A stretch of DNA of 64,000 nucleotides, taken from the NCBI GenBank assembly GCA_043805415.1, contig JAZDHZ010000003.1, positions 28,366-92,365 of the forward strand. Reading direction: 5' to 3'. Of the stretch, positions 1 through 64,000 are shown in pieces; position 1 is the stretch's first letter, and each line of letters starts with the position of its first letter. Below the pieces are notes generated by a model that had not been told where the DNA came from, did no database searches, and saw only the letters and a program-made list of their open reading frames with translations. A program made the position numbers and the translations under genes. This stretch comes from Candidatus Omnitrophota bacterium. Lineage in GTDB: Bacteria; Omnitrophota; Gorgyraeia; B26-G9.

Positions 1-337
1 GATTCCGGTAACTTTGCCGACATATGATGAAGTAATTGGCAGTAATAATATATCAGATATAAATTATAATCAGCATGTATTGTCTTTAATCAAGCCTAAG
101 CAATTAAACGTGCTGACTATTCATGCTGAAGTCGAGGGCATTGCTTATTTGGAAATGTTTGCTGAATTTATCAGGTTAGCAAAGCAGCAAAATATATTAA
201 TTATGCCTTTAGGGGATTTGCTTGATGGTAAATTGCCGATTGAACAAGGATATATAATAAAAAGCCGGATAAAGGGCAGGCAGGGTTGGCTTTGTCTGCA
301 GTCAAAACAGGAAACTAATGATCAACAAAATAATTAA
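1..337 (+). CDS. C-terminal fragment of a polysaccharide-deacetylase-family protein, possibly ArnD-like deformylase (5' partial)
   Basis: The reading frame is open to the window start. The ORF overlaps and is immediately upstream of a clear ArnT homolog, which matches the arnD-arnT gene order. Identity of the fragment itself was not verified by motif. Confidence 0.35.
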   Translation, partial: IPVTLPTYDEVIGSNNISDINYNQHVLSLIKPKQLNVLTIHAEVEGIAYLEMFAEFIRLAKQQNILIMPLGDLLDGKLPIEQGYIIKSRIKGRQGWLCLQSKQETNDQQNN

Positions 338-1976
338 GCATCCTAAACTTACCATATTTTTTATTTTTATTTGTCTGTATATTCTGCCTTTGGGAATCAG
401 GCCGATAATAATGCCGGATGAAACCCGTTATGGGGAAATCCCGAGGGAGATGATCGCGAATAATAACTGGGTTGTTCCGAAGCTTAATGGTTTGGATTAT
501 TTTGAAAAACCGGTATTAGGCTATTGGCTGGTGGCTTTGTCCATGAAAGTGTTTGGGGAAAACGCGTTCGCGATTCGTTTGCCTTTTGCCTTATCTCTGG
601 GTATTTCCGCTATTTTTCTGTTAATGCTATTGTCAAGATTCAGCCAGGATAAGGAAACCGCCAATTGGGGGGGTATAATATTTATTACCTGCCTTGAGGT
701 GTTTGCCGTGGGAGTTTTCAGCGTGCTTGACGGTACATTTGCTTTGTTTCTTAACGGATTAATGATCAGCTTTTTCTTTGCCTATAAGGCGGTTGAAAAA
801 AGCCGTGAAGAAAAGTTATGGCTTGTACTTAGCGGAGTTTTCTGCGGATTGGCTTTTCTGACCAAGGGATTTTTAGCCTTTGTTTTACCGGTAATAATAA
901 TCATTCCTTTTTTATTTTGGGAAAAAAACCTAAAATCAAGTTTGAAAATGATCTGGCTGCCTTTGGTTTCAGCAATAGTTGTGATTATGCCCTGGGCGCT
1001 TCTGATTCAGCGGCAAGCGCCTGATTTCTGGCATTTTTTTATTTGGAATGAACATATCCGCCGGTTTTTATCTACTGACGCTCAGCACAAGGCGCCGCTT
1101 TGGTATTTTCTTTTAGTTTTTCCCGCAGGAGCGATACCCTGGATATTTCTGTTGCCCGCTGCTATTAAAGGAATTAAATCAAACAGTAAAGATATATCGC
1201 TTTTTCGATACGCGGTTTTATGGTTTGCAGTGCCTTTTTTATTCTTTTCACTTTGCAAAGGTAAACTGGCTACATATATTCTACCTTGTTTTATTCCGTT
1301 TACAATAATAATGGCTCAAGGTCTGCGTAGTTATTTTGCAATAGGAGAAAAAAAATCGTTTTCAAAAGGTACCTATGGCTTAATCGGACTATTGGCGGTA
1401 CTGTTGATTGCTCTGGTAGCAGTACAGCTAGGGTGGGTTAAGGGAAAACTTTACGCTTATAATCAGACAGCATTGTTAGCGGGATTTGGCCTTCTGAGTT
1501 TTATTGCTATGCTTATTTTTAGCTTAAAAGAGATTGAAAATCAAAAAAAGTTTTATAAATTCGCGCTGGCTCCGGTTATTTTTCTAGTCTGCGCGCATTT
1601 TCTAGTGCCGGATGAAACAATTTGCCGTAAAGCTCCAGGAGCTTTTCTTAAAAGCAATCTTGCGCTGATTAATGCCCAAACCAGTATTGTCTCAGACGAT
1701 TTTTCCATAAGGGCAGTGTGCTGGTTTCTTAAGCGTGATGATATTTATCAGCTTGAATCCGGCGGAGAGTTGATGTACGGACTGCAGCTGGAAAAAGGGA
1801 AAAAACGTTTGCTTGATTTGGCTGATTTTAAGCAAATGATCACACAGTCTTCAGGAAAAAAACAAATAGCTTTATTTGCCAGAAGCAGTACTTATGACAG
1901 CTGGAAGCCTAATTTGCCCAAACCTTTGCTAGAAAAAAGAAATCAGGGCAATGGTTTTGTCTTTGTCTTATATTGA
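318..1976 (+). CDS. arnT: Undecaprenyl-phosphate-4-amino-4-deoxy-L-arabinose:lipid A arabinosyltransferase (ArnT, GT83 family)
   Basis: 552 aa polytopic membrane protein. N-terminal PDETRYGEIPREM, YFEKP, LTKGFLAFVLPV and FWHFFIWNEHIRRFLSTDAQHKAPLWYF align closely with E. coli ArnT motifs (PDETRYAEISREM, MTKGFLALAVPV, FWHYFFWVEHIQRF..DDAQHRAPFWYY). Length matches. Confidence 0.8.
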   Translation: MINKIIKHPKLTIFFIFICLYILPLGIRPIIMPDETRYGEIPREMIANNNWVVPKLNGLDYFEKPVLGYWLVALSMKVFGENAFAIRLPFALSLGISAIFLLMLLSRFSQDKETANWGGIIFITCLEVFAVGVFSVLDGTFALFLNGLMISFFFAYKAVEKSREEKLWLVLSGVFCGLAFLTKGFLAFVLPVIIIIPFLFWEKNLKSSLKMIWLPLVSAIVVIMPWALLIQRQAPDFWHFFIWNEHIRRFLSTDAQHKAPLWYFLLVFPAGAIPWIFLLPAAIKGIKSNSKDISLFRYAVLWFAVPFLFFSLCKGKLATYILPCFIPFTIIMAQGLRSYFAIGEKKSFSKGTYGLIGLLAVLLIALVAVQLGWVKGKLYAYNQTALLAGFGLLSFIAMLIFSLKEIENQKKFYKFALAPVIFLVCAHFLVPDETICRKAPGAFLKSNLALINAQTSIVSDDFSIRAVCWFLKRDDIYQLESGGELMYGLQLEKGKKRLLDLADFKQMITQSSGKKQIALFARSSTYDSWKPNLPKPLLEKRNQGNGFVFVLY

Positions 1977-2156
1977 TAATTTTTGGAATTATCCTATCTT
2001 TAATGTGCTTAATTTAGACAGAAAAGCCAGAAAAACTTAATAAAAATCAAGCAGCAGCTGTCTGAGTTTAAAAAGCAAATAAATGTGTGCAATCCAAAGG
2101 TTACTTTTTTTCTCCAAGTCAGCAGGATTATGAGGATTATCCAAAGATTAAATCTA

Positions 2157-2186
2157 TTGACATTTCTTTTCCTCCTAGTTCATAAT
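2157..2186 (+). promoter_or_regulatory. Sigma70-like promoter upstream of ktrB (TTGACA, 17-18 nt, CATAAT)
   Basis: TTGACA at 2157-2162 and CATAAT at 2181-2186, read directly from the sequence. Confidence 0.4.
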
Positions 2187-2371
2187 ATACGTTTAAAAGC
2201 AGGCTTAAGCTTTCCGATAGGGTAATAGGGCTTATTGTTAGCTGTGGGGCAGTCTGGTGAGACTGAGTGCGCTCGCGAATGATGCTTTATAGGTTCAGAT
2301 CAGAAGGTAGAATTTTAGATAATTGCTTTTCTTTGAATTTAATCCGATTGTTTGATTTTGGCAAGACATTT

Positions 2372-3754
2372 ATGAGAAATCAAAAAAGCATCTTTAATCA
2401 TAACCCTGAGACATTGATTCTCTTTAACTTTTTTTTTGCGATTTTTTTTGGCGGATTATTATTGAAATTGCCGATAGCCAGCACTAAAGACGCGCTATCC
2501 TGGATAGACTCTTTTTTTATGTCGACTTCTGCTGTTTGCGTTACTGGATTGAGTGTGGCAGATATTGGTAAAGACCTGACAATGTTTGGTCAGATGGTTA
2601 TTCTCTTTCTTATCCAGCTCGGGGGATTAGGGATAATGACATTTTCCTTGCTGTTTATTATTCTACTCGGAAAAAAAATTGGACTGCATTCTAATCTTCA
2701 AATCCCGGATCTATCCCAGGACATAAGTTTTAAGAATATTAAATATTCTATACTCATGATCTTCGCAATGACTTTTTTTATCGAATCTGCTGGAGCTATT
2801 TTGTTGTTTTTTAACCTGAAGAATTACCATTCATTCCCTTTTGCTGTTTATAGCTCAATATTCCATTCTGTTTCGGCATTTTGCAACGCGGGTTTTAGTC
2901 TTTATTCAGATAGTTTTATTGGTTTTAATAATAATCCGTATATTATGGGGATATTGATGTTTTTGATTGTTCTGGGCGGCTTGGGATTTATCGTTATTTA
3001 TGAGGTTATCAGAATTATTTCGTTTAAAAGGAGTGTTAGTGAAAAGCTGTGTATCAGTCTGCATACAAAGATTGCTTTAGGGGGAAGTTTATTTTTTATT
3101 GTTTTCGGAGCAATCATTATTTTGTTGCTTGAGAGTCGGGGGATTATGCGCGGTATGCCCTTATCCCAGCAAATCCTTAATTCATTTTTTCTTTCAGTAA
3201 CTTCCCGTACCGCGGGTTTTAACGCGGTAGATACAGCATTATTGTCAAATCCTACTTTAATTCTGCTTTTGTTTTTTATGTTTGTCGGAGGCTGTCCTGG
3301 CTCAACCGCCGGAGGTATAAAAATACACACCTTTTTTTCTTTAATCGCTGTTTTCCGAAATAAGTTACGCGGACTTTCAATGGCAAGCCTTTTCAAAAGA
3401 AAGATACCTGATGCTGTTGTAAGCAGAGCTTTAACTATATGCATCACATCTTTCTTTATTATATTTATCGCGGTATTCTTACTGCAATTGTCGGAGAATG
3501 GAGCAATTTCTCATCTGGAAGTTAAGCAAAGGGAAGAATTTTTTGATACTCTTTTTGAGAGTGTATCAGCATTTGCTACCGTCGGATTATCGACAGGGAC
3601 AACGCTATGCTTATCGTCTTGGGGTAAAGGCATAATAATATTGTTAATGTTTGCAGGACGCGTAGGGCCGCTTACTTTAGGGATAGCTTTGCAAATGCGG
3701 CAGAAACGTAAACCTGTTTATGAGTTTCCGGTTGAAGAGATAATCTTAAGTTGA
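2372..3754 (+). CDS. ktrB: Potassium uptake protein, TrkH/KtrB family membrane subunit
   Basis: Multi-TM protein with repeated pore-like GxG segments (GLSVAD, GGLG, STGTT/GLSTG) typical of the TrkH/KtrB family. A TrkA/KtrA-like gene follows immediately with a 4-nt overlap. Start chosen at the internal ATG 2372 (MRNQKS..) because the upstream extension of the ORF-track frame is non-conserved. Confidence 0.75.
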   Translation: MRNQKSIFNHNPETLILFNFFFAIFFGGLLLKLPIASTKDALSWIDSFFMSTSAVCVTGLSVADIGKDLTMFGQMVILFLIQLGGLGIMTFSLLFIILLGKKIGLHSNLQIPDLSQDISFKNIKYSILMIFAMTFFIESAGAILLFFNLKNYHSFPFAVYSSIFHSVSAFCNAGFSLYSDSFIGFNNNPYIMGILMFLIVLGGLGFIVIYEVIRIISFKRSVSEKLCISLHTKIALGGSLFFIVFGAIIILLLESRGIMRGMPLSQQILNSFFLSVTSRTAGFNAVDTALLSNPTLILLLFFMFVGGCPGSTAGGIKIHTFFSLIAVFRNKLRGLSMASLFKRKIPDAVVSRALTICITSFFIIFIAVFLLQLSENGAISHLEVKQREEFFDTLFESVSAFATVGLSTGTTLCLSSWGKGIIILLMFAGRVGPLTLGIALQMRQKRKPVYEFPVEEIILS

Positions 3755-4422
3755 TAATAAAGGAGATAGATAATATGCAGAACATCCTGATCATTGGGCT
3801 AGGGCATTTCGGTTATTCGCTGGTTAAAGAATTGATAAAACATCCAGCGGAAATTATTGTTATCGAGAAAAACCAGGAAAGAGCGGGGCTGGTTAAAGAT
3901 ATGGTCGGACAAGTCATCGTAGCCAATGCAACAAATAAGGAGCTGTTGTTGAAGTTTAGCAAAGATGTGGATTGCGCGATTGTGTGTATAAGTGAAAAGA
4001 TAGACAGCAGCGTATTAATAACCTACTATCTGAAAGGAATGGGCATTAAAAAGATTATCGCCAAGGCATCAACCCTTGATCATGGGGAAATCTTAAAATC
4101 CATCGGGGCGAATGAAATCATCTATCCTGAAGAAGAAGCGGCAAAAAGAATAGCCAGAAACCTTATTGCCCCGGATATCCTGGATGTGATTAAATTCTCA
4201 GAAGAATTTGATATTATTGAATTTCCTGTGCCTGAGAATTTTTTAAGGAAAACCATAAAAGATCTTAAGCTGCGAAACAAATATAACATCGAGATCTTGG
4301 CTGTCAGGAATCCTTTGACCGGTAAAACCAAAATTATGCCGACTGCTGATTATGAGTTTGCTCCGGATGATGTTATAATTTTTGTCGGAGAAACTGAATC
4401 AATGAAAAAACTTAATCAGTAA
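3751..4422 (+). CDS. ktrA: Potassium uptake regulatory subunit, TrkA/KtrA (RCK_N Rossmann plus RCK_C)
   Basis: N-terminal IIGLGHFGYSLVKEL is a GxGxxG NAD-binding motif. Size is 223 aa. Translationally coupled to ktrB. Confidence 0.75.
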   Translation: MIIKEIDNMQNILIIGLGHFGYSLVKELIKHPAEIIVIEKNQERAGLVKDMVGQVIVANATNKELLLKFSKDVDCAIVCISEKIDSSVLITYYLKGMGIKKIIAKASTLDHGEILKSIGANEIIYPEEEAAKRIARNLIAPDILDVIKFSEEFDIIEFPVPENFLRKTIKDLKLRNKYNIEILAVRNPLTGKTKIMPTADYEFAPDDVIIFVGETESMKKLNQ

Positions 4423-4548
4423 CAAACGGAATAAGTCTTGAAAGTAATAAAGCCGTGAAAATTTCAAAGCTTTTAGCTATGCAAGGTCTAGAGTTAAACA
4501 AAACTGTTTTTTAATAATTAGAAGTATAAGAAAGTTGAGGGTAGGGAG

Positions 4549-5526
4549 ATGGGTACGAGAAAATTGGGATTTTTGGTTTTTAATATTATGCTTTGTTTTT
4601 TAATTAATCATCTAATCGCGGAAATGTCATGGACAGGGGAAGAGAAAAAAGAAGAAAAAGTAAAAAAGGAAGTTATTGAGCTGCAGGATAAATTTCAATG
4701 GTGGCCTACTGACGCGAAGCCGGGTATATTTAAAGACCCTGAGCGCAGCGGATATTGGTGGTGGCCTAAAGAACCGGGAGAAATGCGGCCTTGGGGAAAT
4801 CAGGGATATGTATTTGTTAATAAAATCATTTATGATTATAAACAAGAGGAAGATGAGCCGATAGCTGAACCCGCGCAGGAATTAAAACCATCTTTACTTA
4901 TTAAAAAAATAATAAAAAACGTAAAGATTTATTTTGATTATAACAAGGCTCAATTAAGGAATGATCACTATCCTGTTTTAGATAAAGCTGTGGATAGCTT
5001 AAAACGTAATCCTGAGGCAAGTATTTTAGTGACCGGTAATTGTGATAAAAGAGGATCCGAGGAATATAATCTGAAGCTTGGCAAAAAAAGAGGACAAGTT
5101 ATTAAGGAGTATATGCTTGAAAAAGGTATCCCGGATGAGCGAATCCTTATTGTAAGCAGGGGGAAACTGGACGCGGTTGCTCCGGTAAGTGATTTGGCGG
5201 GTATGCAAAAAGATAGAAACGCCCAATTCATGGTCGCGGAAGTTGAAGAGATTATGATCCCGGCAAGGGAGACGGAAAACATAAAAGACGCTAAGGAAAT
5301 CGAAGAAGGGAAATATATCATAGAAAAAGAAGAACAAGTGGAGACTTCTTTAAAAGTATCAACCCGCGATTATATTATTCAAAAGGGTGATAGTTTGTCA
5401 AAAATTGCGAAACAAGAGCTTGGCAGCGGACATCGATGGAAATTTCTTTATGAATTAAATAAAGATGTGATTAGGGATCCCAATAAGTTGAAAGTTGGTC
5501 AGAAAATTATTATTCCTATTGAATAA
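4549..5526 (+). CDS. Envelope protein with OmpA-like peptidoglycan-binding domain and C-terminal LysM domain
   Basis: N-terminal hydrophobic signal. OmpA_C-like segment NCDKRGSEEYNLKLGKKRGQVIKEYMLEKGIPDERI. C-terminal LysM (YIIQKGDSLSKIAKQELG...KLKVGQKIIIP). Confidence 0.6.
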   Translation: MGTRKLGFLVFNIMLCFLINHLIAEMSWTGEEKKEEKVKKEVIELQDKFQWWPTDAKPGIFKDPERSGYWWWPKEPGEMRPWGNQGYVFVNKIIYDYKQEEDEPIAEPAQELKPSLLIKKIIKNVKIYFDYNKAQLRNDHYPVLDKAVDSLKRNPEASILVTGNCDKRGSEEYNLKLGKKRGQVIKEYMLEKGIPDERILIVSRGKLDAVAPVSDLAGMQKDRNAQFMVAEVEEIMIPARETENIKDAKEIEEGKYIIEKEEQVETSLKVSTRDYIIQKGDSLSKIAKQELGSGHRWKFLYELNKDVIRDPNKLKVGQKIIIPIE

Positions 5527-5586
5527 AATGGGAACTCAAGGTGTGGAGATACTAATAGATTTTATCTAACAATAGCAGGAGGCGTA

Positions 5587-6066
5587 ATGGCTAGGACATT
5601 AATTTTAATTGTGTACTGTTTTATTTTAGCTGGGTGTGCAACAGGGCAAAGAAGCGCAAATCCAGATATACAGAATATGCAGAGCCGCATAGCTTTTCTG
5701 GAAGATGAAGTTAATGCGAAAGATCAGGAAATCGGAAGCATGCGAAATGAATTAAGACAAGTTAAGCAAAAATATGTGATGAAATCTGATAATTCTGAAA
5801 TATCAGGCAAGAGGGTGAGTAATAAAGCGGTATCTAAAACCAAGGCAAACAATGCTCAGCTGGAAGAAATTATCCGAGTTGACGGAGTGACGGCAGACAA
5901 AGTCCAACTGGCGTTAAAAAAAGCAGGTGTTTATGAGGGGAAGGTTGATGGGAAAATCGGGCCTAAAACAAAAGAAGCGATTAAAGCATTCCAACGCAAG
6001 AATAATCTAAAAGTTGATGGCGTTGTCGGACGAGGTACTTGGGCAAAATTAAAGAAAAATCTTTAA
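5587..6066 (+). CDS. Lipoprotein with C-terminal peptidoglycan-binding (PG_binding_1-like) domain
   Basis: Lipobox LAGC near the N-terminus. Coiled-coil middle. C-terminal VQLALKKAGVYEGKVDGKIGPKTKEAIKAFQRKNNLKVDGVVGRGTW resembles the PGRP/PG_binding_1 repeat. Confidence 0.5.
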   Translation: MARTLILIVYCFILAGCATGQRSANPDIQNMQSRIAFLEDEVNAKDQEIGSMRNELRQVKQKYVMKSDNSEISGKRVSNKAVSKTKANNAQLEEIIRVDGVTADKVQLALKKAGVYEGKVDGKIGPKTKEAIKAFQRKNNLKVDGVVGRGTWAKLKKNL

Positions 6067-6120
6067 AAAGAAAAAGCAATAGCGATTTTCATGATTAGGA
6101 TTGTCAGATAATTTATTCAA

Positions 6121-6168
6121 AAATAACCCTATGCGATTATTTTAACAATCGGATAGGGTTATTTCTTT
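6121..6168 (+). terminator. Hairpin (11-bp perfect stem AATAACCCTAT/ATAGGGTTATT, 19-nt loop) followed by a T-rich tract
   Basis: Read directly from the sequence downstream of the lipoprotein gene. Confidence 0.45.
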
Positions 6169-6251
6169 AAATAAGGGAAGGGTAAACATAGTTTAAAAAT
6201 GGTTTGGAATAACTTGCCTAAAACTCCCTCACGATATACAATAGATAAACT

Positions 6252-7415
6252 ATGAAAAACACCTTCTATATTAAAACTTTCGGCTGTCAGATGAACACAC
6301 GCGATTCCGAACTGGTTGCCGGTTTATTGCTTAAAAAAGGCTATAAGCTTATTGAGCAGGAAGATGCTGCTGATATTGTTCTTGTGAATACCTGTAGTGT
6401 CAGAAAACACGCGGAAAACAGAGTCTGGTCGGAAATCGGAAAACTGAAAAAACGCAAAAAGCGCACAGGTAAGCCGCTTATCGGGCTTATCGGCTGCATG
6501 GCGCAAGCCTGGGGGCAGGAAGTATTTGCTAAAGCGCCTTTGGTGGACTTAGTTGTTGGGCCGAACAATATAAGCGCGATTCCCGGATTGCTGGCGGATT
6601 TGAAATCAGGTTTTGGCCAAGCGATTGCTGTGGGCAAAGATCAAAGAGATGCTTTTGTGTATAATACTGAATATATCAGCGGAAAATCGCATTGTAATGT
6701 TAATATCATGGAAGGGTGTAATAATTTTTGTTCATACTGTATTGTTCCCTATGTAAGAGGCAGGGAGAGAAGCCGGGACGCGGAAGATATTATGAATGAG
6801 ATCAAATCATTGGTAAGCAAAGGGATAAAAGAGATTACGCTGCTCGGGCAGAACGTCAACTCTTACAAGTCACAAGACACAAGTCACAAGACACAAGGAA
6901 AAGATAAAAGCGTTTCTTTTATTGACTTGCTGGACCAGGTAAATGCCGTTGAGGGATTGGAGAAGTTTGATTTTGTGACGTCGCATCCCAAGGATGCTTC
7001 GATAGAGTTGTTTCAGTCTATGGCGGCATTGGAAAAGTGTCGGAAATTTTTACATTTGCCGATACAGTCAGGCTCTGATAGAATATTAAAGAAAATGAAT
7101 CGGGGTTATACAGTAGCGCATTATGGACAGCTGGCTAAGGCGGCAAAAGAACTTATTCCTGAATTAAGGCTAGGTACAGATATTATGGTTGGGTTTCCCA
7201 CGGAAAGCGAAAAGGATTTTGAGGATACCTACAAGCTTATGCAGGAAATTCAATTTGACGCTGCTTATATTTTTAAGTATTCGCCTAGGCCGCACACAAA
7301 AGCGGCGGAACTTAAAGATGATATAAGCGAAGAGGTTAAGAAATCTAGGCATAAGATTTTGCTTGATTATCAAAGACAATTACACAAGAAAAAAGATCAA
7401 CGGAATAATTTATGA
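6252..7415 (+). CDS. miaB: Radical-SAM methylthiotransferase of the MiaB family, ending before any TRAM domain, with a repeat-derived in-frame insertion
   Basis: N-terminal FYIKTFGCQMNTRDSE (MTTase domain). CNNFCSYCIVPYVRGRERSR (CxxxCxxC radical-SAM). The C-terminus ends right after the radical-SAM domain at 387 aa, whereas E. coli MiaB is ~474 aa. A tRNA prenyltransferase (miaA) lies two genes downstream. Confidence 0.7.
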   Translation: MKNTFYIKTFGCQMNTRDSELVAGLLLKKGYKLIEQEDAADIVLVNTCSVRKHAENRVWSEIGKLKKRKKRTGKPLIGLIGCMAQAWGQEVFAKAPLVDLVVGPNNISAIPGLLADLKSGFGQAIAVGKDQRDAFVYNTEYISGKSHCNVNIMEGCNNFCSYCIVPYVRGRERSRDAEDIMNEIKSLVSKGIKEITLLGQNVNSYKSQDTSHKTQGKDKSVSFIDLLDQVNAVEGLEKFDFVTSHPKDASIELFQSMAALEKCRKFLHLPIQSGSDRILKKMNRGYTVAHYGQLAKAAKELIPELRLGTDIMVGFPTESEKDFEDTYKLMQEIQFDAAYIFKYSPRPHTKAAELKDDISEEVKKSRHKILLDYQRQLHKKKDQRNNL

Positions 7416-8170
7416 AAAAAACACTGAGCTTAATTGTTGTGCTTATTTGTCTGGGGATTTGTTCCAGAGCATATTCCTATGGGGCGGCACTGGATGAAGC
7501 CGTAAAATTAATGCTTAAAAATGATTATTACGCGGCTTTAGATGAATGCCATCGGTTGGAGCGGATTCTTTCCGGTTATGACAAATCAGAGCTTTTATAT
7601 ATTGAAGGAGAGTGCTTTTCCCTGCTTGAAGATTATGACCAGGCGCGTGAGGTTTTTAAACAGGGGCTTAAAAATTCTAAAGGAGAGCTTTCAACCAAAA
7701 TATATCTAGGCATAGCGGATAGCTATTTTATGCAGCATGGATATGATAAAGCGATAAGTATTTATAAACAGCTGCTTGAGAAAAACAACCCTGATTACGA
7801 AGCGGGATTATTGTTTAAATTAGGAAAAGCTTATCAAAAAAATAGTAAATGGACCCAATCAAAGTATTATTTTGATATGCTCAAGCAAAAATACCCGCAG
7901 AGTTTTGAGCTGGCAATTGTTGAAAAATCTTCAGTTGGCGGAAATTTCTTTACCATCCAAGTCGGCTGTTTTTCAAATAAAGAAAACGCGGAAAAGCTGC
8001 GAGATAATTTATTGGCAAAAGATTATGATGTTTATGTTACCCCTTTTCAGTCTAATGGCAGTGAATTGTACAGAGTAAGAGTCGGTGAATTTGTTTCTCT
8101 TCTTGCTGCGGAGCATCAAGAACTTGAGTTAAAAAATGTTGAACATTTACCAACCCATATATTCCCTTAA
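7412..8170 (+). CDS. Lipoprotein with TPR-like repeats and C-terminal SPOR (septal peptidoglycan-binding) domain
   Basis: Signal and Cys lipobox (LGICS). TPR-like helical repeats. The C-terminal FFTIQVGCFSNKENAEKLRDNLLAKDYDVYVTPF...YRVRVGEF matches the SPOR fold signature. Confidence 0.5.
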   Translation: MKKTLSLIVVLICLGICSRAYSYGAALDEAVKLMLKNDYYAALDECHRLERILSGYDKSELLYIEGECFSLLEDYDQAREVFKQGLKNSKGELSTKIYLGIADSYFMQHGYDKAISIYKQLLEKNNPDYEAGLLFKLGKAYQKNSKWTQSKYYFDMLKQKYPQSFELAIVEKSSVGGNFFTIQVGCFSNKENAEKLRDNLLAKDYDVYVTPFQSNGSELYRVRVGEFVSLLAAEHQELELKNVEHLPTHIFP

Positions 8171-8252
8171 AACAGCGTTTAGCCCTTTGACTTCGCTCAG
8201 GATAAACGTTTAGAGATTAGCGTTCAGGAAAAAATAAAGAAATGAGTTTAAA

Positions 8253-9185
8253 ATGGAAAACAATAAAAAGCCTTTTGTCCTATTTTTAGTTGGGCCCACA
8301 GCTTGTGGGAAAACAGCAACTGCTATTGAGATTGCAAAAAAAATCAATGCGGAAATTATCTCGGCAGATTCAATGCAGGTTTATAAAGGCATGGATATTT
8401 TAAGCGCAAAACCAACCCTTACTGAGCAAAAAGAAATACCGCATCATTTGATTGATATATTAGAGCCAAGTGAGGAATACAGTGTAGCGATTTTTCGCCA
8501 AAAAGCACTCAATTGTATAGAACAGATAATAAGCCGCGAAAAAATACCTTTAATTGTCGGCGGTACAGGCATGTATGTAAAAGTTTTGACCAAAGGACTT
8601 TTTTCAGATAATGGTAAGGATGAGCAGGTGCGCAAAGAGTTGACCCAAGAAGCCAAACACAAGGGCAATGAATATCTTTATGAGCGGTTAAAACAAGTTG
8701 ATCCGAAAGCCGCGGATAAAATTCATCAGAATGATATGCGTCGGGTTATTCGGGCGCTTGAAGTTTATGAGTTGAGTAACCGGACAATCACGGAGCTAAA
8801 AACAGAGATCCAAGGACTGGGTGAAAAATATAATTTTAAAATATTTGGCATTGACAGAGATCGCCGAGAGCTTTATCAGCGGATTGATCAAAGAGTTGAG
8901 CAAATGTTTGAAGCCGGGTTTTTAGATGAAGTTAAAACATTGCTAAGCAATGAATTAAGTCATACGGCCAGACAGGCATTGGGCATAAAACAAATCAGAG
9001 AATATCTAGATGATAAATGTACTTTGGATTTTGCCCGGGAAATAATCAAGCGTGATAGCCGGCGTTTTGCCAAGCGTCAGCTTACTTGGTTTAGACAGGA
9101 AAAAGACATAATCTGGATCCAGGCGAATAATGAAACAACCCCTCAAGAAACAGCAGAAAAAATCATTCCTTTATTAACCATTTAA
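8253..9185 (+). CDS. miaA: tRNA dimethylallyltransferase
   Basis: FLVGPTACGKTATAIEIAKKINAEIISADSMQVYKGMDI is the canonical MiaA P-loop and N-terminus. Size is 310 aa. Confidence 0.85.
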   Translation: MENNKKPFVLFLVGPTACGKTATAIEIAKKINAEIISADSMQVYKGMDILSAKPTLTEQKEIPHHLIDILEPSEEYSVAIFRQKALNCIEQIISREKIPLIVGGTGMYVKVLTKGLFSDNGKDEQVRKELTQEAKHKGNEYLYERLKQVDPKAADKIHQNDMRRVIRALEVYELSNRTITELKTEIQGLGEKYNFKIFGIDRDRRELYQRIDQRVEQMFEAGFLDEVKTLLSNELSHTARQALGIKQIREYLDDKCTLDFAREIIKRDSRRFAKRQLTWFRQEKDIIWIQANNETTPQETAEKIIPLLTI

Positions 9186-9246
9186 TTAATAATTTATAAA
9201 CAAGGCTTATCAATAGGGATAAATCTTGTATATCGTTATTTTTCAA

Positions 9247-9257
9247 TGTGTTATAAT
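9247..9257 (+). promoter_or_regulatory. Extended -10 element (TGtTATAAT) upstream of the 1074-aa gene
   Basis: tgt+tataat at 9249-9257 with no good -35 hexamer. Confidence 0.3.
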
Positions 9258-9445
9258 TTCAAAAAACTGCCTCGTATTTTTGCAAAAAGCCATTTTCTAT
9301 GGTATACTTTTACGTTTTTGTAATTCCCTAAACAGCTGCAAGCTTTTTAAGCGTAACATTATTAAAAATCAATAGGTTGTAGGATTACTAAAGTGCGGGA
9401 TTAAGCATGTTTGTAATTCAGTTTAAGCCGATAAGGAATCTTTAA

Positions 9446-12400
9446 ATGAATAAGTTGTTATTTAAAACAACAATCTTTGTCTTAATTCAATTGCTTGTCC
9501 TTGGCAACATTGTCATAAAAACAGATAGTTTGTGCTTAGCCGCGGATAGGTTTTTCTTGGCAGAAGAACATAATCTATCTCCCCGGATAAATATAGATAA
9601 TGTCATATTAAATAATATGTTTATCAATGGCTTTCCAGTATTAGAGCCAGCTAATTATCAGCAAGATTATATTGCTCAAGATAGTAATTTAATGAATCGA
9701 ATAACCAACTATGCTCTAAGGAAAAAAAAGGAGAATGAAGGTAAGGGGATTTTCCGTCAAAATCCTGTTTATCTTATGCTTAAAAGCAGAATAGATAGAA
9801 TTGAAAAACGCGGCACACCGTATAATGTTAAAGCTAAACAAAGAAAAGAGTTGCTTAAAGATGTTAACAGATTAAAAAAGCTTTTTGGCGAGCGAATAAA
9901 GTGGATTAAACCTGGTTTAGCAAAAGAATATGATACGCAGATTAATGAGCTTGAGCGATTATTAGATGCAGTGCAAACTCAAGGAGATTGGGATGATTTA
10001 GTGGCTTTAGGAATTAAATTAAATAAGGCCTTATTAAAGCATGGACGTTTAGCTAAGGAACTGGCAGTATTTAGCGGGACTAGAAAAAAGAAAAAACTAC
10101 CAAACAGCGTTGAAAAAAAAGAAAAACCTAAAAAGCCGATAACTACCGCGATACAAAACCAGTCTGAACCAGCAAAAGAAATTCAGGAAGAATCATTGCC
10201 TGATCCAGAGCAGCTAAAGGATGAATTAGCCGCAGCTGAGTTAGAGATTCCTGAACCAGATGTTTTGAAAAAATACTTAGAGCTAAATGCCGGGCAATTA
10301 CCAAAATTTATTTTGGCTACTGGTTCACGCCGAAAGCATGTTTTAGAAAAAGCATTTGAAAAATTAAATGAAGTATATAATTTGGCTTATCAAGATTTGC
10401 CTTATGAGATAGCTTTTGCTTTCCAGGAAAAGATTGACCAATTAAAACAGCGAATAGATGCTGTACAAAAAGGAGAGTTCCCGGCGCTTAAACAAGATCT
10501 TAGAGCCTTGGAAACTGACCTTGTCCAGGCGATAGCAGACAATAATCAAGCAAAAGCAGCTGCCGCGTTGCGGCAAATAGAAAATATCGGGATCGCTAAT
10601 CCGCAGAATCAAGATAATCAGACTCCTCACGTTCCAAAGGTAAAAAAACCAACTGAACAGGTAGATTCCTTTGCTCAAGCAGTAACTTTATACGATCCGG
10701 ATAAAGTTAAACTGCGTTCACTTAAGGACGTGATTAATGAGTTGCAGGGGCAAATTAATTTACTTGATCAAATAATCAACGCCGAAATGCTCAACAGTAT
10801 GGAGCTGCCGGTCTATAATGCAAGAAGGGAAGCGGATGGACTGGTTATACAGATAAATTTCTCAGAGGCTTTGGAAAAAATCGAGGTTGGTAGTGACATA
10901 ATAATGGATCTTAGAGGAAAAATCTATTTGTTTAAATGCGATAAGCTGCTTAACTCCGGCGGTAATTTACTTTTAAAACCAGCAAATAAAAAAGGAGTGT
11001 TTCCGGATAATTTTCCTCAGGATATAAGCGGAGGAAAATTTGTTTATATGCCAAGCACTCATTCTGAAGATATGCAGAAAAAAACATTAGAAGCAATTAC
11101 GAATAAAATAGGCGGACAGAATCAAAGCACTGGGATAAAAGTCTTAGATTATTTTCTCAGAATTAAATCCGCGGCAAGGGATATCGAGGAGATCGATGAG
11201 TTAAAAGAAGCGATTGCTTATACCGATGGCTTGGACATGTTTCAAAAAGCAGCGGTAAATATGATTGTAAAAACTAAGTTTGGTTTGATTTTAGGCCCCT
11301 TCGGAACCGGCAAGACAAGTGTCTTACTTGCCGGAGCAAAGAATATTATTTTTAAAAATAAAAAACCGGTTTTCATTATTGCTCCTCAGCATAAGATCGC
11401 GGATGATATTACTTTAAAAGCAGGAGATTGCCAAATCCCGGTGCTGCGTTGCGGTAATAATCTGAGCAAATTTAATCCAGCAGTGCTGAACAAATACAGC
11501 CGTCACTCAGAAACAGGGCAAATAGAGTTTATGCGCAGGTATAAACAGCTAAATACAAGCAACGAAGATAATGGCTGTTTATTTGTGGGAACTGATATGG
11601 GCGCAAGCTTTGACTGGTTGATTAATCAATTGCGCGATCCGGAATCAGCCGCATTTTTAAAAGATGTTACTTTGATTGTTGATGAGGCTGCGCTGATTAA
11701 TTATCCGGAATTAATTACCGCTATTTATATGCTGCGGCCTGATGCTTTGATCTTAGTTGGCGATCATGTCCAGTTTTCGCCTTACAAATTAGCGGCAAGA
11801 TTCTCGAGTCGGATAATGAGTTCATTCCGGAGAAATATTTCGAAAAAAGCTATTTACCGGTATCATATCAGTTCATTTAAAGAACTGATTTCAATGCGGT
11901 TTAATAAAGTAAACCTGTTAATTAATTATCGAAATCCATGGATAAACGTTGATTTGCTTCAGGAATGGTATAAAGGTGTGCTTAATTTGCAGAGTATCAG
12001 CAAACAAAGAGGAGAGCTTATAGAAGAAGATACTTTTGTTATTGAAGATACTTCAACCTGGGAAAAGCAATCATTCGCGGAGAAGTATCATTATGGTAAT
12101 AGTTTTTGTAATAAAACAGAAGCGCTCTGGATTTTAAAAAGAATCAAATATTTTTTAGCTAAAGGCAATATCGCGGATGATATCACAATTATAACTTATT
12201 ATAATGGACAAATCCGGTTAATAAGCGATTTGATTGATGCTGATGGAGATATTTCAAAAGCGGATAGTCTAATATTAAAGCGGAATATTTTTACTCCCAT
12301 AAGTTTTCAGGGAGGAGAAAATAAGATTTTATTAGCTTCGCTGGTTAGAAGTGAAGCTGATACCACTGGTATGGGAGCATCCAGCACTAAAAAATCAAAT

Positions 12401-12670
12401 CCAGTATTTTTATCAGAGCCTGAATTCGCCAAGGCAGAAGCATTATTGGTACTACTAAGCCGGCATAAAGGTAAACTTGGTGTGATCGGAAACAGAGATA
12501 CCTTAGACGCGCTGACTAAACACCGATATCAGCGCATAAACTATTTATATTCATGCTTGTTTAAGCATAAAGATAAGATTAAAGCATGTTTAAATATTCA
12601 GAATATCGAATTAACAAGCAATCGAGCAGCGGATATTAGTCGGCATGATTTTATTCAGTCGGCGATATAA
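9446..12670 (+). CDS. Large protein: N-terminal hydrophobic signal/anchor, ~550 aa coiled-coil/K,E-rich region, C-terminal Upf1-like SF1 helicase core (AAA_11/AAA_12)
   Basis: The C-terminal half contains helicase motifs in canonical order: Q-like LDMFQKAAV, Walker A GPFGTGKTS, Walker B LIVDEAALI, motif III LVGDHVQFSPY, motif IV LINYRNPWI...WYKGVL, ITYYNGQ, FQGGENKILL and the GFLSEP...AEALLVLLSRHKGKLGVIGN arginine-finger region. The N-terminus MNKLLFKTTIFVLIQLLVLG is strongly hydrophobic. Confidence 0.6.
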   Translation: MNKLLFKTTIFVLIQLLVLGNIVIKTDSLCLAADRFFLAEEHNLSPRINIDNVILNNMFINGFPVLEPANYQQDYIAQDSNLMNRITNYALRKKKENEGKGIFRQNPVYLMLKSRIDRIEKRGTPYNVKAKQRKELLKDVNRLKKLFGERIKWIKPGLAKEYDTQINELERLLDAVQTQGDWDDLVALGIKLNKALLKHGRLAKELAVFSGTRKKKKLPNSVEKKEKPKKPITTAIQNQSEPAKEIQEESLPDPEQLKDELAAAELEIPEPDVLKKYLELNAGQLPKFILATGSRRKHVLEKAFEKLNEVYNLAYQDLPYEIAFAFQEKIDQLKQRIDAVQKGEFPALKQDLRALETDLVQAIADNNQAKAAAALRQIENIGIANPQNQDNQTPHVPKVKKPTEQVDSFAQAVTLYDPDKVKLRSLKDVINELQGQINLLDQIINAEMLNSMELPVYNARREADGLVIQINFSEALEKIEVGSDIIMDLRGKIYLFKCDKLLNSGGNLLLKPANKKGVFPDNFPQDISGGKFVYMPSTHSEDMQKKTLEAITNKIGGQNQSTGIKVLDYFLRIKSAARDIEEIDELKEAIAYTDGLDMFQKAAVNMIVKTKFGLILGPFGTGKTSVLLAGAKNIIFKNKKPVFIIAPQHKIADDITLKAGDCQIPVLRCGNNLSKFNPAVLNKYSRHSETGQIEFMRRYKQLNTSNEDNGCLFVGTDMGASFDWLINQLRDPESAAFLKDVTLIVDEAALINYPELITAIYMLRPDALILVGDHVQFSPYKLAARFSSRIMSSFRRNISKKAIYRYHISSFKELISMRFNKVNLLINYRNPWINVDLLQEWYKGVLNLQSISKQRGELIEEDTFVIEDTSTWEKQSFAEKYHYGNSFCNKTEALWILKRIKYFLAKGNIADDITIITYYNGQIRLISDLIDADGDISKADSLILKRNIFTPISFQGGENKILLASLVRSEADTTGMGASSTKKSNPVFLSEPEFAKAEALLVLLSRHKGKLGVIGNRDTLDALTKHRYQRINYLYSCLFKHKDKIKACLNIQNIELTSNRAADISRHDFIQSAI

Positions 12671-12804
12671 TAATATTTAAAATGGAAAACTTATAATTGA
12701 ACGCGCTTAAAAAAATATTAAGTAAAGAAAATAAAGCAATCAGGTTTTTAGCTAATGGGAAACCATCGGAAATATAAAGACATTAGTAGCTAGAGCAGAG
12801 GAAT

Positions 12805-13644
12805 CTATTCAGATAGATGCTTGTGTAATTCATCGGCAAGAATGCCTATCCGCGCAAGAGACAAGTTTTCGCCGCGAATTGTAGGGCTGATATTAAGTTT
12901 TTCAAGAATTTCCAGGAGAATATCCTTTTTTAATTTCCAGCCAGCATTGGATAATCCATTGAGCAGAGTTTTTCTTCTTTGGGCAAATATCGCTCTGACC
13001 ACACTAAAAAATATTTTATCGGATTTAACGCTAATGCTTGGTTTATCTAAGATGGATAATTTAACCAAAGCTGAATCAACTTCAGGCTGAGGAAAGAACA
13101 TTGTCTTGGGGAATACTTCAAGAATCTCGGCTTTAGCGTAAAATTGTAATAAACAAGATAATCTGCCAAAATCTTTTTTCCCAGGGCCGGCAACAATCCG
13201 CTGGGCAACTTCTTTTTGCACAGTAATAAAGATACTGTCGATATATTCTTTTTGTTCTAATAAGTAATTGATTATCGGAGTTGTAATATAATAGGGCAGA
13301 TTGCCGATTACTTTGATCTTTTTACCTTGAAATATTTTTGTTAGATCAATTTTTAAAATATCACCGAGAATTATTTCAGCATTGGGATATGGTTTTAGCG
13401 CTTTTTTAAGAATCGGCTCAACTCTTCGATCTTTTTCAACAGCATAGAATTTGCCGGATTGCGCGGCAATCAGAACGCTCAAGTTCCCGATACCAGCACC
13501 GATTTCAAGCACTAGATCATCGGGGCAAAGGTGCGCGGATTTAACTATGGCATCAAGGGCAGCTTGGTCTGTAAGAAAATTCTGTCCCAGCCGCTTTTTA
13601 GCATGAATTTTATGCTTATCCAGAATGCTCTTGATGTGGGACAT
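12805..13644 (-). CDS. rsmA: 16S rRNA (adenine1518/1519-N6) dimethyltransferase
   Basis: KKRLGQNFLTDQAALDAIVKSA plus SAM motif LEIGAGIGNLS. Start chosen at MSHIKS (13644); the ORF-track frame extends further to 13713. Confidence 0.85.
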   Translation of the reverse strand: MSHIKSILDKHKIHAKKRLGQNFLTDQAALDAIVKSAHLCPDDLVLEIGAGIGNLSVLIAAQSGKFYAVEKDRRVEPILKKALKPYPNAEIILGDILKIDLTKIFQGKKIKVIGNLPYYITTPIINYLLEQKEYIDSIFITVQKEVAQRIVAGPGKKDFGRLSCLLQFYAKAEILEVFPKTMFFPQPEVDSALVKLSILDKPSISVKSDKIFFSVVRAIFAQRRKTLLNGLSNAGWKLKKDILLEILEKLNISPTIRGENLSLARIGILADELHKHLSE

Positions 13645-14674
13645 AAACTTTTGTTTTCTTTCTTGTTCGAGGCATATTATTTGCCATCTCAACCGCGAGT
13701 TTGATTGCTTCAATCATCGCGCTAGGATCAGCCTGATTCATTCCGGCAATATCAAAAGCCGTGCCATGATCAGGAGAGGTGCGGATAAACGGCAATCCCA
13801 GAGTTGTGTTTACGCCTTTATCAAAATATAAAGTCTTAAAAGGAATGCAAGCTTGATCATGATACATAGCGATTACAATATCAAATTCACCTTCTTTTGC
13901 TTTCCAGAACAAAGTGTCCGCGGGAAAAGGGCCTTCAACTTTTATTTTTTGAGCGCGGGCTTTTTTAATCGCCGGGATAATATGTTCTTTTTCTTCTGTT
14001 CCGAATAATCCGTCTTCACCGGCATGCGGATTTAAACCGCAAACCGCGATTCTGGGTTTTTTTATGCCAAAATGTGTGATCATTGTTCTATGCGCGGCAA
14101 AAATAGTATCCTGGATTTCTTTACGGGTGATTAAAGGCGCGACATTTTTAAGCGGAATATGGATAGTGACAAGCATGACTTTTAACTTACCACCCACAAA
14201 CATCATTCTCGCGTAACGGGCTTTAAACCTCTGCGCAAGAATCTGAGTATGCCCTTGAAAATGATGCCCCGCTAAATTCAAAGACTCTTTATTAATCGGA
14301 GCAGTTACCAGCCCGTCCAAATTCTTGCTTGAGCGGAGTAAAAGGCAGGCCATATTAATATACTCATATGCTGATTTTCCGCAGCGAGCGTCGATTTTAC
14401 CATAAGGAATTTTATAGGTCACATTTCCCAGGTTAATGAAGTTTATCATTTCTTCACTTAAGTTCAGCTTTCCAATATCAGAGAGGATGTGGAAATTAAA
14501 GGGTTTCATATTAAGCTGTCTTTGAATATGAGTAGTTACGCCATAATCACCAATTAAAAGAAAACTGGCAGATTCACGCAGCTTTTTATCGCTCAATGCT
14601 TTTAAAGTTATTTCTGCCCCAATTCCCGCTGGGTCGCCTAAGGTTATTCCAATTCTAACTTTTTTCTTTTTCAT
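13616..14674 (-). CDS. pdxA: 4-hydroxythreonine-4-phosphate dehydrogenase
   Basis: N-terminal RIGITLGDPAGIGAEITLKAL and overall PdxA-length protein. surA-pdxA-ksgA order as in proteobacterial operons. Confidence 0.75.
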   Translation of the reverse strand: MKKKKVRIGITLGDPAGIGAEITLKALSDKKLRESASFLLIGDYGVTTHIQRQLNMKPFNFHILSDIGKLNLSEEMINFINLGNVTYKIPYGKIDARCGKSAYEYINMACLLLRSSKNLDGLVTAPINKESLNLAGHHFQGHTQILAQRFKARYARMMFVGGKLKVMLVTIHIPLKNVAPLITRKEIQDTIFAAHRTMITHFGIKKPRIAVCGLNPHAGEDGLFGTEEKEHIIPAIKKARAQKIKVEGPFPADTLFWKAKEGEFDIVIAMYHDQACIPFKTLYFDKGVNTTLGLPFIRTSPDHGTAFDIAGMNQADPSAMIEAIKLAVEMANNMPRTRKKTKVYVPHQEHSG

Positions 14675-15635
14675 TTATTTTTACCTCAATTAGTGCTGAT
14701 TTTTTTAGTTTATTAATCCATTCATCCAGTTTTTTTTCAACTTTAGTTCCATAGAGCTTATTGCGGATTTGATCTTGCACGCTTTCAAGCGTAGCGACAC
14801 TGGCTGGTTTTTTATCTTCAATTCTAAAGATATAAAACCCAGAAGATGTTTTTATCGGTTTTGTGATCTTGCCGATTTCAAGCTTAAAGGCAAGGTCTTC
14901 AATCTCTTCGCGCAAAGAGCCGCGTTTCATAAAACCCATATCCCCAGCGTCAATAACATTCGGCGCTTCGGAATATTTTTCTACCATTTCAACAAACTCA
15001 ACCCCTTTTTGCAGTTGTTCGTATATTTCATTTGCTTTTTTTTCAACTTCTTCTTTGGGCGCTTGCTCAAAACTTAAGAATAAGCTTCTTAAACGTACTT
15101 GTTCGGGAATCGCGAACTTATCTTTATTCGCTTCATAGTATTCTAAGATTTCAGTGGGAGGAATGGATATTTTACTTAAGATTTCTTTGGAAACGGTTTT
15201 TTTAATCAGCAGTTGATCTTTGTATCTTTTTCTTAAATCAAGCAGGGTTACTTTTTGATTTTTCAGGATCTGATCAAACTCTTCAATAGTTTTAAAATTA
15301 GATTTTAATTCATCAACTAAGGCGTCGACTTCTTTTTCATTAACAGTAATTGTCTCATCTTTTTGCGCTTGCTGTAAAATAAGCTTGTCTTCAATTAGTT
15401 GATTTAAAACATCGTCTCTCGCGATTTTAACTTTTTCGGCAAGTTCGCTTCCTGCGTAAGTGCTTTTATATTGGATATAAATCGGAGCAAGAATTTCATC
15501 AACATCAGTTTGGGTTATAGCTTCACTGTTTACAACGGCAAGTATTTTTTGGGTGAATTCTGTTTGGGCAAAAACTGGCAATACAAGAAACAAGCAAAGT
15601 ATAATAATTATTGGGAAAGTAAATCCTCGGGTCAT
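14655..15635 (-). CDS. surA: Periplasmic chaperone/peptidyl-prolyl isomerase, SurA-like (parvulin domain)
   Basis: Signal peptide. SurA_N-like helical region. Parvulin-type segment near the C-terminus. Position immediately upstream of pdxA-ksgA. Confidence 0.55.
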   Translation of the reverse strand: MTRGFTFPIIIILCLFLVLPVFAQTEFTQKILAVVNSEAITQTDVDEILAPIYIQYKSTYAGSELAEKVKIARDDVLNQLIEDKLILQQAQKDETITVNEKEVDALVDELKSNFKTIEEFDQILKNQKVTLLDLRKRYKDQLLIKKTVSKEILSKISIPPTEILEYYEANKDKFAIPEQVRLRSLFLSFEQAPKEEVEKKANEIYEQLQKGVEFVEMVEKYSEAPNVIDAGDMGFMKRGSLREEIEDLAFKLEIGKITKPIKTSSGFYIFRIEDKKPASVATLESVQDQIRNKLYGTKVEKKLDEWINKLKKSALIEVKINEKEKS

Positions 15636-15739
15636 TCTTTTAATCCTTTAAAAAATCAGGTTTATTTAGATTTATAGTATAACATAAAATTATTGGAATA
15701 ACAAGTTTTGCGAAAAGCAGGCTGTTAAATTAGCGCAAG

Positions 15740-17611
15740 CTAATCAGAGGGGAGAGCTTTTTTGATTTGTTCGATGGCAGTGTTTAAAAGCTGGCAATAC
15801 AGGTCAAAACCCACAGCAAGGATAAACCCATGCTGCTGTTCTCCCAAGAGATTGCCAGCGCCGCGGATTTCAAGATCTTCCATGGCAATCTTAAATCCAG
15901 AGCCAAGAGCAGTGAATTTTTGAATAGATTTGAGTCTTTTTTTGGCTTGGGGGTTAAAAGTAGCGTGTTTTGGGGTTAAAAAGAAGGAATAAGCTTTTTT
16001 ATCCAGTCGGCCGACTCTGCCTCTTAACTGGTATAAATCAGCTAAGCCGAAGTTTTGGGCATTATTAACAATTAAAGTATTGGCATTAGGGATGTCCAGT
16101 CCTGATTCCACAATGGTAGTGGCAAGCAAGACATCAATTTTATGCTCAATAAAATCAATCATAACTTTTTCCAGTTCTTTTTCATGCATTTGTCCATGGC
16201 CAATGGCAATTCTGGCATCAGGCACAAGGGCTTGTAAATGTTCATGCATTTGGGCAATATCTTTAACCCGGTTATGAATAAAATAAACTTGGCCGTTTCG
16301 CTCAAGTTCATTAGTAATCGCGTTTTTAACCAGTTCATCATCAAACAAGCAGACGAAAGTCTCAATCGGCATTCTTTGCTCCGGCGGAGTATTAATCGTG
16401 GACATATCTTTAACTCCGAGCAAGGACATGTAAAGCGTCCGGGGAATAGGCGTGGCAGTTAAGGTTAATACATCGACAAGTTCCCGGATATGTTTAAGTT
16501 TTTCTTTGGCTTTTACCCCAAACCGCTGCTCTTCATCAATAATAATAATTCCTAATTCTTTAAACTGAATATCGTCAGATAAAAGGCGGTGCGTGCCAAT
16601 AACAATATCCACGCTTCCTTTGGCTAAATCCTCAATTATTTTAGCCTGTTCTCCCGCTGTCTTGAATCGGCTGAGCATCTGAACATTAACCGGAAAATCT
16701 TTTACCCGGGCGGTTAGATTATGGTAATGCTGTTCGGCTAGGATGGTGGTGGGCACAAGCATGGCAACCTGCTTATTATTCATTACTGCTTTAAAGGCGG
16801 CCCGAAAAGCAATTTCGGTTTTTCCATACCCCACATCACCGCAAAGTAATCTATCCATCGGCCGGGGCATTTCCATGTCTTTTTTTGTTTCCAGCCAGCT
16901 TTTTTTCTGATCAGGAGTTTCAGTGTAGGGAAAGCTTTTTTCAAATTCTTTTTGCCAGGGAGTCTTTGAGGAAAATGCTAAGCCGGATAAAGAATTTCTT
17001 TTTGCCTGAAGTTTTAGCAGCTCAAGCGCATAACTGGTAATTCCTTGTTTGGTTTTGTTTTTTGTGCTTTGCCAGAGTTTGCCCCCAAGTTTGTGCAAAC
17101 GCGGGGCATGGCCGGCAAAGCCGATATATTTTTGTAAAAGATGTTTTTCCGCTAGGGGAATATACAATTTATCATTATCAGCATATTCAATCTTTATGTG
17201 TTTTCCATTCTTAAGCATCACAATGCCCAGGTATTTGCCAATGCCATGGTCAAGGTGCACAACATAATCATTTTTTTCCAGTTCTTCAAACTTATTGATT
17301 GATACACGCTCGATCTCAATAGTATGCATTGCCGAGCGCTTAGGCAAGATAATCAGAGGGCTTTGATCATTTATTTTTTGGCCGGTGGTTCTAGAAAAAG
17401 TAAATATTTTCTCAATTTCATTAAACGCCAGCTCAATCCTTACCGGGCTCTCATAATTGATCGGATATATATCAATTATCGAACCGCGATGGGCAAAATC
17501 ACCTTTTTGGGCAATCGCATCTACTTGTTCATAGCCGAAATTAATAAATTGCTCAAATGTCTTGTGCGTGTTAATAGTTTGCTTGAGATAAAATTTTAAA
17601 GTTCTAAACAT
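15740..17611 (-). CDS. mfd: Transcription-repair coupling factor (Mfd)-like translocase lacking the N-terminal UvrB-homology module and C-terminal D7
   Basis: GDFAHRGSIIDIYP (UvrB/Mfd motif), DYVVHLDHGIGKY (RNAP-interacting CarD/TRCF domain), LLCGDVGYGKTEIA (Walker A), DEEQRFGV and DLEIRGAGNLLGEQQHGF...GFDLY (TRG motif). Only 623 aa, versus ~1150 for canonical Mfd. Confidence 0.65.
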   Translation of the reverse strand: MFRTLKFYLKQTINTHKTFEQFINFGYEQVDAIAQKGDFAHRGSIIDIYPINYESPVRIELAFNEIEKIFTFSRTTGQKINDQSPLIILPKRSAMHTIEIERVSINKFEELEKNDYVVHLDHGIGKYLGIVMLKNGKHIKIEYADNDKLYIPLAEKHLLQKYIGFAGHAPRLHKLGGKLWQSTKNKTKQGITSYALELLKLQAKRNSLSGLAFSSKTPWQKEFEKSFPYTETPDQKKSWLETKKDMEMPRPMDRLLCGDVGYGKTEIAFRAAFKAVMNNKQVAMLVPTTILAEQHYHNLTARVKDFPVNVQMLSRFKTAGEQAKIIEDLAKGSVDIVIGTHRLLSDDIQFKELGIIIIDEEQRFGVKAKEKLKHIRELVDVLTLTATPIPRTLYMSLLGVKDMSTINTPPEQRMPIETFVCLFDDELVKNAITNELERNGQVYFIHNRVKDIAQMHEHLQALVPDARIAIGHGQMHEKELEKVMIDFIEHKIDVLLATTIVESGLDIPNANTLIVNNAQNFGLADLYQLRGRVGRLDKKAYSFFLTPKHATFNPQAKKRLKSIQKFTALGSGFKIAMEDLEIRGAGNLLGEQQHGFILAVGFDLYCQLLNTAIEQIKKALPSD

Positions 17612-18062
17612 GATATAATATTTTATAACTAATGCGCCTAATACTCAATAGCTTGGTTAATAATCTTCTGCTTGCGATGAAGTTTCCTCCATCCTTCATG
17701 CAAAAGATGATAGATAAATTTTACGCACAGTATAAATTTTCTTGCTCAAAAACAGCAAGACCGGCTAAATATAAACTGTGTTTTTGGCGCTGCGGAACTC
17801 ACCCCGCCCTGGCGGGGTTCAGACAGTCCTCGCTTATAAGGTGGTGCCCAAAAACCCAATTTATATTTGCCTAAATTTATAAATGCTTAAAAATTTACCC
17901 ATCATCTTTAGAAAAAGTCAACTTGGGGGGGATAAGATACTTTGCCGAGTAATAAATCTGGACTGACTTATACTGATATAGTAGTATAATTCTATAATAT
18001 TTTCTCGATATTCACGAGGAGTAGAGCAGATGAGGAATATAATCACTGACAAATCTTAAATC

Positions 18063-18101
18063 AAGCAACTTTTTTTTATAAAAGGGAAGTTGCTTTTTTG
18101 T
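18063..18101 (+). terminator. Rho-independent terminator-like hairpin (AAGCAACTT...AAGTTGCTT plus T run)
   Basis: 9-bp stem and T-tract, read directly. Nothing annotated upstream on this strand, so it may end an sRNA. Confidence 0.4.
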
Positions 18102-18231
18102 TGGTGAGGAAATAAGAGGCTTAGGGAATTAGTGATAATAATAACAACTTCTAAATGGAGGTCTGACCCTGTGGTCTCCCAATAATTAATTCAGGGACTT
18201 TGGCTAATTTAGAATTAAAGAGGACTTTTGC

Positions 18232-18717
18232 GTGAGCAAAGATATGTTAAAAAAAACAACCATACATTTTCTTTTTGTCGGTATTCTATTCTCATTTGGA
18301 TTAGGGTGGATGCTAACTGCTATAGTCGGTATTTTGGCTGGCAATATATTCGAGATGCTGTTCAAAGGAGATCATTATTATTCTGCGAGTTTGCTTCTTA
18401 CTTTAATATCAATAGTTTTAATCGCTTTTTCGACTTATGTAGGCAATATGCTTTATTGCCGTGTGATATCTACACTTCAGCACAAAAAAGTTTTGCTTAT
18501 GTCTTCAGTTTTTTTCTGTATTCTTACTATTTTGATTTTAGGTGGACAACTGTTTTCTTCATATGATTTCGTGATGAATAATCTATCATTTTCCTATAGA
18601 AATCCAGGGAGGATATTTTTAATGTTTTCTCTTCCATTGATTAGAATAATTTTAATTCCTTTACAATATTTAATAATAAGCATTAGGTTTGAAAAGATAG
18701 AGGATAAATCCATTTAA
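18232..18717 (+). CDS. Small hypothetical integral membrane protein (4 predicted TM segments)
   Basis: Hydrophobic composition only. No recognisable motif. Confidence 0.35.
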   Translation: MSKDMLKKTTIHFLFVGILFSFGLGWMLTAIVGILAGNIFEMLFKGDHYYSASLLLTLISIVLIAFSTYVGNMLYCRVISTLQHKKVLLMSSVFFCILTILILGGQLFSSYDFVMNNLSFSYRNPGRIFLMFSLPLIRIILIPLQYLIISIRFEKIEDKSI

Positions 18718-18732
18718 TTTTCTTTAAACCAG

Positions 18733-18770
18733 GGTGGACGCAAAAAAACGGGCGGCTATCCAGCCGTCCC
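18733..18770 (-). terminator. Intrinsic terminator for fhs (GC-rich hairpin GGGACGGCT-GGAT-AGCCGCCC followed by T7 on the minus strand)
   Basis: Read directly. Hairpin plus U-tract immediately downstream of the fhs stop. Confidence 0.6.
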
Positions 18771-18816
18771 TACATGTGACTTTGCAACTTGTGTCTTGTG
18801 TCTAAATACAATTTGA

Positions 18817-20511
18817 CTAGAATAGTCCGATTGTATTGCCATTCTCATCAATATCCACATTCATGCCGCACGGGTTCGAGGGCAGCCCTGGCATGGTTCT
18901 CATCTTTCCGCAAAGCGGATAGATAAATCCTGCTCCAGCTGATACACGGATATCTCTAATCGGCAGTTCAAAATTTGTCGGCACGCCTTTTAATTTGGGA
19001 TCATGAGATAAAGACAAATGTGTTTTAGCCATGCATATCGGAAATTTATCAAAACTAAGCTCTGTGTATTGCTGTATTTTCTTTTCTGCCATGGGATGAT
19101 AAGTAACTCCGGATGCTCCGTACATCCTGGTGGCAATTGTATGAATTTTTTCTTTTATCGACATCTCAAGCGGGTAGAGGAATTTAAAATCATTAGGGGT
19201 ATTACAGGCTTTAATTACAGATTGGGCAAGTTCTGCCGCGCCATTGCCGCCTTGTAAATAAGCAAGACTGACAACCGCGTCTTGGGCTCCGAATTCTTTG
19301 GCTTTGTTTTTGATTAATTCAATTTCTTTATCCGTATCAGATGCGAATCGGTTGATTGCCACAACAACCGGCACACCGAATTGCCGGACATTTTCAATTT
19401 GTTTTTTTAAATTGCAGCAGCCTTTTATAATCGCGTCGAGGTTTTCATGGAAAAGTTTTGGATCCAGCGGACGGCCGGCAATTACTTCAAAATCATTGCT
19501 GTGCATTTTTAATGCCCGGGTTGAGCAAACCATAACCACACAATCAGGTTTTAAATTGCTGTAACGGCATTTTATATTCATGAATTTTTCCGCGCCAAGA
19601 TCAGCGCCAAAGCCGCTTTCTGTAACCACATAATCAGCAAGTTTTAAAGCCATCTGGTCAGCAAGGATTGAGCTGTTGCCATGAGCAATATTTCCGAACG
19701 GACCGCTGTGAATAAAGCAGGCAGTACCTTCAGTGGTTTGAACAATGTTAGGCATAATCGCGTTTTTTAATAATACGGTCATAGCTCCAGCGACTTTAAT
19801 ATCTTCCGGTGTTATGGGTTTGCCGTCATATGTAGTTGCCAGCATGATTTTGCCCATGCGTGATCTAAGGTCTTTTAAATTACTGGTTAGGGCAAGTATG
19901 GCCATGACTTCACTGGCTTCAGTGATTTCAAACCCGCTTTCGCGCAAAAATCCATTTTCTTTACCGCCTAAGCCAATTATAATTTCCCGGAGAAAGCGAT
20001 CATTTACATTTAAAACCCGGGGTAAAGTAATGCTGTGCGGATCAATGCTCAGAGTGTTTCCCTTGAATATATGGTTATCTAAAAAAGCTGCGCAAAGATT
20101 ATGCGCTATTTCTATGGCTGGAACATCGCCGGTTAAATGCAGATTAATATCTTCCATGGGCAGGACTTGTGAGTATCCGCCGCCGGCTGCTCCGCCTTTA
20201 ATTCCAAAAACCGGGCCAAGAGAGGGTTCTCGGATACAGGAAATTGCTTTTTTACCAATTTTATTCAGGCCAAGAGATAAGCCGATAGTAGTCAGAGTTT
20301 TGCCTTCTCCCAAAGGAGTCGGAGTAATGGCAGTTACATCAATATATTTGCCATTTGGCGCGTCTTTTAGTCGCTCAAGGATGCTCAGGCATACTTTTGC
20401 TTTATAATTGCCGTAAGGATGCAGTTCATTGCTTTGGATGCCGATTTTAGCAGCGATTTCACTTATTGGTATTAAGTTTATGGATTGAGCGATTTCAAGA
20501 TCAGTTTGCAT
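18817..20511 (-). CDS. fhs: Formate--tetrahydrofolate ligase
   Basis: TPTPLGEGKTLTTIGL is the FTHFS signature. Start set at MQTDLEIAQ; the ORF-track frame extends 20 codons upstream. Confidence 0.85.
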   Translation of the reverse strand: MQTDLEIAQSINLIPISEIAAKIGIQSNELHPYGNYKAKVCLSILERLKDAPNGKYIDVTAITPTPLGEGKTLTTIGLSLGLNKIGKKAISCIREPSLGPVFGIKGGAAGGGYSQVLPMEDINLHLTGDVPAIEIAHNLCAAFLDNHIFKGNTLSIDPHSITLPRVLNVNDRFLREIIIGLGGKENGFLRESGFEITEASEVMAILALTSNLKDLRSRMGKIMLATTYDGKPITPEDIKVAGAMTVLLKNAIMPNIVQTTEGTACFIHSGPFGNIAHGNSSILADQMALKLADYVVTESGFGADLGAEKFMNIKCRYSNLKPDCVVMVCSTRALKMHSNDFEVIAGRPLDPKLFHENLDAIIKGCCNLKKQIENVRQFGVPVVVAINRFASDTDKEIELIKNKAKEFGAQDAVVSLAYLQGGNGAAELAQSVIKACNTPNDFKFLYPLEMSIKEKIHTIATRMYGASGVTYHPMAEKKIQQYTELSFDKFPICMAKTHLSLSHDPKLKGVPTNFELPIRDIRVSAGAGFIYPLCGKMRTMPGLPSNPCGMNVDIDENGNTIGLF

Positions 20512-20589
20512 TGTGGCTCCTTTATTTATAAATAGTAAGTACATTATAAGTCCAGGGTTTTGATGTGTCAAGAAATTAACCTGATTTGA

Positions 20590-20618
20590 TTGACATTAAC
20601 CTGAATATCAGGTATAAT
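20590..20618 (+). promoter_or_regulatory. Consensus sigma70 promoter (TTGACA-17-TATAAT) with a 13-bp near-palindrome CCTGAATATCAGG in the spacer
   Basis: Perfect hexamers at 20590-20595 and 20613-20618. The palindrome is a possible operator. Confidence 0.55.
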
Positions 20619-20719
20619 TTGCCGGATTTATGTTTTAGGTATAACTAGCTGTGAAAAAAAAGGTTGGAAAAATGAATGCCAACGCTATTCTTAAGTGTAA
20701 TTTAATGAGATGACTTTAT

Positions 20720-22225
20720 ATGTCGAAGAAAAGAAATTATAGTCTAATAACAATTGCCGGGATATTAGTATTGCTAATATTATTTTCCCAGAAATCCGGA
20801 TTTTGTCTGTCGCCGCAAATGCTGCTGGATTCTTCTACCGTACAAAAAGCATTTGATCAAAAAAATGCTGAAGATAAGATTCTGCCTGCCATATTTTGGC
20901 AGGAGAGTTCTGTCTATGGCCAGGGGGCTAAAGAGTTCATGATAATGGCGCTTAAACAGCTGGGTTATAAAATAAATGTTTTAGAAGATTTTGATCAGCA
21001 GGAATTGCGCAAAGAAAAACCACCAATTGCTATTTTAAATCCTGAGTCTGCTAAAGAACTCGGTCCAATGCTCAGAACTTTAAACCCCAACATAAGGATA
21101 GTTATTGTTTCGAGTTATTTATTTAGTGATGCTGAAATAAGTTCCATGGGCGGAGATTATTATTTGCAAAAAAACTACAGTGTTTTGGAATTTGCAAAAT
21201 TCCTTAAGTTTTTAAAGCAAGAGATTGCTTTAAATCGTAAACAAAATAAGAATCATAGCCATCTTGAATTGCCGGAATGGTCTGCATACTCTGTTGACTC
21301 TATGGATAATCATCCTCAATTGCAAGCGCAGCTAGGTGAAAAAGCGCTTGAATACCAGAGGAGATTACTGAAAAGAAAAACAGATGGAGCCTTATTTTTT
21401 ATAAAAACCCGTTATCAGCCAAGACAGCCTAATCAGCTGGATTTTATCTGGCAGACAAAAAATGAGGCATCAAGGGAAAACGCGGCATTTGCTTTGGGCA
21501 GGTTTATGGATGCTAATGTGTGTGATATTATATTGCCGGAAAAAGAGCAGGCAAAAGCCTTAGCTTCCTATATTGGAGCATTGCCGGAGGATATATATCT
21601 GGTTAGGGCAGCTAATGATTATAAGCTTAGCGATGAACAGGTTAGGCAAAAAACATTTAAAAAAGCTTTTACCCGTAACCTGGTTTTAGCAATTTTAATC
21701 AGAAAATATGATTTTCATGCGGCAAATCATAGTCCTATTTCAGATGCGCAGGTTGCGATGATGTTTGATAATGACCAGTCATTTCATAAGGATTTAATAA
21801 ACATAAATATGTTTACCCTGGCATTTATGGAGAATTTCTTTCCAACATTTCGCTATAAGAGCATAAACGCAAGGCAATTATTAGATTTTATTTCGGTTGA
21901 AGAATTAGTCGCTGCAGTTGATTTTTGTGAAAATAAACTGGCTATCGGCAAAGTCTTAGACGAAATGGCCTATCGGCAGGTGGAGTCATTTATCCACATA
22001 GAGTACGCAGAAGCCAGGGCCAAGACATTACGGGCTGATATGTTAGAATTTTTTCAGGAAATCCTTGGTTTTAACCAGGTGTTTAAAAAGGGCACGCCTG
22101 AATATGAACAATTATCCCAAGAAATTACATATATAAGAGAAGCTTTATCCCAAGAAAAAGGTAATCTTAAAGCAAAAAACAATCAATTAGACAATGGGCA
22201 GGACTTGCTATTGGAATCAATATAA
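20720..22225 (+). CDS. Membrane-anchored hypothetical protein with pseudo-receiver-like segment and atypical kinase-like (DxHxxN ... FDNDQSF) region
   Basis: N-terminal TM/signal. Residues ~100-165 resemble the second half of a REC domain (NPNIRIVIVSS...GGDYYLQKNYSVLEFAKFLKFL). KYDFHAANHSP and MMFDNDQSF resemble the catalytic and activation loops of PI3/4K/HipA-like kinases. Confidence 0.45.
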   Translation: MSKKRNYSLITIAGILVLLILFSQKSGFCLSPQMLLDSSTVQKAFDQKNAEDKILPAIFWQESSVYGQGAKEFMIMALKQLGYKINVLEDFDQQELRKEKPPIAILNPESAKELGPMLRTLNPNIRIVIVSSYLFSDAEISSMGGDYYLQKNYSVLEFAKFLKFLKQEIALNRKQNKNHSHLELPEWSAYSVDSMDNHPQLQAQLGEKALEYQRRLLKRKTDGALFFIKTRYQPRQPNQLDFIWQTKNEASRENAAFALGRFMDANVCDIILPEKEQAKALASYIGALPEDIYLVRAANDYKLSDEQVRQKTFKKAFTRNLVLAILIRKYDFHAANHSPISDAQVAMMFDNDQSFHKDLININMFTLAFMENFFPTFRYKSINARQLLDFISVEELVAAVDFCENKLAIGKVLDEMAYRQVESFIHIEYAEARAKTLRADMLEFFQEILGFNQVFKKGTPEYEQLSQEITYIREALSQEKGNLKAKNNQLDNGQDLLLESI

Positions 22226-22247
22226 ATCATGGTTTTATTTTTTTCTC

Positions 22248-22276
22248 TTGACAGGGATTGCGTAACATGATATATT
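22248..22276 (+). promoter_or_regulatory. Sigma70 promoter for rplM-rpsI (TTGACA-17-TATATT)
   Basis: Hexamers at 22248-22253 and 22271-22276. Confidence 0.5.
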
Positions 22277-22347
22277 TTCATTCTAATAATTTTAGAAGAA
22301 AACTATGTAAAAAATTTTAAAAGAAAAAAATTAGGAAGAGTAAAAAA

Positions 22348-22776
22348 ATGAAAAGTTTTGTACAAAAGCCACAGGATGTAGAAAGAAAATGGTTGCTTAT
22401 CGACGCAGATGGTCTAATTTTAGGCCGATTAGCTTCTAAGCTTGCAAGTATGTTGCGCGGTAAAACTAAGCCGGAATTCACTGCCCATGTTGATATGGCA
22501 GATGAGATCGTAATTATCAATGCTGCTAAAATCAGAGTTACTGGAAAAAAATTAACTGATAAAAAATATCAGACATATTCAGGGTATCCTGGTGGACAGA
22601 AAGAAATTAATTTAGCGGAAAAACTGGAAAAAAAACCAGAAGATGTTATTATTCATGCGGTGCGTGGAATGCTTCCGCATAATTCATTAGGAAGGCAATT
22701 AATGAGAAAACTCAAGGTTTATGCTGGAGCAGACCATCCGCATCAAGCTCAGAATCCTGAGGAAATAAAAATATAA
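22348..22776 (+). CDS. rplM: 50S ribosomal protein L13
   Basis: KWLLIDADGLILGRLASKLASMLRGK is the canonical L13 N-terminus. Confidence 0.9.
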   Translation: MKSFVQKPQDVERKWLLIDADGLILGRLASKLASMLRGKTKPEFTAHVDMADEIVIINAAKIRVTGKKLTDKKYQTYSGYPGGQKEINLAEKLEKKPEDVIIHAVRGMLPHNSLGRQLMRKLKVYAGADHPHQAQNPEEIKI

Positions 22777-22844
22777 AAAGTTTGTTTTTACAGCAAAAAT
22801 CCGCTGTATCCATTAAAGGAGGAAAAGTTTTGGTTAAAGAGGTA

Positions 22845-23225
22845 ATGTATTGCGCTACTGGAAGAAGAAAAGAATCCGTTGCTAGAGTTATTTTAAAATC
22901 CGGCTCTGGTGAGTTTATGGTTAATAAACGTCTTTTAGAGAGCTATTTTGGACGTGAAGTATCGAGAATGTTAGTTAAGCAGCCATTGATTGTGGCTAAT
23001 GTCTTAACTAAACTTAATGTCAGTGCTAATGTCAGAGGCGGAGGTCTTTCTGGTCAAGCTGGTGCTATCTGTCATGGTATTGCCAGGGCATTACTTAAAT
23101 ACGACGAAGCGCTTAAGCCAATTCTTAAAAAAGGAAATTTTCTTACCCGCGATTCTCGCATGAAAGAGCGCAAAAAACCTGGTCAAAAAGGCGCGCGTGC
23201 TCGTTTTCAGTGGACAAAGAGATAA
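22845..23225 (+). CDS. rpsI: 30S ribosomal protein S9
   Basis: YCATGRRKESVARV N-terminus and C-terminal ...KKPGQKGARARFQWTKR. Start set at the internal ATG 22845. Confidence 0.85.
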   Translation: MYCATGRRKESVARVILKSGSGEFMVNKRLLESYFGREVSRMLVKQPLIVANVLTKLNVSANVRGGGLSGQAGAICHGIARALLKYDEALKPILKKGNFLTRDSRMKERKKPGQKGARARFQWTKR

Positions 23226-23445
23226 TATATTCTTTTGTTTTCTGATAAAATGTGAGAGACTCTACAGTTATAATCTATTTATTTACAGATTGTTCTGCCT
23301 TAGGAATCTTATTTTGAGGTAAACTGCCTATTTGGCGACATATTGATGTAAGCTATTTATTTGCTAAATGTTATGCATTTAAATCGTTTACATCTATTTT
23401 TTTAGGTAAAATTATCTGATTAGAGGGATGCCGTCTAGAAATCTA

Positions 23446-23474
23446 TTGACGGTTAGTTGTTTTTGTTTTATAAT
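23446..23474 (+). promoter_or_regulatory. Sigma70 promoter upstream of the arg operon (TTGACG-17-TATAAT)
   Basis: Hexamers at 23446-23451 and 23469-23474 in a long AT-rich leader. Confidence 0.45.
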
Positions 23475-23601
23475 AAATTTCTATTTAAAAATTCTAAGTC
23501 TTGAGTGATAAACTCTTAGGTTAAATTTCAGATTAGCTTATTAGAAATATTTTGTTAGGTTATTTAGAAAAATTATTAAATCAAGGAGAAATAATATAAA
23601 A

Positions 23602-24618
23602 ATGTTAAAAGCAGCGATAATCGGAGCTACTGGATATACAGGTGAAGAACTAATTCGCATTCTTTTAAAACATCCAAATGTAGAGATTTCACACCTTGTT
23701 TCAAAAAGTTCGCGTGGCGCTCCCATAAGCGAGATGCTTCCTTGGCTGGAAAAAAGATTAGATTTGGAATGCCATAGCCAAATGGATGTGGAAGAAATGT
23801 CTAAAAATACTGATGTGATCTTTTTAGCTCTTCCGCACAGAGTCTCAATGGAAATAGCCCCTAATTTTTTAAGCAATGGAATGCGGGTTATTGATTTAAG
23901 CGCTGATTACAGGCTAAAAGACGTAAACGAATATCAAAAATGGTATGGCGTGTCGCATAAAAGCACGGAATTTGTTAAAGACAGCGTTTATGGACTTCCG
24001 GAACTGAATAAAGCAGAAATTAAAAATGCTAAATTACTCGCTAATCCAGGATGCTATCCTACGGGATCTATTATAGCTTGCGCGCCGTTTTTAAAAGCAG
24101 GCCTGGTTGATCCGGATATTATTATTGATGCTAAATCCGGAACCAGCGGCGCGGGACGATCTCCAGCTGTGTCATTGCTATATTCAGAAGTAAATGAGAA
24201 TTTCAAAGCATATAAAGTATGTAATCACCAGCATATCCCGGAGATAACTCAAGAGCTGGCTAAGCAGCATGGCTCAGATGTGCGTATTAGCTTTGTCCCG
24301 CATCTTGTGCCCATGACCCGGGGGATTCTAAGTACTATTTACATGAGTTTAAAAAAGAATATCTCGGTATTTGAAGCTGTTGATGTTTTAAAAAAGTTTT
24401 ATGCTGATCAGCCTTTTGTCCGGGTAAAACAAGCAGATATGTTTCCGGAAATAAAAGATGTAGTTCATAGCAATTTTTGTGATATTGGAATAAAAGTTGA
24501 CGGAAAACGGCTTATTGCCATATCCGCAATTGATAATTTAGTTAAAGGCGCTGCTGGGCAGGCGGTGCAGAATTTTAATATAATGTTTGGTCTTGAAGAA
24601 ACAGCAGGATTGATGTAA
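23602..24618 (+). CDS. argC: N-acetyl-gamma-glutamyl-phosphate reductase
   Basis: MLKAAIIGATGYTGEELIRIL and an active-site Cys region (PGCYPTG). Confidence 0.85.
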   Translation: MLKAAIIGATGYTGEELIRILLKHPNVEISHLVSKSSRGAPISEMLPWLEKRLDLECHSQMDVEEMSKNTDVIFLALPHRVSMEIAPNFLSNGMRVIDLSADYRLKDVNEYQKWYGVSHKSTEFVKDSVYGLPELNKAEIKNAKLLANPGCYPTGSIIACAPFLKAGLVDPDIIIDAKSGTSGAGRSPAVSLLYSEVNENFKAYKVCNHQHIPEITQELAKQHGSDVRISFVPHLVPMTRGILSTIYMSLKKNISVFEAVDVLKKFYADQPFVRVKQADMFPEIKDVVHSNFCDIGIKVDGKRLIAISAIDNLVKGAAGQAVQNFNIMFGLEETAGLM

Positions 24619-25826
24619 TGAAGAATATTAAAAAAATCAAAAATGGAACAATTTGCACACCCTTAGGGTTTAAAACTAATGCGATTAACTGCGGGATTAA
24701 AAATGATAAACTTGATTTGGCTTTGATTTACTCAATTGTCAAAGCCAAAGCAGCGGGTGTGTTTACAGCGAATAAAGTGAAAGCAGCACCGGTTTTAATT
24801 GATCTGCTTAATTTAAAAAATAATACCGCGCAGGCGATTATTGTAAACAGCGGAAATGCTAACTGTTGTACTGGTAAAAAAGGCTATAGCGATGCGCAGG
24901 AGGTTGCGGATAAGGTCGCGGAAATTTTAGAGATAAATAAATCAGATGTTTTAGTGGCTTCAACTGGTGTGATTGGTAAATATTTACCAAAGGATAAGAT
25001 AATAAATTCTGTAAGTTTACTTGCTAGCGGTCTGGAATTTGATAAAGCGGATAAAACCGCTCAAGCAATGATGACCACTGATAGTTTTTCAAAGCAGGTT
25101 GCGGTAGAAATTAAAGTTGGGGTAAAAAGAGTTAATATTGCTGCTGTGGCTAAGGGCGCGGGAATGATTTGCCCGAATATGGCAACAATGCTTTGTTTTG
25201 TAACAACTGACGCGAATATTTCTGTTGCGGGTTTGAAAAAAGCCTTAAAAATCGCCGCGGATAGATCATTTAATTGTATTAGTGTTGATGGCGATATGAG
25301 TACTAATGATACTTTAGCGGTTTTAGCTAATGGTTTAGCCGGTAATACACTGATAAAAGATAAAGGTAAAAACTTTGATTTATTTACTCAAGCATTAACC
25401 GAGATATGTCTGGATTTGGCTAAAATGATCGTGATTGACGGTGAAGGGGCAACCAAGTTAATTGAAATTAATCTGCGGGGAGCAAAAACAAAACAGCAGG
25501 CAAGGCAAGCAGCAAGTCAGATCGCGAATTCATTGCTGGTTAAGACCATGATCACAGGGGAAAACCCTAATTGGGGTAGGATTCCGGCAAGTGTCGGCGC
25601 GTCTGGAGCGGAGTTTAAAGAGGATAAGCTTGAAGTTTTTCTGCAGAATATTTGCGTCTATCGTAAGGCTACTCCTGACACTAAAAGCAGGGATAAGTTA
25701 ATTAAGCTATTGGCTAAAAAACAAGTAAATATAACTGTAAAACTTAATAATGGAAAATTTTCATGTACTATGTGGGGCAATGATTTAACCAAAGAGTATG
25801 TGCGGATAAATAGCGAATATAATTAA
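24618..25826 (+). CDS. argJ: Glutamate N-acetyltransferase / ornithine acetyltransferase
   Basis: ATMLCFVTTDA autoproteolytic T site characteristic of ArgJ. Length 402 aa. Confidence 0.85.
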   Translation: MKNIKKIKNGTICTPLGFKTNAINCGIKNDKLDLALIYSIVKAKAAGVFTANKVKAAPVLIDLLNLKNNTAQAIIVNSGNANCCTGKKGYSDAQEVADKVAEILEINKSDVLVASTGVIGKYLPKDKIINSVSLLASGLEFDKADKTAQAMMTTDSFSKQVAVEIKVGVKRVNIAAVAKGAGMICPNMATMLCFVTTDANISVAGLKKALKIAADRSFNCISVDGDMSTNDTLAVLANGLAGNTLIKDKGKNFDLFTQALTEICLDLAKMIVIDGEGATKLIEINLRGAKTKQQARQAASQIANSLLVKTMITGENPNWGRIPASVGASGAEFKEDKLEVFLQNICVYRKATPDTKSRDKLIKLLAKKQVNITVKLNNGKFSCTMWGNDLTKEYVRINSEYN

Positions 25827-25847
25827 AACATTGCTGAGGAATTATTT

Positions 25848-26708
25848 ATGATTGAAGAAGCGTGTAGAAAAGTGGATGTTCTGATTGAAGCTTTGCCTTA
25901 TATCAGACAGTTTTACGGGAAAGTCGTGGTGATTAAGTATGGAGGAAGCGCGGTGGAACATTCTGAGCTCAATCATTCCATACTTGAAGACATTACGTTT
26001 ATGAACCATGTGGGGATTCATCCGGTAATTGTTCATGGTGCTGGTCCTTTTATAACTCAAAAGATGAAAGAAAAAGGCATTGATGTAAAGTTTGTAAACG
26101 GGATTAGAGTTACGGATAAAGACAGCTTGGAGATTGTTAATGAATCTCTGACTGAGGTAAATAAAAATATTGTTAATGAACTTAAAAAACTAGGCAATGA
26201 AGCAAAAGGGTTTATTGGTAAAAATGGTGAACTGATAAGAGCGAAAAAGAAAATCGCGGTAGTTGATGTTGGCTTTGTCGGTGAGGTTATTGGGTTTGAT
26301 AGTAAATTAATGCATAGTTTATTGCAGTCAAAAATCATTCCAGTAATTGCTCCATTGGGAGTTGGGGATGATGGACAATTGTATAATTTAAACGCGGATA
26401 CAGTTGCCGCGGAGGTTGCCAAGGCAATGAACGCGGAAAAACTAGTATTACTTACTAATGTGCGTGGAATCATGACAGATATTAATGATGAGGAGACGTT
26501 GCTATCAAGTGTAACTTTAGATGAGCTTGAAGTTTTGTTTGAAAATAAAATAATTGCCGGAGGAATGATCCCAAAGGTTCTTGCATGTAAAGAAGCTGCT
26601 GAAAACGGAGTACATAAAACTCATATTATCGAAGCGCAGATTCCGCATGCTGTATTGCTTGAAATTTATACAGATAAAGGGATTGGGACTCAAATTATCA
26701 AAAAGTAA
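25848..26708 (+). CDS. argB: Acetylglutamate kinase
   Basis: VVIKYGGSA amino-acid-kinase N-terminus. Sits between argJ and argD. Confidence 0.85.
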   Translation: MIEEACRKVDVLIEALPYIRQFYGKVVVIKYGGSAVEHSELNHSILEDITFMNHVGIHPVIVHGAGPFITQKMKEKGIDVKFVNGIRVTDKDSLEIVNESLTEVNKNIVNELKKLGNEAKGFIGKNGELIRAKKKIAVVDVGFVGEVIGFDSKLMHSLLQSKIIPVIAPLGVGDDGQLYNLNADTVAAEVAKAMNAEKLVLLTNVRGIMTDINDEETLLSSVTLDELEVLFENKIIAGGMIPKVLACKEAAENGVHKTHIIEAQIPHAVLLEIYTDKGIGTQIIKK

Positions 26709-26762
26709 TTATTGAAAATTAAAACTCATAAAAGTAGAATTAAAATGTTAAAAGGTGGGTCA

Positions 26763-27941
26763 ATGGATACACAGCAAATAATTAAATTGTACGACGATTT
26801 TGTAATGAATAACTATGCGCGCAAAAATCTGGTGTTTGTAAAAGCCCAAGGATCTCGAGTTTGGACAGCGGATAAAAAAGTCTATCTTGATTTTTTTCCG
26901 GGCTGGGCAGTAAGCGGAATAGGGCATTGTCATAAAAGAGTAGTAAAAGCTTTGCAAAAACAGGCAGGTCAGTTATTGCATGTTTCCAATAACTATTATT
27001 CTGAGCTGCAGGGCCGTCTTGCCGAGCGTATTGCCTTAAACTCTTTTGGCGGTAAAGTATTTTTTTGCAATTCAGGAGCTGAAGCAAATGAAGCTGCGTT
27101 TAAGCTTGTCCGGGCATTTGGCAATCCCCAAAGAAATGAAATTATTACAATGAATAAATCATTTCACGGACGGACGCTGGCTTGTACTGCGGCTACAGGA
27201 CAGGCAAAATGTCATGTGGGATTTGACCCCTTGCCCGCTGGCTTTAAAAGTGTTGATTTTAATAATAAAGAGGCGCTAACTAATGCCGTGAGTGAAACAA
27301 CCATAGCGATTATGGTTGAACTGGTTCAAGGCGAAGGCGGAGTTAATCTCGCGGATAAGTCTTATGTCCGGTTTTTAAGGGATTTTTGCGATAAGAAAAA
27401 TATGTTGCTTATCGTTGATGAGGTCCAAACCGGCATGGGTAGGACAGGGAAGATGTTTGCTTACCAGCATTATGGAATTGAACCGGATATTATGACTTTG
27501 GCTAAAAGTCTTGGCGGCGGAATGCCGATCGGAGCAATGGTGGCAAAGAAAAATATAGCTGGAACTTTTCGTCCGGGTATGCATGCTTCTACTTTTGGCG
27601 GAAGTCCGATTGCTTGTAGCGCAGGGCTTGCGGTGTTTGACGCGATTGAGAAAGAACGTTTATTACAAAATACAATTAATATGGGTGAATATTTAAAAGG
27701 GCAATTATTAGAGTTAAAAGGGAAGTATCCGATTATAAAACATGTTAGGGGAATAGGCTTGATGTTTGGGGTTGAGATGATTATTAATGCTGATCGGGCT
27801 TATGATTTTTGTTTGGCTAATGGGCTTTTGATCAACTGTACTCAGGGTAATACATTAAGAATTATGCCTTCATTAACAATAAAGCAAAAAGAAATTGATC
27901 AGGCAATTGAAATAATGGACATGGCGATTAGTAAGTGCTGA
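26763..27941 (+). CDS. argD: Acetylornithine aminotransferase (class III PLP)
   Basis: Class-III aminotransferase motifs (DEVQTGMGRTG, TLAKSLGGG). Start at ATG 26763 behind the SD AAGGTGGG. Confidence 0.8.
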   Translation: MDTQQIIKLYDDFVMNNYARKNLVFVKAQGSRVWTADKKVYLDFFPGWAVSGIGHCHKRVVKALQKQAGQLLHVSNNYYSELQGRLAERIALNSFGGKVFFCNSGAEANEAAFKLVRAFGNPQRNEIITMNKSFHGRTLACTAATGQAKCHVGFDPLPAGFKSVDFNNKEALTNAVSETTIAIMVELVQGEGGVNLADKSYVRFLRDFCDKKNMLLIVDEVQTGMGRTGKMFAYQHYGIEPDIMTLAKSLGGGMPIGAMVAKKNIAGTFRPGMHASTFGGSPIACSAGLAVFDAIEKERLLQNTINMGEYLKGQLLELKGKYPIIKHVRGIGLMFGVEMIINADRAYDFCLANGLLINCTQGNTLRIMPSLTIKQKEIDQAIEIMDMAISKC

Positions 27942-27983
27942 TAATGGTGGTCTTAATTTTTATCTTGAGGAGAGTGGATCCAT

Positions 27984-28904
27984 ATGAATAAAGATTTAAT
28001 TTCAGGGTTTGATTTATCTGAGCAGGATATTAATAAAATATTTTCGCTTACATCAAAACTGAAAAAAAACAAAATAGACAGCTGTCTTAAAAATCAGACT
28101 ATTGGACTTGTTTTTCAAAAACCATCAGTGCGGACGCGAGTTTCTTTTGAAGTCGGCGCTCGTCAGCTGGGAGCAAATTGTTTATACCTTGCGCCGCAGG
28201 ATATTGAGCTGGGGAGCCGGGAGCCGTTAAAAGATGTAGCTAGAGTTCTTGGCCGCTACTTAGATGGAATTATTGCCCGGACTTTTTCCCATGACCATGT
28301 TATTGAACTGGCAAAGTACGCGGATATCCCGGTAATAAACGGTTTAAGCGATTTGTATCATCCTGCCCAGGCTTTAGCTGATATTTATACTGTATCTGAA
28401 CATACAACTAAGTTTAAAGGCGTGAAGCTTGTTTATGTCGGGGATGGAAATAATGTGGTTAACTCGCTTATGGCCATTTGCGCAAAAGTAGGCATGGATT
28501 TTATTGTGTCGACACCCAAAGGCTATGAGCCGAACAAGCTGATTTGGGCTAATGCTCTTAAAATTGCTAAGCAAAACAAAGCAAAGCTTGTGCACTGCTA
28601 TGATCCGGAAGAGGCAGTAAAAGGGGCTGATTTTATTTATAGTGATGTTTGGACTTCAATGGGACAGGAAAAAGAAGCAGTCAAGAGGATCAAGGCATTT
28701 AAGAATTATCAAATAAACGCAGAGCTGCTTAAACACGCAGGCAAGCAATATAAGATTATGCATTGCATGCCGATACACCGTGGGCAGGAAATGACGGATG
28801 AAGTTGTTGAATCCAAGCAATCGATTATCTTTGATCAGGCAAAAAATAGAATGCATGTGCAAAAAGCAGTGATGGCGCTACTTTTGCAAAGCAAAAGTAA
28901 ATGA
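27984..28904 (+). CDS. argF: Ornithine carbamoyltransferase
   Basis: STRTRVSFE carbamoyl-phosphate-binding motif and HCMP ornithine-binding motif. Confidence 0.85.
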   Translation: MNKDLISGFDLSEQDINKIFSLTSKLKKNKIDSCLKNQTIGLVFQKPSVRTRVSFEVGARQLGANCLYLAPQDIELGSREPLKDVARVLGRYLDGIIARTFSHDHVIELAKYADIPVINGLSDLYHPAQALADIYTVSEHTTKFKGVKLVYVGDGNNVVNSLMAICAKVGMDFIVSTPKGYEPNKLIWANALKIAKQNKAKLVHCYDPEEAVKGADFIYSDVWTSMGQEKEAVKRIKAFKNYQINAELLKHAGKQYKIMHCMPIHRGQEMTDEVVESKQSIIFDQAKNRMHVQKAVMALLLQSKSK

Positions 28905-29001
28905 CAAATGACAAATGCCAAATGACAAATAACAAACAGAAGTCAAATTAAAGCAGGGTAAATAAAAAGCAGAAAAAGAAAATCTTTGAGGGTTTAAGAG
29001 T

Positions 29002-29035
29002 TATCTTCTGAAAGAAGATAGTCGATTTATTTGGA
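29002..29035 (+). terminator. Perfect hairpin TATCTTC-TGAAA-GAAGATA followed by a T-rich tract in the argF-argG spacer
   Basis: Read directly. May act as an intra-operon attenuator/terminator. Confidence 0.35.
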
Positions 29036-29081
29036 TTTTGTCATTTGGATTTTGGAATTTCTTAAATAAGGAGCAAACGAA

Positions 29082-30257
29082 ATGAAGAAGAAGGTTGTGT
29101 TGGCTTATTCCGGGGGATTAGATACTTCCTGCTGTGTGAAATGGCTTCAGGATAAAGGTTTTGAAGTTATTTGCTTTAGCGCTAATCTTGGCAGCGAGTT
29201 TTCACCAGCAGAGCTTAAAAGGAAAGCTAAAGCCAGCGGAATTAAGACAATATATGTGGAAGATCTGCAGCAGGAATTTGCTGCTGATTATATTCTACCG
29301 GCTTTAAAGGCAAATGCTGTATATGAATCAAAATATGTTTTATCAACAGCTCTTGGGCGGCCTTTAATCGCTAAATATTTAGTGGATATTGCCCACAAGG
29401 AAAAAGCTGAATATGTGGCGCATGGCTGTACCGGCAAAGGAAATGACCAGGTAAGAATTGATACAACAGTAAAAATTTTAGACCCAAAACTTAAAATAAT
29501 CGCGCCGGTAAGAGAGTGGGATCTAACATCACGCGAATCAGAGATTGCCTATGCCAAAAAAAACAAAATAGAAATCTCCGCAACCAAGGAAAAAATTTAC
29601 AGCATTGATCAGAATATCTGGGGCATCAGTATTGAAGGCGGGCTGATGGAAGACTTAAATAATGCTCCTGATGAAAGTGCCTATGTATTAACTAAAGGAA
29701 TAGATAAAACGCCCAATAAACCGGATTATGTTGAAATTGAATTTGATAAAGGAACACCGATTAAGCTCAATGGCAAGAAAATGAGTTTCTTAAGCATGAT
29801 TGAGGATTTAAACAAGGTTGCGGGTAATCATGGTATTGGCAGAACTGATTTAATCGAAGACCGGACTGTGGGGATCAAATCCCGTGAGGTTTATGAAGCC
29901 CCGGCAGCCTGGGTATTGCTGCAAGCTCATCGCGAGCTGGAAAGTGTGGTCTTGGATAAAGACACAATTAGTTTTAAAGAAATAGTTGGTTTGCGTTATT
30001 CGCAGCTTGCTTATCAGGGCTTATGGTTTTCCCGGCTGCGCAAAAGTTTAGCTGCTTTTGTGGATTTAACCCAGGAAAAAGTCACGGGTAGTGTAAAACT
30101 AAAACTTTACAAAGCGAATATTACGGTTGCGCAAAGGAATTCAAAGCATTCACTTTACAGAAAAGAATTAGCAACCTATGGCGAGGAAGATCAGTTTAAC
30201 CGCGAGGATGCTAAAGGTTTTATTGAAATATTCTCTTTGCCGTATCGAGAAAGATAA
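29082..30257 (+). CDS. argG: Argininosuccinate synthase
   Basis: VLAYSGGLDTS PP-loop ATP pyrophosphatase motif. Length 391 aa. Confidence 0.9.
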   Translation: MKKKVVLAYSGGLDTSCCVKWLQDKGFEVICFSANLGSEFSPAELKRKAKASGIKTIYVEDLQQEFAADYILPALKANAVYESKYVLSTALGRPLIAKYLVDIAHKEKAEYVAHGCTGKGNDQVRIDTTVKILDPKLKIIAPVREWDLTSRESEIAYAKKNKIEISATKEKIYSIDQNIWGISIEGGLMEDLNNAPDESAYVLTKGIDKTPNKPDYVEIEFDKGTPIKLNGKKMSFLSMIEDLNKVAGNHGIGRTDLIEDRTVGIKSREVYEAPAAWVLLQAHRELESVVLDKDTISFKEIVGLRYSQLAYQGLWFSRLRKSLAAFVDLTQEKVTGSVKLKLYKANITVAQRNSKHSLYRKELATYGEEDQFNREDAKGFIEIFSLPYRER

Positions 30258-30606
30258 AGCAGCGTATAGCGATTAGCGTTTAGTGTATAGAAAAGCAGAC
30301 ACAAAGTCACAAGGACACCAGGTCACCAGGTCACAAGGACGGAAAAGCAGTTATGAATTACGAGTTATGAATGAAAAGCAAAGAGCTAAAACAGTTCATA
30401 AAGTTTATAAAGTAAAAATATCGATAGGCAAAAATTCTCTTTGAGCGGCGCTTTCGAACGTAATTTTGACATGGAAGTCAAAATAGTGAGAACGCGCGGC
30501 TGAGTCTGCACGATGCAGGCTCAGGCTTAGCGAAAAGACGTGTTTTTGCCGGTAAGCGCACGCAATACGCACGACGCAATACTTTAACGAATAAAAGGAA
30601 ATAATT

Positions 30607-31977
30607 ATGGCTAAAAAATTATGGGGCGGCAGATTTAAAAAGAACATTGATCGCGATTTTGAGGAGTTTTCAAAATCTATTCAGTATGATTACAAACTGG
30701 CCAGAATTGATGTGTTTCATTCAATAATTCATACTTTAGCTCTAGGCGGCAGCAAACTTTTAACCAAATCCGAGACTAAAAAAATCTTAGATGCTTTAAA
30801 TTCGATCATCAAGGATATTGACACTAAAAAATTCACGCCAGATATGAGCTCCGAAGATATTCATACGGATATTCATAATCGTTTGGAAAAAAAGATCGGG
30901 TTGCTTGCGGATAAAGTGCATACCCTGCGTTCTCGCAATGATCAGATTGTGTTTAATGAAAAATTCTATTGTTTAGATGAAGCTTTGAATATTCAGGGAT
31001 TGCTTAAAAGCTTAATTGACAGCTGTGTTGGTTTGATGAGAAAGTATGATAAACAGCCATTTATCGGCTATACCCATACTCAAAGGGCACAGGTGATATT
31101 ATTTAGCGATTATATGGTTGCTTTCGCGCATATGTTTGCCAGGGATTTTAAACGGATAAAACAGTTTTATGAATCAGTAGTGCCGTATATCGGGGCCGGA
31201 GCTTTGGCTGGGACATCATTGCATAAAGAAGAGTATTTTAAAGCAATTGATGATTTTTTAACATACAAACAACCTGGTTCGGGAAAAGTTAAATCTGTGG
31301 AAAATTCAATTGACAATGTTAGCGACCGGGATTTTATTATGGAATTTCTTGGGGGAATTTCGATTATCCAAATGCATTTATCGCGATTGTGCGAAGATTT
31401 TATTTTATATTCCACTCAGGAATTTGATTATCTTGATCTGCCTGAAGAATTTTGCACTGGCAGCAGTTTAATGCCGCATAAAAAGAATCCGGATTTTCTC
31501 GAGCTTGTTCGCGGATATACCGGACGAATTTATGGCAACCAGATATCTCTGATGACAACGATGAAGGGGCTTCCGATGTCCTATAATCGGGATATGCAGC
31601 TGGATAAAGAACCTTTATTTTCTTCAGTAGATACAATTAAAGATGAGCTGAAAATAATGGCAAAATTCATTAAGGGCATAAGTCTAAAAAAGAAAGTCAT
31701 TGAAAAAGCTTTAAAGGACGAGCGGCTTTACGCGACCGAGCTTGCTGAATTTATGGTATTTAAAGGAGTCGCGTTTAAGGATGCCCATGATGCAGTGGGT
31801 AGAATTATCCGCTATGCGGAAGATAATTCTATCGAGATTAAACATATGTCAGATGAATTGCTTAAATCTTTTCACGCTAAACTTAGTCAAAAAGATATTC
31901 AGAAAGTAATGCATCCTGAACACGCGGTAAGTTCTAAAAAATCTGTCAACAGAAAGGTGCCGAGAGTTAATGCATGA
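30607..31977 (+). CDS. argH: Argininosuccinate lyase
   Basis: Fumarate-lyase family (GSSLMPHKKNPD signature). Length 456 aa. Confidence 0.85.
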   Translation: MAKKLWGGRFKKNIDRDFEEFSKSIQYDYKLARIDVFHSIIHTLALGGSKLLTKSETKKILDALNSIIKDIDTKKFTPDMSSEDIHTDIHNRLEKKIGLLADKVHTLRSRNDQIVFNEKFYCLDEALNIQGLLKSLIDSCVGLMRKYDKQPFIGYTHTQRAQVILFSDYMVAFAHMFARDFKRIKQFYESVVPYIGAGALAGTSLHKEEYFKAIDDFLTYKQPGSGKVKSVENSIDNVSDRDFIMEFLGGISIIQMHLSRLCEDFILYSTQEFDYLDLPEEFCTGSSLMPHKKNPDFLELVRGYTGRIYGNQISLMTTMKGLPMSYNRDMQLDKEPLFSSVDTIKDELKIMAKFIKGISLKKKVIEKALKDERLYATELAEFMVFKGVAFKDAHDAVGRIIRYAEDNSIEIKHMSDELLKSFHAKLSQKDIQKVMHPEHAVSSKKSVNRKVPRVNA

Positions 31978-33229
31978 TTTTAAAATGAAAAACAATCGCT
32001 TGTTCTGTGAACAAGTAAGCCTTGAGGAAATCGCCCGGCAAGTGGGTAGTCCTGTTTTTGTTTATAGCAAAAAAACGATATTAGATCATTTTAATAAGCT
32101 GAAGCAAGCTTTTAAAGAGATTGATCCGCTTATTTGTTATTCGATGAAAGCAAACTCAAATCTGAGCATTTGTAAAATATTAAAAGATGCCGGCGCTGGA
32201 ATTGATATTGTTTCCGGGGGAGAACTCTATCGGGCCCAAGCGATCAAGGTTCCGGCTAATAAGATTGTTTATGCGTCAGTAGGCAAAACTCAAGAAGAAA
32301 TCAAAGCCGCGATTGAAGCCGGAATTTTGTTTTTCAATGTTGAATCAGTGGCAGAACTTAAGCAAATAAACGCGATTGCCAAGAGCTTGGATAAAAAACA
32401 AAAGGTGGCGATAAGAGTTAATCCGGATGTTGAAGCAAAAACTCATAAGTATATCATGACGGCTAAAAAACAGAATAAGTTCGGCATAGATGTTAAAACA
32501 ACTAAAGATATTTTTACTAAATTAAGCAAGTCGCTTAAGAACCTGGATATCTGCTGTATACATTTACATATTGGCTCGCAGATAGAACATGTTAGCCCGT
32601 TTATTCAGGCGCTTAAAAAAGGAGTAAAACTAATTGAGCAGCTGAATAAAAAAGGCGCTAGGATTACACACTTAAACATCGGCGGCGGATTGGGCATTAT
32701 TTATAATAAGGAAAAACCGCAAACCGCCTGCGAGTACGCGAAAGCAATACTCCCGATTATAAGCAATAAAAATCTAAAGCTTATTCTGGAACCGGGAAGA
32801 TTTATTATGGGCAATGCCGGAGTATTATTAACAAAGATAATCTATGTAAAAGATACCTCGGTTAAAAGGTTTTATATTGTTGATGCCGCAATGAATGATT
32901 TGATCAGGCCATCTTTTTATCAAGCTTTTCATGGAGTTGTACCAGTTATCGCTAAAAAGAAAGATAAACTTAAAAAAGCGGACATAGTCGGGCCTATTTG
33001 TGAAAGCGGAGATTTTCTCGCCAAACAAAGACTGTTGCCAACTTCTTTAAGCCAAGACGATATCCTTGCTGTGATGAGCGCTGGAGCTTATGGCTTTAGC
33101 ATGTCCAGTAATTACAATAGTCGGAGGCGCGCTGCTGAAGTCCTGGTTGATGGAGAAAAATATCAGATAATCAGACAAAGAGAGACTTACAGCGAGCTGA
33201 TTAAAAATGAGATAACTGGTAACATATAA
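31970..33229 (+). CDS. lysA: Diaminopimelate decarboxylase
   Basis: Orn/DAP/Arg decarboxylase family-2 fold-III TIM barrel motifs (HLHIGSQ, EPGR). Adjacent to dapF. Confidence 0.8.
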   Translation: MHDFKMKNNRLFCEQVSLEEIARQVGSPVFVYSKKTILDHFNKLKQAFKEIDPLICYSMKANSNLSICKILKDAGAGIDIVSGGELYRAQAIKVPANKIVYASVGKTQEEIKAAIEAGILFFNVESVAELKQINAIAKSLDKKQKVAIRVNPDVEAKTHKYIMTAKKQNKFGIDVKTTKDIFTKLSKSLKNLDICCIHLHIGSQIEHVSPFIQALKKGVKLIEQLNKKGARITHLNIGGGLGIIYNKEKPQTACEYAKAILPIISNKNLKLILEPGRFIMGNAGVLLTKIIYVKDTSVKRFYIVDAAMNDLIRPSFYQAFHGVVPVIAKKKDKLKKADIVGPICESGDFLAKQRLLPTSLSQDDILAVMSAGAYGFSMSSNYNSRRRAAEVLVDGEKYQIIRQRETYSELIKNEITGNI

Positions 33230-33232
33230 GAG

Positions 33233-34198
33233 GTGGATATGAAAAAAGATATCAAGAAAAAACCGGTAAAAAATAAAAAAGTCAAAAAAGCAGTTAAGCT
33301 TATTTTAAAAAAAGTTGTTAAAAAAACAGCAAAGAAAGTTATGGAAAAAAAATCGGTTAAAAAATCAAAAGGGAAAAAGAAAATAGCTGTTCAGAAAAAA
33401 AGAAAATTTGAGTTTACAAAGATGGTCGCATCAGGAAATGATTTCATTATTTTTGATAATCGCAAAAGCGGATTGAAAAATGGTTCGGAAATAGCTTTAT
33501 TGCTTTGCACCCGGACTTCCGGTATCGGAGCGGATGGTTTAATTTTTATCGAAAAATCAAAAAAAGCTGATTTTAAGATGAGAATATTTAATCCGGATGG
33601 TTCAGAGGCGGAGATGTGCGGAAATGGCATTCGCTGCGCGGCTTTATATAAAAACAAGAAAAATATGAAAATAGAAACGCTCGCGGGAGTTCTTAACGCG
33701 GAGTTAAATGAAAATGGGATTAAAGTAAAGATGACCGCGCCTTTGGATCTGCAGTTAAATATCAATTTAAATATTGATGGAAGAATTCATCAGGTCAATT
33801 ATGTGAATACCGGGGTGCCGCATAGTGTGTGTTTTGTGGAAAATTTGCCGGCAGCTAATGTGCGGATGCTGGGAAGATTGCTCCGATATCATAAACATTT
33901 TGAGCCGGAAGGAACAAATGTTGATTTTGTGAAAATAATGGAACATGATCTATTGTGTATCCGTACTTATGAGCGGGGTGTTGAAAATGAGACTTTAGCT
34001 TGCGGCACAGGTTCAGTTGCTGCCGCTTTAATCTATCACCACAAATTTCTTTACGCGGATGGTTCTTATTGCGTAGATATTAAAACCCAGGGTGAGGAAA
34101 TTTTAAAAGTTTATTTTGATTATGAAAAAGGTAATTTTACAAATGTCTGGCTGGAGGGAAATGCCAGAATGGTTTATAAGGGAGAATGTTATGTTTAA
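33233..34198 (+). CDS. dapF: Diaminopimelate epimerase with ~60-aa lysine-rich N-terminal extension
   Basis: Two catalytic Cys contexts (MCGNGIRC, ACGTGS). N-terminal KKPVKNKKVKKAVKLILKKVVKKTAKK... low-complexity tail. Confidence 0.8.
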   Translation: MDMKKDIKKKPVKNKKVKKAVKLILKKVVKKTAKKVMEKKSVKKSKGKKKIAVQKKRKFEFTKMVASGNDFIIFDNRKSGLKNGSEIALLLCTRTSGIGADGLIFIEKSKKADFKMRIFNPDGSEAEMCGNGIRCAALYKNKKNMKIETLAGVLNAELNENGIKVKMTAPLDLQLNINLNIDGRIHQVNYVNTGVPHSVCFVENLPAANVRMLGRLLRYHKHFEPEGTNVDFVKIMEHDLLCIRTYERGVENETLACGTGSVAAALIYHHKFLYADGSYCVDIKTQGEEILKVYFDYEKGNFTNVWLEGNARMVYKGECYV

Positions 34199-35081
34199 AG
34201 GTTCTATGGTCGCGATAGTGACTCCGTTTAAAAATGGAAGACTTGATGAGGATAAACTAAAGGAGTTGGTTTATTTTCATATTAAAAATAAAACCTCAGC
34301 GATTGTGCCCTGCGGAACTACCGGTGAATCAGCAACTTTGTCATTAGCTGAGCATGAGCGGGTAATTGAGCTGGTGGTACAAACCGCTAATAAAAAAGTG
34401 CCGGTTATTGCCGGTACTGGTTCAAATAATACATATGAGGCAATAAGGCTGACAAAGCATGCCAGGGAAGCCGGTGCTGATGCCGCATTATTAATTGTGC
34501 CGTATTATAATAAACCAACGCAAAAGGGGCTTTATCTGCATTTTAAAGAGATCGCGGAAAGTGTGGACATCCCGATAGTGTTGTATAATATTGCCGCAAG
34601 AACAGCGGTTAATATGCTGCCTGAGACTATCGCGAGATTAGCTCATGAGTTTAAAAACATTGTGGGGATTAAAGAAGCCTCAGGTAATCTTGAGCAGATG
34701 GCAACAATTAAAATGCTTTGCCCAAAAGATTTTGATCTTATTTCTGGAGATGATACATTGACTCTGCCTTTGCTTGCTATTGGAGGAGTCGGAGTAATAT
34801 CAGTTGTGGCTAATATTGTTCCCCAGGATGTCGCGAAAATGGTGGAAGAGTTTGAAAAAGGAAACCTTATCCAAGCTCAACAGATGCACTACAAGCTTTT
34901 GCCTTTGGTTAAATCAATGTTTTTAGAAACTAATCCGATTTGTGTTAAAACTGCTATGGAAATGCTCGGAATGTGCGAACCTGGACTGCGCTTGCCTTTA
35001 TGTCCCATGGACGAAGATAATTTTAAGAAGCTGAATCAGGCATTACGGGATTATGGGCTTTTGAAGGGAAAAAAGAAATGA
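34191..35081 (+). CDS. dapA: 4-hydroxy-tetrahydrodipicolinate synthase
   Basis: DapA/NAL family (VPCGTTGES, active Lys region GIKEASG). ATGTTTAA overlap with the dapF stop. Start at 34191 behind the SD AAGGGAG. Confidence 0.85.
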   Translation: MFKGSMVAIVTPFKNGRLDEDKLKELVYFHIKNKTSAIVPCGTTGESATLSLAEHERVIELVVQTANKKVPVIAGTGSNNTYEAIRLTKHAREAGADAALLIVPYYNKPTQKGLYLHFKEIAESVDIPIVLYNIAARTAVNMLPETIARLAHEFKNIVGIKEASGNLEQMATIKMLCPKDFDLISGDDTLTLPLLAIGGVGVISVVANIVPQDVAKMVEEFEKGNLIQAQQMHYKLLPLVKSMFLETNPICVKTAMEMLGMCEPGLRLPLCPMDEDNFKKLNQALRDYGLLKGKKK

Positions 35082-35791
35082 TTAAGATCGGGGTTATCGG
35101 ATGTTGCGGTAAAATGGGCCGAAGAATAATGGCATTAGCTGGACAAACTGATGGTTTGCAAACTCATCTGGGGCTGGAAAGAAAAGATTGTCCTGAGATT
35201 AATTCGACACTTGATGGTGTGCGGGTTAGCGCGGATATGAATCAGATCAAAGATATTGATGTTGTGATTGATTTCACGCCAATGACTGATAAAACTGATT
35301 TGTTGAATGCTGTTTGTAAGTATAAAAAATCAATTGTTATCGGAACCACAGGGCTTAGTTTAGAACAGGTAGCGATAATTAAGAATGCTTCCAAAGATAT
35401 CGCGATTGTTTATTCGCCTAATATGTCTGTAGGGGTTAATGTGATGTTTGATTTAGTTAGGCAAGCCGCGGCCCAGCTTAAAAATTATAAAATTAAAATT
35501 ATTGAAGCGCATCATATTCATAAAAAAGACGCTCCCAGCGGAACAGCTAAACAATTTGCCGCAATCATTGAGTCTCAAATCAAAGAACCAGTTAATGATA
35601 TTGAAGCTATTCGCCAAGGGGAAATTGTCGGGGACCATGAGATTATATTTGAAAGTGATGTGGATACGATAACTTTAAGCCATAAAGCTAAGACCCGGGA
35701 TATCTTTGCTAAGGGAGCGCTTGCGGCGGCTAAATGGGTTGTGAATAAACCTGCAGGTTTGTATAATATGCAGGATGTATTAAAAAAATAA
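35078..35791 (+). CDS. dapB: 4-hydroxy-tetrahydrodipicolinate reductase
   Basis: N-terminal IKIGVIGCCGKMGRRI Rossmann motif and the EAHHIHKKDAPSGTA catalytic region. Confidence 0.85.
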   Translation: MIKIGVIGCCGKMGRRIMALAGQTDGLQTHLGLERKDCPEINSTLDGVRVSADMNQIKDIDVVIDFTPMTDKTDLLNAVCKYKKSIVIGTTGLSLEQVAIIKNASKDIAIVYSPNMSVGVNVMFDLVRQAAAQLKNYKIKIIEAHHIHKKDAPSGTAKQFAAIIESQIKEPVNDIEAIRQGEIVGDHEIIFESDVDTITLSHKAKTRDIFAKGALAAAKWVVNKPAGLYNMQDVLKK

Positions 35792-35878
35792 ACAATAAAC
35801 CAGTTGCCGGAGATTTTTTAAAAGTGAAATATATGTCTCTGGTGACTGGTAACTTTTTAATGAAAGGATCTGTGTGTA

Positions 35879-37048
35879 ATGAATATTGAAGCTGCCAAAA
35901 CATTATCAACTTTACCGCCATATCTTTTTGCGGCAATTGATAAAGAAAAACGCAAAGCCAGACAAGCTGGTCGTGATCTGATTGATCTTGGGATCGGTGA
36001 TCCTGATACCCCCACGCCTGGGCATGTTATTGAAGCTTTAAATAAAGCGGCTAAGGATCCGGCTAATCACAGATATGCTTTAGATGCCGGTATGCCGCAG
36101 CTAAAGGAGGAAATCGCTACTTGGTATGAGCAGCGGTTTAAAGTTAAGCTTGATCCGCTAACTGAGATCCTGCCGGTGCTGGGCTCTAAAGAAGCAATTG
36201 CTCATTTTCCATTTACTTTTTTAAATAAAGGTGATATTAGCTTAGTGCCTGATCCCGGGTATCCTGCATACAGAAACGCTACGATTCTAGCGGGCAGGGA
36301 GTATTATCCTATGCCGCTTGAAGAGAAAAACGGGTTTTTGCCTGATCTTAAGGCGATTCCGCAGGATGTGCTTAATAAAGCAAAATTAATATTTATAAAT
36401 TATCCGAATAATCCCACGGCAGCGATTGCGCCAAAAAGTTTTTTAAAACAGCTGGTAAACTTTGCTAAAAAAAATGAAATTATAATCTGTTTTGATATGG
36501 CTTATTCGGAAATGTGTTTTGAAGGTTATAAAGCTCCGGGAATCTTAGGGATCAGCGGAGCAAAGGATGTCGCGGTTGAGTTTCATTCACTTTCTAAAAC
36601 ATATAATATGACTGGTTGGAGAATCGGCTGGATTTGCGGAAATAAAGATGTTGTAGCGGCTTTAGCTAAATTTAAATCTAATATGGATTCAGGGATTTTT
36701 CAGGCTGTACAAATTGCGGGAATTGCTGCGTTAAAATCAAAACCAGCTTTTTACCAAAAGATGGCAAAAATATATACAGACAGACGCGACACTTTAGTGG
36801 ATGGTTTAAAGCAGCTGGGATGGCCGGTGAAAAGTCCAAAAGCAACTTTTTATGTGTGGACAAGGTTTCCCTATAAGATGACTTCAATTGAAGTTGCCAA
36901 TATGCTTTTAGACAAAGCAGACATTGTGGTTACTCCGGGGATCGGGTTTGGTAATCATGGAGAAGGTTTTATTCGCTTTGCGCTTACGCAAAATAAAGCA
37001 AGGATTAAGCAGGCAATCAAACGTTTAGCTAAGCTTCAAGAGATTTAA
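35879..37048 (+). CDS. dapL: LL-diaminopimelate aminotransferase
   Basis: Motif-level alignment to plant/chlamydial DapL: LGIGDPDTPTP, VPDPGYPAY, FINYPNNPTAAIAPKSFLKQLVNFAKKNEIIICFDMAYSEM, SLSKTYNMTGWRIGW and VVTPGIGFGNHGEGFIRFA. Confidence 0.75.
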   Translation: MNIEAAKTLSTLPPYLFAAIDKEKRKARQAGRDLIDLGIGDPDTPTPGHVIEALNKAAKDPANHRYALDAGMPQLKEEIATWYEQRFKVKLDPLTEILPVLGSKEAIAHFPFTFLNKGDISLVPDPGYPAYRNATILAGREYYPMPLEEKNGFLPDLKAIPQDVLNKAKLIFINYPNNPTAAIAPKSFLKQLVNFAKKNEIIICFDMAYSEMCFEGYKAPGILGISGAKDVAVEFHSLSKTYNMTGWRIGWICGNKDVVAALAKFKSNMDSGIFQAVQIAGIAALKSKPAFYQKMAKIYTDRRDTLVDGLKQLGWPVKSPKATFYVWTRFPYKMTSIEVANMLLDKADIVVTPGIGFGNHGEGFIRFALTQNKARIKQAIKRLAKLQEI

Positions 37049-37088
37049 AGCAGATTAATATATAAACTAACAGTGAAATATCTAAAAT

Positions 37089-37580
37089 ATGAGTCAACTG
37101 AAAAACAAGGTATATTTAGGTATAGGATCTAACCTGGGTGAGCGCAGCGCTAATATAGAGAAAGCACTTTTGCTTTTAAATGAAAATCCCAATATCTCGG
37201 TTGCTCAAGTTTCAACAATATATGAAACTGATCCAGTTGGCGGGCCGGCTCAAGGTAAATTTTTAAACGGAGTTATTGAACTAAGGACAGACCTTAACCC
37301 GCTTGAACTGCTAAATTATCTGCAGAATATAGAGGAAAAACTTGGACGTGTCCGGACAGGGCTTAAAAACCAGCCAAGAACTTTAGATTTAGATATTCTT
37401 TTATTTGATGATAGGGTTATAAATACCCAGCAATTAATAATCCCCCATGCTTTAATCCAAGACCGTTTGTTTGTGTTAAAACCATTTGCTGACATTGCTC
37501 CAGAAGTTATTCATCCAATTCTTAAAAAAACAATCAAGCAGATTTTTAGAGCTTTAAGTGTTGTTGTAAACTCTAGATAG
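37089..37580 (+). CDS. folK: 2-amino-4-hydroxy-6-hydroxymethyldihydropteridine pyrophosphokinase
   Basis: VYLGIGSNLGER N-terminus and LDLDILLFDD, typical of HPPK. Length 163 aa. Confidence 0.8.
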   Translation: MSQLKNKVYLGIGSNLGERSANIEKALLLLNENPNISVAQVSTIYETDPVGGPAQGKFLNGVIELRTDLNPLELLNYLQNIEEKLGRVRTGLKNQPRTLDLDILLFDDRVINTQQLIIPHALIQDRLFVLKPFADIAPEVIHPILKKTIKQIFRALSVVVNSR

Positions 37581-37608
37581 GTTTTATTGTCAAAATCAGG
37601 ATAAGATT

Positions 37609-38463
37609 ATGCAGGTTATAAACAGCGTGACTGAAATGCGAAAAGTAGCGAACAAATTAAAGAAACAATCCCAAATCCTTGGTTTTGTACCGACAATGGG
37701 GTATTTACATAAAGGACATTTGTCCTTGTTGGCAAGATCAGTTAAAGATTGTGATATAAGTGTAGTCAGTATTTATGTAAATCCAATCCAATTCGGGCCA
37801 AAAGAAGATTTAAAAAAATATCCTAGAGATATAAAAAGAGATATTAAATTGTGTAAAGAGCAAGGTGCTGACTATGTTTTTATTCCAACAGATGAGCAGC
37901 TCTATCCAAAAGGCTATATGACTTATGTTGAGGTTAAAGGGCTTAGTGATGGACTTTGTGGTAAATCCCGTCCTGGGCATTTTAAGGGGGTAACAACCAT
38001 AGTAAACAAGTTGTTTAATATAGTGAGTCCAGATATCGCCTACTTTGGACAAAAAGACGCGCAACAGGCATTGGTGATTAAAAAAATGGTAAAAGATTTG
38101 CATATGTCTTTAAAAATAAAGATCTTACCAATAATTAGAGAATCAGATGGGCTTGCGATGAGTTCACGTAATGTGTATCTTGCGCCAAAACAGTGCAAAG
38201 ATGCGGTTTTACTATATCAAGCATTAAAAAAAGCAAGGCAATTGATCATCCAGAAACAGCGGGATTCAGAAAAAATAATTTCTCAAATGAAAAGATTGCT
38301 TTCTCAGTCGGAGTTTGCTACAATAGACTACATTGCTATCGTCGATGCTGATAATTTAGAAAAGATAAAACAGCTAAAAGCAAAAACAAAAGTATTAATC
38401 GCGATCGCAGTATATATCGGGCAGGTAAGATTAATTGATAATATTATAGTTAAAGTTGATTGA
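37609..38463 (+). CDS. panC: Pantoate--beta-alanine ligase
   Basis: [20 protein letters not shown]-type motif. Confidence 0.85.
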
Positions 38464-38477
38464 AAGGAAAGAAGTTA

Positions 38478-38867
38478 ATGTTGCGAATAATGAGTAAGTC
38501 AAAGATACATCGGGCGACAGTAACCGATGCTAATCTGCAATATATAGGCAGTATTACTATTGATAAGAATCTTTTAAAAGAAGCGGACATCTATCCCAGC
38601 GAAAGAGTTCAGGTGGTCAATGTGAATAATGGCTCAAGAGTCGAGACCTATGTTATAGAGGGTAAAGCGGGCAGCGGGATTATTTGTATGAATGGGCCGG
38701 CAGCAAGGTGGGCGCAAGTTGGAGATATTGTTATCATAATATCTTATTGTCTGCTTTCTAACGAAGAAGCAGCTGTGCATAAACAGAAAACGGTTTTTGT
38801 GGATGAAAAAAATAGACTGATAAAGAGAGAACTAAAGGCAAAAGAAAATGCAAAAAAGCGAAGATAA
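38478..38867 (+). CDS. panD: Aspartate 1-decarboxylase (pyruvoyl-dependent)
   Basis: [17 protein letters not shown]-terminus and the GSITID self-cleavage site. Confidence 0.8.
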
Positions 38868-39789
38868 AAAATATTTAGAAGCTTTAAGTGCCAAGATTCT
38901 TCAACTTAAAAAAAGCAGAAAAGCAATAATTATCGCGCATAATTATGAACGGCCGGAAGTGCAGAAGATTGCTGATATTGTTGGAGATTCTCTTGAATTG
39001 AGCCGCGCGGTCACCAGCGTTGAAGCCAAGATAGTTGTTTTTTGCGGAGTTCATTTTATGGCCGAGACAGCGTCTATTCTTAACCCGGAGAAAACAATCC
39101 TCTTGCCGGTAAAAGAAGCCGGCTGCCCCATGGCGGATATGATTACGACAAAAGAGCTTAAAGCGCTTAAGATTAAAAACCCCGGAGTTCCGGTTGTTTG
39201 TTATGTTAATTCATCTGCTGAGGTAAAAGCAGAAAGTGATGTGTGCTGTACCTCAAGCAATGCTCTGGAAATTGTTGCTTCACTTAAAAGTAAGCAAGTT
39301 ATCTTTGTCCCAGATAAGAACCTGGGCAGCTATATTCAAAGAAATCTTACCGAAAAAGAGATCATCCTTTGGGAAGGGTTTTGCCCCACGCATATGCGCA
39401 TAAAAGAAGAAGAGATTCTTCAGTCAAAAAAAGAACATCCAAAGGCTAAGTTTATGGCTCATCCTGAATGTCCGCAAAAGCTGCTGCAGCATGCTGCTTA
39501 TATCGGCTCGACCGCCGGGATGCTTAAATTTGTCAAGCAGGATAAGAATAAAGAGTTTATTGTGGGCACTGAGTTAGGAATGATCTACCGACTTGAACAG
39601 GAAAATCCGACAAAGAAGTTTTATTGCCCGAGCGCGCATTTTATTTGCGCGGATATGAAATTAACAACCTTGGGTTGGGTCGCGCATAGTTTGGAAGATA
39701 TGGTTTTTGAAGTAAAAGTAAGTCCGGAAATTAGACGGAAAGCAAAAAAAAGTTTGGATAAAATGATAAATTTTGTTCCAAAAAAGTAA
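38848..39789 (+). CDS. nadA: Quinolinate synthase
   Basis: [12 protein letters not shown] plus three conserved Cys contexts. Length 313 aa. Confidence 0.75.
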
Positions 39790-39858
39790 AGATATAACTT
39801 AGCTTAAACGATAGAGTTTAACTTTTTAATGCAATATTTTAAAGAAAATGAGTTTAAA

Positions 39859-40665
39859 ATGATTAAAGTTGGTGTTTGCGGCTGTGGAACAATCGGGTCG
39901 TATCTAATAAAGACAATGCTTAAAAGCTATAATAAGCAGATAAGCTTAGTGGGTGTAACGGAAATAAATCAAGATAATTTAATCCGGCTGAGCAGTTCTT
40001 TAAAAAAAAAGATAAGCAGCTTTTCATTAGAAGATTTGGTTAAAAAGAGCGACTTAATTATTGAGGCTGCGCAGGGAACTGTTGTGCCGGAACTTATTGG
40101 GTATGTGATAAAGTATAAAAAGCAGATTATGCTCATGAGTGTCGGCGGTCTGCTGATAAAAAAAGGATTATTAAAAAAAATCCAGGACAACAACATTAAA
40201 TTATATATCCCGAGTGGAGCGATTGCTGGTCTTGACGCGCTTAAAGCTGCAAGAATGGGTAAGATAAAGTCTGTTAAGCTTACAACCAGAAAACCTGTTG
40301 AAGGGCTTGTCGGTGCTCCTTACTTGATAAACAATAAAATCGACTTAAAATCCATTAAAAAAGATACGGTTGTATTCCAAGGCTCAGCGCTGCAAGCTGT
40401 GGCAAATTTTCCTAAAAATATAAATGTAGCGGCGATTTTAAGCATAGCTGGTATCGGCGCGACAAAAACAAGTGTTTGTATAGTTGCTAGTCCAAAAACA
40501 AAAAGAAATACACATACTATTGAAATTAAGGGAGATTTTGGTACAATATTAACTTGTACAGAGAATGTTCCTTCAAAGCTTAATCCTAAAACTAGCATGA
40601 TGGCAATACTATCCGCATGGGCTACGCTTGATGGTATTTTGAATAATGTAAAAATCGGAACGTAA
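39859..40665 (+). CDS. nadX: L-aspartate dehydrogenase
   Basis: MIKVGVCGCGTIG, IPSGAIAGLDAL, FPKNINVAAI and NPKTSMMAILS align with Thermotoga NadX motifs (FPSGAIGGLD, FPRNINVA, ENPKTSM). Confidence 0.75.
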   Translation: MIKVGVCGCGTIGSYLIKTMLKSYNKQISLVGVTEINQDNLIRLSSSLKKKISSFSLEDLVKKSDLIIEAAQGTVVPELIGYVIKYKKQIMLMSVGGLLIKKGLLKKIQDNNIKLYIPSGAIAGLDALKAARMGKIKSVKLTTRKPVEGLVGAPYLINNKIDLKSIKKDTVVFQGSALQAVANFPKNINVAAILSIAGIGATKTSVCIVASPKTKRNTHTIEIKGDFGTILTCTENVPSKLNPKTSMMAILSAWATLDGILNNVKIGT

Positions 40666-40708
40666 ATTCCGAAGAAATGATACAAGATCATCTTTTCCTT
40701 TTTAGTGT

Positions 40709-40936
40709 TTGTGTTTGACGATAGGAGTAAAGGAGATAATTGTGGATTGCAAAAATTTCTCAAAGAATATGAAGATTTGCAATTGTAGTTACAATCCTTG
40801 TTCACGCAAAGGCATGTGTTGCGAATGTCTGCACTATCATCGTCAAATGGGGCAATTGCCCGCGTGTTTTTTTAAAGAAGACGACGAGCGAACATACGAC
40901 CGTTCTATAGAGAGATTCATTCGATCAAGACAATGA
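40709..40936 (+). CDS. Small Cys-rich hypothetical protein (CxC..C..CCxC motif; alternative start 40769)
   Basis: [24 protein letters not shown]: seven Cys in 20 residues. No homolog recognised. Confidence 0.35.
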
Positions 40937-40979
40937 TGAAGGTCGTGTATAAATTTAAAGCGAGGAGGGAGGTGAAATT

Positions 40980-41213
40980 ATGGCAGATAAGGTAGCAAAA
41001 GCTGGTATCGTAAGAGAAAAAGGATATCTCTACTATCTAGACAAACAGGGTGATGTTTCACGTGCAAAAATGGCTAGAGGTGGGAAAAAAGGCGGAAAGC
41101 CTGGCAAAGTTACTAAATTAGGAATAACGAGAGAGGAAGGTTTTCTCTATTTTATTGATAAAGAGGGAGACGTTTCTCGCGCTAAAATGGCAAGACGCAA
41201 AAAGAAAAAATAA
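40980..41213 (+). CDS. Small basic protein made of two ~33-aa tandem repeats (GIxREKGYLYYLDKQGDVSRAKMAR)
   Basis: Internal duplication visible by eye. Good SD (GGAGGGAGG) upstream. Confidence 0.45.
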   Translation: MADKVAKAGIVREKGYLYYLDKQGDVSRAKMARGGKKGGKPGKVTKLGITREEGFLYFIDKEGDVSRAKMARRKKKK

Positions 41214-41401
41214 TAAAGTGTATATGCTATAAATACTTATTGGCCCCTGTGAAGGTGACTTTACGGGGGCTCAATAGTCATTATAAATAAATAATAAAAA
41301 CGGATAAAATAAAGTATCTTAGCCGGTAGACTAGGATAAAGCTCTACTGATAATAATAGATAGCTTAAAATGATTACAATTTAGAAAAAAGAACATGCTT
41401 T

Positions 41402-41725
41402 ATGAAAGGAGCAATAACAATGGAAGAAGAAAAAAAACAAGAAGAAGTAAAAGCTGAGGAAATACAGGAAAATGAGCAAGAATCTACCTCTGAGGTAAAA
41501 GAAGAATCTAAGCAAGCACAACCTAAAGATAAAAAGCCGCCAAAGGTAGAAATTCCTAAAAGCTGCGGATCTTGCAAGAAGCCGGTAGCGAAAACGCGTT
41601 ATTATCGCAATATGCAGTTTTTCTGCAATACAAAATGCTGGAAAGATTTTAAGAAAAAAGAAGCGCAGATTAAGCTTAAGGCAGCAGAAGAAAAAAAACA
41701 GCAAGAACAAGCACCTGCTGCTTAA
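41402..41725 (+). CDS. K/E-rich protein with C-terminal TRASH/L24e-like zinc ribbon (CGSC-x16-FCNTKCW)
   Basis: The CxxC...FCxxKCxxxF spacing resembles TRASH/ribosomal L24e zinc ribbons. The N-terminal half is low-complexity and acidic/basic. Confidence 0.4.
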   Translation: MKGAITMEEEKKQEEVKAEEIQENEQESTSEVKEESKQAQPKDKKPPKVEIPKSCGSCKKPVAKTRYYRNMQFFCNTKCWKDFKKKEAQIKLKAAEEKKQQEQAPAA

Positions 41726-41748
41726 ATATAGAACTGAATTATTAGTTT

Positions 41749-42810
41749 ATGATTAATCTTGCTATTTTAGTATTGCTTTTAGTTTTATGTGTTTTTGTGG
41801 TAGTGATTAGTTTTAAAAACCAGAAAAAAACACAGCCTGATGCTTTAGGGCTCATGCAGCAACAGCTTGAGAGTTTGCGTGGACAGGTAAATGAGTCAAT
41901 GCGGGATATGACTGGCAATATCGATCAAAAATTGCAGGCAATAACTCAGCAGTTATTTGTTTCTCAGCAAAGTGTCGGTGAGCGTCTTGATTCCGCGTCA
42001 CAGGTTTTTGGACAAGTGCAAAAAGATTTAGGTTTGCTTTCCGCAGCTACAGAACGTGTTTTTGAAGTGGGTAAAGATATTGCCAGCCTGCAAGAAATAT
42101 TAAAAGCTCCTAAAATAAGAGGTGGTTTAGGTGAATTATTTTTAGGGGATCTTTTAAGTCAGGTCTTGCCGGCATCGTGTGTAAAACAACAGTATAAGTT
42201 TAAAAACGGTGATATTGTTGATGCAGTTTTAACTCTTGGCCAAGGCATGGTTAGTATTGATTCTAAGTTTCCGCTGGAGAATTTTAAACGTTTGATAAAT
42301 GGTACAAATGAAGAGGAAAAACGTCTGGCACGCAAAACTTTTATCAATGATGTTAAAAAACATGTTGATAGTATAGCGAGTAAATATATTCTTCCAGATG
42401 AAGGAACTTTTGATTTTGCTTTAATGTATATTCCGGCAGAAAATGTTTATTATGAACTTATTATCAAAGATACTGATGATGATAAGAATTCTCTAAGTAC
42501 TTATGCTTTAAATAAAAAAGTTATTCCAGTCAGCCCCAATTCTTTTTATGCTTATTTGCAATCAATTCTCCTCGGGCTAAAGGGCTTAAGAGTTGAAAAA
42601 AACGCACAGCAGATCATGCAATATCTCGAACGCTTAAGAGGTGATCTGGGGCGGTTTAAGCAGGATTTTGAGGTCTTGGGTCGGCATATAGTGAATCTGA
42701 AAAATAAGTATGATGAGGCGGATAAAAGGATTAATACCTTTGAAGGTAAATTATTAATGGTTTGTCAGGTTGACCAGGAAAGTAATATATTAGACAATGC
42801 TGCAGAATAA
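41749..42810 (+). CDS. rmuC: DNA recombination protein RmuC family
   Basis: N-terminal TM, coiled coil, and IRGGLGELFLGDLLSQVLPAS...GDIVDAVLTLGQGMVSIDSKFPLENF matching the RmuC RGxWGExxL...PDxxxxLPxGxxxxIDAK core. Confidence 0.7.
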   Translation: MINLAILVLLLVLCVFVVVISFKNQKKTQPDALGLMQQQLESLRGQVNESMRDMTGNIDQKLQAITQQLFVSQQSVGERLDSASQVFGQVQKDLGLLSAATERVFEVGKDIASLQEILKAPKIRGGLGELFLGDLLSQVLPASCVKQQYKFKNGDIVDAVLTLGQGMVSIDSKFPLENFKRLINGTNEEEKRLARKTFINDVKKHVDSIASKYILPDEGTFDFALMYIPAENVYYELIIKDTDDDKNSLSTYALNKKVIPVSPNSFYAYLQSILLGLKGLRVEKNAQQIMQYLERLRGDLGRFKQDFEVLGRHIVNLKNKYDEADKRINTFEGKLLMVCQVDQESNILDNAAE

Positions 42811-43354
42811 CGATAAAAAAGCTGATAATCGAAAACATCCGAGGTTTATTCTTGTTCTTCCTTTACAAATTAGTACGGAAGATTTTACGCTTAATACAAC
42901 CTCGAAGAATATTAGCTGTGCCGGAGTTTTTTGTTATATTGATAGGTTTATTCCGATTAATACAAGTGTAAATGTCAGTATGAAACTGTATTATCTTGTT
43001 GATGGTCAAAAAGTGCAAAGAACAGTTAAATGCAACGCGAAAGTAGTGAGAATTGATTCGTCAGAAAACAGGGAGAGTGGGACTTGTCGGGTGGGTATTG
43101 CTTTTGATCAAATCGCAGGGGAAGACCGCGAAATACTTATAAAATATATACAAAAAAAGAATCTAAAAGAAGCTAAAGAATTAAAGAAATTATATTTAAG
43201 ATTAAAGGAAATGGCAGCACGACTTGTAGAGGTAGAAGAATGCCATCCTACGGCTGAACATTTCCGTAAGGTTATTAATACGGCGATCATTGAGCTTGAC
43301 GCGGCAGCACATATTTTAGATTACGAAATTAATGAGCTTAAAACTTTGGAATGA
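42797..43354 (+). CDS. PilZ-domain protein (paralog 1 of 3) with conserved C-terminal HPTAEHF helix
   Basis: RKHPR (RxxxR) followed ~24 aa later by NISCAG (D/NxSxxG), which is the c-di-GMP-binding PilZ signature. Confidence 0.6.
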   Translation: MLQNNDKKADNRKHPRFILVLPLQISTEDFTLNTTSKNISCAGVFCYIDRFIPINTSVNVSMKLYYLVDGQKVQRTVKCNAKVVRIDSSENRESGTCRVGIAFDQIAGEDREILIKYIQKKNLKEAKELKKLYLRLKEMAARLVEVEECHPTAEHFRKVINTAIIELDAAAHILDYEINELKTLE

Positions 43355-43910
43355 TATGAAAAAAGATTGCATTATTAAAAATAAAAGAATATATAATCGG
43401 TTTAAAGTAAATTTTCCCTTTGAAGTTATGGGCGATAACTTTTGTTTTAAAACAGAAATGAAAGATATTAGCTGTAGCGGGTTATTCTGTAGGAGCGAGC
43501 ATTATATAGCGCCTAAGACAAGATTAAAAGTGGTTTTAAATATTCCTCTTTGTAGGAATCAAAAAATAGAGAAAAAAATGTTTACCAGTTGGGGAAACGT
43601 AGTGCGGATTGATCCCCAAATGCAGAGTGCGGGAGCGGATTATAATCTGGGCATTGCCTTTAGCGGAATTTCTGAGACAGAAAAAGATCTTATTTTGAGC
43701 TTTATCCGGCAAAGGAATGTTAAAGAAGCGGAAGAGTTGCGGGATATGTATTATGAGCTTAAAAGAACAATTTCTGAGCTTGAAACATTAGAAGAATCGC
43801 ATCCGACCGCGGAGCATTTTTGTAAGGTTATTACTCAAGCAATTATGGAGCTTGATGGAGTGGCAAATAGTTTAGATCAGGAAATAACTGAAATTAAAAA
43901 AGCAAGTTAA
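43332..43910 (+). CDS. PilZ-domain protein (paralog 2 of 3) with conserved C-terminal HPTAEHF helix
   Basis: RIYNR followed by DISCSG. The C-terminal EESHPTAEHFCKVITQAIMELD is nearly identical in pattern to paralog 1. Confidence 0.6.
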   Translation: MSLKLWNDMKKDCIIKNKRIYNRFKVNFPFEVMGDNFCFKTEMKDISCSGLFCRSEHYIAPKTRLKVVLNIPLCRNQKIEKKMFTSWGNVVRIDPQMQSAGADYNLGIAFSGISETEKDLILSFIRQRNVKEAEELRDMYYELKRTISELETLEESHPTAEHFCKVITQAIMELDGVANSLDQEITEIKKAS

Positions 43911-43922
43911 AAAAGGTGAATA

Positions 43923-44306
43923 ATGTCTAGAGAAAATAGTCATTCGGAAAGAAGAACGGATAAGCGTTTTGATGTTCAATTGCCAATTAAAATTGGCGGA
44001 TCTGATTTTGAGATTGCTACTGATACAAAGAATATAAGTTCAACGGGAATTTATTGTCAAGTCGATCGGTTTCTACCCGTCATGACTAGGCTGTGCTTAA
44101 AAATGTCAATACCTTTAATCGAAAATAATCGAAAAGTAGAAAAAAATATTGATTGTAAAGCCGTGGTTGTAAGAATCAGGCCAGAATCTAGGCTGGAACA
44201 TATAAATAGTTATCAGCTTGGTCTTTTCTTTACAGATATTAAAAGTCAAGACAGAGAATTAATCAGTCGATATCTGCAGCATGCTTTTTTTGCTGGTAAC
44301 AATTAA
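43923..44306 (+). CDS. PilZ-domain protein (paralog 3 of 3, short)
   Basis: RRTDKR followed by NISSTG. Lacks the C-terminal extension of paralogs 1 and 2. Confidence 0.55.
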   Translation: MSRENSHSERRTDKRFDVQLPIKIGGSDFEIATDTKNISSTGIYCQVDRFLPVMTRLCLKMSIPLIENNRKVEKNIDCKAVVVRIRPESRLEHINSYQLGLFFTDIKSQDRELISRYLQHAFFAGNN

Positions 44307-44436
44307 AAACAGCATATAGCGATTAGCGGTTAGGAAAAGCAGAAGACAGAGAACAGAAAATGGAAAAAGCAAAAAAAGACTTGGTTGATAGTCAATGGTT
44401 TGGCAAAAATTCTCTAAAAAAATAGGGAGAAGAATT

Positions 44437-44913
44437 ATGGCAAATGCACTGATCGCTTATTATTCCCGTACTGGAAATACAAAAAAAATGGCTGAGATTA
44501 TCAGTGAAATTTTTAAAAAAGAGGGGCTAATAGTTGATATTAAAAGTGTTGAAGATACGGAAGCTGATGAATTAATAAATTATGATGTTTTAGTTTTTGG
44601 TTCTCCGACTTATTATGGTTCAATGGCTTATCAGCTTAAGCAATTAATCGATGCAAGCGTTAAGCTGCATGGCAAGCTGCAAGGTAAAATAGGGGCAGCT
44701 TTCTCTAGTGCCGGGAATGTAGCCGGCGGTAATGAAACAACAATTTTAGGAATTATCAATTCTTTTTTAATTCACGGGATGATTGTGCAAGGGGATTCAC
44801 GCGGTGATCATTATGGGCCGGTATCATTGGGGGCTCCTGATGCGCGGGCGATAAAAGAATGTCAGCGATTTGCTAAGAGGATTGCTGGTTTAGCTAAAAA
44901 GCTCTTTGATTAA
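44437..44913 (+). CDS. Flavodoxin-like fold FMN-dependent protein (WrbA/flavodoxin family)
   Basis: ALIAYYSRTGNTKKMAE and VLVFGSPTYYGS are flavodoxin phosphate-loop and FMN-binding signatures. Confidence 0.6.
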   Translation: MANALIAYYSRTGNTKKMAEIISEIFKKEGLIVDIKSVEDTEADELINYDVLVFGSPTYYGSMAYQLKQLIDASVKLHGKLQGKIGAAFSSAGNVAGGNETTILGIINSFLIHGMIVQGDSRGDHYGPVSLGAPDARAIKECQRFAKRIAGLAKKLFD

Positions 44914-45031
44914 TTAAATTGAGAAAACAGAAAACCGATGACAGAAAACAGAAAAAATAGTTAGATTATTTCTGAAAGTTTTAATCCTTAGCCTGTTGTC
45001 TGTGTTCTGACTTCTGTATTCTGGTTTTAGC

Positions 45032-45107
45032 GCGCCTGTGGCTCAACGGATAGAGCATTTGGCTTCGGACCAAAGGGTTGGAGGTTCGAGTCCTCCCAGG
45101 CGCACCA
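45032..45107 (+). tRNA. tRNA-Arg (anticodon TCG), CCA encoded
   Basis: Manually folded cloverleaf: acceptor GCGCCTG/CAGGCGC, D stem GCTC/GAGC, anticodon stem TTTGG/CCAAA with loop CTTCGGA, T arm GGAGG-TTCGAGT-CCTCC, then ACCA. Confidence 0.6.
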
Positions 45108-45127
45108 AAATAAGCGAAATTGAGCTA

Positions 45128-45156
45128 TTGACCTGCGGTATATTTTTTGTTATAAT
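45128..45156 (+). promoter_or_regulatory. Sigma70 promoter (TTGACC-17-TATAAT) upstream of tRNA-Lys/Leu/Gly
   Basis: Hexamers at 45128-45133 and 45151-45156. Confidence 0.5.
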
Positions 45157-45183
45157 TTATTTTCTTAGGTAAATATATATTTC

Positions 45184-45259
45184 GGGCCGTTAGCTCAGCT
45201 GGTAGAGCAGGACACTCTTAATGTCAAGGTCGAAGGTTCGAGCCCTTCACGGCCCACCA
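45184..45259 (+). tRNA. tRNA-Lys (anticodon CTT), CCA encoded
   Basis: GGGCCGT acceptor, anticodon loop CTCTTAA, T arm GAAGG-TTCGAGC-CCTTC, ACGGCCC-A-CCA. Confidence 0.7.
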
Positions 45260-45365
45260 ATATTTTGTTTTTAAGATAAAAAGTTAAGGTGATTCAAGAA
45301 TTAATGAATTCAGTGCGGATTTATCCAGAATAGTCTTATGTGTATGTGAACATTGAAAAGTATTT

Positions 45366-45449
45366 GCGGACGTGGCGGAATTGGCATACGCGTACGGCTT
45401 AGGACCGTATCCTTCTGGGATGAGAGTTCAAGTCTCTCCGTCCGCACCA
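45366..45449 (+). tRNA. tRNA-Leu (anticodon TAG), long variable arm, CCA encoded
   Basis: GCGGACG acceptor, anticodon loop CTTAGGA, 14-nt variable arm, T arm GAGAG-TTCAAGT-CTCTC. Confidence 0.7.
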
Positions 45450-45468
45450 TAAAAGTTAAGATTTAAAA

Positions 45469-45543
45469 GCGGTGGTAATTCAGTGGTAGAATGTCTCCTT
45501 GCCAAGGAGAATGTCGTGGGTTCGAGCCCCATCCACCGCTCCA
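45469..45543 (+). tRNA. tRNA-Gly (anticodon GCC), CCA encoded
   Basis: GCGGTGG acceptor, anticodon stem TCTCC/GGAGA with loop TTGCCAA, T loop TTCGAGC, CCACCGC-T-CCA. Confidence 0.7.
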
Positions 45544-45632
45544 TTCTTTACCTCGGATTGTTGGGTGACTTTCTGAAATGGGCATATTTATTATTGCCTG
45601 CCGATGTGAAATGTTAAAAGGAGATAGTAAGA

Positions 45633-46910
45633 GTGAAAATTAAGATTAAAAATTCGCAAACGTGTCAAAAAACTTTAGAGATTGAAGTTCCCAAAGAAAC
45701 TGTAAACGAAGAATTCGAACGTTACTATAAATCAATAAGTAGCGCCGCGCAAGTGCCCGGGTTTAGAAAAGGTAAGGCACCCAGAGCTTTGCTTGAAGAA
45801 CATTTTGCTGATAAGGCAAGTGATAAAGTTCTTACTAATTTACTTAATGATACATATCACAAAGCAATTGAAAAAGAGAACATTAAGCCGGTTAGTATGC
45901 CAGAAATCTCAGAGGTTAAGTTTAAAAAAGACGAGAATCTGACGTATCAAGCAAAAATTGATATTCAGCCGAGCTTTACGCTAAAAGAATATAAGAATAT
46001 CCCAGTAAAAAAGCAAACAGAAGAAGTTAAAGACGAAGATGTGGTTAAAGTGCTTGAATATCTCAGTGAACGGTATGCTCAATATTTACCGATTGAAGAT
46101 CGCCAAGTAAAAATTGGTGACTATATAATTTGTGATTATAGTTATCGTGTTGGAGATAAAGAGCTTGATAAAAAAGAACATGCTTGGCTTTGGATAAGCA
46201 AGGAAATGTTCATCCCCGATCTTTCAAAAAAAATTGAGGGAGCCCGGATTAATGAAGAAAAAACTTTTGAAATAAGTCTGCCGAAAAAATTCAAACCAGA
46301 AGAATTTGCCGGGAAACAAGCTGATTTTAAATTATTAGTTAAAGAAATTAAAGAAAAGAAACTTCCGGAGCTTAATGATGAGTTTGCCGTAATGTTGAAA
46401 GCGGAATCAATTGATAAATTAAAAGCTCAAATAAAAGAAGATCTTGTTCAAGAGAAAAAAATGCTGTCAAAACAGGATTTAAAGGCACAGATAATTAATC
46501 ATTTAGAGAAAATCATGCCAATTGATGTGCCTCCGACTTTAGTGGAAAAAAGGGAAAAACTTCTGCGGGATACTGCTGCTCAGAGAATGAAACAACAAGG
46601 ATTGAATGATGATCAGATTGAAAAAGAGCAGAAGAAAATGGGAGATATGTTTTCTAAAGAAGCAATGAAACAGGTTAGAGTATTTTTTGTCCTAGAAAAT
46701 ATTGCTTTGGCCGAAAAAATTAAAGTTGAGCAAAAAGAGTTCGACGATCGTATCGGCGAAATCGCGGCTTCTTATAATCAGAAAAAAGAAGAAGTTATGA
46801 AATACTTAACAGAGAAAAATCTCTTGGAAAATATCCATTGGGAAGTTTGGGAAGAAAAAATAATCGCGTATCTTTTGGATAATGCTAAAGTATCAGAAGC
46901 CTCAAAATAA
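45633..46910 (+). CDS. tig: Trigger factor (GTG start)
   Basis: N-terminal ribosome-binding signature GFRKGKAP. Length 425 aa. Followed by clpP. Confidence 0.85.
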   Translation: MKIKIKNSQTCQKTLEIEVPKETVNEEFERYYKSISSAAQVPGFRKGKAPRALLEEHFADKASDKVLTNLLNDTYHKAIEKENIKPVSMPEISEVKFKKDENLTYQAKIDIQPSFTLKEYKNIPVKKQTEEVKDEDVVKVLEYLSERYAQYLPIEDRQVKIGDYIICDYSYRVGDKELDKKEHAWLWISKEMFIPDLSKKIEGARINEEKTFEISLPKKFKPEEFAGKQADFKLLVKEIKEKKLPELNDEFAVMLKAESIDKLKAQIKEDLVQEKKMLSKQDLKAQIINHLEKIMPIDVPPTLVEKREKLLRDTAAQRMKQQGLNDDQIEKEQKKMGDMFSKEAMKQVRVFFVLENIALAEKIKVEQKEFDDRIGEIAASYNQKKEEVMKYLTEKNLLENIHWEVWEEKIIAYLLDNAKVSEASK

Positions 46911-46941
46911 ACAATGCTAAGTATTTCTATAGGGAGGGAAG

Positions 46942-47550
46942 ATGAAAGAAAATAATCAGATGTTAGTACCCATGGTTGTGGAACAGACTAATAGGGGAGA
47001 ACGCGCATTTGATATTTATTCGCGCTTGCTTAAAGATAGAATAATTTTTATTGGCACCGCGATTGATGATTCAGTTGCTAATTTAGTTATTGCTCAGCTG
47101 CTGTTTTTGCAGATGGATGAGGCTAAAAAAGATATACATGTTTATATAAATTCACCAGGAGGAGTAGTTACTGCCGGACTTGCCATATATGATACTATGC
47201 AGTTTGTGCACTGTGATGTGAACACTTATTGCATGGGCCAGGCCGCAAGCATGGGCGCAGTACTTCTCGCTGCTGGCACAAAGGGCAAAAGATTCGCGCT
47301 TCCCAATGCCAGGGTCATGATTCACCAGCCATGGGGCGGAACACAGGGGACTGCATCTGATATCCATATCCAAGCTCAGGAAATTTTAAAAATGAAAGAC
47401 AATTTAAATAAAATCTTGAGTCATCATACCGGACAACCAATTGAAAAAATCGCTAATGATACTGATCGCGATTATTTTATGAACGCGCAAGAATCCGCGG
47501 ACTATGGATTAGTGGATTCAGTTATTTCCACAGATAAGGTAAAAAAATAA
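46942..47550 (+). CDS. clpP: ATP-dependent Clp protease proteolytic subunit
   Basis: Catalytic triad contexts GQAASMGA (Ser), MIHQP (His) and the RDYFM region (Asp). Confidence 0.9.
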
Positions 47551-47576
47551 ATAACAATTATCGAAAGGGAATTAAA

Positions 47577-48710
47577 ATGAGAAAAAACCATTTATTAACT
47601 CCAGGCCCAACACAAGTTCCACCGGAAGTGCTGCTTTCCATGTCAAAACCGATAATTCATCATCGTACTCCTGAGTTTATGGCTATTTTTAAAGAACTCA
47701 ATGAAAATCTTAAATATGTTTTCCAAACTAAAAACGATGTGTTTACCTTTACTTCTTCCGGAACCGGAGCAATGGAGGCAGCTGTAGCGAATTTACTTAG
47801 TGCTGGGGACACAGCGATTTGTATCCAAGCAGGTAAATTTGGAGAGCGTTGGACTGAAATATGTAAAGCTTATGGTGTTAAACCAGTTGTTATTGATGTT
47901 GAATGGGGATATGCTGTTGACCCTGTAGCAGTCAAAAAAGCGCTTAATGAAAATAAAGAGGCAAAAGTTGTATTTACCACTCAATGTGAAACTTCAACTG
48001 GTGTTTTAACTGATATTAAAGCAATTGCTGAAATTACTAAAAATACGGATGTGGTAATCGTGACTGATGCAATAAGCGCATTAGGCGGAGTTGAACTTAA
48101 GACTGATGAATGGGGCATTGATGTTGTTGTTTGCGGATCGCAAAAAAGTTTAATGATTCCTCCGGGGCTGGCTTTTTGTTCTGTTAGTAAAAAGGCATGG
48201 AAATTAGTTGAAACGTCAAAATCACCGCGTTATTATTTTGATATGCGCGCGGCAAAAAAAGCTTTAGATAAAAACGATACGGCATATACTCCAGCAGTAA
48301 CATTATGTATTGGTTTAAATGAAGCATTAAAGATGATCAAAGCCGAAACTTTGGAAAAAGCAATTGCTCGCCAGAGTAAATTAGCAGCGGCTATTCGCAG
48401 CGCGGTAAAAGCGTTAGGGCTAAAAGTATATGCTAAAAATCCAGCTGATGTTGTTACTTCAATTTCTTTACCTGAAACAATTAATGGCGAGGCATTGGTC
48501 AAGACAATGCGTGAAGTTTATGGTGTGGGAATTGCTGGGGGACAGGAGCATTTAAAAGGTAAAATTATCCGCATAGCTTCAATGGGATATATGAATGAAT
48601 TTGATGTAATTGTTGGGATTAGTTGCTTAGAAATCGTGCTTAAAAAAATGGGTTATAAATTCGAAGCAGGCATTGGTGTCGGTGCCGCGGAAAATGAACT
48701 TTTAAAGTAG
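47577..48710 (+). CDS. serC: Class V (AGT-type) aminotransferase, probable phosphoserine aminotransferase
   Basis: LLTPGPTQVPPEVL...HHRTPEF is the N-terminal signature of the AGT/SerC family. Lies directly upstream of serA. Confidence 0.55.
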   Translation: MRKNHLLTPGPTQVPPEVLLSMSKPIIHHRTPEFMAIFKELNENLKYVFQTKNDVFTFTSSGTGAMEAAVANLLSAGDTAICIQAGKFGERWTEICKAYGVKPVVIDVEWGYAVDPVAVKKALNENKEAKVVFTTQCETSTGVLTDIKAIAEITKNTDVVIVTDAISALGGVELKTDEWGIDVVVCGSQKSLMIPPGLAFCSVSKKAWKLVETSKSPRYYFDMRAAKKALDKNDTAYTPAVTLCIGLNEALKMIKAETLEKAIARQSKLAAAIRSAVKALGLKVYAKNPADVVTSISLPETINGEALVKTMREVYGVGIAGGQEHLKGKIIRIASMGYMNEFDVIVGISCLEIVLKKMGYKFEAGIGVGAAENELLK

Positions 48711-48718
48711 GAGCAATA

Positions 48719-50302
48719 TTGATAATGAAAGTATTAATAAGTGATCCTCTATCAGAAGAAGGCTTGAAAATATTAGAAGATCGTAAAATCGCATTTGATT
48801 GCAAATCAAAGCTTTCGCCAGAAGAGTTGAAAAAAATAATCGGCAATTATGAGGCATTGATCATTCGCAGCGGAACAAAAGCAACTGCAGAGATAATTGA
48901 GGCAGGTGATAAACTTAAAGTTATCGGCAGGGCCGGAGTTGGAATAGATAATGTTGATCTAGAAGCAGCTTCTAAAAAAGGGATTATAGTTATGAATACT
49001 CCCGGAGGCAATACTATTTCAACAGCAGAACATACCGTAAGTATGCTGCTGGCTTTAAACCGTAATATCCCTCAAGCTAATGCTTCGGTGAAAAGCGGCG
49101 CCTGGGATAGAAAAAGTTTTTCCGCGCGGGAGCTATCAGGCAAATGTTTAGGGATTATTGGTTTAGGCAGAATTGGTTTGGAAGTGGCAAAACGCGCGCA
49201 GTCATTTGGCATGAAAATTATTGCACATGACCCTTTCCTTTCTCAGAAAAAAGCTGAGCAGCTGGATATCGAATTAGTTGAGCTTGATGGTTTATTTAGT
49301 AAAATCGATTTTCTTACAGTACACACTCCTTTAACTCCAGAGACAAAGCATATGATTAGCGCAAAACAATTCGCGCAAATGAAAAAAGGCGTAAAAATTT
49401 TAAATTGCGCTCGAGGCGGAATTGTAGATGAAGCTGCTTTACTAAAGGCAATAGAATCAGGCATTGTTGATGGGGCTGCATTGGATGTTTTTGAAATAGA
49501 ACCGCCAAAAAATAATCCGCTAATTGCTTTAGATTGTGTTATTGCAACTCCGCATTTAGGCGCTTCGACTACGGAAGCCCAGGTTAATGTGGCAGTTGAA
49601 ATTGCTGAGCAAGTAGCTGATCTTTTACAGGGCAAGGGGGTGCGCAATGCTTTGAATTATCCTTGTCTTGAAGGCGATGTTTGCGCTGTGCTTGAGCCAT
49701 ATATTAAATTGGCTGAAAAACTCGGAAGTTTCTCTAGCCAGATTATTTCTGGACATATTAATAAAGTAAGTATAAAATATTCAGGTGAGATAGTAAATCA
49801 AGATATAGCACCAGTTACGCTTGCTTTGCTCAAAGGATTGCTTGCTTTTAAACTTGGCGAATCTGTAAATTATGTTAATGCGCCGTTTATAGCTAAAGAG
49901 CGCGGCATTGAAGTAAGTGAAACTAAAATTTTGGAAAATGAAAAATTTTCAAATCTTATAAGTGTTGAGGTAGAGACAGATAAAGGTCAGAGTTTGGTTA
50001 GCGGGACTTTATTTGCTAAAGACAAACCGCGGATAGTTAGAATTAATAATTTTTATATTGATACTATTCCAGAAGGAAATGTCTTGATTACGAATAATAT
50101 TGATTCCCCAGGTATTGTGGGGAAGGTGGGCACAATCCTCGGAAATAATAAAGTTAATATTGCCGCGATGACTTTTGGTAAAACTGGAGGCAGTGGTAAT
50201 TCTATGGTTGTTTTAAATGTGGATAGTGAAATCACGGAAGATGTTCTTGCTGAAATTAAAAAGTGTAAGAATGTTACTGATGCTAAAGTTATTAGACTAT
50301 AG
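48719..50302 (+). CDS. serA: D-3-phosphoglycerate dehydrogenase (long form with ASB/ACT domains)
   Basis: GIIGLGRIGLEVAKRA NAD-binding GxGxxG, the CARGG region, ~527 aa with a C-terminal ACT-like segment. Confidence 0.85.
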   Translation: MIMKVLISDPLSEEGLKILEDRKIAFDCKSKLSPEELKKIIGNYEALIIRSGTKATAEIIEAGDKLKVIGRAGVGIDNVDLEAASKKGIIVMNTPGGNTISTAEHTVSMLLALNRNIPQANASVKSGAWDRKSFSARELSGKCLGIIGLGRIGLEVAKRAQSFGMKIIAHDPFLSQKKAEQLDIELVELDGLFSKIDFLTVHTPLTPETKHMISAKQFAQMKKGVKILNCARGGIVDEAALLKAIESGIVDGAALDVFEIEPPKNNPLIALDCVIATPHLGASTTEAQVNVAVEIAEQVADLLQGKGVRNALNYPCLEGDVCAVLEPYIKLAEKLGSFSSQIISGHINKVSIKYSGEIVNQDIAPVTLALLKGLLAFKLGESVNYVNAPFIAKERGIEVSETKILENEKFSNLISVEVETDKGQSLVSGTLFAKDKPRIVRINNFYIDTIPEGNVLITNNIDSPGIVGKVGTILGNNKVNIAAMTFGKTGGSGNSMVVLNVDSEITEDVLAEIKKCKNVTDAKVIRL

Positions 50303-50323
50303 ATAATCTAATCTTGTAATAAC

Positions 50324-52045
50324 ATGGGGGGGGCAATGAAGAGTAAAATACTATTACTTTGTGTTCTGTTTGTTGGAATAATGTCTGTTTCTGCAACTGT
50401 TATGGCTCAGCCGGCGATTATTAATGATATTGTTATCGATACGCAGGATTCTTCAGTAAAACTTACCATCACTTCTAGCCAAACTTTGCAGATAGAAACA
50501 TTTAAAAATGACGAAAGCCCGGCCAATTATATTGTTTTGGATTTCATTGGAACTGTTTACACGAATTTGCCCTCAATAATAGATGTAGGTAAGGGGGCTG
50601 TTGAAAAAGTTAGTCTGGTTAGAGGAGAAGAAAGCCAAATTTCAATCGATGGAGAACCGTATTATTCTCTTGATTTTCTAGCAATAAATCTTACCAGCGC
50701 TGCTGATTATCGCGTTAGCCAATCTAAATCAGTTATTGATTTGAGTATTGGAGATACAGAGGTAGCCAAAGTAGCAGAAGTTGAAAAAGCAGCCGCAGCT
50801 TCTTTTTCAACAGACAAGGCTGTTGAGCTTAGCCCCCCGATTGTTGTTTCAAGAAAACAAAAAACAATAGAGCCTGTAGAGACTAATTATGCGTATCCAA
50901 GTTATGAGCAGTCTGCTTATGCTTCAAAGTATGAGGATTCGTCTCTTACCAAAGAAACTGCTACTATTGCTAGCGAAGAAAAGCCAGAGGAAGTAAAAGA
51001 ACTTACGCGTACTGAAAGAAGAGAAATAGCAAGCCAAAAAAGAAAAGCAAAACTGGCTGCAAAAAGAGCCGCAAGCTCAAAACAAAAATCTCGAACCGAA
51101 AAAACAAAAGGCGGGTTTTTATTTTTTGGCAAAAGAAGTGAGCCAACTGAAACTAAGGAAGTTGTGCCTGATGAAAAAGAACTAGTTGTAAGAAAAGTAG
51201 TAGTTAAGAATCCTCAGACCGAAAAGGAAAATTATTTAATTGACAGCATTGTAAATGAGACAATAAGAGAAAAACAAAAAACATCAGATCGTATTGAAGA
51301 TTTGACTATGGAATTAAAAAACTTGCAGCAGGCTTTGTATTTATCAAAAGGCCAGAAATCTCAGCTTGATGAAAAGATTAATGAGATTTTAGCAAAGCTT
51401 GATCAGTTAAAAAGTTCTTTAGACGAAGAAATTAGAAGGCGTCAAGCATTAGGGGAAAAAGTGGATGATCTTATTGCTCAGCGCAATGCCTATATTAAAG
51501 CAAAGAAAGATTATGAGGATTTTCAGATGCAGCTGAATAGAGTAAGCGCATCGGTAGATGATTTAAATACAGAAGTTAAAAAAGTGAGCAGTAATCTTGA
51601 TCTTGTTCGGTTTGAAAAGAAAAAGTTAGAAAACGATGTAAATGCGATGGAGTCTGAATATACTCAAATAAAAACTGGGTATGAAAATGCTCTAAAGGTA
51701 AAGGATGCAATTACAGTAACTGTTGAAAAGCTTAGTCGGGAAATTGATGAATTACGCCAGAAACTGGATAAAACAATTGAAGATAAAAACCGGATTGTTG
51801 CTGATTTGAAAAATTTTGAAAATCAAAGTAAATATAGCGGTGCTGAATTAGCAAGACTTAAGCAGCTTTTATTAGATAAAAATGCTATACTTGTTGAGCT
51901 GGCACAAAGATATGACCAACTTAAGACAAGTTTAGATTTAGCTGTATCTGAGAAATTTAAAGTTGAATATTCATACCGAAATGCTAAAACTGAGTTTGAA
52001 AGAATTAAACGCGAAATTGAAACATATTTACAAAACAATAAATAG
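50324..52045 (+). CDS. Secreted AMIN-domain protein with long coiled-coil C-terminal region (paralog 1)
   Basis: Signal peptide. The N-terminal ~110 aa beta-rich AMIN-like module (IVIDTQDSSVKLTITSS...YIVLDFIGTVYTN...VEKVSLV) matches the AmiC/PilQ AMIN pattern. The remainder is heptad-rich. Confidence 0.5.
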   Translation: MGGAMKSKILLLCVLFVGIMSVSATVMAQPAIINDIVIDTQDSSVKLTITSSQTLQIETFKNDESPANYIVLDFIGTVYTNLPSIIDVGKGAVEKVSLVRGEESQISIDGEPYYSLDFLAINLTSAADYRVSQSKSVIDLSIGDTEVAKVAEVEKAAAASFSTDKAVELSPPIVVSRKQKTIEPVETNYAYPSYEQSAYASKYEDSSLTKETATIASEEKPEEVKELTRTERREIASQKRKAKLAAKRAASSKQKSRTEKTKGGFLFFGKRSEPTETKEVVPDEKELVVRKVVVKNPQTEKENYLIDSIVNETIREKQKTSDRIEDLTMELKNLQQALYLSKGQKSQLDEKINEILAKLDQLKSSLDEEIRRRQALGEKVDDLIAQRNAYIKAKKDYEDFQMQLNRVSASVDDLNTEVKKVSSNLDLVRFEKKKLENDVNAMESEYTQIKTGYENALKVKDAITVTVEKLSREIDELRQKLDKTIEDKNRIVADLKNFENQSKYSGAELARLKQLLLDKNAILVELAQRYDQLKTSLDLAVSEKFKVEYSYRNAKTEFERIKREIETYLQNNK

Positions 52046-52115
52046 GCTTAATTTTTATAAAACAATAAAGTTTAAGTGTGAAACCGCGGGATTAAATCGA
52101 GTATAAGGAGGTTAC

Positions 52116-55665
<3,550 letters not shown>

Positions 55666-55685
55666 AATAGGAGCGAGGACGAATA

Positions 55686-56348
55686 ATGATTGATGTTTAT
55701 GAGATAGCAACGCGGTTAATGATTGCTACACTTTTAAGCGGTCTAATTGGCTATGAGCGTGAAGTACACGGCCGTGCCGCCGGGTTGCGGACAACGATAT
55801 TAGTTGGGGTCGGATCCTGCCTTGTAATGTTAACATCAATGAATCTAAATGCAATGTATCAAGGAATTGCTAATGTCGATCCTTCCAGAATCCCAGCGCA
55901 AGTAGTAAGCGGGATTGGTTTTTTAGGAGCAGGAACGATATTGCGGTTTAACGCTTCAGTTCGGGGTTTAACTACTGCCGCGGGGCTTTGGGCAGTTGCG
56001 GGTATTGGGATTGCTATTGGCTGCGGATTCTATTCAGCTGCTTTTTTAACTACTGGTTTTATTTTTATAGTACTGGTGGCTTTATCGCGTTTCGAGCGGA
56101 GAATCACTAGATCTACTGAGCGAATCTTAAATGTTGAGGGTGTTGGAGGTATTGATCTTTTGAGTGAAATCACAAACACAATTGATGCATTAGAGGCAGA
56201 GATTAAAAATATTGACATAAAACACACTCCTAATTCAGAGAGTTTTAATGTTTCAATGCATTTACAGTTTTATGCAGTGAAAATAAATAATCAAATAACA
56301 ACTTCTCTGTTACGAATCAATGGCGTCACTTCTGTAAAATGGGTCTGA
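55686..56348 (+). CDS. mgtC: MgtC/SapB family membrane protein
   Basis: YEREVHGRAAGLRTTILVGVGSCL matches the MgtC N-terminal signature. ACT-like C-terminus. Confidence 0.7.
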   Translation: MIDVYEIATRLMIATLLSGLIGYEREVHGRAAGLRTTILVGVGSCLVMLTSMNLNAMYQGIANVDPSRIPAQVVSGIGFLGAGTILRFNASVRGLTTAAGLWAVAGIGIAIGCGFYSAAFLTTGFIFIVLVALSRFERRITRSTERILNVEGVGGIDLLSEITNTIDALEAEIKNIDIKHTPNSESFNVSMHLQFYAVKINNQITTSLLRINGVTSVKWV

Positions 56349-57049
56349 AAAAAGTTAAAACCACCTTACCGACAAAGACACATAAGATTCTCATGAGTAA
56401 TAAAAACTCCTGTTCTGCCAGAATCGATATTGCCCGTGAAAAACGTCGAGGATTTCCGGAAGTTATTTATTGCCCGGGTAAAAAAATTAATCAAATTAAG
56501 AAGATAGCCCAGTGCATTCTTGAACACAATGATACTTTGCTGCTTACCAGAGCCAATGATCAGATATATAAAGCAATAAAAACAATAAGCAAAAAAGTTG
56601 TTTATAATAAAGAGGCAAATCTTATTTATGTGGCCAATAATAAGAGAATTGTAAAAAAAGGGCTTATTCTTGTGATCAGCGCGGGAACAAGTGATATCCC
56701 TGTGGCAGAAGAAGCAGCGGTTACCGCGGAGCTTATGAATAATCGGGTTGAGCGGCTTTATGATGTTGGCGTTGCCGGAATCCATCGTTTGCTTGATGAA
56801 TCAGATATTCTAAAAAAAGCCGATGTGCTTGTTGTTGTGGCTGGTATGGAAGGGGCATTGGCCAGTGTTGTTAGCGGTATGGTGGATAAGCCAGTTATTG
56901 GGGTACCAACAAGCGTTGGATACGGAGCTAGTTTTCAAGGTATAGCGCCACTTTTGACAATGCTTAATTCGTGTTCTCCAGGAGTAAGTGTTGTAAACAT
57001 TGATAATGGTTTTGGCGCGGGATATCTTGCCGGATTGATTAATAAATAG
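56339..57049 (+). CDS. larB: PurE-like nickel-pincer cofactor biosynthesis protein LarB
   Basis: LVISAGTSDIPVAEEA is a PurE-class mutase/carboxylase motif in a ~236-aa protein. Lies directly upstream of a LarC homolog. Confidence 0.6.
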   Translation: MGLKKVKTTLPTKTHKILMSNKNSCSARIDIAREKRRGFPEVIYCPGKKINQIKKIAQCILEHNDTLLLTRANDQIYKAIKTISKKVVYNKEANLIYVANNKRIVKKGLILVISAGTSDIPVAEEAAVTAELMNNRVERLYDVGVAGIHRLLDESDILKKADVLVVVAGMEGALASVVSGMVDKPVIGVPTSVGYGASFQGIAPLLTMLNSCSPGVSVVNIDNGFGAGYLAGLINK

Positions 57050-57355
57050 CGTATAGCGCTTGGCTGATAGCTGATGGCTCATAGCTCATGGCTCATGGTC
57101 AAAAGCAGAGAACCAATTACTAATTACTAAACTCTAAATAAACCCAAATGACTAAAGTCAAAAGCACAAAAAGAAATATAAAAAAATTTAATTTTTATGC
57201 TGAGTTTATAATTTTGGATTTATTTTGGATTTAGAGTTTATGGTTTAGAGTTTTTTAAAAAACTATCGACTATTAGCTATTGACCATTGACCTTGCGAAT
57301 AAACGCAATACGCGATACTCAATACGCAATACAGAAGACTAAACGCAGGGGTTTT

Positions 57356-58534
57356 ATGAAGATTGCCTATTTTGATTGTTGCTCCGGGATAAGCGGAGAT
57401 ATGGTGCTGGGAGCTTTTATAGATCTTGGCCTATCCCCCCAGAAGCTGAAAGCAGAGCTTTCTAAGCTAATGATTGGGTCCTTTGATTTAAAAATAAAAA
57501 AAGTTAAGCGTGGACATATCAGGGCAACAAAAGTAGATGTGATTTCTGGATATAAGAAAAAGTTTAATGATCTTGAGAGTATGATTAGGGTTATTGATAA
57601 AAGCAAGTTTGATTTAAACACCAAAGATCAGATTGAAAATATTTTAATAAAACTTGCCAAAGCAGAAGCTAAAGTCCATAAACAGCCTTTGAGTCAGATT
57701 CATTTTCATCAATTGGGGCAGATAGATACAATAATTGATATCGCCGGATGTGTTTTAGCGATTAAAATGCTTGAGATTGAAAAAATATATGCAAGTGCTG
57801 TAGTATCAGGCACTGGGACTATAAAATTTGCCAAGCATGTTTTTCCTTTGCCAGCTCCAGCAGCGCTTGAATTGCTAAAAACCCGGACAATTGAAATTAA
57901 TCCGGAAATTAAGCATGAAACAGTTACCCCTACAGGGGCAGTGCTATTATCTTGTTTAACGCAACAAGTATCAGCTATGCCTGCTCTGCGGGTGCTTAAA
58001 ATTGGTTATGGCGCTGGAGCATATGAATCAGAGTGCCTGCCCAATGCGTTTAGAATTGTTATTGGAGAGGTTGATAACTATAAACAGCTGGATACGATTA
58101 CAGTTGTTGAAACTAATATTGATGATACTTTGGGACTTAATTTTGATCTATTATTTGAGCGTTTGTTTAAAGCCAAGGCTTTAGATGTTTTTACCTGCGC
58201 AATTATGATGAAAAAGCAAAGGCCGGGGATTTTACTCCAGGTCCAAACTGAGGAAAAAGATTTGGAGCCTGTTATTAGGTTGCTGTTTGAGGAGACTTCG
58301 ACGATTGGGGTTAGGATAAATAAAGTTGTTCGTCGGAAATTAAGCAGAAAAACCTTGAATATTCGCACTGATTATGGGATAATTGTGAGAGTAAAAATTG
58401 CATCCTCTGATGAAAAAATACTAAATATAGCTCCGGAATATGAAGATTGTAAGTTGATCGCAATAAAGAAATCTCTACCGTTTAAAGTTGTTTATGAAAG
58501 GGTTAAAGCGCAGGCTTTAAAAAGGTTTGGTTAA
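57356..58534 (+). CDS. larC: Nickel insertion protein LarC (UPF0272 family)
   Basis: MKIAYFDCCSGISGDMVLGAFIDLG matches the LarC N-terminal signature. Start set at the internal ATG 57356. Confidence 0.65.
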   Translation: MKIAYFDCCSGISGDMVLGAFIDLGLSPQKLKAELSKLMIGSFDLKIKKVKRGHIRATKVDVISGYKKKFNDLESMIRVIDKSKFDLNTKDQIENILIKLAKAEAKVHKQPLSQIHFHQLGQIDTIIDIAGCVLAIKMLEIEKIYASAVVSGTGTIKFAKHVFPLPAPAALELLKTRTIEINPEIKHETVTPTGAVLLSCLTQQVSAMPALRVLKIGYGAGAYESECLPNAFRIVIGEVDNYKQLDTITVVETNIDDTLGLNFDLLFERLFKAKALDVFTCAIMMKKQRPGILLQVQTEEKDLEPVIRLLFEETSTIGVRINKVVRRKLSRKTLNIRTDYGIIVRVKIASSDEKILNIAPEYEDCKLIAIKKSLPFKVVYERVKAQALKRFG

Positions 58535-59381
58535 AATGGCCGCAAAGAGAAAGATATATACTTTAGTTGTGCCGCGTTTTGAGGATATATTTCATAGTTT
58601 TTTTGCTCAAGAGATCATTAAAGGCGCTACTTCAGCAGCAAGCCGGCTTAATGTCGATGTCTTGATCCATATTGTTGAACGCGGACAGAATATTGATTTA
58701 TTTTCCAGTGTGCTTTCTATTGCCCAGATTTGTGAGGGTATAATTTTTGCTGATATTGACCAAGAAAGAGTTGCTTTAAAAAAAGTTATTAGCTCAAGTA
58801 AACCATGTGTAGTATTAAATAATTCATTTCTTGAGCCGATTAACTGTATAAGTATTGATAATTATAAAGCAACAAGAAATGTTATGGAGTATCTTATAAG
58901 TTTAGGGCATACTCGTATTGCCACAATATGCGGGGATTTAACTACGGAAGCGGGTAATGAACGGCTTAAAGGCTATAATGATGCCCTAAATGCTAAAGGG
59001 ATTCCGGTGGAAAATCAATACATAAAAAAAGGAGAGTTTTTAAGAACCCCAGCAAGACGGGCAGCAGAACGTCTGCTTAGTTTAAATGAACGGCCTACAG
59101 CAATTTTCGCTGCATCTGATGTAATGGCTTTAGAAGTACTTGATGTGGCTAAAAAGAAAAATATTGTTGTGCCCAAACAATTATCGGTCATCGGATTTGA
59201 TGATAATCCATTAAACAGTTATAGTGCAATTGGTTTAACCACGGTTAGGCAGCCAATAGCGGAAATGGCTAGGCTGGGACTGGAAATGCTCGATCGAATT
59301 GTTATGAAAAAAGAAAAAACGCCAGTGCAAAGTAAATTAAACGCAAGATTGATAAAAAGAGATACATGTGAGAAAATCTAA
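58527..59381 (+). CDS. LacI/PurR-type periplasmic-binding-fold ligand-binding domain protein lacking the N-terminal HTH
   Basis: The sequence begins directly in the sugar-binding core (type-1 PBP fold segments GFDDNPLNSYSAIGLTTVRQP). No helix-turn-helix is encoded. Confidence 0.45.
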   Translation: MVKMAAKRKIYTLVVPRFEDIFHSFFAQEIIKGATSAASRLNVDVLIHIVERGQNIDLFSSVLSIAQICEGIIFADIDQERVALKKVISSSKPCVVLNNSFLEPINCISIDNYKATRNVMEYLISLGHTRIATICGDLTTEAGNERLKGYNDALNAKGIPVENQYIKKGEFLRTPARRAAERLLSLNERPTAIFAASDVMALEVLDVAKKKNIVVPKQLSVIGFDDNPLNSYSAIGLTTVRQPIAEMARLGLEMLDRIVMKKEKTPVQSKLNARLIKRDTCEKI

Positions 59382-59395
59382 AGGGAGGAAATAAA

Positions 59396-59791
59396 ATGCT
59401 GCATACAATATTGTTAGTTATTCATATAATTGTTTCGCTTTTTCTGATATTTATTATTCTGATTCAAAGCGGAAAAGGGGAAGGGCTTTCTGATGTTTTC
59501 GGCGGAGGTTCCAGCCAGACAACTATATTCGGGACAAGAACCGGTAATTTTTTAACCAAAGCAACAACAGCTTCAGCAGTTATTTTTATGATTACATGTC
59601 TGAGCCTTGCTTTTTTATCTAAGCGGACGGGAAATTCGGTTATTACTCAGGAACTTATGAAAAAACAGGCTGTAGAAAAAGTCCAGAAGATAATGAATCC
59701 GGAAAAAGAATCGGCTCAAACACAAGGAGTTGCAGAGGAAACCGTAGATGTTGCTCAGGATAAAGTTTCCGAACAACCAGCAAATAAATAA
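59396..59791 (+). CDS. secG: Preprotein translocase subunit SecG (with C-terminal extension)
   Basis: LVIHIIVSLFLIFIILIQSGKGEGLSDVFGGG is the SecG signature. The ~50 aa polar tail is extra. Confidence 0.75.
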   Translation: MLHTILLVIHIIVSLFLIFIILIQSGKGEGLSDVFGGGSSQTTIFGTRTGNFLTKATTASAVIFMITCLSLAFLSKRTGNSVITQELMKKQAVEKVQKIMNPEKESAQTQGVAEETVDVAQDKVSEQPANK

Positions 59792-59865
59792 TAAGTGCAG
59801 AACATTAAACCAGACAATTTAAAAATAAATATATCCTTGATAAATTGCTTCAAGGGAGGATGATT

Positions 59866-61506
59866 ATGCAGAAAAGAATACCGCTTTTGGCGGTATTTTT
59901 TTTTCTTGCTTTGAGTTTCAGCTTAAATTTATGTTCATGCTCAAACCAAGAAAAAAATGATTCAGCTTTTGGTCCGGATTTAAATGTTCCAGCTTATGGA
60001 GATATTATTGTTGAGGCAACAAGTGCTGATGCCCGAACACTTATACCCATACTAGCTAGTGATGGGGCATCTTCGCAGATTTGCGGCCTTATTTTTAATG
60101 GTTTAGTTAAGTATGACAAAGATTTGTTTTTAGTCGGAGATTTAGCGGAAAATTGGGAAGTTTTAGAAGACGGCTTGGTTATAATATTCCATTTAAAAAA
60201 AGGAATCAAGTGGCATGATGGGGCATTGTTTAGTGCTGCGGATGTTGAATTTACTTATAAATCATTGATTGATCCCAAGATTAGAACTCCCTATAGCGGT
60301 GATTTTGAAAAAGTAAAAAGTTTTGAAGTTTTGGATGATTACACTCTAAAGATAACTTATAAAGAACCATTTTCTCCAGGTCTTGCCAGTTGGGGGATGG
60401 GAATAATGCCAAAACATATTCTGGAAAAGGAAGATTTAAATGTAACCGGATTCTCCCGCAAACCCATAGGTACTGGTCCTTATAAACTAACAACATGGAA
60501 AACCCAGGAATCTATTGTTCTTGATTCAAATAAAGAATATTTTGAAGGAAGACCGTATATAGATAAATGTGTTTTCAGGATTATTCCTGATGGGGTTACA
60601 ATGTTTCTTGAATTGCAGACCAGAGGCATTGATTATATGGGTTTATCTTGTTTGCAATACGCCCGTCAAACAGACACTCCTTTTTTTAAAAAACAATATA
60701 ATAAATTTCGCTATCAAGGATTTAGTTTTACCTATATGGCATATAATCTTAAAGACCCAAAATTCTCTGATCCGCGCATAAGGCAGGCTATAAATTGCGC
60801 GATTGACAGACAAGAACTTATCGAAGGCGTATTATTAGGAATGGCAACAGAATGTACTGGTCCTTTTGCCTATCGTTCTTGGGCATATAATAAAGATATT
60901 AAAACCGTAAAATTTAATCCCAATAAGTCATTAGAACTGCTTGGGCAAGCTGGATGGGTGTTAAATCAAGATGGGGTACTGGAAAAAAATGGTGAGATTT
61001 TTGAATTTACAATTATTACTAATCAAGGCAATGATGAGCGGAAAAGAGCAGCGGAGATTATCCAAAAGCGATTGAGTAAAATTGGAATGCGGGTTAAAAT
61101 AAAAATAGTAGAATGGAGCGCGTTTATTAATGAATTTGTTAATCAGCGTAAATTTGAAACATTGCTTCTGGGTTGGTCAATGTCGCTTGATCCTGATATT
61201 TATGATATTTGGCATTCAAGCAAAACAAAACCCGGTGAGTTCAATTTTATCAGTTATAAAAACGAGGAAGTAGACACATTGCTCGAGCAAGGCAGACGCG
61301 AATTTGATCAGGAAAAGCGCAGACAAATATATAACCGCGTCCATGAAATTATTTATAATGAACAGCCGTATTTATTTTTATATAATCCAGATACTTTGCC
61401 GATTATAAACAGTCGATTTCAAGGAATTAAAATAGCTCCCGCGGGAATAAGCTATAACTCTATCAAATGGTATGTTCCTAAATCAAGACAGGTTTATCAG
61501 CAATAA
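59866..61506 (+). CDS. ABC transporter substrate-binding protein, family 5 (peptide/nickel type)
   Basis: Lipoprotein signal (LNLCSC). SBP_bac_5-like length and segments. Start at ATG 59866 behind the SD GGGAGG. Confidence 0.6.
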   Translation: MQKRIPLLAVFFFLALSFSLNLCSCSNQEKNDSAFGPDLNVPAYGDIIVEATSADARTLIPILASDGASSQICGLIFNGLVKYDKDLFLVGDLAENWEVLEDGLVIIFHLKKGIKWHDGALFSAADVEFTYKSLIDPKIRTPYSGDFEKVKSFEVLDDYTLKITYKEPFSPGLASWGMGIMPKHILEKEDLNVTGFSRKPIGTGPYKLTTWKTQESIVLDSNKEYFEGRPYIDKCVFRIIPDGVTMFLELQTRGIDYMGLSCLQYARQTDTPFFKKQYNKFRYQGFSFTYMAYNLKDPKFSDPRIRQAINCAIDRQELIEGVLLGMATECTGPFAYRSWAYNKDIKTVKFNPNKSLELLGQAGWVLNQDGVLEKNGEIFEFTIITNQGNDERKRAAEIIQKRLSKIGMRVKIKIVEWSAFINEFVNQRKFETLLLGWSMSLDPDIYDIWHSSKTKPGEFNFISYKNEEVDTLLEQGRREFDQEKRRQIYNRVHEIIYNEQPYLFLYNPDTLPIINSRFQGIKIAPAGISYNSIKWYVPKSRQVYQQ

Positions 61507-61511
61507 ATTTT

Positions 61512-62309
61512 ATGCGTAAACGACATATTTTCTTAATCTTATTAATATCATTTTTCTTATCAGGGTGTGTCCAAAGTTATTATAATGTGGCTACCCAAAA
61601 AGAAGAGACTTATTTTTATTCTGATGAAAAAGAAGTCAAAATCGGAAATTCATTATCAGTTTCTGTTGAGAAGAAATTTAAACCCGATAATGATCCATTA
61701 ATTCAGCAAAGAATTAATCAAATCGGGAAAAAACTAGTGGCTGTTAATGATCGCAAGGAAATAAACTATTATTTCAAAGTCTTAGAATCGAAAAAAGATG
61801 AGATAAATGCTTTCGCCCTGCCGGGTGGATATGTTTATATTTTTCGCGGATTGTGGGATGAAATAAGTGATAATGATGATAAAATCGCCGCGGTTTTAAG
61901 TCATGAAATTGCCCATATCGCGGCTAGGCACAGTGTGAAGAGAATGCAATCCGCGGTTGGGGCAAATGTGATGAGCATCCTTGTTCTCGGCTCTTCGAAA
62001 ATGGATTCTTATTCTAAACGAAAGGCAATGCAAGGAATTAATCAGCTAATCCTATCGTATTCAAGACAAGATGAAATAGAAGCTGATATCCTCGCGACAA
62101 AATATCTTAAAAAAGCAGGATATGATGCTTTAGGGATTGTTGAGGTCTTAGCCGTCCTCGAAAAATCAGAAAGGGATAAGCCGATTAGCCCAGGGCATTG
62201 GAGGACTCATCCTTATATCACGGAACGGAGAAAAGTAGTAAATCAACAAATCAACAGAGGTTCAATTAAATTTGATGATTATATTAACACAGAAGCAATC
62301 GAGGAATAG
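61512..62309 (+). CDS. M48-family zinc metallopeptidase lipoprotein
   Basis: HEIAHIAARH (HExxH) with a downstream Glu. Lipobox LSGC. Confidence 0.7.
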   Translation: MRKRHIFLILLISFFLSGCVQSYYNVATQKEETYFYSDEKEVKIGNSLSVSVEKKFKPDNDPLIQQRINQIGKKLVAVNDRKEINYYFKVLESKKDEINAFALPGGYVYIFRGLWDEISDNDDKIAAVLSHEIAHIAARHSVKRMQSAVGANVMSILVLGSSKMDSYSKRKAMQGINQLILSYSRQDEIEADILATKYLKKAGYDALGIVEVLAVLEKSERDKPISPGHWRTHPYITERRKVVNQQINRGSIKFDDYINTEAIEE

Positions 62310-62329
62310 TAAACAGAAAGGAGTCTATA

Positions 62330-63011
62330 GTGGATGAAGTAATTAGAAAGTTAGTCGCGCATGAAGAAGAACCTTGGAGAATATTTAGAATAATGTCAGA
62401 GTTTGTTGAAGGATTTGAAGTTTTATCAAAGATCGGGCCAGCTGTGTCTATTTTTGGTTCAGCAAGAAAAATGACCAAAGACGAGCCACATTATAAAGTT
62501 GCTCAGGAGATTGCGTATAAACTTAGCAAAAAAGGTTTCGCGATAATTACGGGTGGCGGACCTGGGATTATGGAAGCAGCAAATCGCGGAGCAAAACAAG
62601 CAAAAGGCGTTTCAATTGGTTTAAATATTCAAATTCCGACAGAGCAAAAACCTAACCCATTTATTAATAAGTTATTACAGTTTCGCTACTTTTTTTGTCG
62701 GAAAGTTATGTTTGTAAAGTATGCTCAGGCTTATGTCATCCTGCCAGGCGGGTTTGGAACTCTCGATGAATTTTTTGAGGCAATAACTTTGATTCAAACC
62801 GGCAGAAGTGAATCTTTTCCCGTTGTTCTGGTTGGAAAAAAAATATTGGCAGGGTCTAGTAAAGTGGTTAAATTCAACTGTTCATAAAGCCGGGAGTATC
62901 CAAGAAAATGATTTAAAAATTTTTAAGCTTGTCGATACTGCTGAGGAAGCTGTGAAAATAATATGTGATTTTCACGAAACTCATAAACCAGTAAAAAACA
63001 ATAAGCAATAG
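62330..63011 (+). pseudogene. LOG-family (TIGR00730) cytokinin riboside 5'-monophosphate phosphoribohydrolase-like gene interrupted by a +1 frameshift in an A8 run
   Basis: The N-terminal part (62330..62887 frame) has GGGPGIMEA and PGGFGTLDEF. The C-terminal continuation YWQGLVKWL...EEAV is in the 62808..63011 frame. Deleting one A at 62822-62829 restores VLVGKKYWQGL. Confidence 0.55.
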
Positions 63012-63123
63012 AAGAAGTGATTATCGCTGTAAGATAAATGATGTAAAAGGTTTAATTGCTTGCCTAACAATGAAAAATCTGGTAAAATCGGCATATAGGG
63101 GTTTTAAAAAAAAGGGTTGATGC

Positions 63124-64000
63124 ATGCCACAATACGAATTAAATTTAAGAGACTATGTCCGAATTTTTCGCCGTCGAAGAACAATGATAATTTTTACTTT
63201 TATCCTTGTTTTATCCGGGAGTATGTTATTTACAAAAGAAAAAGCGCCTTTTTATGAAGCAGTTACAACTGTTAAGCTAGAAGAAAGAAAAACTGTTGCC
63301 GGTCTTTTGACTGAATGGATAGTTTATAGCCCCGGAGATATGATGGAATCTGAAACCCAGCTTATCCGAGGCAATCAGATAATGAAAAAATCTGCGATTA
63401 GTCTGGGCATGATCGCTTCTGATGCAGCTGAAGATGAAATCAATGCGGCGATTAGTAAATTAGAAGACATGATTAAGGCTGAAAGACAAGGCACAACAAA
63501 TATTATTCGGATCATTGCCAGCGCGGATAATGCTCAGATTGCGATTGAAACTGCCAATACTGTTGCCAGTGTTTATATTGAGGAAAATCTTCTGGGAAAA
63601 ACTTTGCAGGCGCGTAATGCCCGGCAGTTTATTCAGGAACAGCTTACCGCTTTGGACGATAGGCTCAAAGAAAAAGAAGAGACATTAAAAAGACTGTCTG
63701 AAGAAACAAAAAATATTAATCTCGCTGCTCCGATGCAGGAAAAAATAACTGAGCTGCAATTCGAATTAAGCTCCATATTACAAAAATACACAGATCGTCA
63801 TCCCTCGGTAATAGAGCTAAGAGAAAGAATCGCAGAACTTCAAAAACAAACCAAGGGGCTATCCGGTGAAGATCTGACTTATGCGCGTCTTTCAAGAGAA
63901 GTAGAAGCAGATAAAAGACTTTATTCGCTGCTGAAAGAAAAACTGGAAGAAGCGCGGATAACCGAAGCGCAAAAAGTCGGGGATATCTCTGTAGTTAATC
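63124..64000 (+). CDS. Polysaccharide chain-length determinant (Wzz/GumC/EPS-transport family) protein, 3' partial
   Basis: ATG at 63124 with an open frame to the window end. N-terminal TM after RRRRT. Wzz-like periplasmic coiled-coil region (LTALDDRLKEKEETLKRL...). Confidence 0.5.
   Translation, partial: MPQYELNLRDYVRIFRRRRTMIIFTFILVLSGSMLFTKEKAPFYEAVTTVKLEERKTVAGLLTEWIVYSPGDMMESETQLIRGNQIMKKSAISLGMIASDAAEDEINAAISKLEDMIKAERQGTTNIIRIIASADNAQIAIETANTVASVYIEENLLGKTLQARNARQFIQEQLTALDDRLKEKEETLKRLSEETKNINLAAPMQEKITELQFELSSILQKYTDRHPSVIELRERIAELQKQTKGLSGEDLTYARLSREVEADKRLYSLLKEKLEEARITEAQKVGDISVVN

Follow-up and report, generated by a model that had tools for sequence, protein, structure and literature searches.

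Two-signal protein sorting combines a Sec signal with a C-terminal element, as in the LPXTG/sortase, PEP-CTERM/exosortase and GlyGly-CTERM/rhombosortase systems and in T9SS cargo with its C-terminal domain (CTD). Signals at the extreme C-terminus include the ligands of PDZ domains (x-[S/T/Q]-x-phi-COOH), the ER-retention signal KDEL, the PTS1 signal SKL and degrons of the ssrA/Tsp type. Among the defence systems with a helicase, Mokosh consists of the helicase MkoA and a PLD nuclease, which is fused to it (type II) or encoded by an adjacent gene (type I); the MkoA of type I also has a Ser/Thr kinase domain (doi 10.1101/2022.05.11.491447, Millman et al.). Nuclease-helicase immunity (Nhi) is a single multifunctional enzyme (PMC11084316). 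Of the long proteins of Omnitrophota, 94% bear a signal peptide or transmembrane (TM) segment, and they are rich in PF08241, PF02518 and PF00534 (doi 10.64898/2026.06.07.730766).

The gene described here lies in the window, a stretch of 64,000 nucleotides from a Candidatus Omnitrophota MAG. Its product resembles the Upf1-like SF1B helicases (UPF1/NAM7, IGHMBP2, DNA2, SETX/Sen1 and ZNFX1) in motif order, RecA1 and RecA2, 1B β-barrel and stalk, but is only 13–19% identical to them, lacks CH, nuclease and R3H accessory domains, and adds an orphan N-terminal region of 390 residues, a predicted Sec signal peptide and a terminal tag; it is bacterial and confined to a few Omnitrophota. With Mokosh it has in common an Upf1-like helicase core of the COG1112 type, MkoA being its best PADLOC match. 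Mokosh proteins, however, are cytoplasmic and have no signal peptide, whereas the window helicase has neither the PLD nuclease nor the Ser/Thr kinase. Like Nhi, it is one large protein in which an Upf1-like helicase carries an extra N-terminal module, but it has a predicted export signal and no detectable nuclease. As in two-signal sorting, an N-terminal Sec signal and a conserved C-terminal element are borne by unrelated cargo in a restricted lineage; here, in contrast, the C-terminal element comprises only about 4–6 residues at the extreme terminus, with no TM helix and basic tail and no CTD of ~80 residues, an extra conserved box follows the signal peptide, and the cargo consists of cytoplasmic-type enzymes. 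The short motif at a free C-terminus with an aliphatic last residue recalls the extreme C-terminal signals, and signal peptide plus tail parallels signal peptide plus KDEL, but the tag sequence differs and the analogy is purely formal, with no receptor, PDZ protein or protease linked to it. The giant multi-enzyme proteins of the same phylum (doi 10.64898/2026.06.07.730766; doi 10.1101/2023.11.21.568195) present the same paradox, with methyltransferase (PF08241), HATPase_c (PF02518) and GT1 (PF00534) modules joined to signal peptides or TM segments, and these are the same Pfams as in the tagged cassettes. The tagged proteins are set apart by description, being of ordinary size (0.3–1.1 kaa), with a single module and a defined bipartite tag.

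Reading frame and helicase module

The ORF at 9446..12670 (+) encodes a stand-alone protein of 1074 amino acids, as originally predicted, and is real: an identical NCBI protein exists, from a Candidatus Omnitrophota MAG, and the whole length aligns in a six-member family at 59–66% identity. Direct reading of the sequence places a Shine–Dalgarno element, AAGGAA (9433..9438, +), 7 nt before the ATG, and a stop codon in frame directly before the ATG leaves no possible start farther upstream. The extended −10 element that had been claimed is present in a promoter-like site (TTTGCA, 18 nt, TG-TATACT; 9279..9308, +), which we regard as a doubtful candidate; such sites are no commoner in the region than in shuffled sequence (nine, against a shuffle mean of 13.7). 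The GC content of the gene is native.

By sequence profile and predicted structure, residues ~426–1040 make up an Upf1-like SF1B helicase that is complete, with its 1B barrel and stalk. The RecA1 and RecA2 core (residues 591–1040; 11216..12565, +) was assigned from Pfam, PDB profiles and fold matches. Pfam domains AAA_11, AAA_12, AAA_19 and AAA_30 span residues 597–1017, with AAA_12 (1.5e-16) and AAA_11 (3e-8) both passing the gathering cut-off, and the PDB profile matches comprise UPF1 (2.5e-13), NAM7, DNA2, ZNFX1 and Aquarius. Motifs I (Walker A), Ia, II (DE), III, IV, V and VI (Arg finger) were all found in canonical order, as GPFGTGKT (617–624), APQHKIADD (646–654), VDEAA (745–749), GDHVQFSPY (772–780), NYRNPW (827–832), FQGGENK (954–960) and SRHKG (1005–1009), and their catalytic residues are invariant across the six orthologs. 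The longer strings quoted in the original prediction are likewise present and in order (GPFGTGKTS 617–625, LIVDEAALI 743–751, LVGDHVQFSPY 770–780, NYRNPWI 827–833, WYKGVL 841–846, FQGGENKILL 954–963, FLSEP 988–992 and GKLGVIGN 1009–1016), apart from 'GFLSEP', a misreading of VFLSEP. The core that it had placed in the C-terminal ~470 residues is there, but the module extends to about 615–650 residues through an accessory module of helix, β-barrel and stalk helices (residues 426–590; 10721..11215, +; pLDDT 70–90), which is common to the distant helicases P0013–P0017. An AF2 model of residues 405–1074 (pLDDT 64, a moderate value, with RecA2 poorly modelled) places the barrel at 452–535 and the stalk helices at 539–590. 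Every one of its best 25 Foldseek matches is an Upf1-like helicase, with alignments that run along nearly the whole model. Among them are Upf1 (8e-20), DNA2 (8e-19), IGHMBP2, ZNFX1 and Sen1, aligned in 585–670 columns; for Upf1, DNA2, IGHMBP2 and Sen1 this takes in 590–670 of the 670 residues modelled. The ORF product is best explained, from its sequence, as a predicted active ATP-dependent RNA/DNA helicase.

The ~550-residue coiled coil that had been described upstream of this core dissolves into several parts. Two are helical bundles: an orphan basic domain (residues 66–215; 9641..10090, +), with predicted helices and invariant GDWDD (180–184) and KHG (198–200), and a hairpin or coiled-coil segment (residues 297–380; 10334..10585, +), with helices at 297–379 (pLDDT 71–82). 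The former is known only within the helicase family, fragments of which were all that it matched among 1.84 billion representatives; the latter has no relatives beyond the family in the same set or in Pfam. Between them lies a poorly conserved K/E-rich linker, predicted to be disordered (residues 216–296; 10091..10333, +; mean pairwise identity 20%, pLDDT about 22, K+E 30%), and a second low-complexity K/E-rich linker (residues 381–425; 10586..10720, +) was assigned as disordered from identity and structure prediction. The remainder, 426–590, is the helicase barrel and stalk and thus a known accessory module, a match that in part counts against the original prediction, unlike the orphan residues 33–425, which gave no match to a nuclease or other family in Pfam and no relatives outside the family among the 1.84 billion representatives.

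Leader and terminal tag

Signal peptides were judged by a heuristic of n-, h- and c-region architecture, in which 17 tagged proteins were compared with six bona fide exported controls, SurA and OmpA among them. Residues 1–32 of the helicase (9446..9541, +) are a predicted Sec-type signal peptide, with the n-region MNKLLFK (+2), an h-region with a conserved 'LIQ' core and a predicted signal peptidase I site, CLA|AD, at position 32. The leader is kept in all six orthologs, the start of P0004 having been mis-called with its leader in frame upstream. The hydrophobic signal or anchor of the original prediction holds, and its paradox of a signal-type N-terminus on a helicase is real and kept across the family. 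The leaders of the tagged proteins have the same architecture as those of SurA and OmpA: an n-region of +2 to +6, an h-region of 13–22 residues and a helix breaker before −3/−1 sites at residues 22–25 or 32, the predicted sites including CFA|QE, VYA|LD, VQA|FN and AIA|ED. Charge on the N-terminal flank of the hydrophobic segment is +2 to +6, and in most members that on the C-terminal flank is near zero or below; the helicases of L003 and L005 carry a net +2 immediately past the h-region. The helicase has no second TM segment. 'LIQ' is superficially like the 'LIE' of prepilins, whose class III signal has G at −1, F/M at +1 and E at +5. A prepilin (class III) signal was rejected: I, S, T or Y, and not G, precedes the residue four before Q, and N_methyl gave no match at E<=1 in Pfam or NCBIfam.

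The leader belongs to a two-ended tag that is common to unrelated proteins: the leader with its 'LIQ' core, an LSPR box 10–20 residues past the predicted cleavage site and, at the extreme C-terminus, phi-(I/V)-x-Q-(A/S)-I. Besides the helicase, it is carried by a GHKL ATPase, a Fis-HTH repeat protein, a GT1 glycosyltransferase, SAM-methyltransferases and proteins of no known kind; those that can be named are all enzymes or DNA binders that depend on cytoplasmic cofactors or substrates. In the window helicase the N-box is NLSPRINIDNVILNNMF (residues 43–59; 9572..9622, +), with the common motif (D/N)(T/N)LSPR(I/V)x(I/L)xxxxLxxxF found by the hold-out model, and the C-terminal tail (residues 1041–1074; 12566..12667, +) ends in FIQSAI (nt 12650–12667). 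The sample is small, with about nine loci and about eight families of proteins, and comes entirely from MAGs or metagenomes.

The N-terminal alignment takes in these eight or so families. With the HMM of the tag, tagged ORFs scored 28–76 bits and all others, ordinary signal-peptide proteins included, below 11 bits. When one family at a time was left out, the HEL, GHKL, HTH, MT442 and L016-315 families were recovered at E=5e-10 to 7e-5; the model made without the helicase family matched the window protein at E=8e-6 (20.9 bits) and reached 1.8e-9 among the orthologs. The top 'negative', at up to 26 bits, was a methyltransferase of L016 that was never trained on and ends in LEQAI; with such never-trained tagged ORFs set aside, ordinary ORFs reached at most 8 bits. 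The extreme C-terminal motif phi-(I/V)-x-[QESNRT]-[AS]-I is found in 16/18 N-tagged ORFs and in 2/279 untagged ORFs (Fisher p=2e-22), both exceptions having truncated N-termini. The distant helicases end in LINQSI, LISCAI and LAQSV. A candidate second tagged protein of the window, win_501 (501 residues; 20720..22225, +), has a leader, 'CLSPQMLLDSSTVQKAF' and the C-terminus LLLESI; it gave no family match, and the hold-out model fails to recover it (E=1.4), as it does the putative member L001_326. A tag-profile search of a large database gave no matches. The tagged proteins are best explained as a previously undescribed two-end-tagged cassette class in a small clade of Omnitrophota.

The tag does not match known sorting domains. 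Neither the helicase nor eight cassette proteins matched an NCBIfam sorting-domain model, and LPXTG, PEP-CTERM, GlyGly-CTERM and the T9SS CTD were rejected, the motif being the last 4–6 residues with nothing beyond.

The miaA/ksgA slot

The gene stands between miaA (8253..9185, +) and ksgA/rsmA (RrnaAD; 12805..13713, −), the first gene of a convergent ksgA-pdxA-surA-mfd block. These flanks had been correctly predicted, but the plain one-off insertion of a single gene had not, as this is a slot for cassettes with hypervariable content, at which genes are gained, lost and shuffled. Its contents differ among the window and L001, L003, L005, L013, L014 and L016, unrelated tagged proteins occupying it in relatives. 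L013, the closest relative by its flanking genes (MiaA 86%, PdxA 96%), has no helicase at the same slot, and neither has L014. Where the flanking genes are 79–95% identical the helicases are 61–64% identical, so the cassette evolves faster than its flanks. The helicase and the GHKL protein each occur without the other and therefore form no obligate operon.

All five full-length orthologs are from Candidatus Omnitrophota, which bears out the lineage-restricted, stand-alone Upf1-like helicase of the original prediction. Only about six close and about five distant relatives were found among 1.8–5.8 billion proteins, and the helicase occurs in 2/185,579 GTDB species representatives. A viral origin was rejected, as viral contigs held no relatives of the helicase.

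Location and function

The common ends of the genes could in principle be DNA-level cassette boundaries, integron-like or recombination sites, and the genes do act as mobile cassettes in one slot. The conserved tag residues, however, are encoded by many synonymous codons (six for Leu, three for Ser, four for Pro, five for Arg; ATA and ATT for Ile), and neither direct nor inverted repeats were found at the gene boundaries, so that the tag is conserved at the protein and not the DNA level; the genes between them end in all three stop codons, and the DNA downstream is unrelated from gene to gene. We regard this reading as refuted. Scarcely more probable is a lineage-specific housekeeping helicase, for RNA quality control or DNA repair, whose odd N-terminus is an artefact of annotation or prediction. 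The gene does recur in several genomes at one position beside translation and RNA-modification genes, with native GC content and intact catalytic motifs, but it is missing there from L013 and L014, and this presence and absence largely refutes the reading. Against it too are the rarity of relatives, an evolution much faster than that of the flanks, and a conserved leader on an ORF whose start cannot move upstream. A defence gene directed against phages or mobile elements has somewhat more in its favour, though we think it improbable: the slot would be a defence island and the helicase a sensor or effector like MkoA, Nhi or other systems built on a helicase, partnered in some genomes by the GHKL ATPase, the HTH protein and a methyltransferase. 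A fixed locus with hypervariable content and fast evolution would fit this, and the set of helicase, methyltransferase, ATPase and HTH protein may be likened to modification-based defence; three cassette proteins also match MADS components in PADLOC, weakly and at the domain level (mad8 0.0011, mad1 0.007, mad2 6e-5). The MkoA models are the best PADLOC matches (2.3e-23 and 1.3e-22), but they cover residues 744–1026 of the helicase core alone, and the single-gene defence system of Nhi or Mokosh type that had been proposed was not upheld, since neither the helicase nor its neighbours in the window have an effector domain such as a nuclease, PLD or kinase. Mokosh was rejected because a PLD nuclease is neither fused nor adjacent (Pfam, PADLOC; neighbours miaA and ksgA), and Pfam detected no Ser/Thr kinase domain of the type I MkoA kind; Nhi was rejected because no nuclease domain or motif was detected in residues 33–425, and no Nhi model was among the matches at E<=1 in PADLOC, a collection that may not contain one. 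No known defence genes lie nearby, relatives are absent from viral contigs, the helicase and GHKL protein are not obligately paired, and a Sec-type signal with a common terminal tag on every cassette protein has no known counterpart in cytoplasmic defence proteins.

It is less improbable, yet still unlikely in our view, that the helicase is tethered to the membrane with its C-terminal bulk in the cytoplasm, the N-terminal segment being an uncleaved anchor or inserted unconventionally. The LSPR box and QAI tail would then dock a family of enzymes on one shared scaffold at the membrane or target them for turnover, and the substrate would be own or incoming nucleic acids at the inner face of the membrane. 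The ATP, SAM, NDP-sugars and DNA that these enzymes need are cytoplasmic, and many Omnitrophota multi-enzyme proteins with signal peptides or TM segments are read as anchored in the inner membrane with the catalytic part in the cytoplasm (doi 10.64898/2026.06.07.730766). The hydrophobic stretch reaches 22 residues, enough for an uncleaved anchor, and the polar Q conserved within its core may be of the kind typical of membrane helix–helix contacts. The flanking charges, however, predict N-in/C-out by the positive-inside rule, with no second TM segment to return the chain to the cytoplasm, and the helix breakers and small −3/−1 residues at 22–25 mark cleavable signal peptides, whereas an anchor needs neither.

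We tentatively prefer, as quite possible but short of probable, that the helicase is a Sec-exported, tag-sorted cargo or effector. The length of the hydrophobic stretch, 15–22 residues by a crude measure, counts against export, as do the charge of +2 after the h-region in L003 and L005 and the failure to find sorting or delivery machinery in the window or the loci. To our knowledge there is no precedent for ATP-dependent enzymes outside the cytoplasm, and the terms 'secreted helicase' and 'periplasmic helicase' were found in no paper. If exported, the helicase would be made as a Sec pre-protein, moved as an unfolded chain across the membrane by SecYEG and cut by signal peptidase I near residue 32. 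The N-box and the C-terminal tail, the latter by analogy with a PDZ-type C-terminal ligand, might form a bipartite sorting signal read by a receptor, which would deliver the protein to a place beyond the cytoplasmic membrane, the most plausible being the inside of a second cell, whether prey, host or competitor. There ATP would be available, and the helicase, guided on nucleic acid by its orphan basic N-terminal domains, is predicted to translocate 5'→3' on single strands. Omnitrophota have been proposed to live as predators or in dependence on a host (doi 10.1101/2023.11.21.568195); the window genome is not obviously that of an obligate parasite, since it encodes extensive biosynthesis. The common ends on unrelated enzymes suggest that this bacterial phylum, of which little is known, has a protein-sorting tag not described before.

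Gene context and domain organization

The tagged Upf1-like helicase (1074 residues) is encoded at 9446..12670 on the + strand. As read from the sequence, an in-frame stop directly precedes its ATG, and a ribosome-binding site, AAGGAA, lies 7 nt 5' of this codon. A protein of identical sequence is recorded from a Candidatus Omnitrophota MAG, and the GC content of the gene is native to the window. The left neighbour is miaA (8253-9185), and a convergent ksgA-pdxA-surA-mfd block lies on the other side. No regulatory RNA was found near the gene using Rfam, the sole matches of which in the window are four tRNA genes clustered at 45032-45540 (+). The rest of the window is housekeeping in content (arginine, lysine, NAD, pantothenate and purine biosynthesis, trigger factor and ClpP). 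The mfd-like gene (15740-17611, -) encodes only ~623 residues (UvrB_inter, CarD_TRCF_RID, DEAD and Helicase_C), roughly half the length of Escherichia coli Mfd; this short form is kept at 92-95% identity among relatives, with orthologs in loci L003 and L005. Three tandem paralogous small ORFs (185, 192 and 127 residues; 42797-44306, +) have similar and possibly PilZ-like N-terminal halves, and the first two have a common C-terminal helix region, E(E/S)(C/H)HPTAEHF. At 50324-54386 (+), two neighbouring proteins with signal peptides (573 and 756 residues) have similar N-terminal domains of ~130 residues and, after these, long regions of charged coiled coil; the second and larger protein ends in TPR-like repeats.

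All of the helicase motifs listed in the original prediction are present, the one quoted as GFLSEP actually reading VFLSEP. Residues 597-1017 are covered by Pfam AAA_12, AAA_11, AAA_19 and AAA_30, and the family profile matches UPF1/NAM7, DNA2, ZNFX1 and Aquarius in the PDB. A full-length AlphaFold (AF2) model had a mean pLDDT of 43.6 and was used for secondary structure alone, not for fold inference. A second AF2 model, of residues 405-1074, was built on a more diverse ten-sequence alignment (pLDDT 64 and pTM 0.57, with pLDDT 70-90 in the first ~370 residues). The top 25 Foldseek matches of this second model are all Upf1-like SF1B helicases, among them Upf1 (8e-20), DNA2, ZNFX1, IGHMBP2 and SETX/Sen1, with 585-670 of 670 columns aligned. 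On the basis of these near-full-length alignments, the modelled β-barrel (~452-535) and its flanking helices (426-448 and 539-590) are assigned as the canonical 1B barrel and stalk of the Upf1 family. The helicase module therefore spans ~426-1040, and the core of ~470 residues proposed initially was too short. The catalytic residues are invariant in all six orthologs, and the protein is accordingly expected from its sequence to be an active ATPase. The helicase core itself is of an already known kind.

The orphan region (residues 33-425) comprises a basic helical domain with invariant GDWDD and KHG (66-215), a poorly conserved K/E-rich linker with 20% pairwise identity (216-296), a helical hairpin (297-380) and a second linker (381-425). 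Pfam gave no match when searched with this region alone. When residues 40-592 were searched exhaustively against 1.84 billion representatives using HMMER, eight proteins in total were matched, and residues 40-360 were unmatched outside the helicase family. The distant matches (P0013-P0017) are themselves AAA_11/AAA_12 helicases, with only the barrel and stalk in common. Neither Pfam nor HMMER identified a nuclease, sensor or effector domain in residues 33-425. One distant match (P0013 from locus L019; 798 residues, truncated at both ends) has the same barrel and stalk and a different N-terminal region, in which an HExxH motif (VVHELAHLVED) hints at the fusion of a metalloprotease-like module to a helicase of this type.

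The interval between miaA and ksgA

The miaA-ksgA interval is a hypervariable cassette slot. The helicase is its only content in the window and in L003. In L005 the helicase is accompanied by an HTH and a GHKL protein, and L001 contains a methyltransferase (MT), a glycosyltransferase (GT), the helicase, protein 326, the HTH protein and the GHKL protein. L013 has the GHKL protein only, and L014 has the GT, the GHKL protein and a 105-residue ORF. In L016, from a distant lineage, a fragment ending in ILQAI, the helicase, protein 315 and an MT lie beside ksgA-pdxA. The tagged cassette proteins are located at 2421-12830 (L001), 11219-14056 (L005), 10001-11416 (L013), 2618-5984 (L014) and 517-5750 (L016). 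As each gene is found without the others, an obligate helicase-HTH-GHKL operon was rejected. No remnants of the partner genes were found in the window using tblastn.

The partners are unrelated to one another. The GHKL/HATPase_c protein (~430 residues) is without a HisKA domain, the HTH protein (~490 residues) contains about four repeated Fis-type HTH motifs, and the GT is of type GT1 and resembles mannosylglucosylglycerate synthase (1.7e-52). The MTs are two different SAM-methyltransferase-like proteins, and further cassette proteins beside the helicase in relatives have no assigned function.

By its flanks, L013 is the closest relative of the window (MiaA 86%, KsgA 87%, PdxA 96% and SurA 85% identity), yet the helicase is absent from its slot; L014, also without the helicase, is in like manner the closest relative of L001. 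This presence and absence across relatives refutes a housekeeping role. The helicases are 61-64% identical, compared with 79-95% for the flanks, and the GHKL proteins are mutually 44-66% identical; the cassette proteins diverge faster than the flanking genes. Six close members of the helicase family were found among 5.8 billion proteins, and two GTDB species representatives carry one. A viral origin was rejected, as no relatives were found in IMG/VR and PHROGs matches were restricted to the generic helicase core. Upstream of miaB in L003, an insertion (3421-4879) contains a MerR-HTH gene, a UvrD fragment and a gene for a Zn_ribbon_recom recombinase; it resembles the remnant of a mobile element close to the variable slot.

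Leader, LSPR box and C-terminal motif

A signal-type leader is present in all six helicase orthologs, including P0004, the start of which had been mis-called and the leader of which was found in frame upstream. The N-terminal signal noted originally is thus borne out as a conserved Sec-type signal-peptide architecture, as judged heuristically. By the same heuristics, a positive n-region in the leaders of the tagged proteins precedes a hydrophobic core, after which come a helix breaker (N/G/P) and small residues at -3/-1. Cleavage is predicted at CLA|AD (residue 32) in the window helicase, and at CFA|QE, VYA|LD, VQA|FN and AIA|ED (residues 22-25) in related tagged proteins. Bona fide exported controls from the same loci look alike (SurA, VFA|QT at 23; OmpA-like, LIA|EM at 24). 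The charge balance of the leader predicts an N-in/C-out orientation, and we infer that the window helicase may be exported. A prepilin-type leader was rejected after N-terminal alignment and leader analysis.

Three features are common to the helicase and the unrelated cassette proteins: a leader whose core reads L(I/L)IQ; a box, (D/N)(T/N)LSPR(I/V)x(I/L)xxxxLxxxF, 10-20 residues past the predicted cleavage site; and an extreme C-terminus of the form phi-(I/V)-x-Q-(A/S)-I. The last is FIQSAI in the window helicase, and IEQAI, TSQAI, IGQAI, INNAI, LEQSI or INRSI elsewhere. The distant helicases P0014, P0015 and P0017 end in LINQSI, LISCAI and LAQSV, respectively. The evidence for this tag and for export comes from about nine metagenomic loci and, in the case of export, from heuristics.

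An HMM of the N-terminal tag scored tagged ORFs at 28-76 bits and all others, including ordinary signal-peptide proteins, below 11 bits. In a non-circular test, a model trained only on the helicase tags and a 501-residue window protein ranked the partner tags first among the matches outside its training set. Leave-one-family-out models recovered the helicase, GHKL, HTH, MT442 and L016-315 families at E = 5e-10 to 7e-5 (8e-6 for the window helicase) and the GT weakly (9e-3); protein 326 of L001 and the 501-residue protein were not recovered. The top 'negative' of these tests was the L016 methyltransferase, a protein with the C-terminus WLEQAI that had been in no training set. The C-terminal motif is present in 16 of the 18 N-tagged ORFs, the remaining two having near-variants, and in two of 279 untagged ORFs, both with truncated N-termini (Fisher p = 2e-22, drawn from about nine independent families).

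The tag is conserved at the protein level: its conserved residues are encoded by a wide range of synonymous codons, each of the three stop codons is in use, downstream DNA is unrelated between genes and no boundary repeats were found at the cassette genes. Cassette boundaries at the DNA level, or a site of integron type, were rejected on the same grounds. A 13-sequence tag profile (A2) gave 239 word-sharing candidates in a large database, none with E ≤ 10; this profile scores class members at 64-76 bits locally, and the empty result is therefore attributed to the word index rather than to absence.

The 501-residue protein (20720-22225, +), between fhs and rplM-rpsI, has no family match. It carries a signal-like leader, CLSPQMLLDSSTVQKAF and the C-terminus LLLESI, and would appear from its sequence to be a second tagged protein, located outside the slot (hold-out HMM E = 1.4). 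A 161-residue multi-TM protein (18232-18717, +) ending in IEDKSI has no N-terminal box, and its loose likeness to the tail motif is probably coincidental.

Possible roles of the tagged proteins

The best supported reading, which we hold tentatively, is that the tagged proteins form a sorted class of cargo, with the window helicase exported by Sec as one member. Such cargo would need ATP, SAM, NDP-sugars or DNA, which points to work in the cytoplasm of another cell, where the proteins would act as effectors. Predatory or host-dependent biology has been proposed for Omnitrophota (doi 10.1101/2023.11.21.568195), and giant proteins with methyltransferase, HATPase_c and GT1 domains together with signal peptides or TM segments occur phylum-wide (doi 10.64898/2026.06.07.730766); the effector reading fits both. 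The main rival, in which the leaders tether the proteins to the membrane with their catalytic domains on the cytoplasmic side, is rather unlikely, being disfavoured by the positive-inside rule and by the conserved cleavage-site features.

Rapid turnover at a fixed site suits any conflict system. The helicase lacks the defining features of Nhi- and Mokosh-type defence, with no nuclease, PLD or kinase domain. A PADLOC search with the helicase and eight cassette proteins gave only domain-level or very weak matches (MkoA core; mad1, mad2 and mad8; PDC-S68). The likeness to MkoA of Mokosh is restricted to the helicase core, and the PLD or kinase domain of that system is missing here. In PADLOC, with the window helicase and the L001 cassettes as queries, three cassette proteins weakly match three MADS components, mad8 (0.0011), mad1 (0.007) and mad2 (6e-5), probably through generic P-loop, HTH and methyltransferase similarity. 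We know of no defence proteins that carry Sec signals and a common two-ended tag, and a defence role, whether of Nhi, Mokosh or another type, is considered improbable.

A more specific form of the export reading, doubtful as a whole, is that a small Omnitrophota clade possesses an undescribed sorting or delivery pathway. Its bipartite signal would consist of the Sec leader with the LSPR box and a free C-terminal IEQAI-type peptide, and its cargo would be proteins acting on nucleic acids or with nucleotide cofactors, namely the Upf1-like helicase, the GHKL ATPase, the methyltransferases, the glycosyltransferase and the DNA binders of Fis-HTH type. The cargo proteins could serve as effectors after injection into a prey or host cell, or could instead reside in a membrane-bounded compartment by virtue of a KDEL-like retention signal at the C-terminus; the slot would be an effector-cassette locus and the helicase the first exported SF1 helicase. 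No sorting machinery for the tagged proteins was seen within the window.

An SF1 helicase with a conserved export signal, the orphan region towards its N-terminus and, most notably, the bipartite tag on unrelated cassette enzymes are without counterpart in Pfam, NCBIfam, PADLOC and PHROGs. The searchable literature contains no description of this tag and no mention of a secreted, periplasmic or extracellular helicase. If the tag truly directs export, no helicase before this one would have been shown to leave the cytoplasm of its producing cell, and it would be one of a repertoire of cofactor-dependent enzymes exported alike. The tag would then provide a sequence-defined handle with which to catalogue the secreted or effector proteome of Omnitrophota, a phylum that has no cultured model and for which predatory or host-dependent lifestyles are suspected. 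Even on the more cautious view, that of membrane tethering, unrelated enzymes that bear a common two-ended tag and are encoded in a cassette locus with rapid turnover represent a new organizational principle. In the giant Omnitrophota proteins, too, enzymes of cytoplasmic type are joined to signal peptides and TM segments, a combination that awaits explanation, and the tagged proteins, being small and single-domain, are experimentally tractable stand-ins for that puzzle.

Follow-up and report, generated by a model that had tools for sequence, protein, structure and literature searches.

[quoted passage not shown] In the E. coli protein (1148 aa; PDB 2EYQ, 6X26) the UvrA surface of D2 consists of R165, R181 and F185 (PMC3025350). 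E. coli Mfd-deltaD7 still supports strand-specific repair, both in vitro and in vivo (PMC3025350, Manelyte et al. 2010; PMC3488230, Smith et al. 2012); this form and the D2/D7 clamp mutants are laboratory truncations that retain D1a, D1b and D3. Naturally reduced Mfds are also on record. Those of Buchnera aphidicola, Wigglesworthia glossinidia and the Arabidopsis chloroplast are BHM-less, and UvrABC is absent in these cases; they lack the whole module including D2, and have been discussed as keeping D7-based regulation (PMC3488230; PMC13453472). Autoinhibition is not universal among Mfds and its universality has come under recent scrutiny (PMC13453472). For instance, the Thermus thermophilus protein (978 aa; 6M6A) is not autoinhibited and has a mobile UvrB-homology module (PMC13453472).

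A literature search found no paper on Mfd in Omnitrophota, and the short Mfds of this group carry the plain database label 'transcription-repair coupling factor'. The DNA analyzed here (the window) is a stretch of 64,000 nucleotides from a Candidatus Omnitrophota bacterium (GCA_043805415.1 JAZDHZ010000003.1:28366-92365). An earlier note on this stretch, made from its sequence alone, had pointed to a half-length Mfd preceded by a gene-free region, and had proposed that either the N-terminal third of the gene has decayed or the organism encodes a UvrA-independent translocase. Our analysis supports neither proposal.

Domain composition of the short Mfd

The gene, here called mini-mfd, and its parts are as follows.

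15740..17611 (-), mini-mfd, 623 aa with an ATG start: D2, linker, RID, relay helix/D5 and D6/TRG
17336..17611 (-), D2 (UvrB_inter, UvrA-interaction domain), residues 1-92; PF17757, E=5.5e-18
17294..17335 (-), flexible linker, residues 93-106, in place of D1b and D3; pLDDT <50
17087..17293 (-), RNAP-interacting domain (D4/RID), residues 107-175; PF02559, E=2.2e-15, residues 111-163
15740..17086 (-), relay helix and translocase D5, D6 with TRG motif, residues 176-623; from Pfam and E. coli alignment

The claim of a half-length Mfd was borne out. The 623-aa product passes the Mfd equivalog model TIGR00580 (883.3 bits; cutoff 800) and fails the cutoff of the full-length model PRK10689/NF007966 (649.5 versus 1329 bits), and phmmer matches it to Mfd in the PDB with E=1e-173. 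Its Pfam matches are UvrB_inter (residues 6-92), RID (111-163), DEAD (232-393) and Helicase_C (432-536). The E. coli Mfd residues that align to it are 144-215 (D2) and 470-988 (RID, D5, D6); within the latter, the RID pairs with 470-547, L133 being the equivalent of E. coli L499, and the relay helix/D5/D6 part pairs with 548-988. The previously reported CarD/TRCF motif lies at residues 116-127 (YVVHLDHGIGKY). The SF2 translocase and TRG motifs are likewise present, and QLRGRVGR, as well as EIRGAG of the TRG region, align to E. coli and are invariant across a 25-sequence family. The protein ends at about E. coli residue 988-993 (of 1148), just past D6; PF03461 (D7) has no match in it and the E. 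coli alignment stops at 988, in agreement with the loss of D7 noted before. An AF2 model has a pLDDT of 81.5, with D2 at about 90 and residues 93-106 disordered. The best Foldseek matches of this model are Mfd structures (TMq 0.63-0.72), and structure-based identity to canonical Mfd structures is 32-34% over the whole model.

The statement that the UvrB-homology N-terminus is lacking was only partly right: D1a and D1b are absent, but D2 is present at residues 6-92 (E=5.5e-18), and these residues resemble in sequence both 4dfc_A, a crystallized Mfd D2 chain, and UvrB domain 2. In place of the complete D1a-D2-D1b module there is D2 alone. The UvrB-homology region is thus reduced rather than lost, because D2 is kept and D1a/D1b are gone. 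Like E. coli Mfd, mini-Mfd has D2, the RID, the relay helix, SF2 D5/D6 and TRG; unlike it, at about 54% of the length, it has no D1a, D1b, D3 or D7, and therefore no D2:D7 autoinhibitory clamp. T. thermophilus Mfd differs from it in retaining the D1-D7 modular architecture. Judged from its sequence, ORF 15740-17611(-) is a genuine Mfd from which D1a, D1b, D3 and D7 are absent, not a broken gene.

Conservation of the short form

The best 120 database matches to mini-Mfd are all 615-664 aa long (120/120), at identities down to 56%, with the same Pfam set and the same start, and they lie on contigs of up to 1.5 Mb. Those with a named source are all from Omnitrophota (Aceula and Kappaea were confirmed as members) except one, labelled only 'PVC group bacterium'. 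No full-length Omnitrophota protein is among the best 120 matches to the Mfd motor. When representatives at 50% identity are considered, the short form accounts for 2 of the best 150, the other 148 being 975-1332 aa; the closest full-length relative is from candidate division NPL-UPA2. A scan of genome contigs with the family alignment, in which the matches listed are mostly canonical Mfds of other phyla, gave an ORF of 641 aa in L007 versus 1089-1365 aa in the 15 complete non-Omnitrophota ORFs among the matches listed. M1, F2 and K6 of mini-Mfd are nearly invariant in the family, whose N-terminus is a conserved Met-Phe.

The gene neighborhood is conserved too. Three operon partners follow mfd and together span 12805..15635 (-):

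14655-15635 (-), surA-like PPIase; Pfam SurA_N/Rotamase
13616-14674 (-), pdxA; Pfam PdxA
12805-13713 (-), rsmA/ksgA; Pfam RrnaAD

The order mfd-surA-pdxA-rsmA is kept in relatives L001-L005 and L087-L089. No uvr genes were found among the Pfam-scanned ORFs of the window or the annotated mfd neighbors in these same relatives. The comparisons indicate that a half-size Mfd is common to every Omnitrophota relative found, close or distant, and that the short architecture is ancient and conserved.

Estimates of dN/dS, which are approximate as dS is saturated in several comparisons, are far below 1 along the whole gene and 0.04-0.16 in D2, indicating that purifying selection acts on every mini-Mfd domain, D2 included. 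Among D2 columns of the 25-sequence family, R58 (E. coli R181), G43 and P56 are each kept in 25/25 sequences and R42 (E. coli R165) in 22/25. The position equivalent to E. coli F185 is variable, an F occurring one residue later in 14/25. The linker (93-106) is the least conserved segment of the protein, with 50% aa identity to L003 and L004.

The region upstream of mfd

Features between mfd and the next gene on its strand, fhs, are as follows.

17620..17648 (-), promoter-like site TTGAGT-17-TAAAAT just upstream of the mfd ATG
17703..17909 (minus strand folds best), rod-like foldback of ~207 nt made of nested inverted repeats
17741..17759 (no strand assigned), side hairpin CTTGCTCAAAAACAGCAAG on one rod arm (helix 8), kept in 4/4 copies
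17801..17818 (no strand assigned), GC-rich apical hairpin of the rod, the '7-bp all-GC hairpin' of the earlier note
17963..17990 (+), sigma70-type promoter-like site CTGACT-16-TATAAT, 10/12 consensus, pointing away from mfd
18063..18101 (+), intrinsic-terminator-like hairpin (18063-18095) and T-run/U-tract, ending a ~105-nt unit begun near 17997
18232..18717 (+), small membrane-protein gene, divergent from mfd; 161 aa from a GTG, likelier 157 aa from the ATG at 18244
18817..20571 (-), fhs (formate-tetrahydrofolate ligase), upstream anchor of a variable slot

As had been reported, there is no minus-strand ORF of at least 60 aa in 17612-18231; a plus-strand ORF of 80 aa lies in the gap at 17632-17874. 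Similarity and synteny with relatives break exactly at the mfd ATG, and the ~35 nt directly 5' of it are the sole upstream DNA in common with L002 and L003. In relatives the gap upstream of mfd is 17-495 nt, the distance to the upstream gene being 17 nt in L087 and 47 nt in L003. The fhs gene of the window has 82% aa identity to the L087 FTHFS gene; in L087 these two genes, fhs and mfd, are separated by a GDSL-lipase gene, and the DNA at this place in the window is unrelated. Several candidate contents of the gap were rejected. A decayed GDSL-lipase gene was ruled out (best tblastn E=1.8), as was tmRNA (cyano_tmRNA 15 bits versus a gathering score of 70; none found by ARAGORN). The possibility that the mfd N-terminus is a separate upstream gene in relatives was also discarded, the upstream ORFs of L001-L004 having no Mfd or UvrB domains. 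The Rfam scan that the earlier note had called for gave no SRP, 6S, riboswitch or other family at gathering in the gap, and matches with E up to 10 were noise. By these comparisons the ~620-nt gap is not decayed mfd; the interval from fhs to mfd is a slot whose content varies among relatives. In this genome it contains a short conserved putative mfd promoter region, a copy of the rod repeat, and a predicted divergent promoter/short uORF/terminator unit belonging to the membrane-protein gene.

The plus-strand terminator described previously was recovered. Its hairpin (18063-18095, with the T-run extending to ~18101) is the sole terminator-like one in 17400-18500 (0.6 expected), and the promoter at 17963-17990 lies ~70 nt 5' of it. 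This promoter has counterparts in L002 (TTGACG-17-TATAAT) and L090 (TTGACT-17-TATAAT). In L090 the promoter, the terminator and the layout of the unit are all kept, the terminator hairpin with pairing-compatible changes; the hairpin is not kept in L002. The membrane protein (ORF161) is a 100% match to P0282, from an NCBI Omnitrophota MAG, and has an 87% homolog of 157 aa, P0283. The suggestion that an sRNA ends at the terminator gains from the promoter and from the conservation in L090, but the unit at 17963-18101 fits a predicted sRNA and a leader or attenuator of the membrane-protein gene equally well.

A rod-like dispersed repeat

ERIC/IRU and Correia/NEMIS elements are non-coding imperfect palindromes of 100-200 nt with short terminal inverted repeats that lie in intergenic sites between housekeeping genes. 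The GC-rich patch in the gap, at 66% GC (17787-17848) versus 37% for the window, is as first reported. The GC hairpin within it also exists, and CCCCGCCCTGGCGGGG at 17802-17817 is unique in the window (chance expectation 0.02), but the stem is 6-7 bp with a 4-nt loop and not 7+3+6, and the hairpin is not an isolated element: it is the apex of the foldback at 17703-17909. The MFE of this rod is -84.9 kcal/mol (z=-8.0) on the minus strand and -67.8 (z=-6.3) on the plus strand. Copies occur in the window and in L094, L096 and L097 (one metagenome), with 86-92% identity, unrelated flanks and sharp boundaries; the three outside the window were found solely via a degenerate arm consensus, 6 of whose 9 matches were chance 21-mers. 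The termini are 9-bp inverted repeats (AAAGATGAT...ATCATCTTT). The copies have no ORF in common, no promoter or terminator is conserved with the element, none of the four junctions shows a target-site duplication, and there is no transposase near the copies, their neighbors being housekeeping genes. The rod had no match in Rfam or in phage and plasmid collections, exact 22-mers and 25-mers of its core had none in genome and metagenome collections, and no rod-like hairpins were found upstream of mfd in L001, L002 or L004.

The structure is kept across the four copies: 96.9% of cells are paired versus 39-50% in slid controls, and the consensus folds at -77.0 kcal/mol with 80 pairs on the minus strand and at -53.6 kcal/mol with 70 pairs on the plus strand. 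Two pairs are compensatory. In the apical hairpin a C-G pair is replaced in compensatory fashion by A-U in both L094 and L097. Among these four close copies the observed covariation values were reached by 39-47 of 500 shuffles. At about 12 wobble or variable positions the pair is G-U on the minus strand and C-A on the plus.

We read the rod as, most probably, a structured intergenic element of MITE/ERIC-like type. From the general description of the ERIC/IRU and Correia/NEMIS families it resembles them in being non-coding, an imperfect palindrome over its whole length, bounded by short terminal inverted repeats, and dispersed; it differs in having no sequence similarity to a known family, no target-site duplication, four known copies, and a marked strand asymmetry of its wobble pairs. 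Could it instead be a gene for a structured RNA, present in several copies and transcribed from the minus strand of the window, and not a passive MITE-like repeat? This is conceivable, though doubtful. The much better minus-strand consensus fold, the G-U rather than C-A pairs on that strand, and the two compensatory pairs together with the high paired fraction point toward an RNA gene, as do the lack of a visible target-site duplication and of a nearby transposase. However, the covariation is not significant among four close copies, the rod has no conserved promoter or terminator of its own and no Rfam match, and for three of the four copies the strand that folds better runs antisense to the genes on either side. 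Furthermore, its spread over unrelated intergenic sites and its 9-bp terminal inverted repeats are typical of MITE/ERIC-like elements.

A second repeat is present in the window at 30427-30555. The rod and this repeat indicate that these small genomes carry structured, dispersed intergenic families described in no database.

Alternative explanations for the short gene

If mfd were a recent pseudogene, the N-terminal third of a full-length gene would have decayed here and its remains would lie in the gap. The gap adjoins the 5' end of the gene on the coding strand and is free of long ORFs, and the best tblastn match of D1a (E=0.58, 18181-18026) runs in frame along the minus strand. This match, however, is neither significant nor collinear with D2, and the DNA beneath it is homologous to what precedes the membrane-protein gene of L090; the stretch examined around that L090 gene shows no mfd. 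More generally, tblastn with E. coli D1a, D1b, D3 and D7 on 14000-19000 gave best E values of ~0.1-0.6 and no D7 remnant downstream, and NCBIfam HMMs had no match in 10 segments scanned out of the 11 that reach at least 20 aa in the minus frames of the gap; the frameshifted D1-D3 remnants that the earlier note had envisaged were thus not found by either method. The decay reading is contradicted because there are no remnants in 14000-19000 and because the short form occurs in 120/120 of the best homologs. With an upstream gap of just 17 nt in L087 and 47 nt in L003, and dN/dS far below 1 throughout the gene, pseudogenization is effectively refuted. It is also very improbable that the short gene is a specialized paralog, an extra Mfd-like factor beside a canonical full-length mfd elsewhere in Omnitrophota. 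Such a full-length protein is missing from the best motor matches, the relatives in the best 120 all being short; a search of low sensitivity, with D1a-D3 of the closest full-length relative (P0122) as the query, gave 25 matches of which none is labelled Omnitrophota; and the short gene sits in a conserved housekeeping operon.

The remaining alternative is a UvrA-independent RNAP translocase that clears or rescues stalled polymerase, D2 being kept for folding, for another partner or for motor control. In its favor, the protein has lost D1a, D1b and D7, conservation fails at its F185 equivalent, and the BHM-less Mfds of Buchnera, Wigglesworthia and chloroplasts are natural precedents, all without UvrABC (PMC3488230). 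But in the UvrA-less cases on record D2 disappeared along with the other BHM domains, and here D2 alone stays, recognizable by its match to 4dfc_A, under purifying selection, and with the equivalents of the UvrA contacts R165 and R181 conserved (PMC3025350). UvrA independence is unlikely because the sole UvrB-homology domain kept is D2, the bearer of the UvrA-binding surface, and it is conserved.

A probable minimal transcription-repair coupling factor

We consider that mini-mfd probably encodes a functional, lineage-typical minimal TRCF of Candidatus Omnitrophota. By analogy with the E. coli protein, its most likely function would be that of a constitutively de-repressed, UvrA-recruiting minimal TRCF. 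The proposed layout runs from D2 through a ~14-residue flexible linker to the RID, the relay helix, D5 and D6/TRG. As E. coli biochemistry would have it, the RID docks on stalled RNA polymerase, the motor pushes the polymerase forward or off the DNA, and the linker-tethered D2 presents its UvrA-binding surface, leading to recruitment of UvrA2B. The same biochemistry suggests that D7 normally clamps D2, masking the UvrA surface and repressing the motor; D7 is absent here and mini-Mfd should therefore be constitutively de-repressed, like the engineered E. coli Mfd-deltaD7. Two observations speak against the minimal-TRCF reading: the F185 equivalent is not conserved, and D1a and D1b, which are in the module deleted from the TCR-defective E. 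coli deltaBHM, are absent.

Mini-Mfd is like Mfd-deltaD7 and the clamp mutants (PMC3025350; PMC3488230) in having no D7, and a de-repressed ATPase/translocase and an exposed UvrA surface are expected by this analogy; unlike them it occurs naturally, is the fixed form of a clade, and has a short linker running directly from D2 to the RID. It is like the BHM-less Mfds in being naturally N-terminally reduced, and their opposite in that the Omnitrophota form keeps D2 and loses D7. It thereby differs from the endosymbiont and chloroplast truncations, the only natural ones noted in the cited papers, where D2 went with UvrABC.

We would give even odds that the Omnitrophota clade has cut its TRCF to a minimal working core: a linker-tethered D2, the RID and the motor, with D1, D3 and D7 all dropped. 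If this is true, mini-Mfd is a TRCF that is constitutively de-repressed by nature, a free-living lineage would be able to do without the D2:D7 clamp and the remainder of the UvrB-homology module in transcription-coupled repair, and the protein would offer a compact natural scaffold for structural study of the Mfd-UvrA hand-off. Its compactness may suit structural studies in any case, and length-based pseudogene filters could misflag the short mfd genes of Omnitrophota. A phylum with D2, RID and motor only would be a natural experiment on which domains are needed for transcription-repair coupling, and on whether permanent exposure of the UvrA surface is tolerable.

A short Mfd that keeps domain 2

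In agreement with the earlier note, the mfd ORF at 15740-17611 (minus strand, ATG start) encodes a protein of 623 aa that includes YVVHLDHGIGKY; we call it mini-Mfd. Pfam places UvrB_inter (PF17757) at residues 6-92 (E=5.5e-18), CarD_TRCF_RID at 111-163, DEAD at 232-393 and Helicase_C at 432-536. The protein passes the NCBIfam equivalog TIGR00580 'mfd' (883 bits, cutoff 800) and falls below the cutoff of the full-length E. coli-type model PRK10689 (649 bits, cutoff 1329). In a search of solved structures, E. coli Mfd 144-215 aligned with mini-Mfd 21-92 and, in a second block, 470-988 with 104-618; further matches were isolated Mfd D2 (a chain in 4DFC) and, in several UvrB structures, domain 2. 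These matches give the order D2, short linker, D4 (RID), relay helix, D5, D6, and domains D1a, D1b, D3 and D7 are missing. The protein had been described as lacking both the UvrB-homology N-terminus and D7. The second point agrees with the alignment, which stops at E. coli residue 988; the first holds for D1a and D1b but not for D2, the sole piece of the UvrB-homology module known to contact UvrA, which is kept.

An AlphaFold2 model (25 family members as input; mean pLDDT 81.5) shows a β-rich domain over residues 1-92 at high confidence (pLDDT about 90), disorder over 93-106, and a confident RID and motor; Foldseek places it on Mfd structures (TMq 0.63-0.72). The start codon is supported by a Met-Phe...Lys N-terminus that is near-invariant across the family. 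There is no recognisable Shine-Dalgarno sequence before mfd (17609-17648), and a promoter-like -10 element stops ~9 nt short of the ATG; the mRNA may thus carry a very short leader or none at all.

The short form is common to Omnitrophota

Is mini-mfd a decayed gene? The earlier note had offered decay of its N-terminal third as one of two options, but homologs, cluster representatives, synteny and a direct search for remnants agree that it is not. In a search of 5.8 billion proteins, all of the best 120 matches are 615-664 aa long, with 96-100% query coverage, identity down to 56% and an identical Pfam set including UvrB_inter; several lie on contigs of 0.2-1.5 Mb. Those among the 120 with an organism name are all Candidatus Omnitrophica/Omnitrophota but one, labelled only 'PVC group bacterium'; the genera Aceula and Kappaea, named among the matches, belong to the phylum Omnitrophota. 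Among the top 150 of a 50%-identity library only two short forms appear (of 640 and 642 aa), the remaining 148 having 975-1332 aa, and the nearest full-length Mfd of these representatives is from candidate division NPL-UPA2. Among the matches listed from named genomes, an Omnitrophota ORF (L007) has 641 aa as against 1089-1365 aa for 15 complete ORFs from other phyla.

The gene order mfd, surA-like, pdxA, rsmA is kept in eight relatives, and DNA similarity between these and the window ends precisely at the mfd start codon (17611) or at most about 40 nt upstream. The gene upstream varies, at a distance of 17, 47, 210, 264 or 495 nt; with distances as small as 17 and 47 nt, a lost N-terminus could not fit in some relatives. 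(Convergent with rsmA is a 1074-aa AAA_11/AAA_12 [Upf1-like SF1] helicase gene at 9446-12670, plus strand, in the same position in the related stretches L001 and L002. The large ORFs 20720-22225 [501 aa] and 50324-52045 [573 aa], both on the plus strand, have no Pfam family at E<=1e-5.)

When E. coli D1a, D1b, D3 and D7 (from NC_000913) were compared with 14000-19000 by tblastn, nothing fell below E about 0.1-0.6; D2 matched within the mini-mfd ORF (E=2.5e-11). The DNA upstream of mfd (17612-18231) has 11 minus-frame segments of at least 20 aa without a stop; 10 of them were scanned with NCBIfam and gave nothing at E up to 10. D1a-D3 of the nearest full-length relative found 25 matches, none from Omnitrophota, a search that is insensitive for so divergent a region. 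A literature search returned no paper mentioning both Mfd and Omnitrophota.

D2 is under selection: its dN/dS against four relatives is 0.04-0.16, similar to that of the motor domains, values that are approximate because dS is close to saturation. The linker is the least constrained segment. The UvrA-contact surface of D2 in E. coli comprises R165, R181 and F185 (Manelyte et al., PMC3025350). In a 25-sequence family the R181 equivalent is R in all 25, the G166 and P179 equivalents are likewise kept in all 25, and the R165 equivalent is R in 22; the F185 position is not conserved.

A variable slot upstream of mfd

The interval between mfd and fhs (18817-20571, minus strand) is a variable slot, with four contents in the window: an mfd promoter-like site, a structured repeat (the rod), a plus-strand promoter-terminator unit and a membrane-protein gene.

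Features of the fhs-mfd interval
17648-17620, minus strand: promoter-like site adjoining the mfd ATG, in the sole upstream DNA that the window shares with the related stretches L002 and L003
17703-17909, folding better on the minus strand: rod, a ~207-nt foldback of nested inverted repeats
17963-17990, plus strand: putative sigma70-type promoter, CTGACT-16-TATAAT
ATG 18030 to TAA 18059, plus strand: uORF of 9 codons with a good SD (GAGGAG, 18016-18021), stopping 4 nt before the hairpin
18063-18095, plus strand: terminator hairpin, T-run to 18101, about 70 nt after the promoter
18232-18717, plus strand: small membrane-protein gene, matched at 100% in an NCBI Omnitrophota MAG and at 87% by a 157-aa homolog

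The related stretch L087 has fhs and mfd on the same strand, like the window, and between them a 432-aa GDSL-lipase gene ending 17 nt before mfd. The window interval is not a relic of that gene, the 1.2 kb (17612-18816) being dissimilar (best E=1.8). The interval is a replacement hot spot (window 17612-18816, L087 1974-3272): the window holds AT-rich DNA (34% GC) unrelated to L087, plus the opposite-strand membrane-protein gene, and other relatives have altogether different neighbours upstream of mfd.

An all-GC hairpin, CCCCGCCCTGGCGGGG, had been noticed here. It is present at 17802-17817 (one occurrence in the window, 0.02 expected), not in isolation but as the apex of the nested inverted repeats, which fold as a single rod (minus strand -84.9 kcal/mol, z=-8.0; plus strand -67.8 kcal/mol, z=-6.3). 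The GC-rich patch is likewise real, the rod core having 66% GC against 37% for the window. The 64 kb hold no other nested foldback of this type. Exact-core searches found no further copies; a degenerate two-arm consensus recovered three full-length ones in a single JGI metagenome, each on its own contig (L094 9346-9553; L096 2493-2704; L097 3099-3323), 86-92% identical over about 210 nt. Beyond the rod these contigs share nothing with each other or with the window flanks. Each copy has housekeeping genes for neighbours (one after fusA, one between pilin-like and PilZ genes, one before yggT-trkH) and no transposase near it. A 9-bp terminal inverted repeat (AAAGATGAT...ATCATCTTT) sharply delimits the rod, and the junctions show no target-site duplication. 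L090, the nearest relative of the window's slot, is without the rod.

The rod structure is maintained: 96.9% of pair cells are standard pairs on the window minus strand, against 39-50% with slid partners. Two pairs have compensatory changes, and covariation among these four close copies is not significant (observed values reached in 39-47 of 500 shuffles). The consensus folds at -77.0 kcal/mol with 80 pairs on the minus strand and -53.6 kcal/mol with 70 pairs on the plus, about 12 positions being G-U on the former and hence C-A on the latter. In three of the four copies the better-folding strand is antisense to both neighbouring genes. None of the four matches Rfam, and phage and plasmid collections hold no rod. 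We read the rod as a MITE/ERIC-like structured intergenic repeat; a multi-copy RNA gene is a less likely but serious alternative.

The plus-strand terminator, reported earlier, is indeed there, with a sigma70-type promoter ahead of it. The promoter is kept as TTGACG-17-TATAAT in L002 and TTGACT-17-TATAAT in L090, which also retains the hairpin, with pairing-compatible changes, and the block directly after it. In the window and L090 alike the unit precedes the membrane-protein gene, which is real. Both have short, non-homologous uORFs ending at or inside the hairpin, that of L090 being of 15 codons and running into it, a layout in 17997-18101 (plus strand) that is reminiscent of leader-peptide attenuation of the membrane-protein gene. 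The sRNA that the earlier note proposed is plausible, the promoter-to-terminator unit 17997-18101 being conserved, but a leader or attenuator fits equally well. TTGTGAC(C/T)T-like repeats, perhaps operator or UP-element-like sites, run upstream of the shared promoter in L090 (180-222) and L002 (~700-760, minus orientation); they are absent from the window, where the rod lies ~50 nt further upstream.

Other repeats occur in the window. A structured repeat of ~129 nt (30427-30555; plus-strand MFE -56.5 kcal/mol, z=-5.2) is also dispersed, recurring in L097 at 5644-5772 and 8890-9013 with 90-95% identity. In the window argH (30607-31977) lies ~50 nt downstream of this second repeat, and in L097 hemB lies downstream of one copy; the repeat may act as a cis-regulatory leader or be a further MITE-like element. 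Short tandem and inverted motifs (GCTGATAGCTGATGGCTCATAGCTCATGG..., TTTTGGATTTATTTTGGATTTAGAG...) are clustered in the intergenic stretch ~57040-57300; 26-50-nt fragments of this patch occur in L088, L090, L094 and L096 (84-100% identity), in L096 one of them ~80 nt from the rod. At 28899-29060, between one ORF that ends at 28904 and another that starts at 29082, direct and inverted AAATGACAAATG-type repeats form an intergenic cluster.

The DNA upstream of mfd is ordinary variable intergenic DNA, its most interesting content being the structured dispersed repeat, previously undescribed.

How mini-Mfd may work

By comparison with E. coli, the RID would bind stalled RNA polymerase, the RecG-like motor would translocate on upstream DNA and push the polymerase forward or off, and the tethered D2 would recruit UvrA2B. 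Transcription-coupled repair needs the UvrB-homology module both in vitro and in vivo; D7 is dispensable, Mfd-deltaD7 still catalysing strand-specific repair (Manelyte et al., PMC3025350). In E. coli a D2:D7 clamp hides the surface for UvrA and keeps both ATPase and translocation repressed (PMC3025350; PMC3488230; PMC13453472). Since D7 is absent, the Omnitrophota protein should, by analogy, be de-repressed at all times; that not every Mfd is autoinhibited has been argued from Thermus Mfd in a 2026 study (PMC13453472). Natural truncations in Buchnera, Wigglesworthia and the Arabidopsis chloroplast, where UvrABC is missing, are without the whole UvrB-homology module including D2 (PMC3488230; PMC13453472). 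The Omnitrophota form is the converse, with D2 retained and D7 gone. Mini-Mfd is real, conserved and functional-looking. Neither a pseudogene nor a new kind of system, it is a variant within the known Mfd family, of moderate interest for those who study the Mfd mechanism.

Follow-up and report, generated by a model that had tools for sequence, protein, structure and literature searches.

AGCG heptamer arrays as one arm of fast-changing intergenic hairpin mosaics in an Omnitrophota bacterium

The argG-argH spacer of this Omnitrophota bacterium (positions 30258-30606) is a mosaic of short repeats. Positions are those of the window, that is, the whole stretch of 64,000 nt of DNA that was analysed. 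The following features lie in the spacer:

30261..30290, + strand: degenerate heptamer array AGCGTAT AGCGATT AGCGTTT AGTGTAT AG, from the sequence, a period-7 tract and an 18-mer match
30291..30298, + strand: A-rich linker AAAAGCAG between modules
30300..30338, + strand: period-8 array CACAAGGT, 4.9 copies, from TRF
30351..30373, + strand: heptamer module GTTATGA ATTACGA GTTATGA, common to the same spacer of relative L387
30427..30550, + strand: 124-nt dispersed repeat (element A), with near-identical Omnitrophota copies
30560..30582, + strand: heptamer array ACGCAAT ACGCACG ACGCAAT AC, the 3' outer arm, from the sequence and the fold

The first array begins 4 nt past the argG stop codon (TAA, 30255-30257) and supplies the outer arm on the 5' side of the spacer hairpin, where the MFE fold pairs it with 30549-30585. 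The ACGCAAT array at the other end, which stops about 25 nt upstream of the argH start codon and is also found at the same place in relative L389, is a partner of non-cognate vocabulary, and the outer stem is therefore weak. The vocabulary of the period-8 array occurs in loci L060, L403 and L397 as well, and no complementary arm for this array was found within the argG-argH spacer.

The first-pass annotation had described a family of five copies of a discrete element, starting with the 18-mer AGCRTATAGCGATTAGCG within about 10 nt of a stop codon and ending near AAAAGCAGA. What had been reported is a stretch of the loosely kept 7-base tandem repeat AGCG-N-W-T. It is not a bounded unit but a tandem heptamer array of variable length, and AAAAGCAGA, instead of being its end, is a linker that recurs between successive arrays. 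The 18-mer covers about 2.6 units of the degenerate heptamer (the motif run as a whole has 3-4 units), and each unit consists of (T)AGCG and then two bases under loose constraint, mostly T/G/A at the first and A/T at the second. The family itself proved to be one of genuine intergenic repeats: the window scan found the 18-mer exactly at 30261-30278 and 44311-44328 and with 3 mismatches at 8205-8222 and 57048-57065; 0.07 matches were expected, and 0 of 100 shuffles reached the 4 observed. The proximity to stop codons was also borne out, with 0-9 nt between stop codon and array start at all listed window sites; at 57047 the upstream gene's TAG stop doubles as the first repeat unit. As for the five copies, those at 30259, 44308 and 57047 are solid, the one at 8172 is degenerate, and the one at 6067 is doubtful, since 6067-6099 holds a single TAGCG unit and no structure nearby other than a terminator-like stem at about 6122-6162 that is unrelated to it.

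A period of 7 specifically marks the window's spacers. Seven period-7 tracts are intergenic (1.32/kb) and one is coding (0.017/kb), 0.16 tracts are expected in shuffled spacers against the seven observed, and every other period from 4 to 12 gave at most one intergenic tract. Independently of the periodicity scan, TRF reported period-7 arrays at 28899, 29029, 44334, 44922, 57061, 57230 and 57303. The array at 30261 is too degenerate for TRF and was picked up by the periodicity scan (tract 30259-30294). The tandem repeats noted earlier downstream of the elements were confirmed by TRF at 30300-30338 (period 8), 44334-44360 (period 7) and 57061-57098 (period 7). Because period-7 arrays were found by both methods, these "element-specific" repeats are the same phenomenon as the AGCG array in other vocabularies (TGACAAA, AGAAAAC, GTTATGA, ACTAATT, ACGCAAT). 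The modules are separated by AAAAGCAR, a separate A-rich linker between arrays. AAAAGCAG recurs at 30343-30350, 28965-28972, 44335-44342 and 57101-57108, always between modules, and 23 of its 26 sites in the window are on the + strand. It punctuates the modules of related loci in the same way, and within 100 nt of heptamer tracts its frequency is raised 4.5-fold in loci of this Omnitrophota lineage.

The 18-mer was also searched for in 185,579 species genomes (596 Gb). The scan returned 112 loci with 115 arrays, compared with about 35 chance matches expected by our calculation. Arrays of at least 4 units account for 89 of the 115, and 80 of these 89 lie outside ORFs; the other 26 are bare three-unit matches, 8 of them inside ORFs. 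The repeat had been taken as specific to this genome, yet the exact 18-mer is found in heptamer arrays from at least 10 non-cyanobacterial phyla. Tallied from record titles, the loci belong to Omnitrophota (about 36), Planctomycetota (about 17) and Patescibacteria/CPR (about 11, including a closed Campbellbacteria genome), and further ones to Desulfobacterota, Nitrospirota, Nitrospinota, Acidobacteriota, Proteobacteria and a Pedobacter isolate. If the shared 11- to 18-mers were chance similarity in AT-rich DNA, about 35 matches to the 18-mer would be expected in 596 Gb, and the 26 bare three-unit matches, with 8 in ORFs, agree with such an origin. However, the 4 matches in the window against 0.07 expected, the 89 matches in arrays of 4 units or more and the period-7 enrichment contradict it, and we regard chance as already refuted, its probability being next to nil.

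Besides the focal spacer, the window contains the following array sites and sister hairpins:

8174..8233, + strand: degenerate relative AGCGTTT AGCC... then AACGTTT AGAGATT AGCGTTC AGG, an 18-mer match with 3 mismatches
28899..29060, + strand: argF-argG sister hairpin of different vocabulary, from TRF, inverted repeats and the fold (z -5.0)
44311..44333, + strand: heptamer array AGCATAT AGCGATT AGCGGTT AG, an 18-mer match 5 nt past the stop of a PilZ-domain gene
44334..44415, + strand: remainder of the 44311 composite, comprising AAAAGCAG, a GAAAACA array, GTTGATAGTCAATGGTTT and the start of element A, from TRF
44922..45029, + strand: sister hairpin, AGAAAAC array at 44922-44955 with complement at 44993-45029, from TRF, inverted repeats and the fold (z -2.9)
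57047..57098, + strand: heptamer array TAGCGTA TAGCGCT TGGCTGA TAGCTGA TGGCTCA TAGCTCA TGGCTCA TGG, from periodicity and TRF
57109..57343, + strand: inner modules and 3' hairpin half, from inverted repeats I1-I5, TRF and the fold (z -4.0)
57109-57165, + strand: ACTAATT/CTCTAAA arrays, with complements at 57201-57253
57262-57292, + strand: CTATCGA/CTATTGA arm, in the 3' half of the 57040-57345 hairpin
57303-57332, + strand: ACGCAAT array of 4.3 units, in the same 3' half

The array at 8174 starts 4 nt past a stop codon. In the argF-argG hairpin the arms are (TGACAAA), 5.4 units, and (ATTTGGA/TTTGTCA), 4.6 units, and the argF TGA stop belongs to the first TGACAAA unit. The stretch 44307-44415 is a composite cut off within element A, of which only the first 14 nt (GGCAAAAATTCTCT, 44402-44415) are present, so that it is truncated and has no partner arm; the module order of its part 44334..44415 is identical to that in loci L394/L106, L403/L019 and L077. 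The flanking genes of the five window sites are unrelated housekeeping genes: argG and argH at 30259, the PilZ-domain gene and a flavodoxin gene at 44308 (the sister hairpin at 44922..45029 sits downstream of the latter), and an AIRC-domain gene and a nickel-insertion-protein gene at 57047, which we take to be LarB and LarC, the first TAG of the 57047 array being the stop codon of the former. One further site is flanked by an SPOR/TPR gene and an IPP transferase gene, presumably MiaA, and one by a peptidoglycan-binding-domain gene and a radical-SAM UPF0004 gene, presumably MiaB-like.

Folding of the spacers gave the following results:

30250-30606, argG-argH spacer: z -5.4, 0/100 shuffles as stable
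57040-57345, spacer upstream of the nickel-insertion (LarC-type) gene: z -4.0, 0/100 shuffles as stable
28896-29070, argF-argG spacer: z -5.0, 0/200 shuffles as stable
44914-45031, downstream of flavodoxin: z -2.9, 0/200 shuffles as stable
44304-44436, 44308 copy: z -0.6, 51/200 shuffles as stable, not significant
8168-8252, 8172 copy: z +1.1, 174/200 shuffles as stable, not significant

The long imperfect hairpins proposed earlier thus hold for 30250-30606 and 57040-57345, but 44304-44436 and 8168-8252 have no significant fold and 6067-6099 has only the unrelated stem. The inverted-repeat search showed that complementary heptamer arrays make up the arms in the spacers that fold. In simple TAGCG hairpins, the stems of the MFE folds are runs of 5-bp TAGCG/CGCTA helices split by 2x2 internal loops. 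Therefore any unit can pair with any unit of the other arm, and since pairing does not depend on register, the hairpin survives the gain or loss of units. Among 34 simple hairpins, complementarity of the variable dinucleotides between arms was no higher than chance (0.657, against 0.664 after unit shuffling). The arms are therefore not inverted duplicates, and a true inverted duplication was ruled out.

The presence or absence of the repeats was compared at orthologous spacers, as had been suggested, and the argG-argH spacer was filled or empty depending on the relative. The window ArgG is 92-93% identical to Omnitrophota proteins, and nine syntenic relatives (ArgG 81-93%) share the gene order rplM-rpsI-argCJBDFGH-lysA-dapFAB.... 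L388 has the same ArgG protein as L387, and L392 the same as L391; eight of the relatives are distinct, and the spacer lengths of L388 and L392 were read from gene tables. The lengths and contents of the argG-argH spacer were:

Window: 349 nt; TAGCG array, other arrays, element A, ACGCAAT array
L387 / L388: ArgG 92%, 140 nt; GTTATGA/ATTACGA module and other repeats
L389: ArgG 93%, 251 nt; one TAGCG unit, inverted element A, 3' arm as in the window
L390: ArgG 90%, 204 nt; one TAGCG unit, 32 nt of element A, unrelated repeat of ~110 nt
L391 / L392: ArgG 86%, 1 nt (TAATATG); empty
L416: ArgG 85%, 64 nt; GCTNATA array
L417: ArgG 83%, 16 nt; empty
L418: ArgG 81%, 135 nt; 10-nt tandem repeat
L419: ArgG 81%, 28 nt; empty

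The spacer thus measures 1 to 251 nt across relatives against 349 nt in the window, with different contents each time. Similarly, the argF-argG spacer measures 177, 18, 115, 259 and 116 nt in the first five distinct genomes; its hairpin has a shorter version in L389, and the 18-nt spacer of L387 is empty. The 350-nt rpsI-argC leader, with a promoter-like TTGACG...TATAAT core, is conserved in all compared loci. Unit number also changes between orthologous or duplicated sites: there is a 14-nt difference between L055 and L098, L036 has 10 units and L094 has 22, and by our count the argF-argG array is longer in the window (5 units) than in L389 (about 3). In L041/L051, by our reading, the arrays are exactly identical though the flanks are only about 80% identical, and a TAGCG hairpin is also present between argG and argH in L008, a distant Omnitrophota genome (41-58% protein identity). 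The annotation had considered a shared 3'-UTR site for regulation or processing; its conservation is contradicted by close relatives whose orthologous spacers are empty (1, 16 and 28 nt) or hold unrelated repeats. Because length and content differ in each relative, the argG-argH spacer behaves as dispensable, fast-evolving, labile repetitive DNA and not as a conserved regulatory site.

Functional intercistronic hairpins might set relative operon expression, as REP/BIME do in E. coli, by terminating transcription in part, blocking 3' exonucleases, offering sites for RNase processing or coupling translation. Consistent with this, the hairpins occupy the spacer from the stop codon nearly up to the following ribosome-binding site, 52 of 62 arrays separate genes of the same direction, the folds are strong (z -4 to -5.4), and the A-rich AAAAGCAG linkers are predicted to be single-stranded. 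However, L391, L417 and L419 have empty orthologous spacers, those of L387, L416 and L418 are unrelated, and no structure whatever was seen in two of the five window copies. Sense and antisense folds tied 9:9 (Wilcoxon p 0.91) among 18 TAGCG hairpins between co-directional genes, so selection on the sense strand at the RNA level is unsupported. The spacers also have no canonical terminator features and match no Rfam family: no terminator-like sites or canonical promoters were found in 28905-29081, 30258-30606, 44307-45031 or 57050-57355; Rfam 15 at the gathering threshold recovered only 4 tRNAs in the window; and at E values up to 10 the best matches in 30240-30620 had E 2.2 or worse. An intrinsic terminator, with a compact G+C-rich stem and a U tract, was ruled out, none being predicted in the four spacers. 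A transcript-level effect of the arrays is possible, and nothing in the results requires one; a role as expression-setting hairpins is in our judgement improbable.

Nested inside the heptamer hairpin of the argG-argH spacer is element A (30427-30550). Its ends are GGCAAAAA...TTTTTGCC, a pair that closes a Y-shaped fold, and copies in Omnitrophota MAGs match it at 94-99% identity. When metagenomes were scanned with a 33-mer, 23 element A loci came up, 22 of them in one metagenome, the same that yielded L387. The 22 distinct full copies align with a mean column identity of 95%. In 8 paired columns the copies vary by transitions that give G-U on the shown strand, and 0 columns give A-C; the substitutions thus fit pairing on one strand only, as expected of RNA. 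Two columns show compensatory changes, and in copy L397 one stem is converted to a perfect palindrome. Element A occurs in both orientations relative to neighbouring genes, including the opposite orientation at the same site in L389, and is present or absent at orthologous sites of related genomes. Its left flank, among the copies inspected, is most often a GCTNATAG/GTCGATAG heptamer array. No repeated flank surrounds the 22 copies, and empty and filled orthologous sites are too diverged to align. Element A has no Rfam match. With its defined ends, terminal inverted repeats and near-identical dispersed copies, it behaves like a MITE. The AGCG arrays were ruled out as MITEs: they have 3 to 22 units and no ends, and their copies differ unit by unit.

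The modules follow a common order in this Omnitrophota lineage: stop codon, AAA(A/G)CAGCG, (TAGCG-NN)n, AAAAGCAR, other heptamer arrays and element A. The series from stop codon through (TAGCG)n, AAAAGCAR and arrays to element A was seen in the window, L077, L403/L019 and L394/L106. Across the 18-mer arrays of all phyla, the layout is almost always (AGCGNNT)n-loop-(ANNCGCT)n. The complementary arm was downstream in 42 cases and upstream in 1 for the 18-mer arrays, and 8:0 in viral contigs, of which 63 carry the TAGCGNN x4 pattern. Arrays usually have 3-5 units and reach 22. In 32 of the 45 arrays that follow a co-oriented gene, the array starts -16 to +14 nt from the stop codon, and in 12 cases an ORF ends inside the array. 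With a TAG every 7 nt, no reading frame is left without a stop. Stop triplets in heptamer families are in modest excess (61% vs 53%), and a rule that stop codons face outward was unsupported in 6 unseeded hairpins. The purine-rich arm comes first in 31 of 39 hairpins overall, a seemingly significant excess; because a split by source gives 1:7 in cellular loci vs 25:4 in viral loci, no universal purine-first rule is claimed.

The TAGCG word was compared with control cores of the same composition. Four-unit arrays in viral contigs numbered 36 loci for GCGAT, at least 119 for GTCGA and 57 for TGCAG, against 63 for TAGCG. Because arrays on other cores are equally common, TAGCG is not special, and its candidacy as a possibly protein-recognised word was ruled out. 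Each control core also has a preferred polarity in viral contigs (2:0, 10:0 and 17:2). These counts bear on the idea that the arrays are periodic DNA or RNA binding sites, at which a multimeric protein would read one 5-nt core per subunit. A conserved 5-nt core with a free 2-nt spacer is indeed the pattern of repeated short-word recognition. However, one and the same genome holds dozens of unrelated vocabularies (349 heptamer families in 3.2 Mb of loci), other cores are as common, and there is no positional conservation, which makes such sites very improbable.

Taken together, our results indicate that the heptamer arrays are genuine but non-essential repetitive DNA, present in many further phyla too. 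Most likely they are slippage-driven arrays with nested miniature repeats, tolerated in intercistronic spacers, and we consider this reading probable. An array and a downstream array of complementary core can make a hairpin that fills the spacer. The length differences suggest that arrays would grow and shrink by replication slippage, one or two units a step, while other small repeats may insert into or rearrange within them. The structure would persist because short intercistronic spacers tolerate it. The arrays would then be selfish or neutral DNA of the heptanucleotide simple-sequence (STRR/LSSR) type, accompanied by miniature mobile elements, and any effect on the transcript, such as a stem-loop between cistrons, would be a by-product and not a conserved function.

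Several observations count against slippage. The fixed polarity (42:1 and 8:0) is not what independent slippage in two arrays predicts; it hints at propagation of the whole hairpin as a unit, or at a polar constraint. The exact identity of 18 to 28 nt across phyla, like that of L041/L051, exceeds pure drift, and the distant L008 has its TAGCG hairpin in the same argG-argH spacer. Since slippage leaves fixed polarity and cross-phylum identity unaccounted for, we keep alive, as a rather unlikely alternative, a mobile hairpin resembling REPs. The TAGCG hairpin would then be a REP/REPIN-like miniature mobile element moved by a dedicated enzyme, with fixed polarity and horizontal spread among phyla. 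The fixed topology, the same 18-mer in at least 10 phyla (including the closed CPR genome and isolates), TAGCG arrays in viral contigs and presence or absence at orthologous spacers all fit, as does a palindrome that reaches into the flanks (AAACAGCG...CGCTGTTT). Set against this, the arrays have no defined ends and run from 3 to 22 units, the conserved GTAG/CGTC tag by which REPs are defined (PMC3733652) is missing from them, arrays on control cores are just as abundant, and no transposase is linked to the arrays within loci of 8 kb to 20 kb. In addition, the arms are not reverse complements in the variable positions, and the copies are therefore not replicas of a master. These considerations keep the odds of a mobile hairpin low. 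A bolder proposal, which we hold to be doubtful, is that TAGCG "zipper" hairpins are an unrecognised self-propagating class with core-only pairing, horizontally shared and serving as landing pads for structured miniature elements, element A being one example. Their polarity would always be 5'-(TAGCGNN)n...(NNCGCTA)n-3', and their hosts would be uncultivated groundwater and sediment Omnitrophota, Planctomycetota, CPR, Nitrospirota and Desulfobacterota, together with their viruses.

The repeat mosaics explain what fills the unusually long spacers in otherwise compact Omnitrophota operons. In annotation, such spacers can be handled as labile mosaics of repeats and need not be listed as candidate riboswitches or small RNAs. 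Assemblies of these uncultivated genomes will probably break at the arrays and at the 124-nt repeat, which are also likely to distinguish strains. Core-only pairing, which keeps the hairpin intact at any unit number, merits genome-wide study, and so does the near-absolute TAGCG polarity across phyla. Should a dedicated enzyme or a transcription-linked constraint lie behind this polarity, a new rule would govern how bacteria organise simple-sequence DNA.

Among known systems, the arrays resemble cyanobacterial STRR and heptanucleotide simple-sequence arrays combined with a BIME-like mosaic. STRRs were reportedly first described by Mazel et al. in 1990. In the summary given in PMC4679880, the heptanucleotide long simple sequence repeats (LSSR) are a wider class of Mrazek et al. 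2007. Common to STRR/LSSR and our arrays are head-to-tail 7-nt units (periodicity scan and TRF), a mainly intergenic location (7 vs 1 tract in the window, 80/89 arrays elsewhere), many vocabularies per genome and copy number that changes by whole units (L055/L098, L036/L094 and the argF-argG array), with slippage as the proposed origin. In contrast, units of the window type are degenerate at two positions, and arrays of complementary core occur in pairs, folding into hairpins whose polarity is fixed. The hosts differ from those of STRR as well, being Omnitrophota, Planctomycetota, CPR, Nitrospirota, Desulfobacterota and others instead of cyanobacteria; STRRs in the strict sense have heterocystous cyanobacterial hosts, and the ArgG here shares 92-93% identity with Omnitrophota proteins. 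The TAACTGA direct repeats of marine Beggiatoaceae, cyanobacteria and Bacteroidetes are also intergenic (MacGregor 2015, PMC4679880). They lie just upstream of start codons and are nearly exact, with one indirect repeat in 170 sets (PMC4679880). Both systems tandemly repeat one heptamer word that contains stop codons, in intergenic DNA of scattered lineages, but our arrays follow stop codons, are degenerate and are paired with an inverted partner.

The annotation had also likened the elements to REP/BIMEs or MITEs, which holds for the spacers as BIME-like mosaics and for element A as MITE-like, but not for the AGCG arrays, which lack REP tags and bounds. Like REP, BIME and REPIN sequences (PMC3733652, PMC3116915), the mosaics are intergenic palindromic repeats found mostly downstream of genes, combined with other short motifs and variable between strains, and their module order recurs in the window, L077, L403/L019 and L394/L106. 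They differ in having a 7-nt unit instead of a 20-40 bp palindromic one and arms that pair only through a 5-nt core, and they have neither the GTAG nor the CGTC tag that defines REPs (PMC3733652). The arrays begin AGCG(T/G/A)(A/T)T, and GTAG appears only when the variable bases are NG. For element A the comparison class is the MITEs of ERIC and Correia type. Element A alone shares with them a length of about 125 nt, terminal inverted repeats, a strong fold and many near-identical intergenic copies in both orientations; no target-site duplication was seen around its 22 copies. We know of no parent transposon for it. In Nostoc, small dispersed repeats of 21-27 nt are said to be nested in tandem heptamer arrays, as reportedly described by Elhai et al. 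in 2008. The phylum and the sequences differ, and the nested repeat here is much longer, at 124 nt, but both systems place very small repeats inside heptamer tracts and inside each other and form intergenic hairpins.

Element A, a 124-nt repeat, is nested in the hairpin of the argG-argH spacer, and a short fragment of it occurs elsewhere in the window.

Window 30427-30550: element A, dispersed, Y-shaped, 124 nt, with ends GGCAAAAA...TTTTTGCC
Window 44402-44415: fragment of element A, 14 nt

The identity of element A copies in other Omnitrophota genomes was 94-99%, and both orientations were seen among the copies. An exact 33-mer of the element was found at 23 loci, 22 of which come from a single metagenome. 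In its paired columns, every substitution allowed G-U pairing on one strand (8 columns vs. 0). No match to element A was found in Rfam. Element A may be either a MITE or a small RNA present in multiple copies.

In some copies, one arm of element A is replaced by another repeat, element B, with a length of about 110 nt. It was found at the following loci.

L390 (syntenic relative) 7207-7465 and 8642-8845: element B
L026 5842-5939: element B
L417 (syntenic relative) 523-744: element B

Element B contains two hairpins, TCCGAAAATATCTGCTAGG...CAGATATTTCGGA and GGCTGACTTGAC...GTAAGTCAGGC. In relatives, it additionally occupies the argF-argG and argG-argH spacers. It was not seen in those window spacers that were read.

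Among the heptamer arrays, the degenerate 7-nt tandem repeats of gene spacers, an (AGCGTAT AGCGATT) array has 10 units in L036 and 22 in L094, with identical flanks. These loci are two contigs of one MAG (JAUHWS01); either the locus is duplicated or the assembly has caught strain-level differences in array length.

Two other spacers were as follows.

Window 35792-35878: dapB-aminotransferase spacer, hairpin without heptamer repeats, ACCAGTTGCCGGAGA...TCTCTGGTGACTGGT
Window 23226-23601: rpsI-argC spacer, 376 nt, containing TCTAGAAATCTATTGACGG...TATAAT

Only on the + strand do the mismatches of the dapB-aminotransferase hairpin form G-U pairs. At this site, the relatives L390 and L391 carry different heptamer hairpins, and the genes overlap in the relative L387. 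In contrast to the repeat-filled spacers, the rpsI-argC spacer is kept across relatives, and its TCTAGAAATCTATTGACGG...TATAAT is likely the promoter and leader for the arg operon.

The AGAAAAC hairpin (window 44922-45029) lies directly 5' of a tRNA gene cluster, and an apparent 736-nt spacer was found to contain two small ORFs.

Window 45032-45543: four tRNA genes, Arg-TCG, Lys-CTT, Leu-TAG, and Gly-GCC
Window ~40742-40950: Cys-rich small ORF, preceding the next
Window 40980-41300: small ORF, internally duplicated, ...GIVREKGYLYYLDKQGDVSRAKMARGGKKG... and ...GITREEGFLYFIDKEGDVSRAKMARRKKK

Repeat words are also present inside a coding sequence, the radical-SAM UPF0004 (MiaB-like) gene.

Window 6865-6897: in-frame tandem repeat, 33 nt, ACAAGTCACAAGAC, 2.4 copies

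The encoded peptide is ...KSQDTSHKTQG..., and the vocabulary is that of the spacer arrays of related genomes, such as the ACACAAG arrays in L408. Spacer repeat words seem to have made their way into a coding loop.

Follow-up and report, generated by a model that had tools for sequence, protein, structure and literature searches.

The rmuC gene of a Candidatus Omnitrophota MAG was found to be followed directly by three consecutive PilZ-domain genes, and comparison with relatives of this locus (coded L001-L100) indicated that the arrangement is, on balance, probably a tightly packed, co-directional portion of the core chromosome of one Omnitrophota clade, in which ordinary PilZ genes lie behind a housekeeping rmuC. 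Co-transcription of the PilZ genes with rmuC is likely, and a dedicated regulatory link between the PilZ proteins and RmuC is possible but unsupported.

Gene content of the locus

Within the window, namely the whole 64-kb stretch of DNA that was analysed, each of the seven open reading frames proposed in an earlier sequence-only reading was found at its coordinates (Table 1). The upstream neighbour of the DUF6485 gene is nadX, whilst a flavodoxin-like gene and four tRNA genes are located downstream of the PilZ genes. Around the locus are housekeeping genes (pan, nad, tig, clpP), GC content is uniform, and the setting is not that of a defence island. Rfam covariance models applied to positions 40500-45700 retrieved the four tRNAs only, with no c-di-GMP riboswitch and no other known RNA element; promoter and terminator consensus scans gave chance-level results, and a motif scan, the only search made for them, revealed no GGDEF or EAL genes in the 64-kb window.

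Table 1. Features of the rmuC-pilZ locus and its immediate context (coordinates are those of the window).
Feature	Coordinates	Strand	Basis or remarks
DUF6485 Cys-rich gene	40709..40936	+	Pfam PF20095; maximal ORF 75 aa
77-aa two-repeat gene	40980..41213	+	Repeat structure; without Pfam/NCBIfam match
GC-rich hairpin 3' of 77-aa gene	41237..41277	+	Folding energy against shuffles
Zinc-finger (zn) gene, 107 aa (NCBI annotation: 101 aa)	41402..41725	+	Four Cys
rmuC, 353 aa	41749..42810	+	Pfam PF02646
PilZ-long 1, 185 aa	42797..43354	+	Pfam PF07238
PilZ-long 2	43332..43910	+	Pfam PF07238; likely start ATG 43356, giving 184 aa
PilZ-short, 127 aa, stand-alone PilZ domain	43923..44306	+	Pfam PF07238
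Flavodoxin/WrbA-like gene (context)	44395..44913	+	Flavodoxin matches in Pfam and NCBIfam
Four tRNA genes, Arg-TCG, Lys-CTT, Leu-TAG, Gly-GCC (context)	45032..45543	+	ARAGORN, Rfam

The overlapping starts and stops previously described for this array were only partly upheld. The 14-nt overlap between rmuC and pilZ1 is real and conserved, in that pilZ begins 4-23 nt before the end of rmuC in all six loci with calls for both genes (RmuC identity 62-100%). That of pilZ1 and pilZ2, on the other hand, hinges on ATG 43332, and the start of pilZ2 is more likely ATG 43356, 1 nt past the pilZ1 stop, because homologues align from residue 9. Approximately one quarter of same-strand junctions in the window overlap, including panC/panD and panD/nadA. 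Retention of the overlap in 6/6 loci would also be expected of a functional operon, a point against the explanation favoured here.

Probable division into two transcription units

The hairpin that follows the 77-aa gene has a minimum free energy of -27 kcal/mol (z = -6.5 against shuffles) and is without a U-tract. A homologous hairpin (GCCCCTGTGAAG...) is present in L083 and another GC-rich hairpin in L084, and the element is probably a transcript boundary or terminator-like element. The interval that holds it, between the 77-aa and zn genes, is occupied by an M20 peptidase gene in L002, L081 and L088, whilst L090 and L091 encode nadX-rep-uvrA without zn, rmuC or PilZ genes, and with no DUF6485 gene called. 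The seven genes had been presented as a single cluster; the hairpin and the variable M20 insertion split off the first two, and a two-unit division is favoured on these grounds. The first unit would most likely consist of (nadX)-DUF6485-77-aa repeat gene, ending at the strong hairpin, and the second of zn-rmuC-pilZ(long)-[pilZ(long) duplicate]-pilZ(short).

Small proteins encoded upstream of rmuC

The first small protein belongs to the DUF6485 family, matching PF20095 at 35.7 bits (Pfam cut-off 24). Orthologues flagged as PF20095 also occur in L081, L084 and L088, and all clade loci whose sequence extends far enough upstream carried orthologues of 54-78% identity. The true start is probably GTG 40742, giving a protein of 64 aa, as suggested by an AGGAG located 6 nt 5' of this codon and by agreement in length with the L002 and L088 homologues; homologues begin MDC(L/F)NKK. 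In place of the reported seven Cys in 20 residues, we counted six in 17 residues and seven in 30.

The 77-aa protein is basic (pI 10.3) and does consist of two repeats, each a 34-residue beta-meander, though at 24 of 34 identical positions (71%) these are not near-identical as had been stated. An exhaustive search retrieved 875 cluster representatives at E<=1e-3, spread across Omnitrophota, Endomicrobium and Woesearchaeota, and L001 encodes a version 97% identical to it, although RmuC there is only 83% identical. The AF2 model (pLDDT 90.3) has six strands. No match was found in Pfam or NCBIfam for the sequence, nor among PDB or viral structures for the fold, such that this is a large family without any annotation, a gap which counts as new. 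With 875 representatives, the description 'lineage-specific' fails for this protein, and likewise for the DUF6485 protein as a member of a Pfam family.

The zn gene, by comparison, is clade-specific. It is located directly 5' of rmuC in all clade loci and only 19 homologues of its product were found, the named ones originating from Omnitrophota plus one labelled Victivallales, and all of these being hypothetical proteins. A K/E-rich N-terminal part (38% K+E for the protein) precedes a predicted treble-clef-like zinc finger, with exactly four Cys (C55, C58, C75 and C79) arranged as CX2C-X16-CX3C. No Pfam family was matched above threshold; the VATC treble clef (PF18716) was matched sub-threshold in three orthologues (E 0.00086 to 0.03, 16-19.5 bits against 26.6). 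YacG, TRASH and ribosomal L24e are also treble-clef 'FCS-type' zinc fingers, with which the zn protein shares the CX2C...FxCxxxC order followed by a basic tail, but from which it differs in its acidic low-complexity N-terminus and in falling below every family threshold. Of the TRASH/L24e-like zinc ribbon that had been claimed, the four Cys remain; no TRASH, L24e or YacG Pfam profile matched at E<=10, and the 16-residue Cys spacing departs from the TRASH signature. Judged from the Cys pattern, resemblance to this type is plausible at the level of fold class.

RmuC and PilZ proteins

Assignment of the 353-aa protein to the RmuC family was secure, with PF02646 matched at 172.7 bits (Pfam cut-off 26), whilst the E. 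coli-type RmuC equivalog NF007686 was matched at only 48.5 bits against the NCBIfam threshold of 810. The PD-(D/E)xK residues E129, D158, D171 and K173 were invariant in 19 RmuC homologues, residues 3-21 read as hydrophobic, and homologues of 45-60% identity exist in many phyla. E. coli RmuC (YigN; PF02646) has the same N-terminal hydrophobic anchor, coiled-coil region and PD-(D/E)xK core with E, D and D-x-K; the clade protein is shorter (353 versus 475 aa) and divergent, and its gene has zn located 5' and PilZ genes 3'. It contains no domain beyond those of relatives without PilZ neighbours, and from its sequence would be classed as an ordinary housekeeping, membrane-anchored PD-(D/E)xK nuclease-family protein.

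The three tandem PilZ proteins with RxxxR and D/NxSxxG motifs were confirmed, as PilZ-long 1, PilZ-long 2 and PilZ-short matched PF07238 at 44.6, 37.9 and 42.7 bits, respectively (Pfam cut-off 22.5), with intact motifs (RKHPR/NISCAG, RIYNR/DISCSG and RTDKR/NISSTG). RxxxR and [D/N]hSxxG are present in all three paralogues and all group-A orthologues, with R12, R16 and G43 invariant. PilZ-long 2 is a paralogue of PilZ-long 1 (37% identity), and HPTAEHF was found in both, as had been noted. The AF2 model of PilZ-long 1 (pLDDT 79) comprises a barrel at residues 17-105 and helices at 108-147 and 151-183. Foldseek matched this model to MotI/DgrA 5vx6 (3.5e-8) and also to 4xrn, 4rt0, 8u0i, 5xly and 5y6g, the matches including c-di-GMP-bound Alg44, PA0012, MapZ and YcgR, and the modelled six-stranded barrel is superposable on c-di-GMP-bound PilZ structures.

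The long PilZ proteins resemble the stand-alone adaptors (MotI/DgrA 5vx6, MapZ 5xly, PA0012 8u0i and Alg44 4rt0) in their six-stranded barrel, N-terminal RxxxR, [D/N]hSxxG and small size, but differ in that a second long helix and the canonical C-terminal helix form a hairpin of ~75 residues with an invariant H-P-x-A-x-H-F turn. This two-helix module, which carries HPTAEHF at its turn, is conserved more strongly than any other part of the protein (N122, Y133, K137, H150, H155, F156, D175 and E177 are invariant) and has no Pfam or PDB relative; such a conserved C-terminal hairpin is new. In tetrameric PilZ (tPilZ) proteins, two long helices in an insert of ~60 aa inside the domain drive oligomerisation (10.1101/814665). 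The tPilZ proteins (PF16823; XCC6012 3ph1/3rqa, FlgX) likewise combine a barrel with two extra long helices, and gave a weak Foldseek barrel match (E about 2e-3). The helices of the long PilZ proteins are instead a C-terminal extension, c-di-GMP motifs are kept in all group-A members, and only PF07238 was matched, with no PF16823 match at E<=1; classification as tPilZ was rejected.

Orthologues of PilZ-short were present in every clade locus having downstream sequence, whilst those of PilZ-long 2 were confined to part of the clade (L001, L097, L002, L081, L088 and L093), and only two PilZ genes, one long and one short, were found in L083, L084, L085, L096 and L099. The three-PilZ arrangement is a derived state, the long form having been duplicated later in some members of the clade. 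Group B, a sister branch within the PilZ-hairpin family, has 29-39% identity and keeps the C-terminal module, yet in at least 10 loci is found in a conserved context of its own, DUF6941-PilZL-DUF4416-AP_endonuc_2-hyp-PilZ131, without rmuC. Groups A and B could differ in partner despite the common hairpin, which would count against the explanation favoured here.

Conservation of gene order

The order zn-rmuC-pilZ(long)-[pilZ(long)]-pilZ(short)-flavodoxin recurs down to an RmuC identity of about 55-60%, and the adjacency that had been noted in the window was indeed present in related genomes, with rmuC directly 5' of pilZ in 13 distinct loci (the window, L001/L092, L097, L093, L002, L081, L083, L084, L085, L094, L096, L099 and L100). 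However, synteny in these clade loci extends to the whole surrounding panC-panD-(nadA)-nadX...tig-clpP region, and the adjacency is therefore no better conserved than its background. Loss of the adjacency and sub-threshold PilZ motifs had both been named as refuting outcomes, and neither was seen. A further point, running against the favoured explanation, is that PilZ genes with no tie to rmuC could be expected to have drifted from it.

One clade locus, L088, kept the DUF6485, rep, M20, zn, three PilZ and flavodoxin genes, but RmuC is reduced to a 32-residue remnant, on a single MAG contig such that rmuC could lie elsewhere in the genome. Outside the clade, phmmer searches of 78 rmuC loci, with up to 10 kb of fetched flank, revealed no relative of the window's PilZ proteins, and these loci of other lineages likewise gave none of the 77-aa or DUF6485 protein. 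Among 59 of them, the gene immediately 3' of rmuC varied, examples being HisKA/HAMP (6 loci) and Sua5 (4 loci). More distant Omnitrophota encode rmuC-TM-DUF167-like-YfiH-like-flavodoxin, and in L061 and L063, which are without PilZ genes, the flavodoxin gene is located ~1.3-1.6 kb 3' of rmuC. By gene order, the flavodoxin gene appears to be the ancestral occupant of the region downstream of rmuC in Omnitrophota.

Interpretation and alternative explanations

Since distant Omnitrophota hold other genes between rmuC and the flavodoxin gene, we suggest that the PilZ genes would have been inserted between these two in the clade ancestor. The three PilZ proteins would serve as small adaptors that bind c-di-GMP via RxxxR and [D/N]hSxxG, and the long forms may use the C-terminal hairpin to dimerise or to dock on a partner conserved across the whole family, which is therefore probably not RmuC specifically. 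A different role for the same genes, which we consider unlikely but worth weighing, is that PilZ adaptors produced in a fixed ratio with RmuC by translational coupling dock on its nuclease or coiled coil and gate a DNA-cleaving or recombination-limiting activity by c-di-GMP, with the zn protein as a DNA-binding accessory. The zn-rmuC-pilZL-pilZS order in 13 loci, the overlap kept wherever both genes were called and the purifying selection on c-di-GMP motifs in all orthologues are consistent with this, and there are precedents in Shield, where ShdB negatively regulates the RmuC-domain nuclease ShdA (PMC10270631), a nuclease with downstream modulators, and in CdbS, a PilZ protein that affects how the chromosome is organised (PMC10313047). 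Were it true, PilZ-gated RmuC would connect genome maintenance, or else the handling of foreign DNA, with signalling on surface or host attachment. As a separate possibility, the C-terminal PilZ hairpin with HPTAEHF would represent a new output domain. Against it, clade-wide synteny makes the adjacency uninformative, rmuC is deleted in L088 with the PilZ genes intact, the sister PilZ-hairpin group never adjoins rmuC, no PilZ relative was found near rmuC in the 78 loci of other lineages, and the clade RmuC has no extra domain relative to counterparts lacking PilZ neighbours. The phrase 'directly coupled to RmuC' is not borne out in a functional sense, the adjacency being limited to one wholly syntenic clade. 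A literature search returned no paper connecting RmuC with PilZ.

That the genes of the three small proteins and the other four belong to one functional system is highly improbable. Most clade loci do carry all seven in an unchanged order, but the first two are cut off by the hairpin and M20 insertion, L090 and L091 carry nadX-rep-uvrA without the remainder, and relatives of the 77-aa and DUF6485 proteins were absent from the 78 rmuC loci of other lineages; the M20 insertion and L090/L091 already largely refute it. The notion of the small ORFs as non-coding noise has virtually no probability left, for only their small size speaks for it, and it is already refuted by protein identities of 54-97% across loci in which RmuC is 62-83% identical, one Pfam match, one 875-member family and the confident 77-aa fold prediction. 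No more credible than a single seven-gene system, and already disfavoured, is a Shield-like anti-phage module in which RmuC would be the effector nuclease and the PilZ genes located 3' of it would supply accessory sensors or regulators. The RmuC domain matches PADLOC RTasRmuC (2.2e-17), and ShdA is accompanied by genes that are always downstream (PMC10270631), so that the locus resembles Shield in having a membrane-bound RmuC-domain protein followed by accessory genes. Shield, however, consists of an ShdA-type RmuC protein and its partners ShdB-E located in a defence island, excludes housekeeping RmuC by definition and is reported in Pseudomonas only (PMC10270631). The present locus belongs to another phylum, has unrelated accessory proteins and housekeeping surroundings (pan, nad, tig, clpP) of uniform GC rather than a defence island, and encodes an RmuC whose orthologues in other phyla share 45-60% identity with it, as holds for housekeeping RmuC. 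Shield membership was rejected on account of these surroundings and of the neighbours, as none of the small or PilZ proteins matches a PADLOC model.

Gene content and chromosomal setting

The block contained exactly seven ORFs, all on the forward strand, with nadX upstream and a flavodoxin-like gene and four tRNAs downstream, as the sequence-only reading had listed them. Almost the whole window is taken up by housekeeping genes in one orientation (arg, dap, pan, nad, tig, clpP, serA-like), and its GC content is uniform across the 64 kb (34-44%). The block is core chromosome and not an island. Promoter and terminator consensus scans performed at chance level, no riboswitch was detected with Rfam (40500-45700), and a regular-expression motif scan of the 64-kb window, as distinct from the genome, recovered no GGDEF, EAL or HD-GYP motifs. 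PADLOC returned an RTasRmuC match for RmuC, at the domain level only, and no match for the other six proteins. Upstream of the block, panD (aspartate decarboxylase), nadA and nadX (aspartate dehydrogenase) are tightly packed with overlapping junctions, an aspartate-related grouping kept across the clade, with nadA uncalled in some loci (L081, L083, L085).

Features of the block (40709-44306) and of comparison loci
Feature	Sequence	Coordinates	Strand	Remark
panD, nadA, nadX	window	38460-40665		
DUF6485 gene	window	40709-40936	+	likely start GTG 40742 (64 aa)
77-aa two-repeat gene (rep77)	window	40980-41213	+	
RNA hairpin	window	41237-41277		
zinc-finger gene (zn)	window	41402-41725	+	
rmuC	window	41749-42810	+	353 aa
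PilZ-long 1 (PilZ1)	window	42797-43354	+	
PilZ-long 2 (PilZ2)	window	43332-43910	+	likely start ATG 43356, 1 nt past the pilZ1 stop
PilZ-short	window	43923-44306	+	
rmuC with giant gene	L086	7085-13071	-	
rmuC remnant	L088 (GCA_022013175.1)	2802-3128		
N run breaking an ORF	L061	7599-7927		
Group B context	L087	5556-9450		

The RmuC protein

The rmuC product matched the RmuC Pfam family with 172.7 bits and was 100% identical to a Candidatus Omnitrophota MAG protein at NCBI (P0001). The family call thus holds. An N-terminal anchor is visible as a hydrophobic stretch in the sequence, and Pfam gave coiled-coil-type matches below threshold. Residues E129, D158, D171 and K173 are conserved. The E. 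coli RmuC equivalog test gave 48.5 against 810 bits, and judged from its sequence the window RmuC is a short, divergent member of the family; no solved structure was detectable by sequence search. RmuC-domain nucleases can have downstream modulators, as Shield shows; the definition of that system, however, requires a defence-island context together with the partners ShdB-E (PMC10270631), neither of which is found at the window locus.

In Binatia and deltaproteobacterial MAGs, a conserved ORF of approximately 70 aa (MGQ.I.L.ELHQARRRR.EKVSMEQCVELLEWNLK...RATQIRKLSEILEYALRLL) lies directly 5' of rmuC (L011, L012, L013, L017, L018, L020, L021, L029). Such ORFs in other phyla were considered as analogues of the zinc-finger protein and rejected, as they encode an unrelated helical protein.

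Conservation of the rmuC-pilZ arrangement

A total of 80 rmuC loci were fetched from species-representative genomes; RmuC relatives were then taken at successive levels of identity and the genes around them looked up. The order nadX-DUF6485-rep77-[M20 peptidase]-zn-rmuC-pilZ(long)-[pilZ(long)]-pilZ(short)-flavodoxin was conserved in L001 (83% RmuC identity), L002 (67%), L081 (68%), L083 (66%), L084 (62%) and L085 (62%), with L093, L094, L096, L097, L099 and L100 added from a metagenome scan. The adjacency, which the sequence-only reading had allowed might be missing from relatives, was found in 13 distinct loci (window included) with rmuC directly 5' of a long PilZ gene, and in all six loci with both genes called the rmuC stop and pilZ start overlap by 4-23 nt. 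The overlap in the window (14 nt) is real; that proposed between pilZ1 and pilZ2 is doubtful, since homologues favour the later PilZ2 start. One long and one short PilZ gene are present in L083, L084, L085, L096 and L099, and three PilZ genes in the window, L001, L097, L002, L081 and L088. Where only two PilZ genes occur, the long one resembles PilZ1 (58-60% identity) more than PilZ2 (43-44%), so that PilZ2 is a duplicate present in only part of the clade. The adjacency is real and conserved within one Omnitrophota clade; no RmuC-PilZ link was found in the literature, and this clade-specific operon arrangement is both undescribed and new.

The overlapping genes and their retention across the clade speak for direct control of RmuC by c-di-GMP. 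The same loci, however, are wholly syntenic over the panC-panD-(nadA)-nadX...tig-clpP neighbourhood, so that the rmuC-pilZ adjacency is conserved no more than its background, and overlapping junctions are common in this genome: approximately one quarter of the same-strand junctions in the window overlap, including panD/nadA. The arrangement is absent from L086 (61% RmuC identity), whilst in the Omnitrophota loci L061 and L063 (46%) genes for a TM protein, a DUF167-like and a YfiH-like product separate rmuC from the same flavodoxin gene; this pattern suggests that, in one lineage, insertion placed the PilZ genes in the interval that separates rmuC from the flavodoxin gene. In L088, the DUF6485, rep77, M20, zinc-finger and flavodoxin genes are all present and the three PilZ genes are intact, yet between the zinc-finger and first PilZ genes only a deletion remnant of rmuC survives, 32 residues corresponding to RmuC 132-163 (69% identity). 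Outside the clade, phmmer found relatives of the window PilZ proteins near rmuC in none of 78 loci (fetched flank up to 10 kb); the 59 genes immediately downstream of rmuC there belong to heterogeneous families in a Pfam scan (HisKA/HAMP 6 and Sua5 4, among others), with PilZ absent from the 25 families listed.

Taken together with the literature, these observations argue that the adjacency says little about function, and we consider direct c-di-GMP control of RmuC unlikely. On balance we favour two core-chromosomal transcription units, with canonical c-di-GMP receptors probably sharing a transcript with housekeeping rmuC by happenstance, over a dedicated RmuC-PilZ system. The sequence-only reading is thus confirmed, with small corrections, as to what was observed and supported in part as to its meaning: the coupling stands as a genuine adjacency and probably not as a dedicated system. 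RmuC is nearly universal; a c-di-GMP input, if true, would offer a first handle on its regulation, and PilZ receptors would gain a new class of output, a point of which the present evidence falls short.

Two of the loci without the arrangement had further features of their own. In L086, rmuC adjoins a giant gene whose 6,486-aa product has Metallophos and APH matches; giant genes have reportedly been tied to predatory bacteria in a bioRxiv preprint (10.1101/2023.11.21.568195) that is said to name Omnitrophota many times. In L061, a run of N, either masked sequence or a gap, breaks an ORF 5' of a macro-domain/Nudix-like gene.

A PilZ subfamily with a C-terminal helical hairpin

The three PilZ calls hold at 44.6, 37.9 and 42.7 bits against the Pfam cut-off of 22.5, and the RxxxR...D/NxSxxG motifs read from the sequence are intact (RKHPR/NISCAG, RIYNR/DISCSG and RTDKR/NISSTG). 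A word-indexed search retrieved 58 relatives of the long PilZ proteins, the named ones being from Omnitrophota or the PVC group. In their alignment the C-terminal 65-70 residues are far more conserved than the barrel, with the consensus NLKEAKELKKMYL.LKEMAARLVE.EECHPTAEHFRKVI..AI.ELD..AHILD.EINELK and with N122, A126, L129, Y133, L136, K137, L143, H150, A153, H155, F156, D175 and E177 invariant. An AF2 model of PilZ-long 1 (pLDDT 79) comprises a PilZ barrel and, after it, two long antiparallel helices (108-147 and 151-183) whose connecting turn carries HPTAEHF. In Foldseek searches the barrel superposed on c-di-GMP-bound PilZ structures, including MotI/DgrA (3.5e-8), Alg44, PA0012, MapZ and YcgR, whilst the hairpin module had no relatives in Pfam or the PDB. 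The tetrameric PilZ type was rejected, since its two helices are an insert within the barrel that defines PF16823 (10.1101/814665), whereas those of the long PilZ proteins follow the barrel. RSV nucleoprotein matches at the barrel-helix junction (E ~3e-4, PDB search with the PilZ-long profile) were rejected as compositional because they lacked fold-search support, and NepR anti-sigma matches to the C-terminal module (E 0.17-0.66) were not significant.

The family divides into two branches. Group A (at least 48% identity to PilZ1) is the rmuC-linked set, and group B (29-39%) has its second motif altered to [D/N]hTxxG or degenerate. Group B occupies an equally conserved context without rmuC, AAA(-)|DUF6941-PilZL-DUF4416-AP_endonuc_2-hyp119-PilZ131-M23-STAS/PilZ, in at least 10 metagenome loci (including L087, L089, L110, L112 and L115-L119). 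As the hairpin and its invariant surface residues are common to both groups, we infer that it more likely pairs with a component that these organisms have in common, or with another copy of itself in a dimer, than with RmuC in particular. These proteins constitute a new PilZ subfamily, mainly Omnitrophota in present data and found in two conserved gene contexts, whose conserved helical-hairpin module is uncharacterised.

The small proteins

All three small proteins are the products of real genes and not noise, with 54-97% protein identity across loci. The Cys-rich protein belongs to an existing Pfam family, DUF6485 (35.7 bits, cut-off 24), of which no mention was found in the literature; its core has 6 Cys in 17 residues and 7 in 30, correcting the earlier count of 7 in 20. 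Its likely GTG start has AGGAG 6 nt upstream and coincides with the equivalent point in homologues. The zinc-finger protein has four Cys (CX2C-X16-CX3C) and is clade-specific, with 19 matches, every named one a hypothetical protein. A likeness to the TRASH/L24e fold class is plausible, but every family threshold failed, the family matches being to VATC treble-clef only, sub-threshold, in three orthologues.

The 77-aa protein has repeats that are 71% identical, not near-identical as first described. Homologues elsewhere, a question left from the sequence-only reading, are numerous: 875 representatives (50% clustering) at E<=1e-3 and 235 at <=1e-10, spanning bacteria and DPANN archaea, with named members in Omnitrophota, Endomicrobium and Woesearchaeota. 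No Pfam or NCBIfam model covers this large, unannotated and new small-protein family. A 2x3-strand fold is confidently predicted (pLDDT 90.3), for which Foldseek found no match in the PDB or BFVD; weak matches of the repeat profile to LRP6 YWTD blades and a choline-binding protein were taken as a motif-level aromatic beta-hairpin likeness only. A DotY match was sub-threshold and rejected. The protein is basic (pI 10.3), its gene has a strong Shine-Dalgarno sequence and is the best conserved of the block (97%, versus 83% for RmuC, in L001); at a guess, it may be an abundant nucleic-acid-binding protein.

The three small proteins do not form one unit. The 77-aa gene is followed by a strong GC-rich hairpin (-27 kcal/mol, z = -6.5), which lacks a U-tract, was not listed by a simple terminator scan and has a homologue in L083; the M20 peptidase gene of L002, L081 and L088 occupies the same interval, between the 77-aa and zinc-finger genes. 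In L090 and L091, a 77-aa homologue lies between nadX and uvrA, without a called DUF6485 gene and without zn, rmuC or PilZ genes.

The PilZ-hairpin subfamily and the 77-aa family could both reasonably be taken up for family curation and for structural or biochemical work, in organisms that are little studied and possibly host-dependent. The 77-aa family includes stand-alone two-repeat proteins and fusions (P0179-P0328). P0179 (886 aa) has many such repeats plus a TM region. In P0223 they are combined with zinc ribbons, GAF and Prok-RING, whereas P0237 is an N-terminal fusion with a 370-aa region whose function is unknown.
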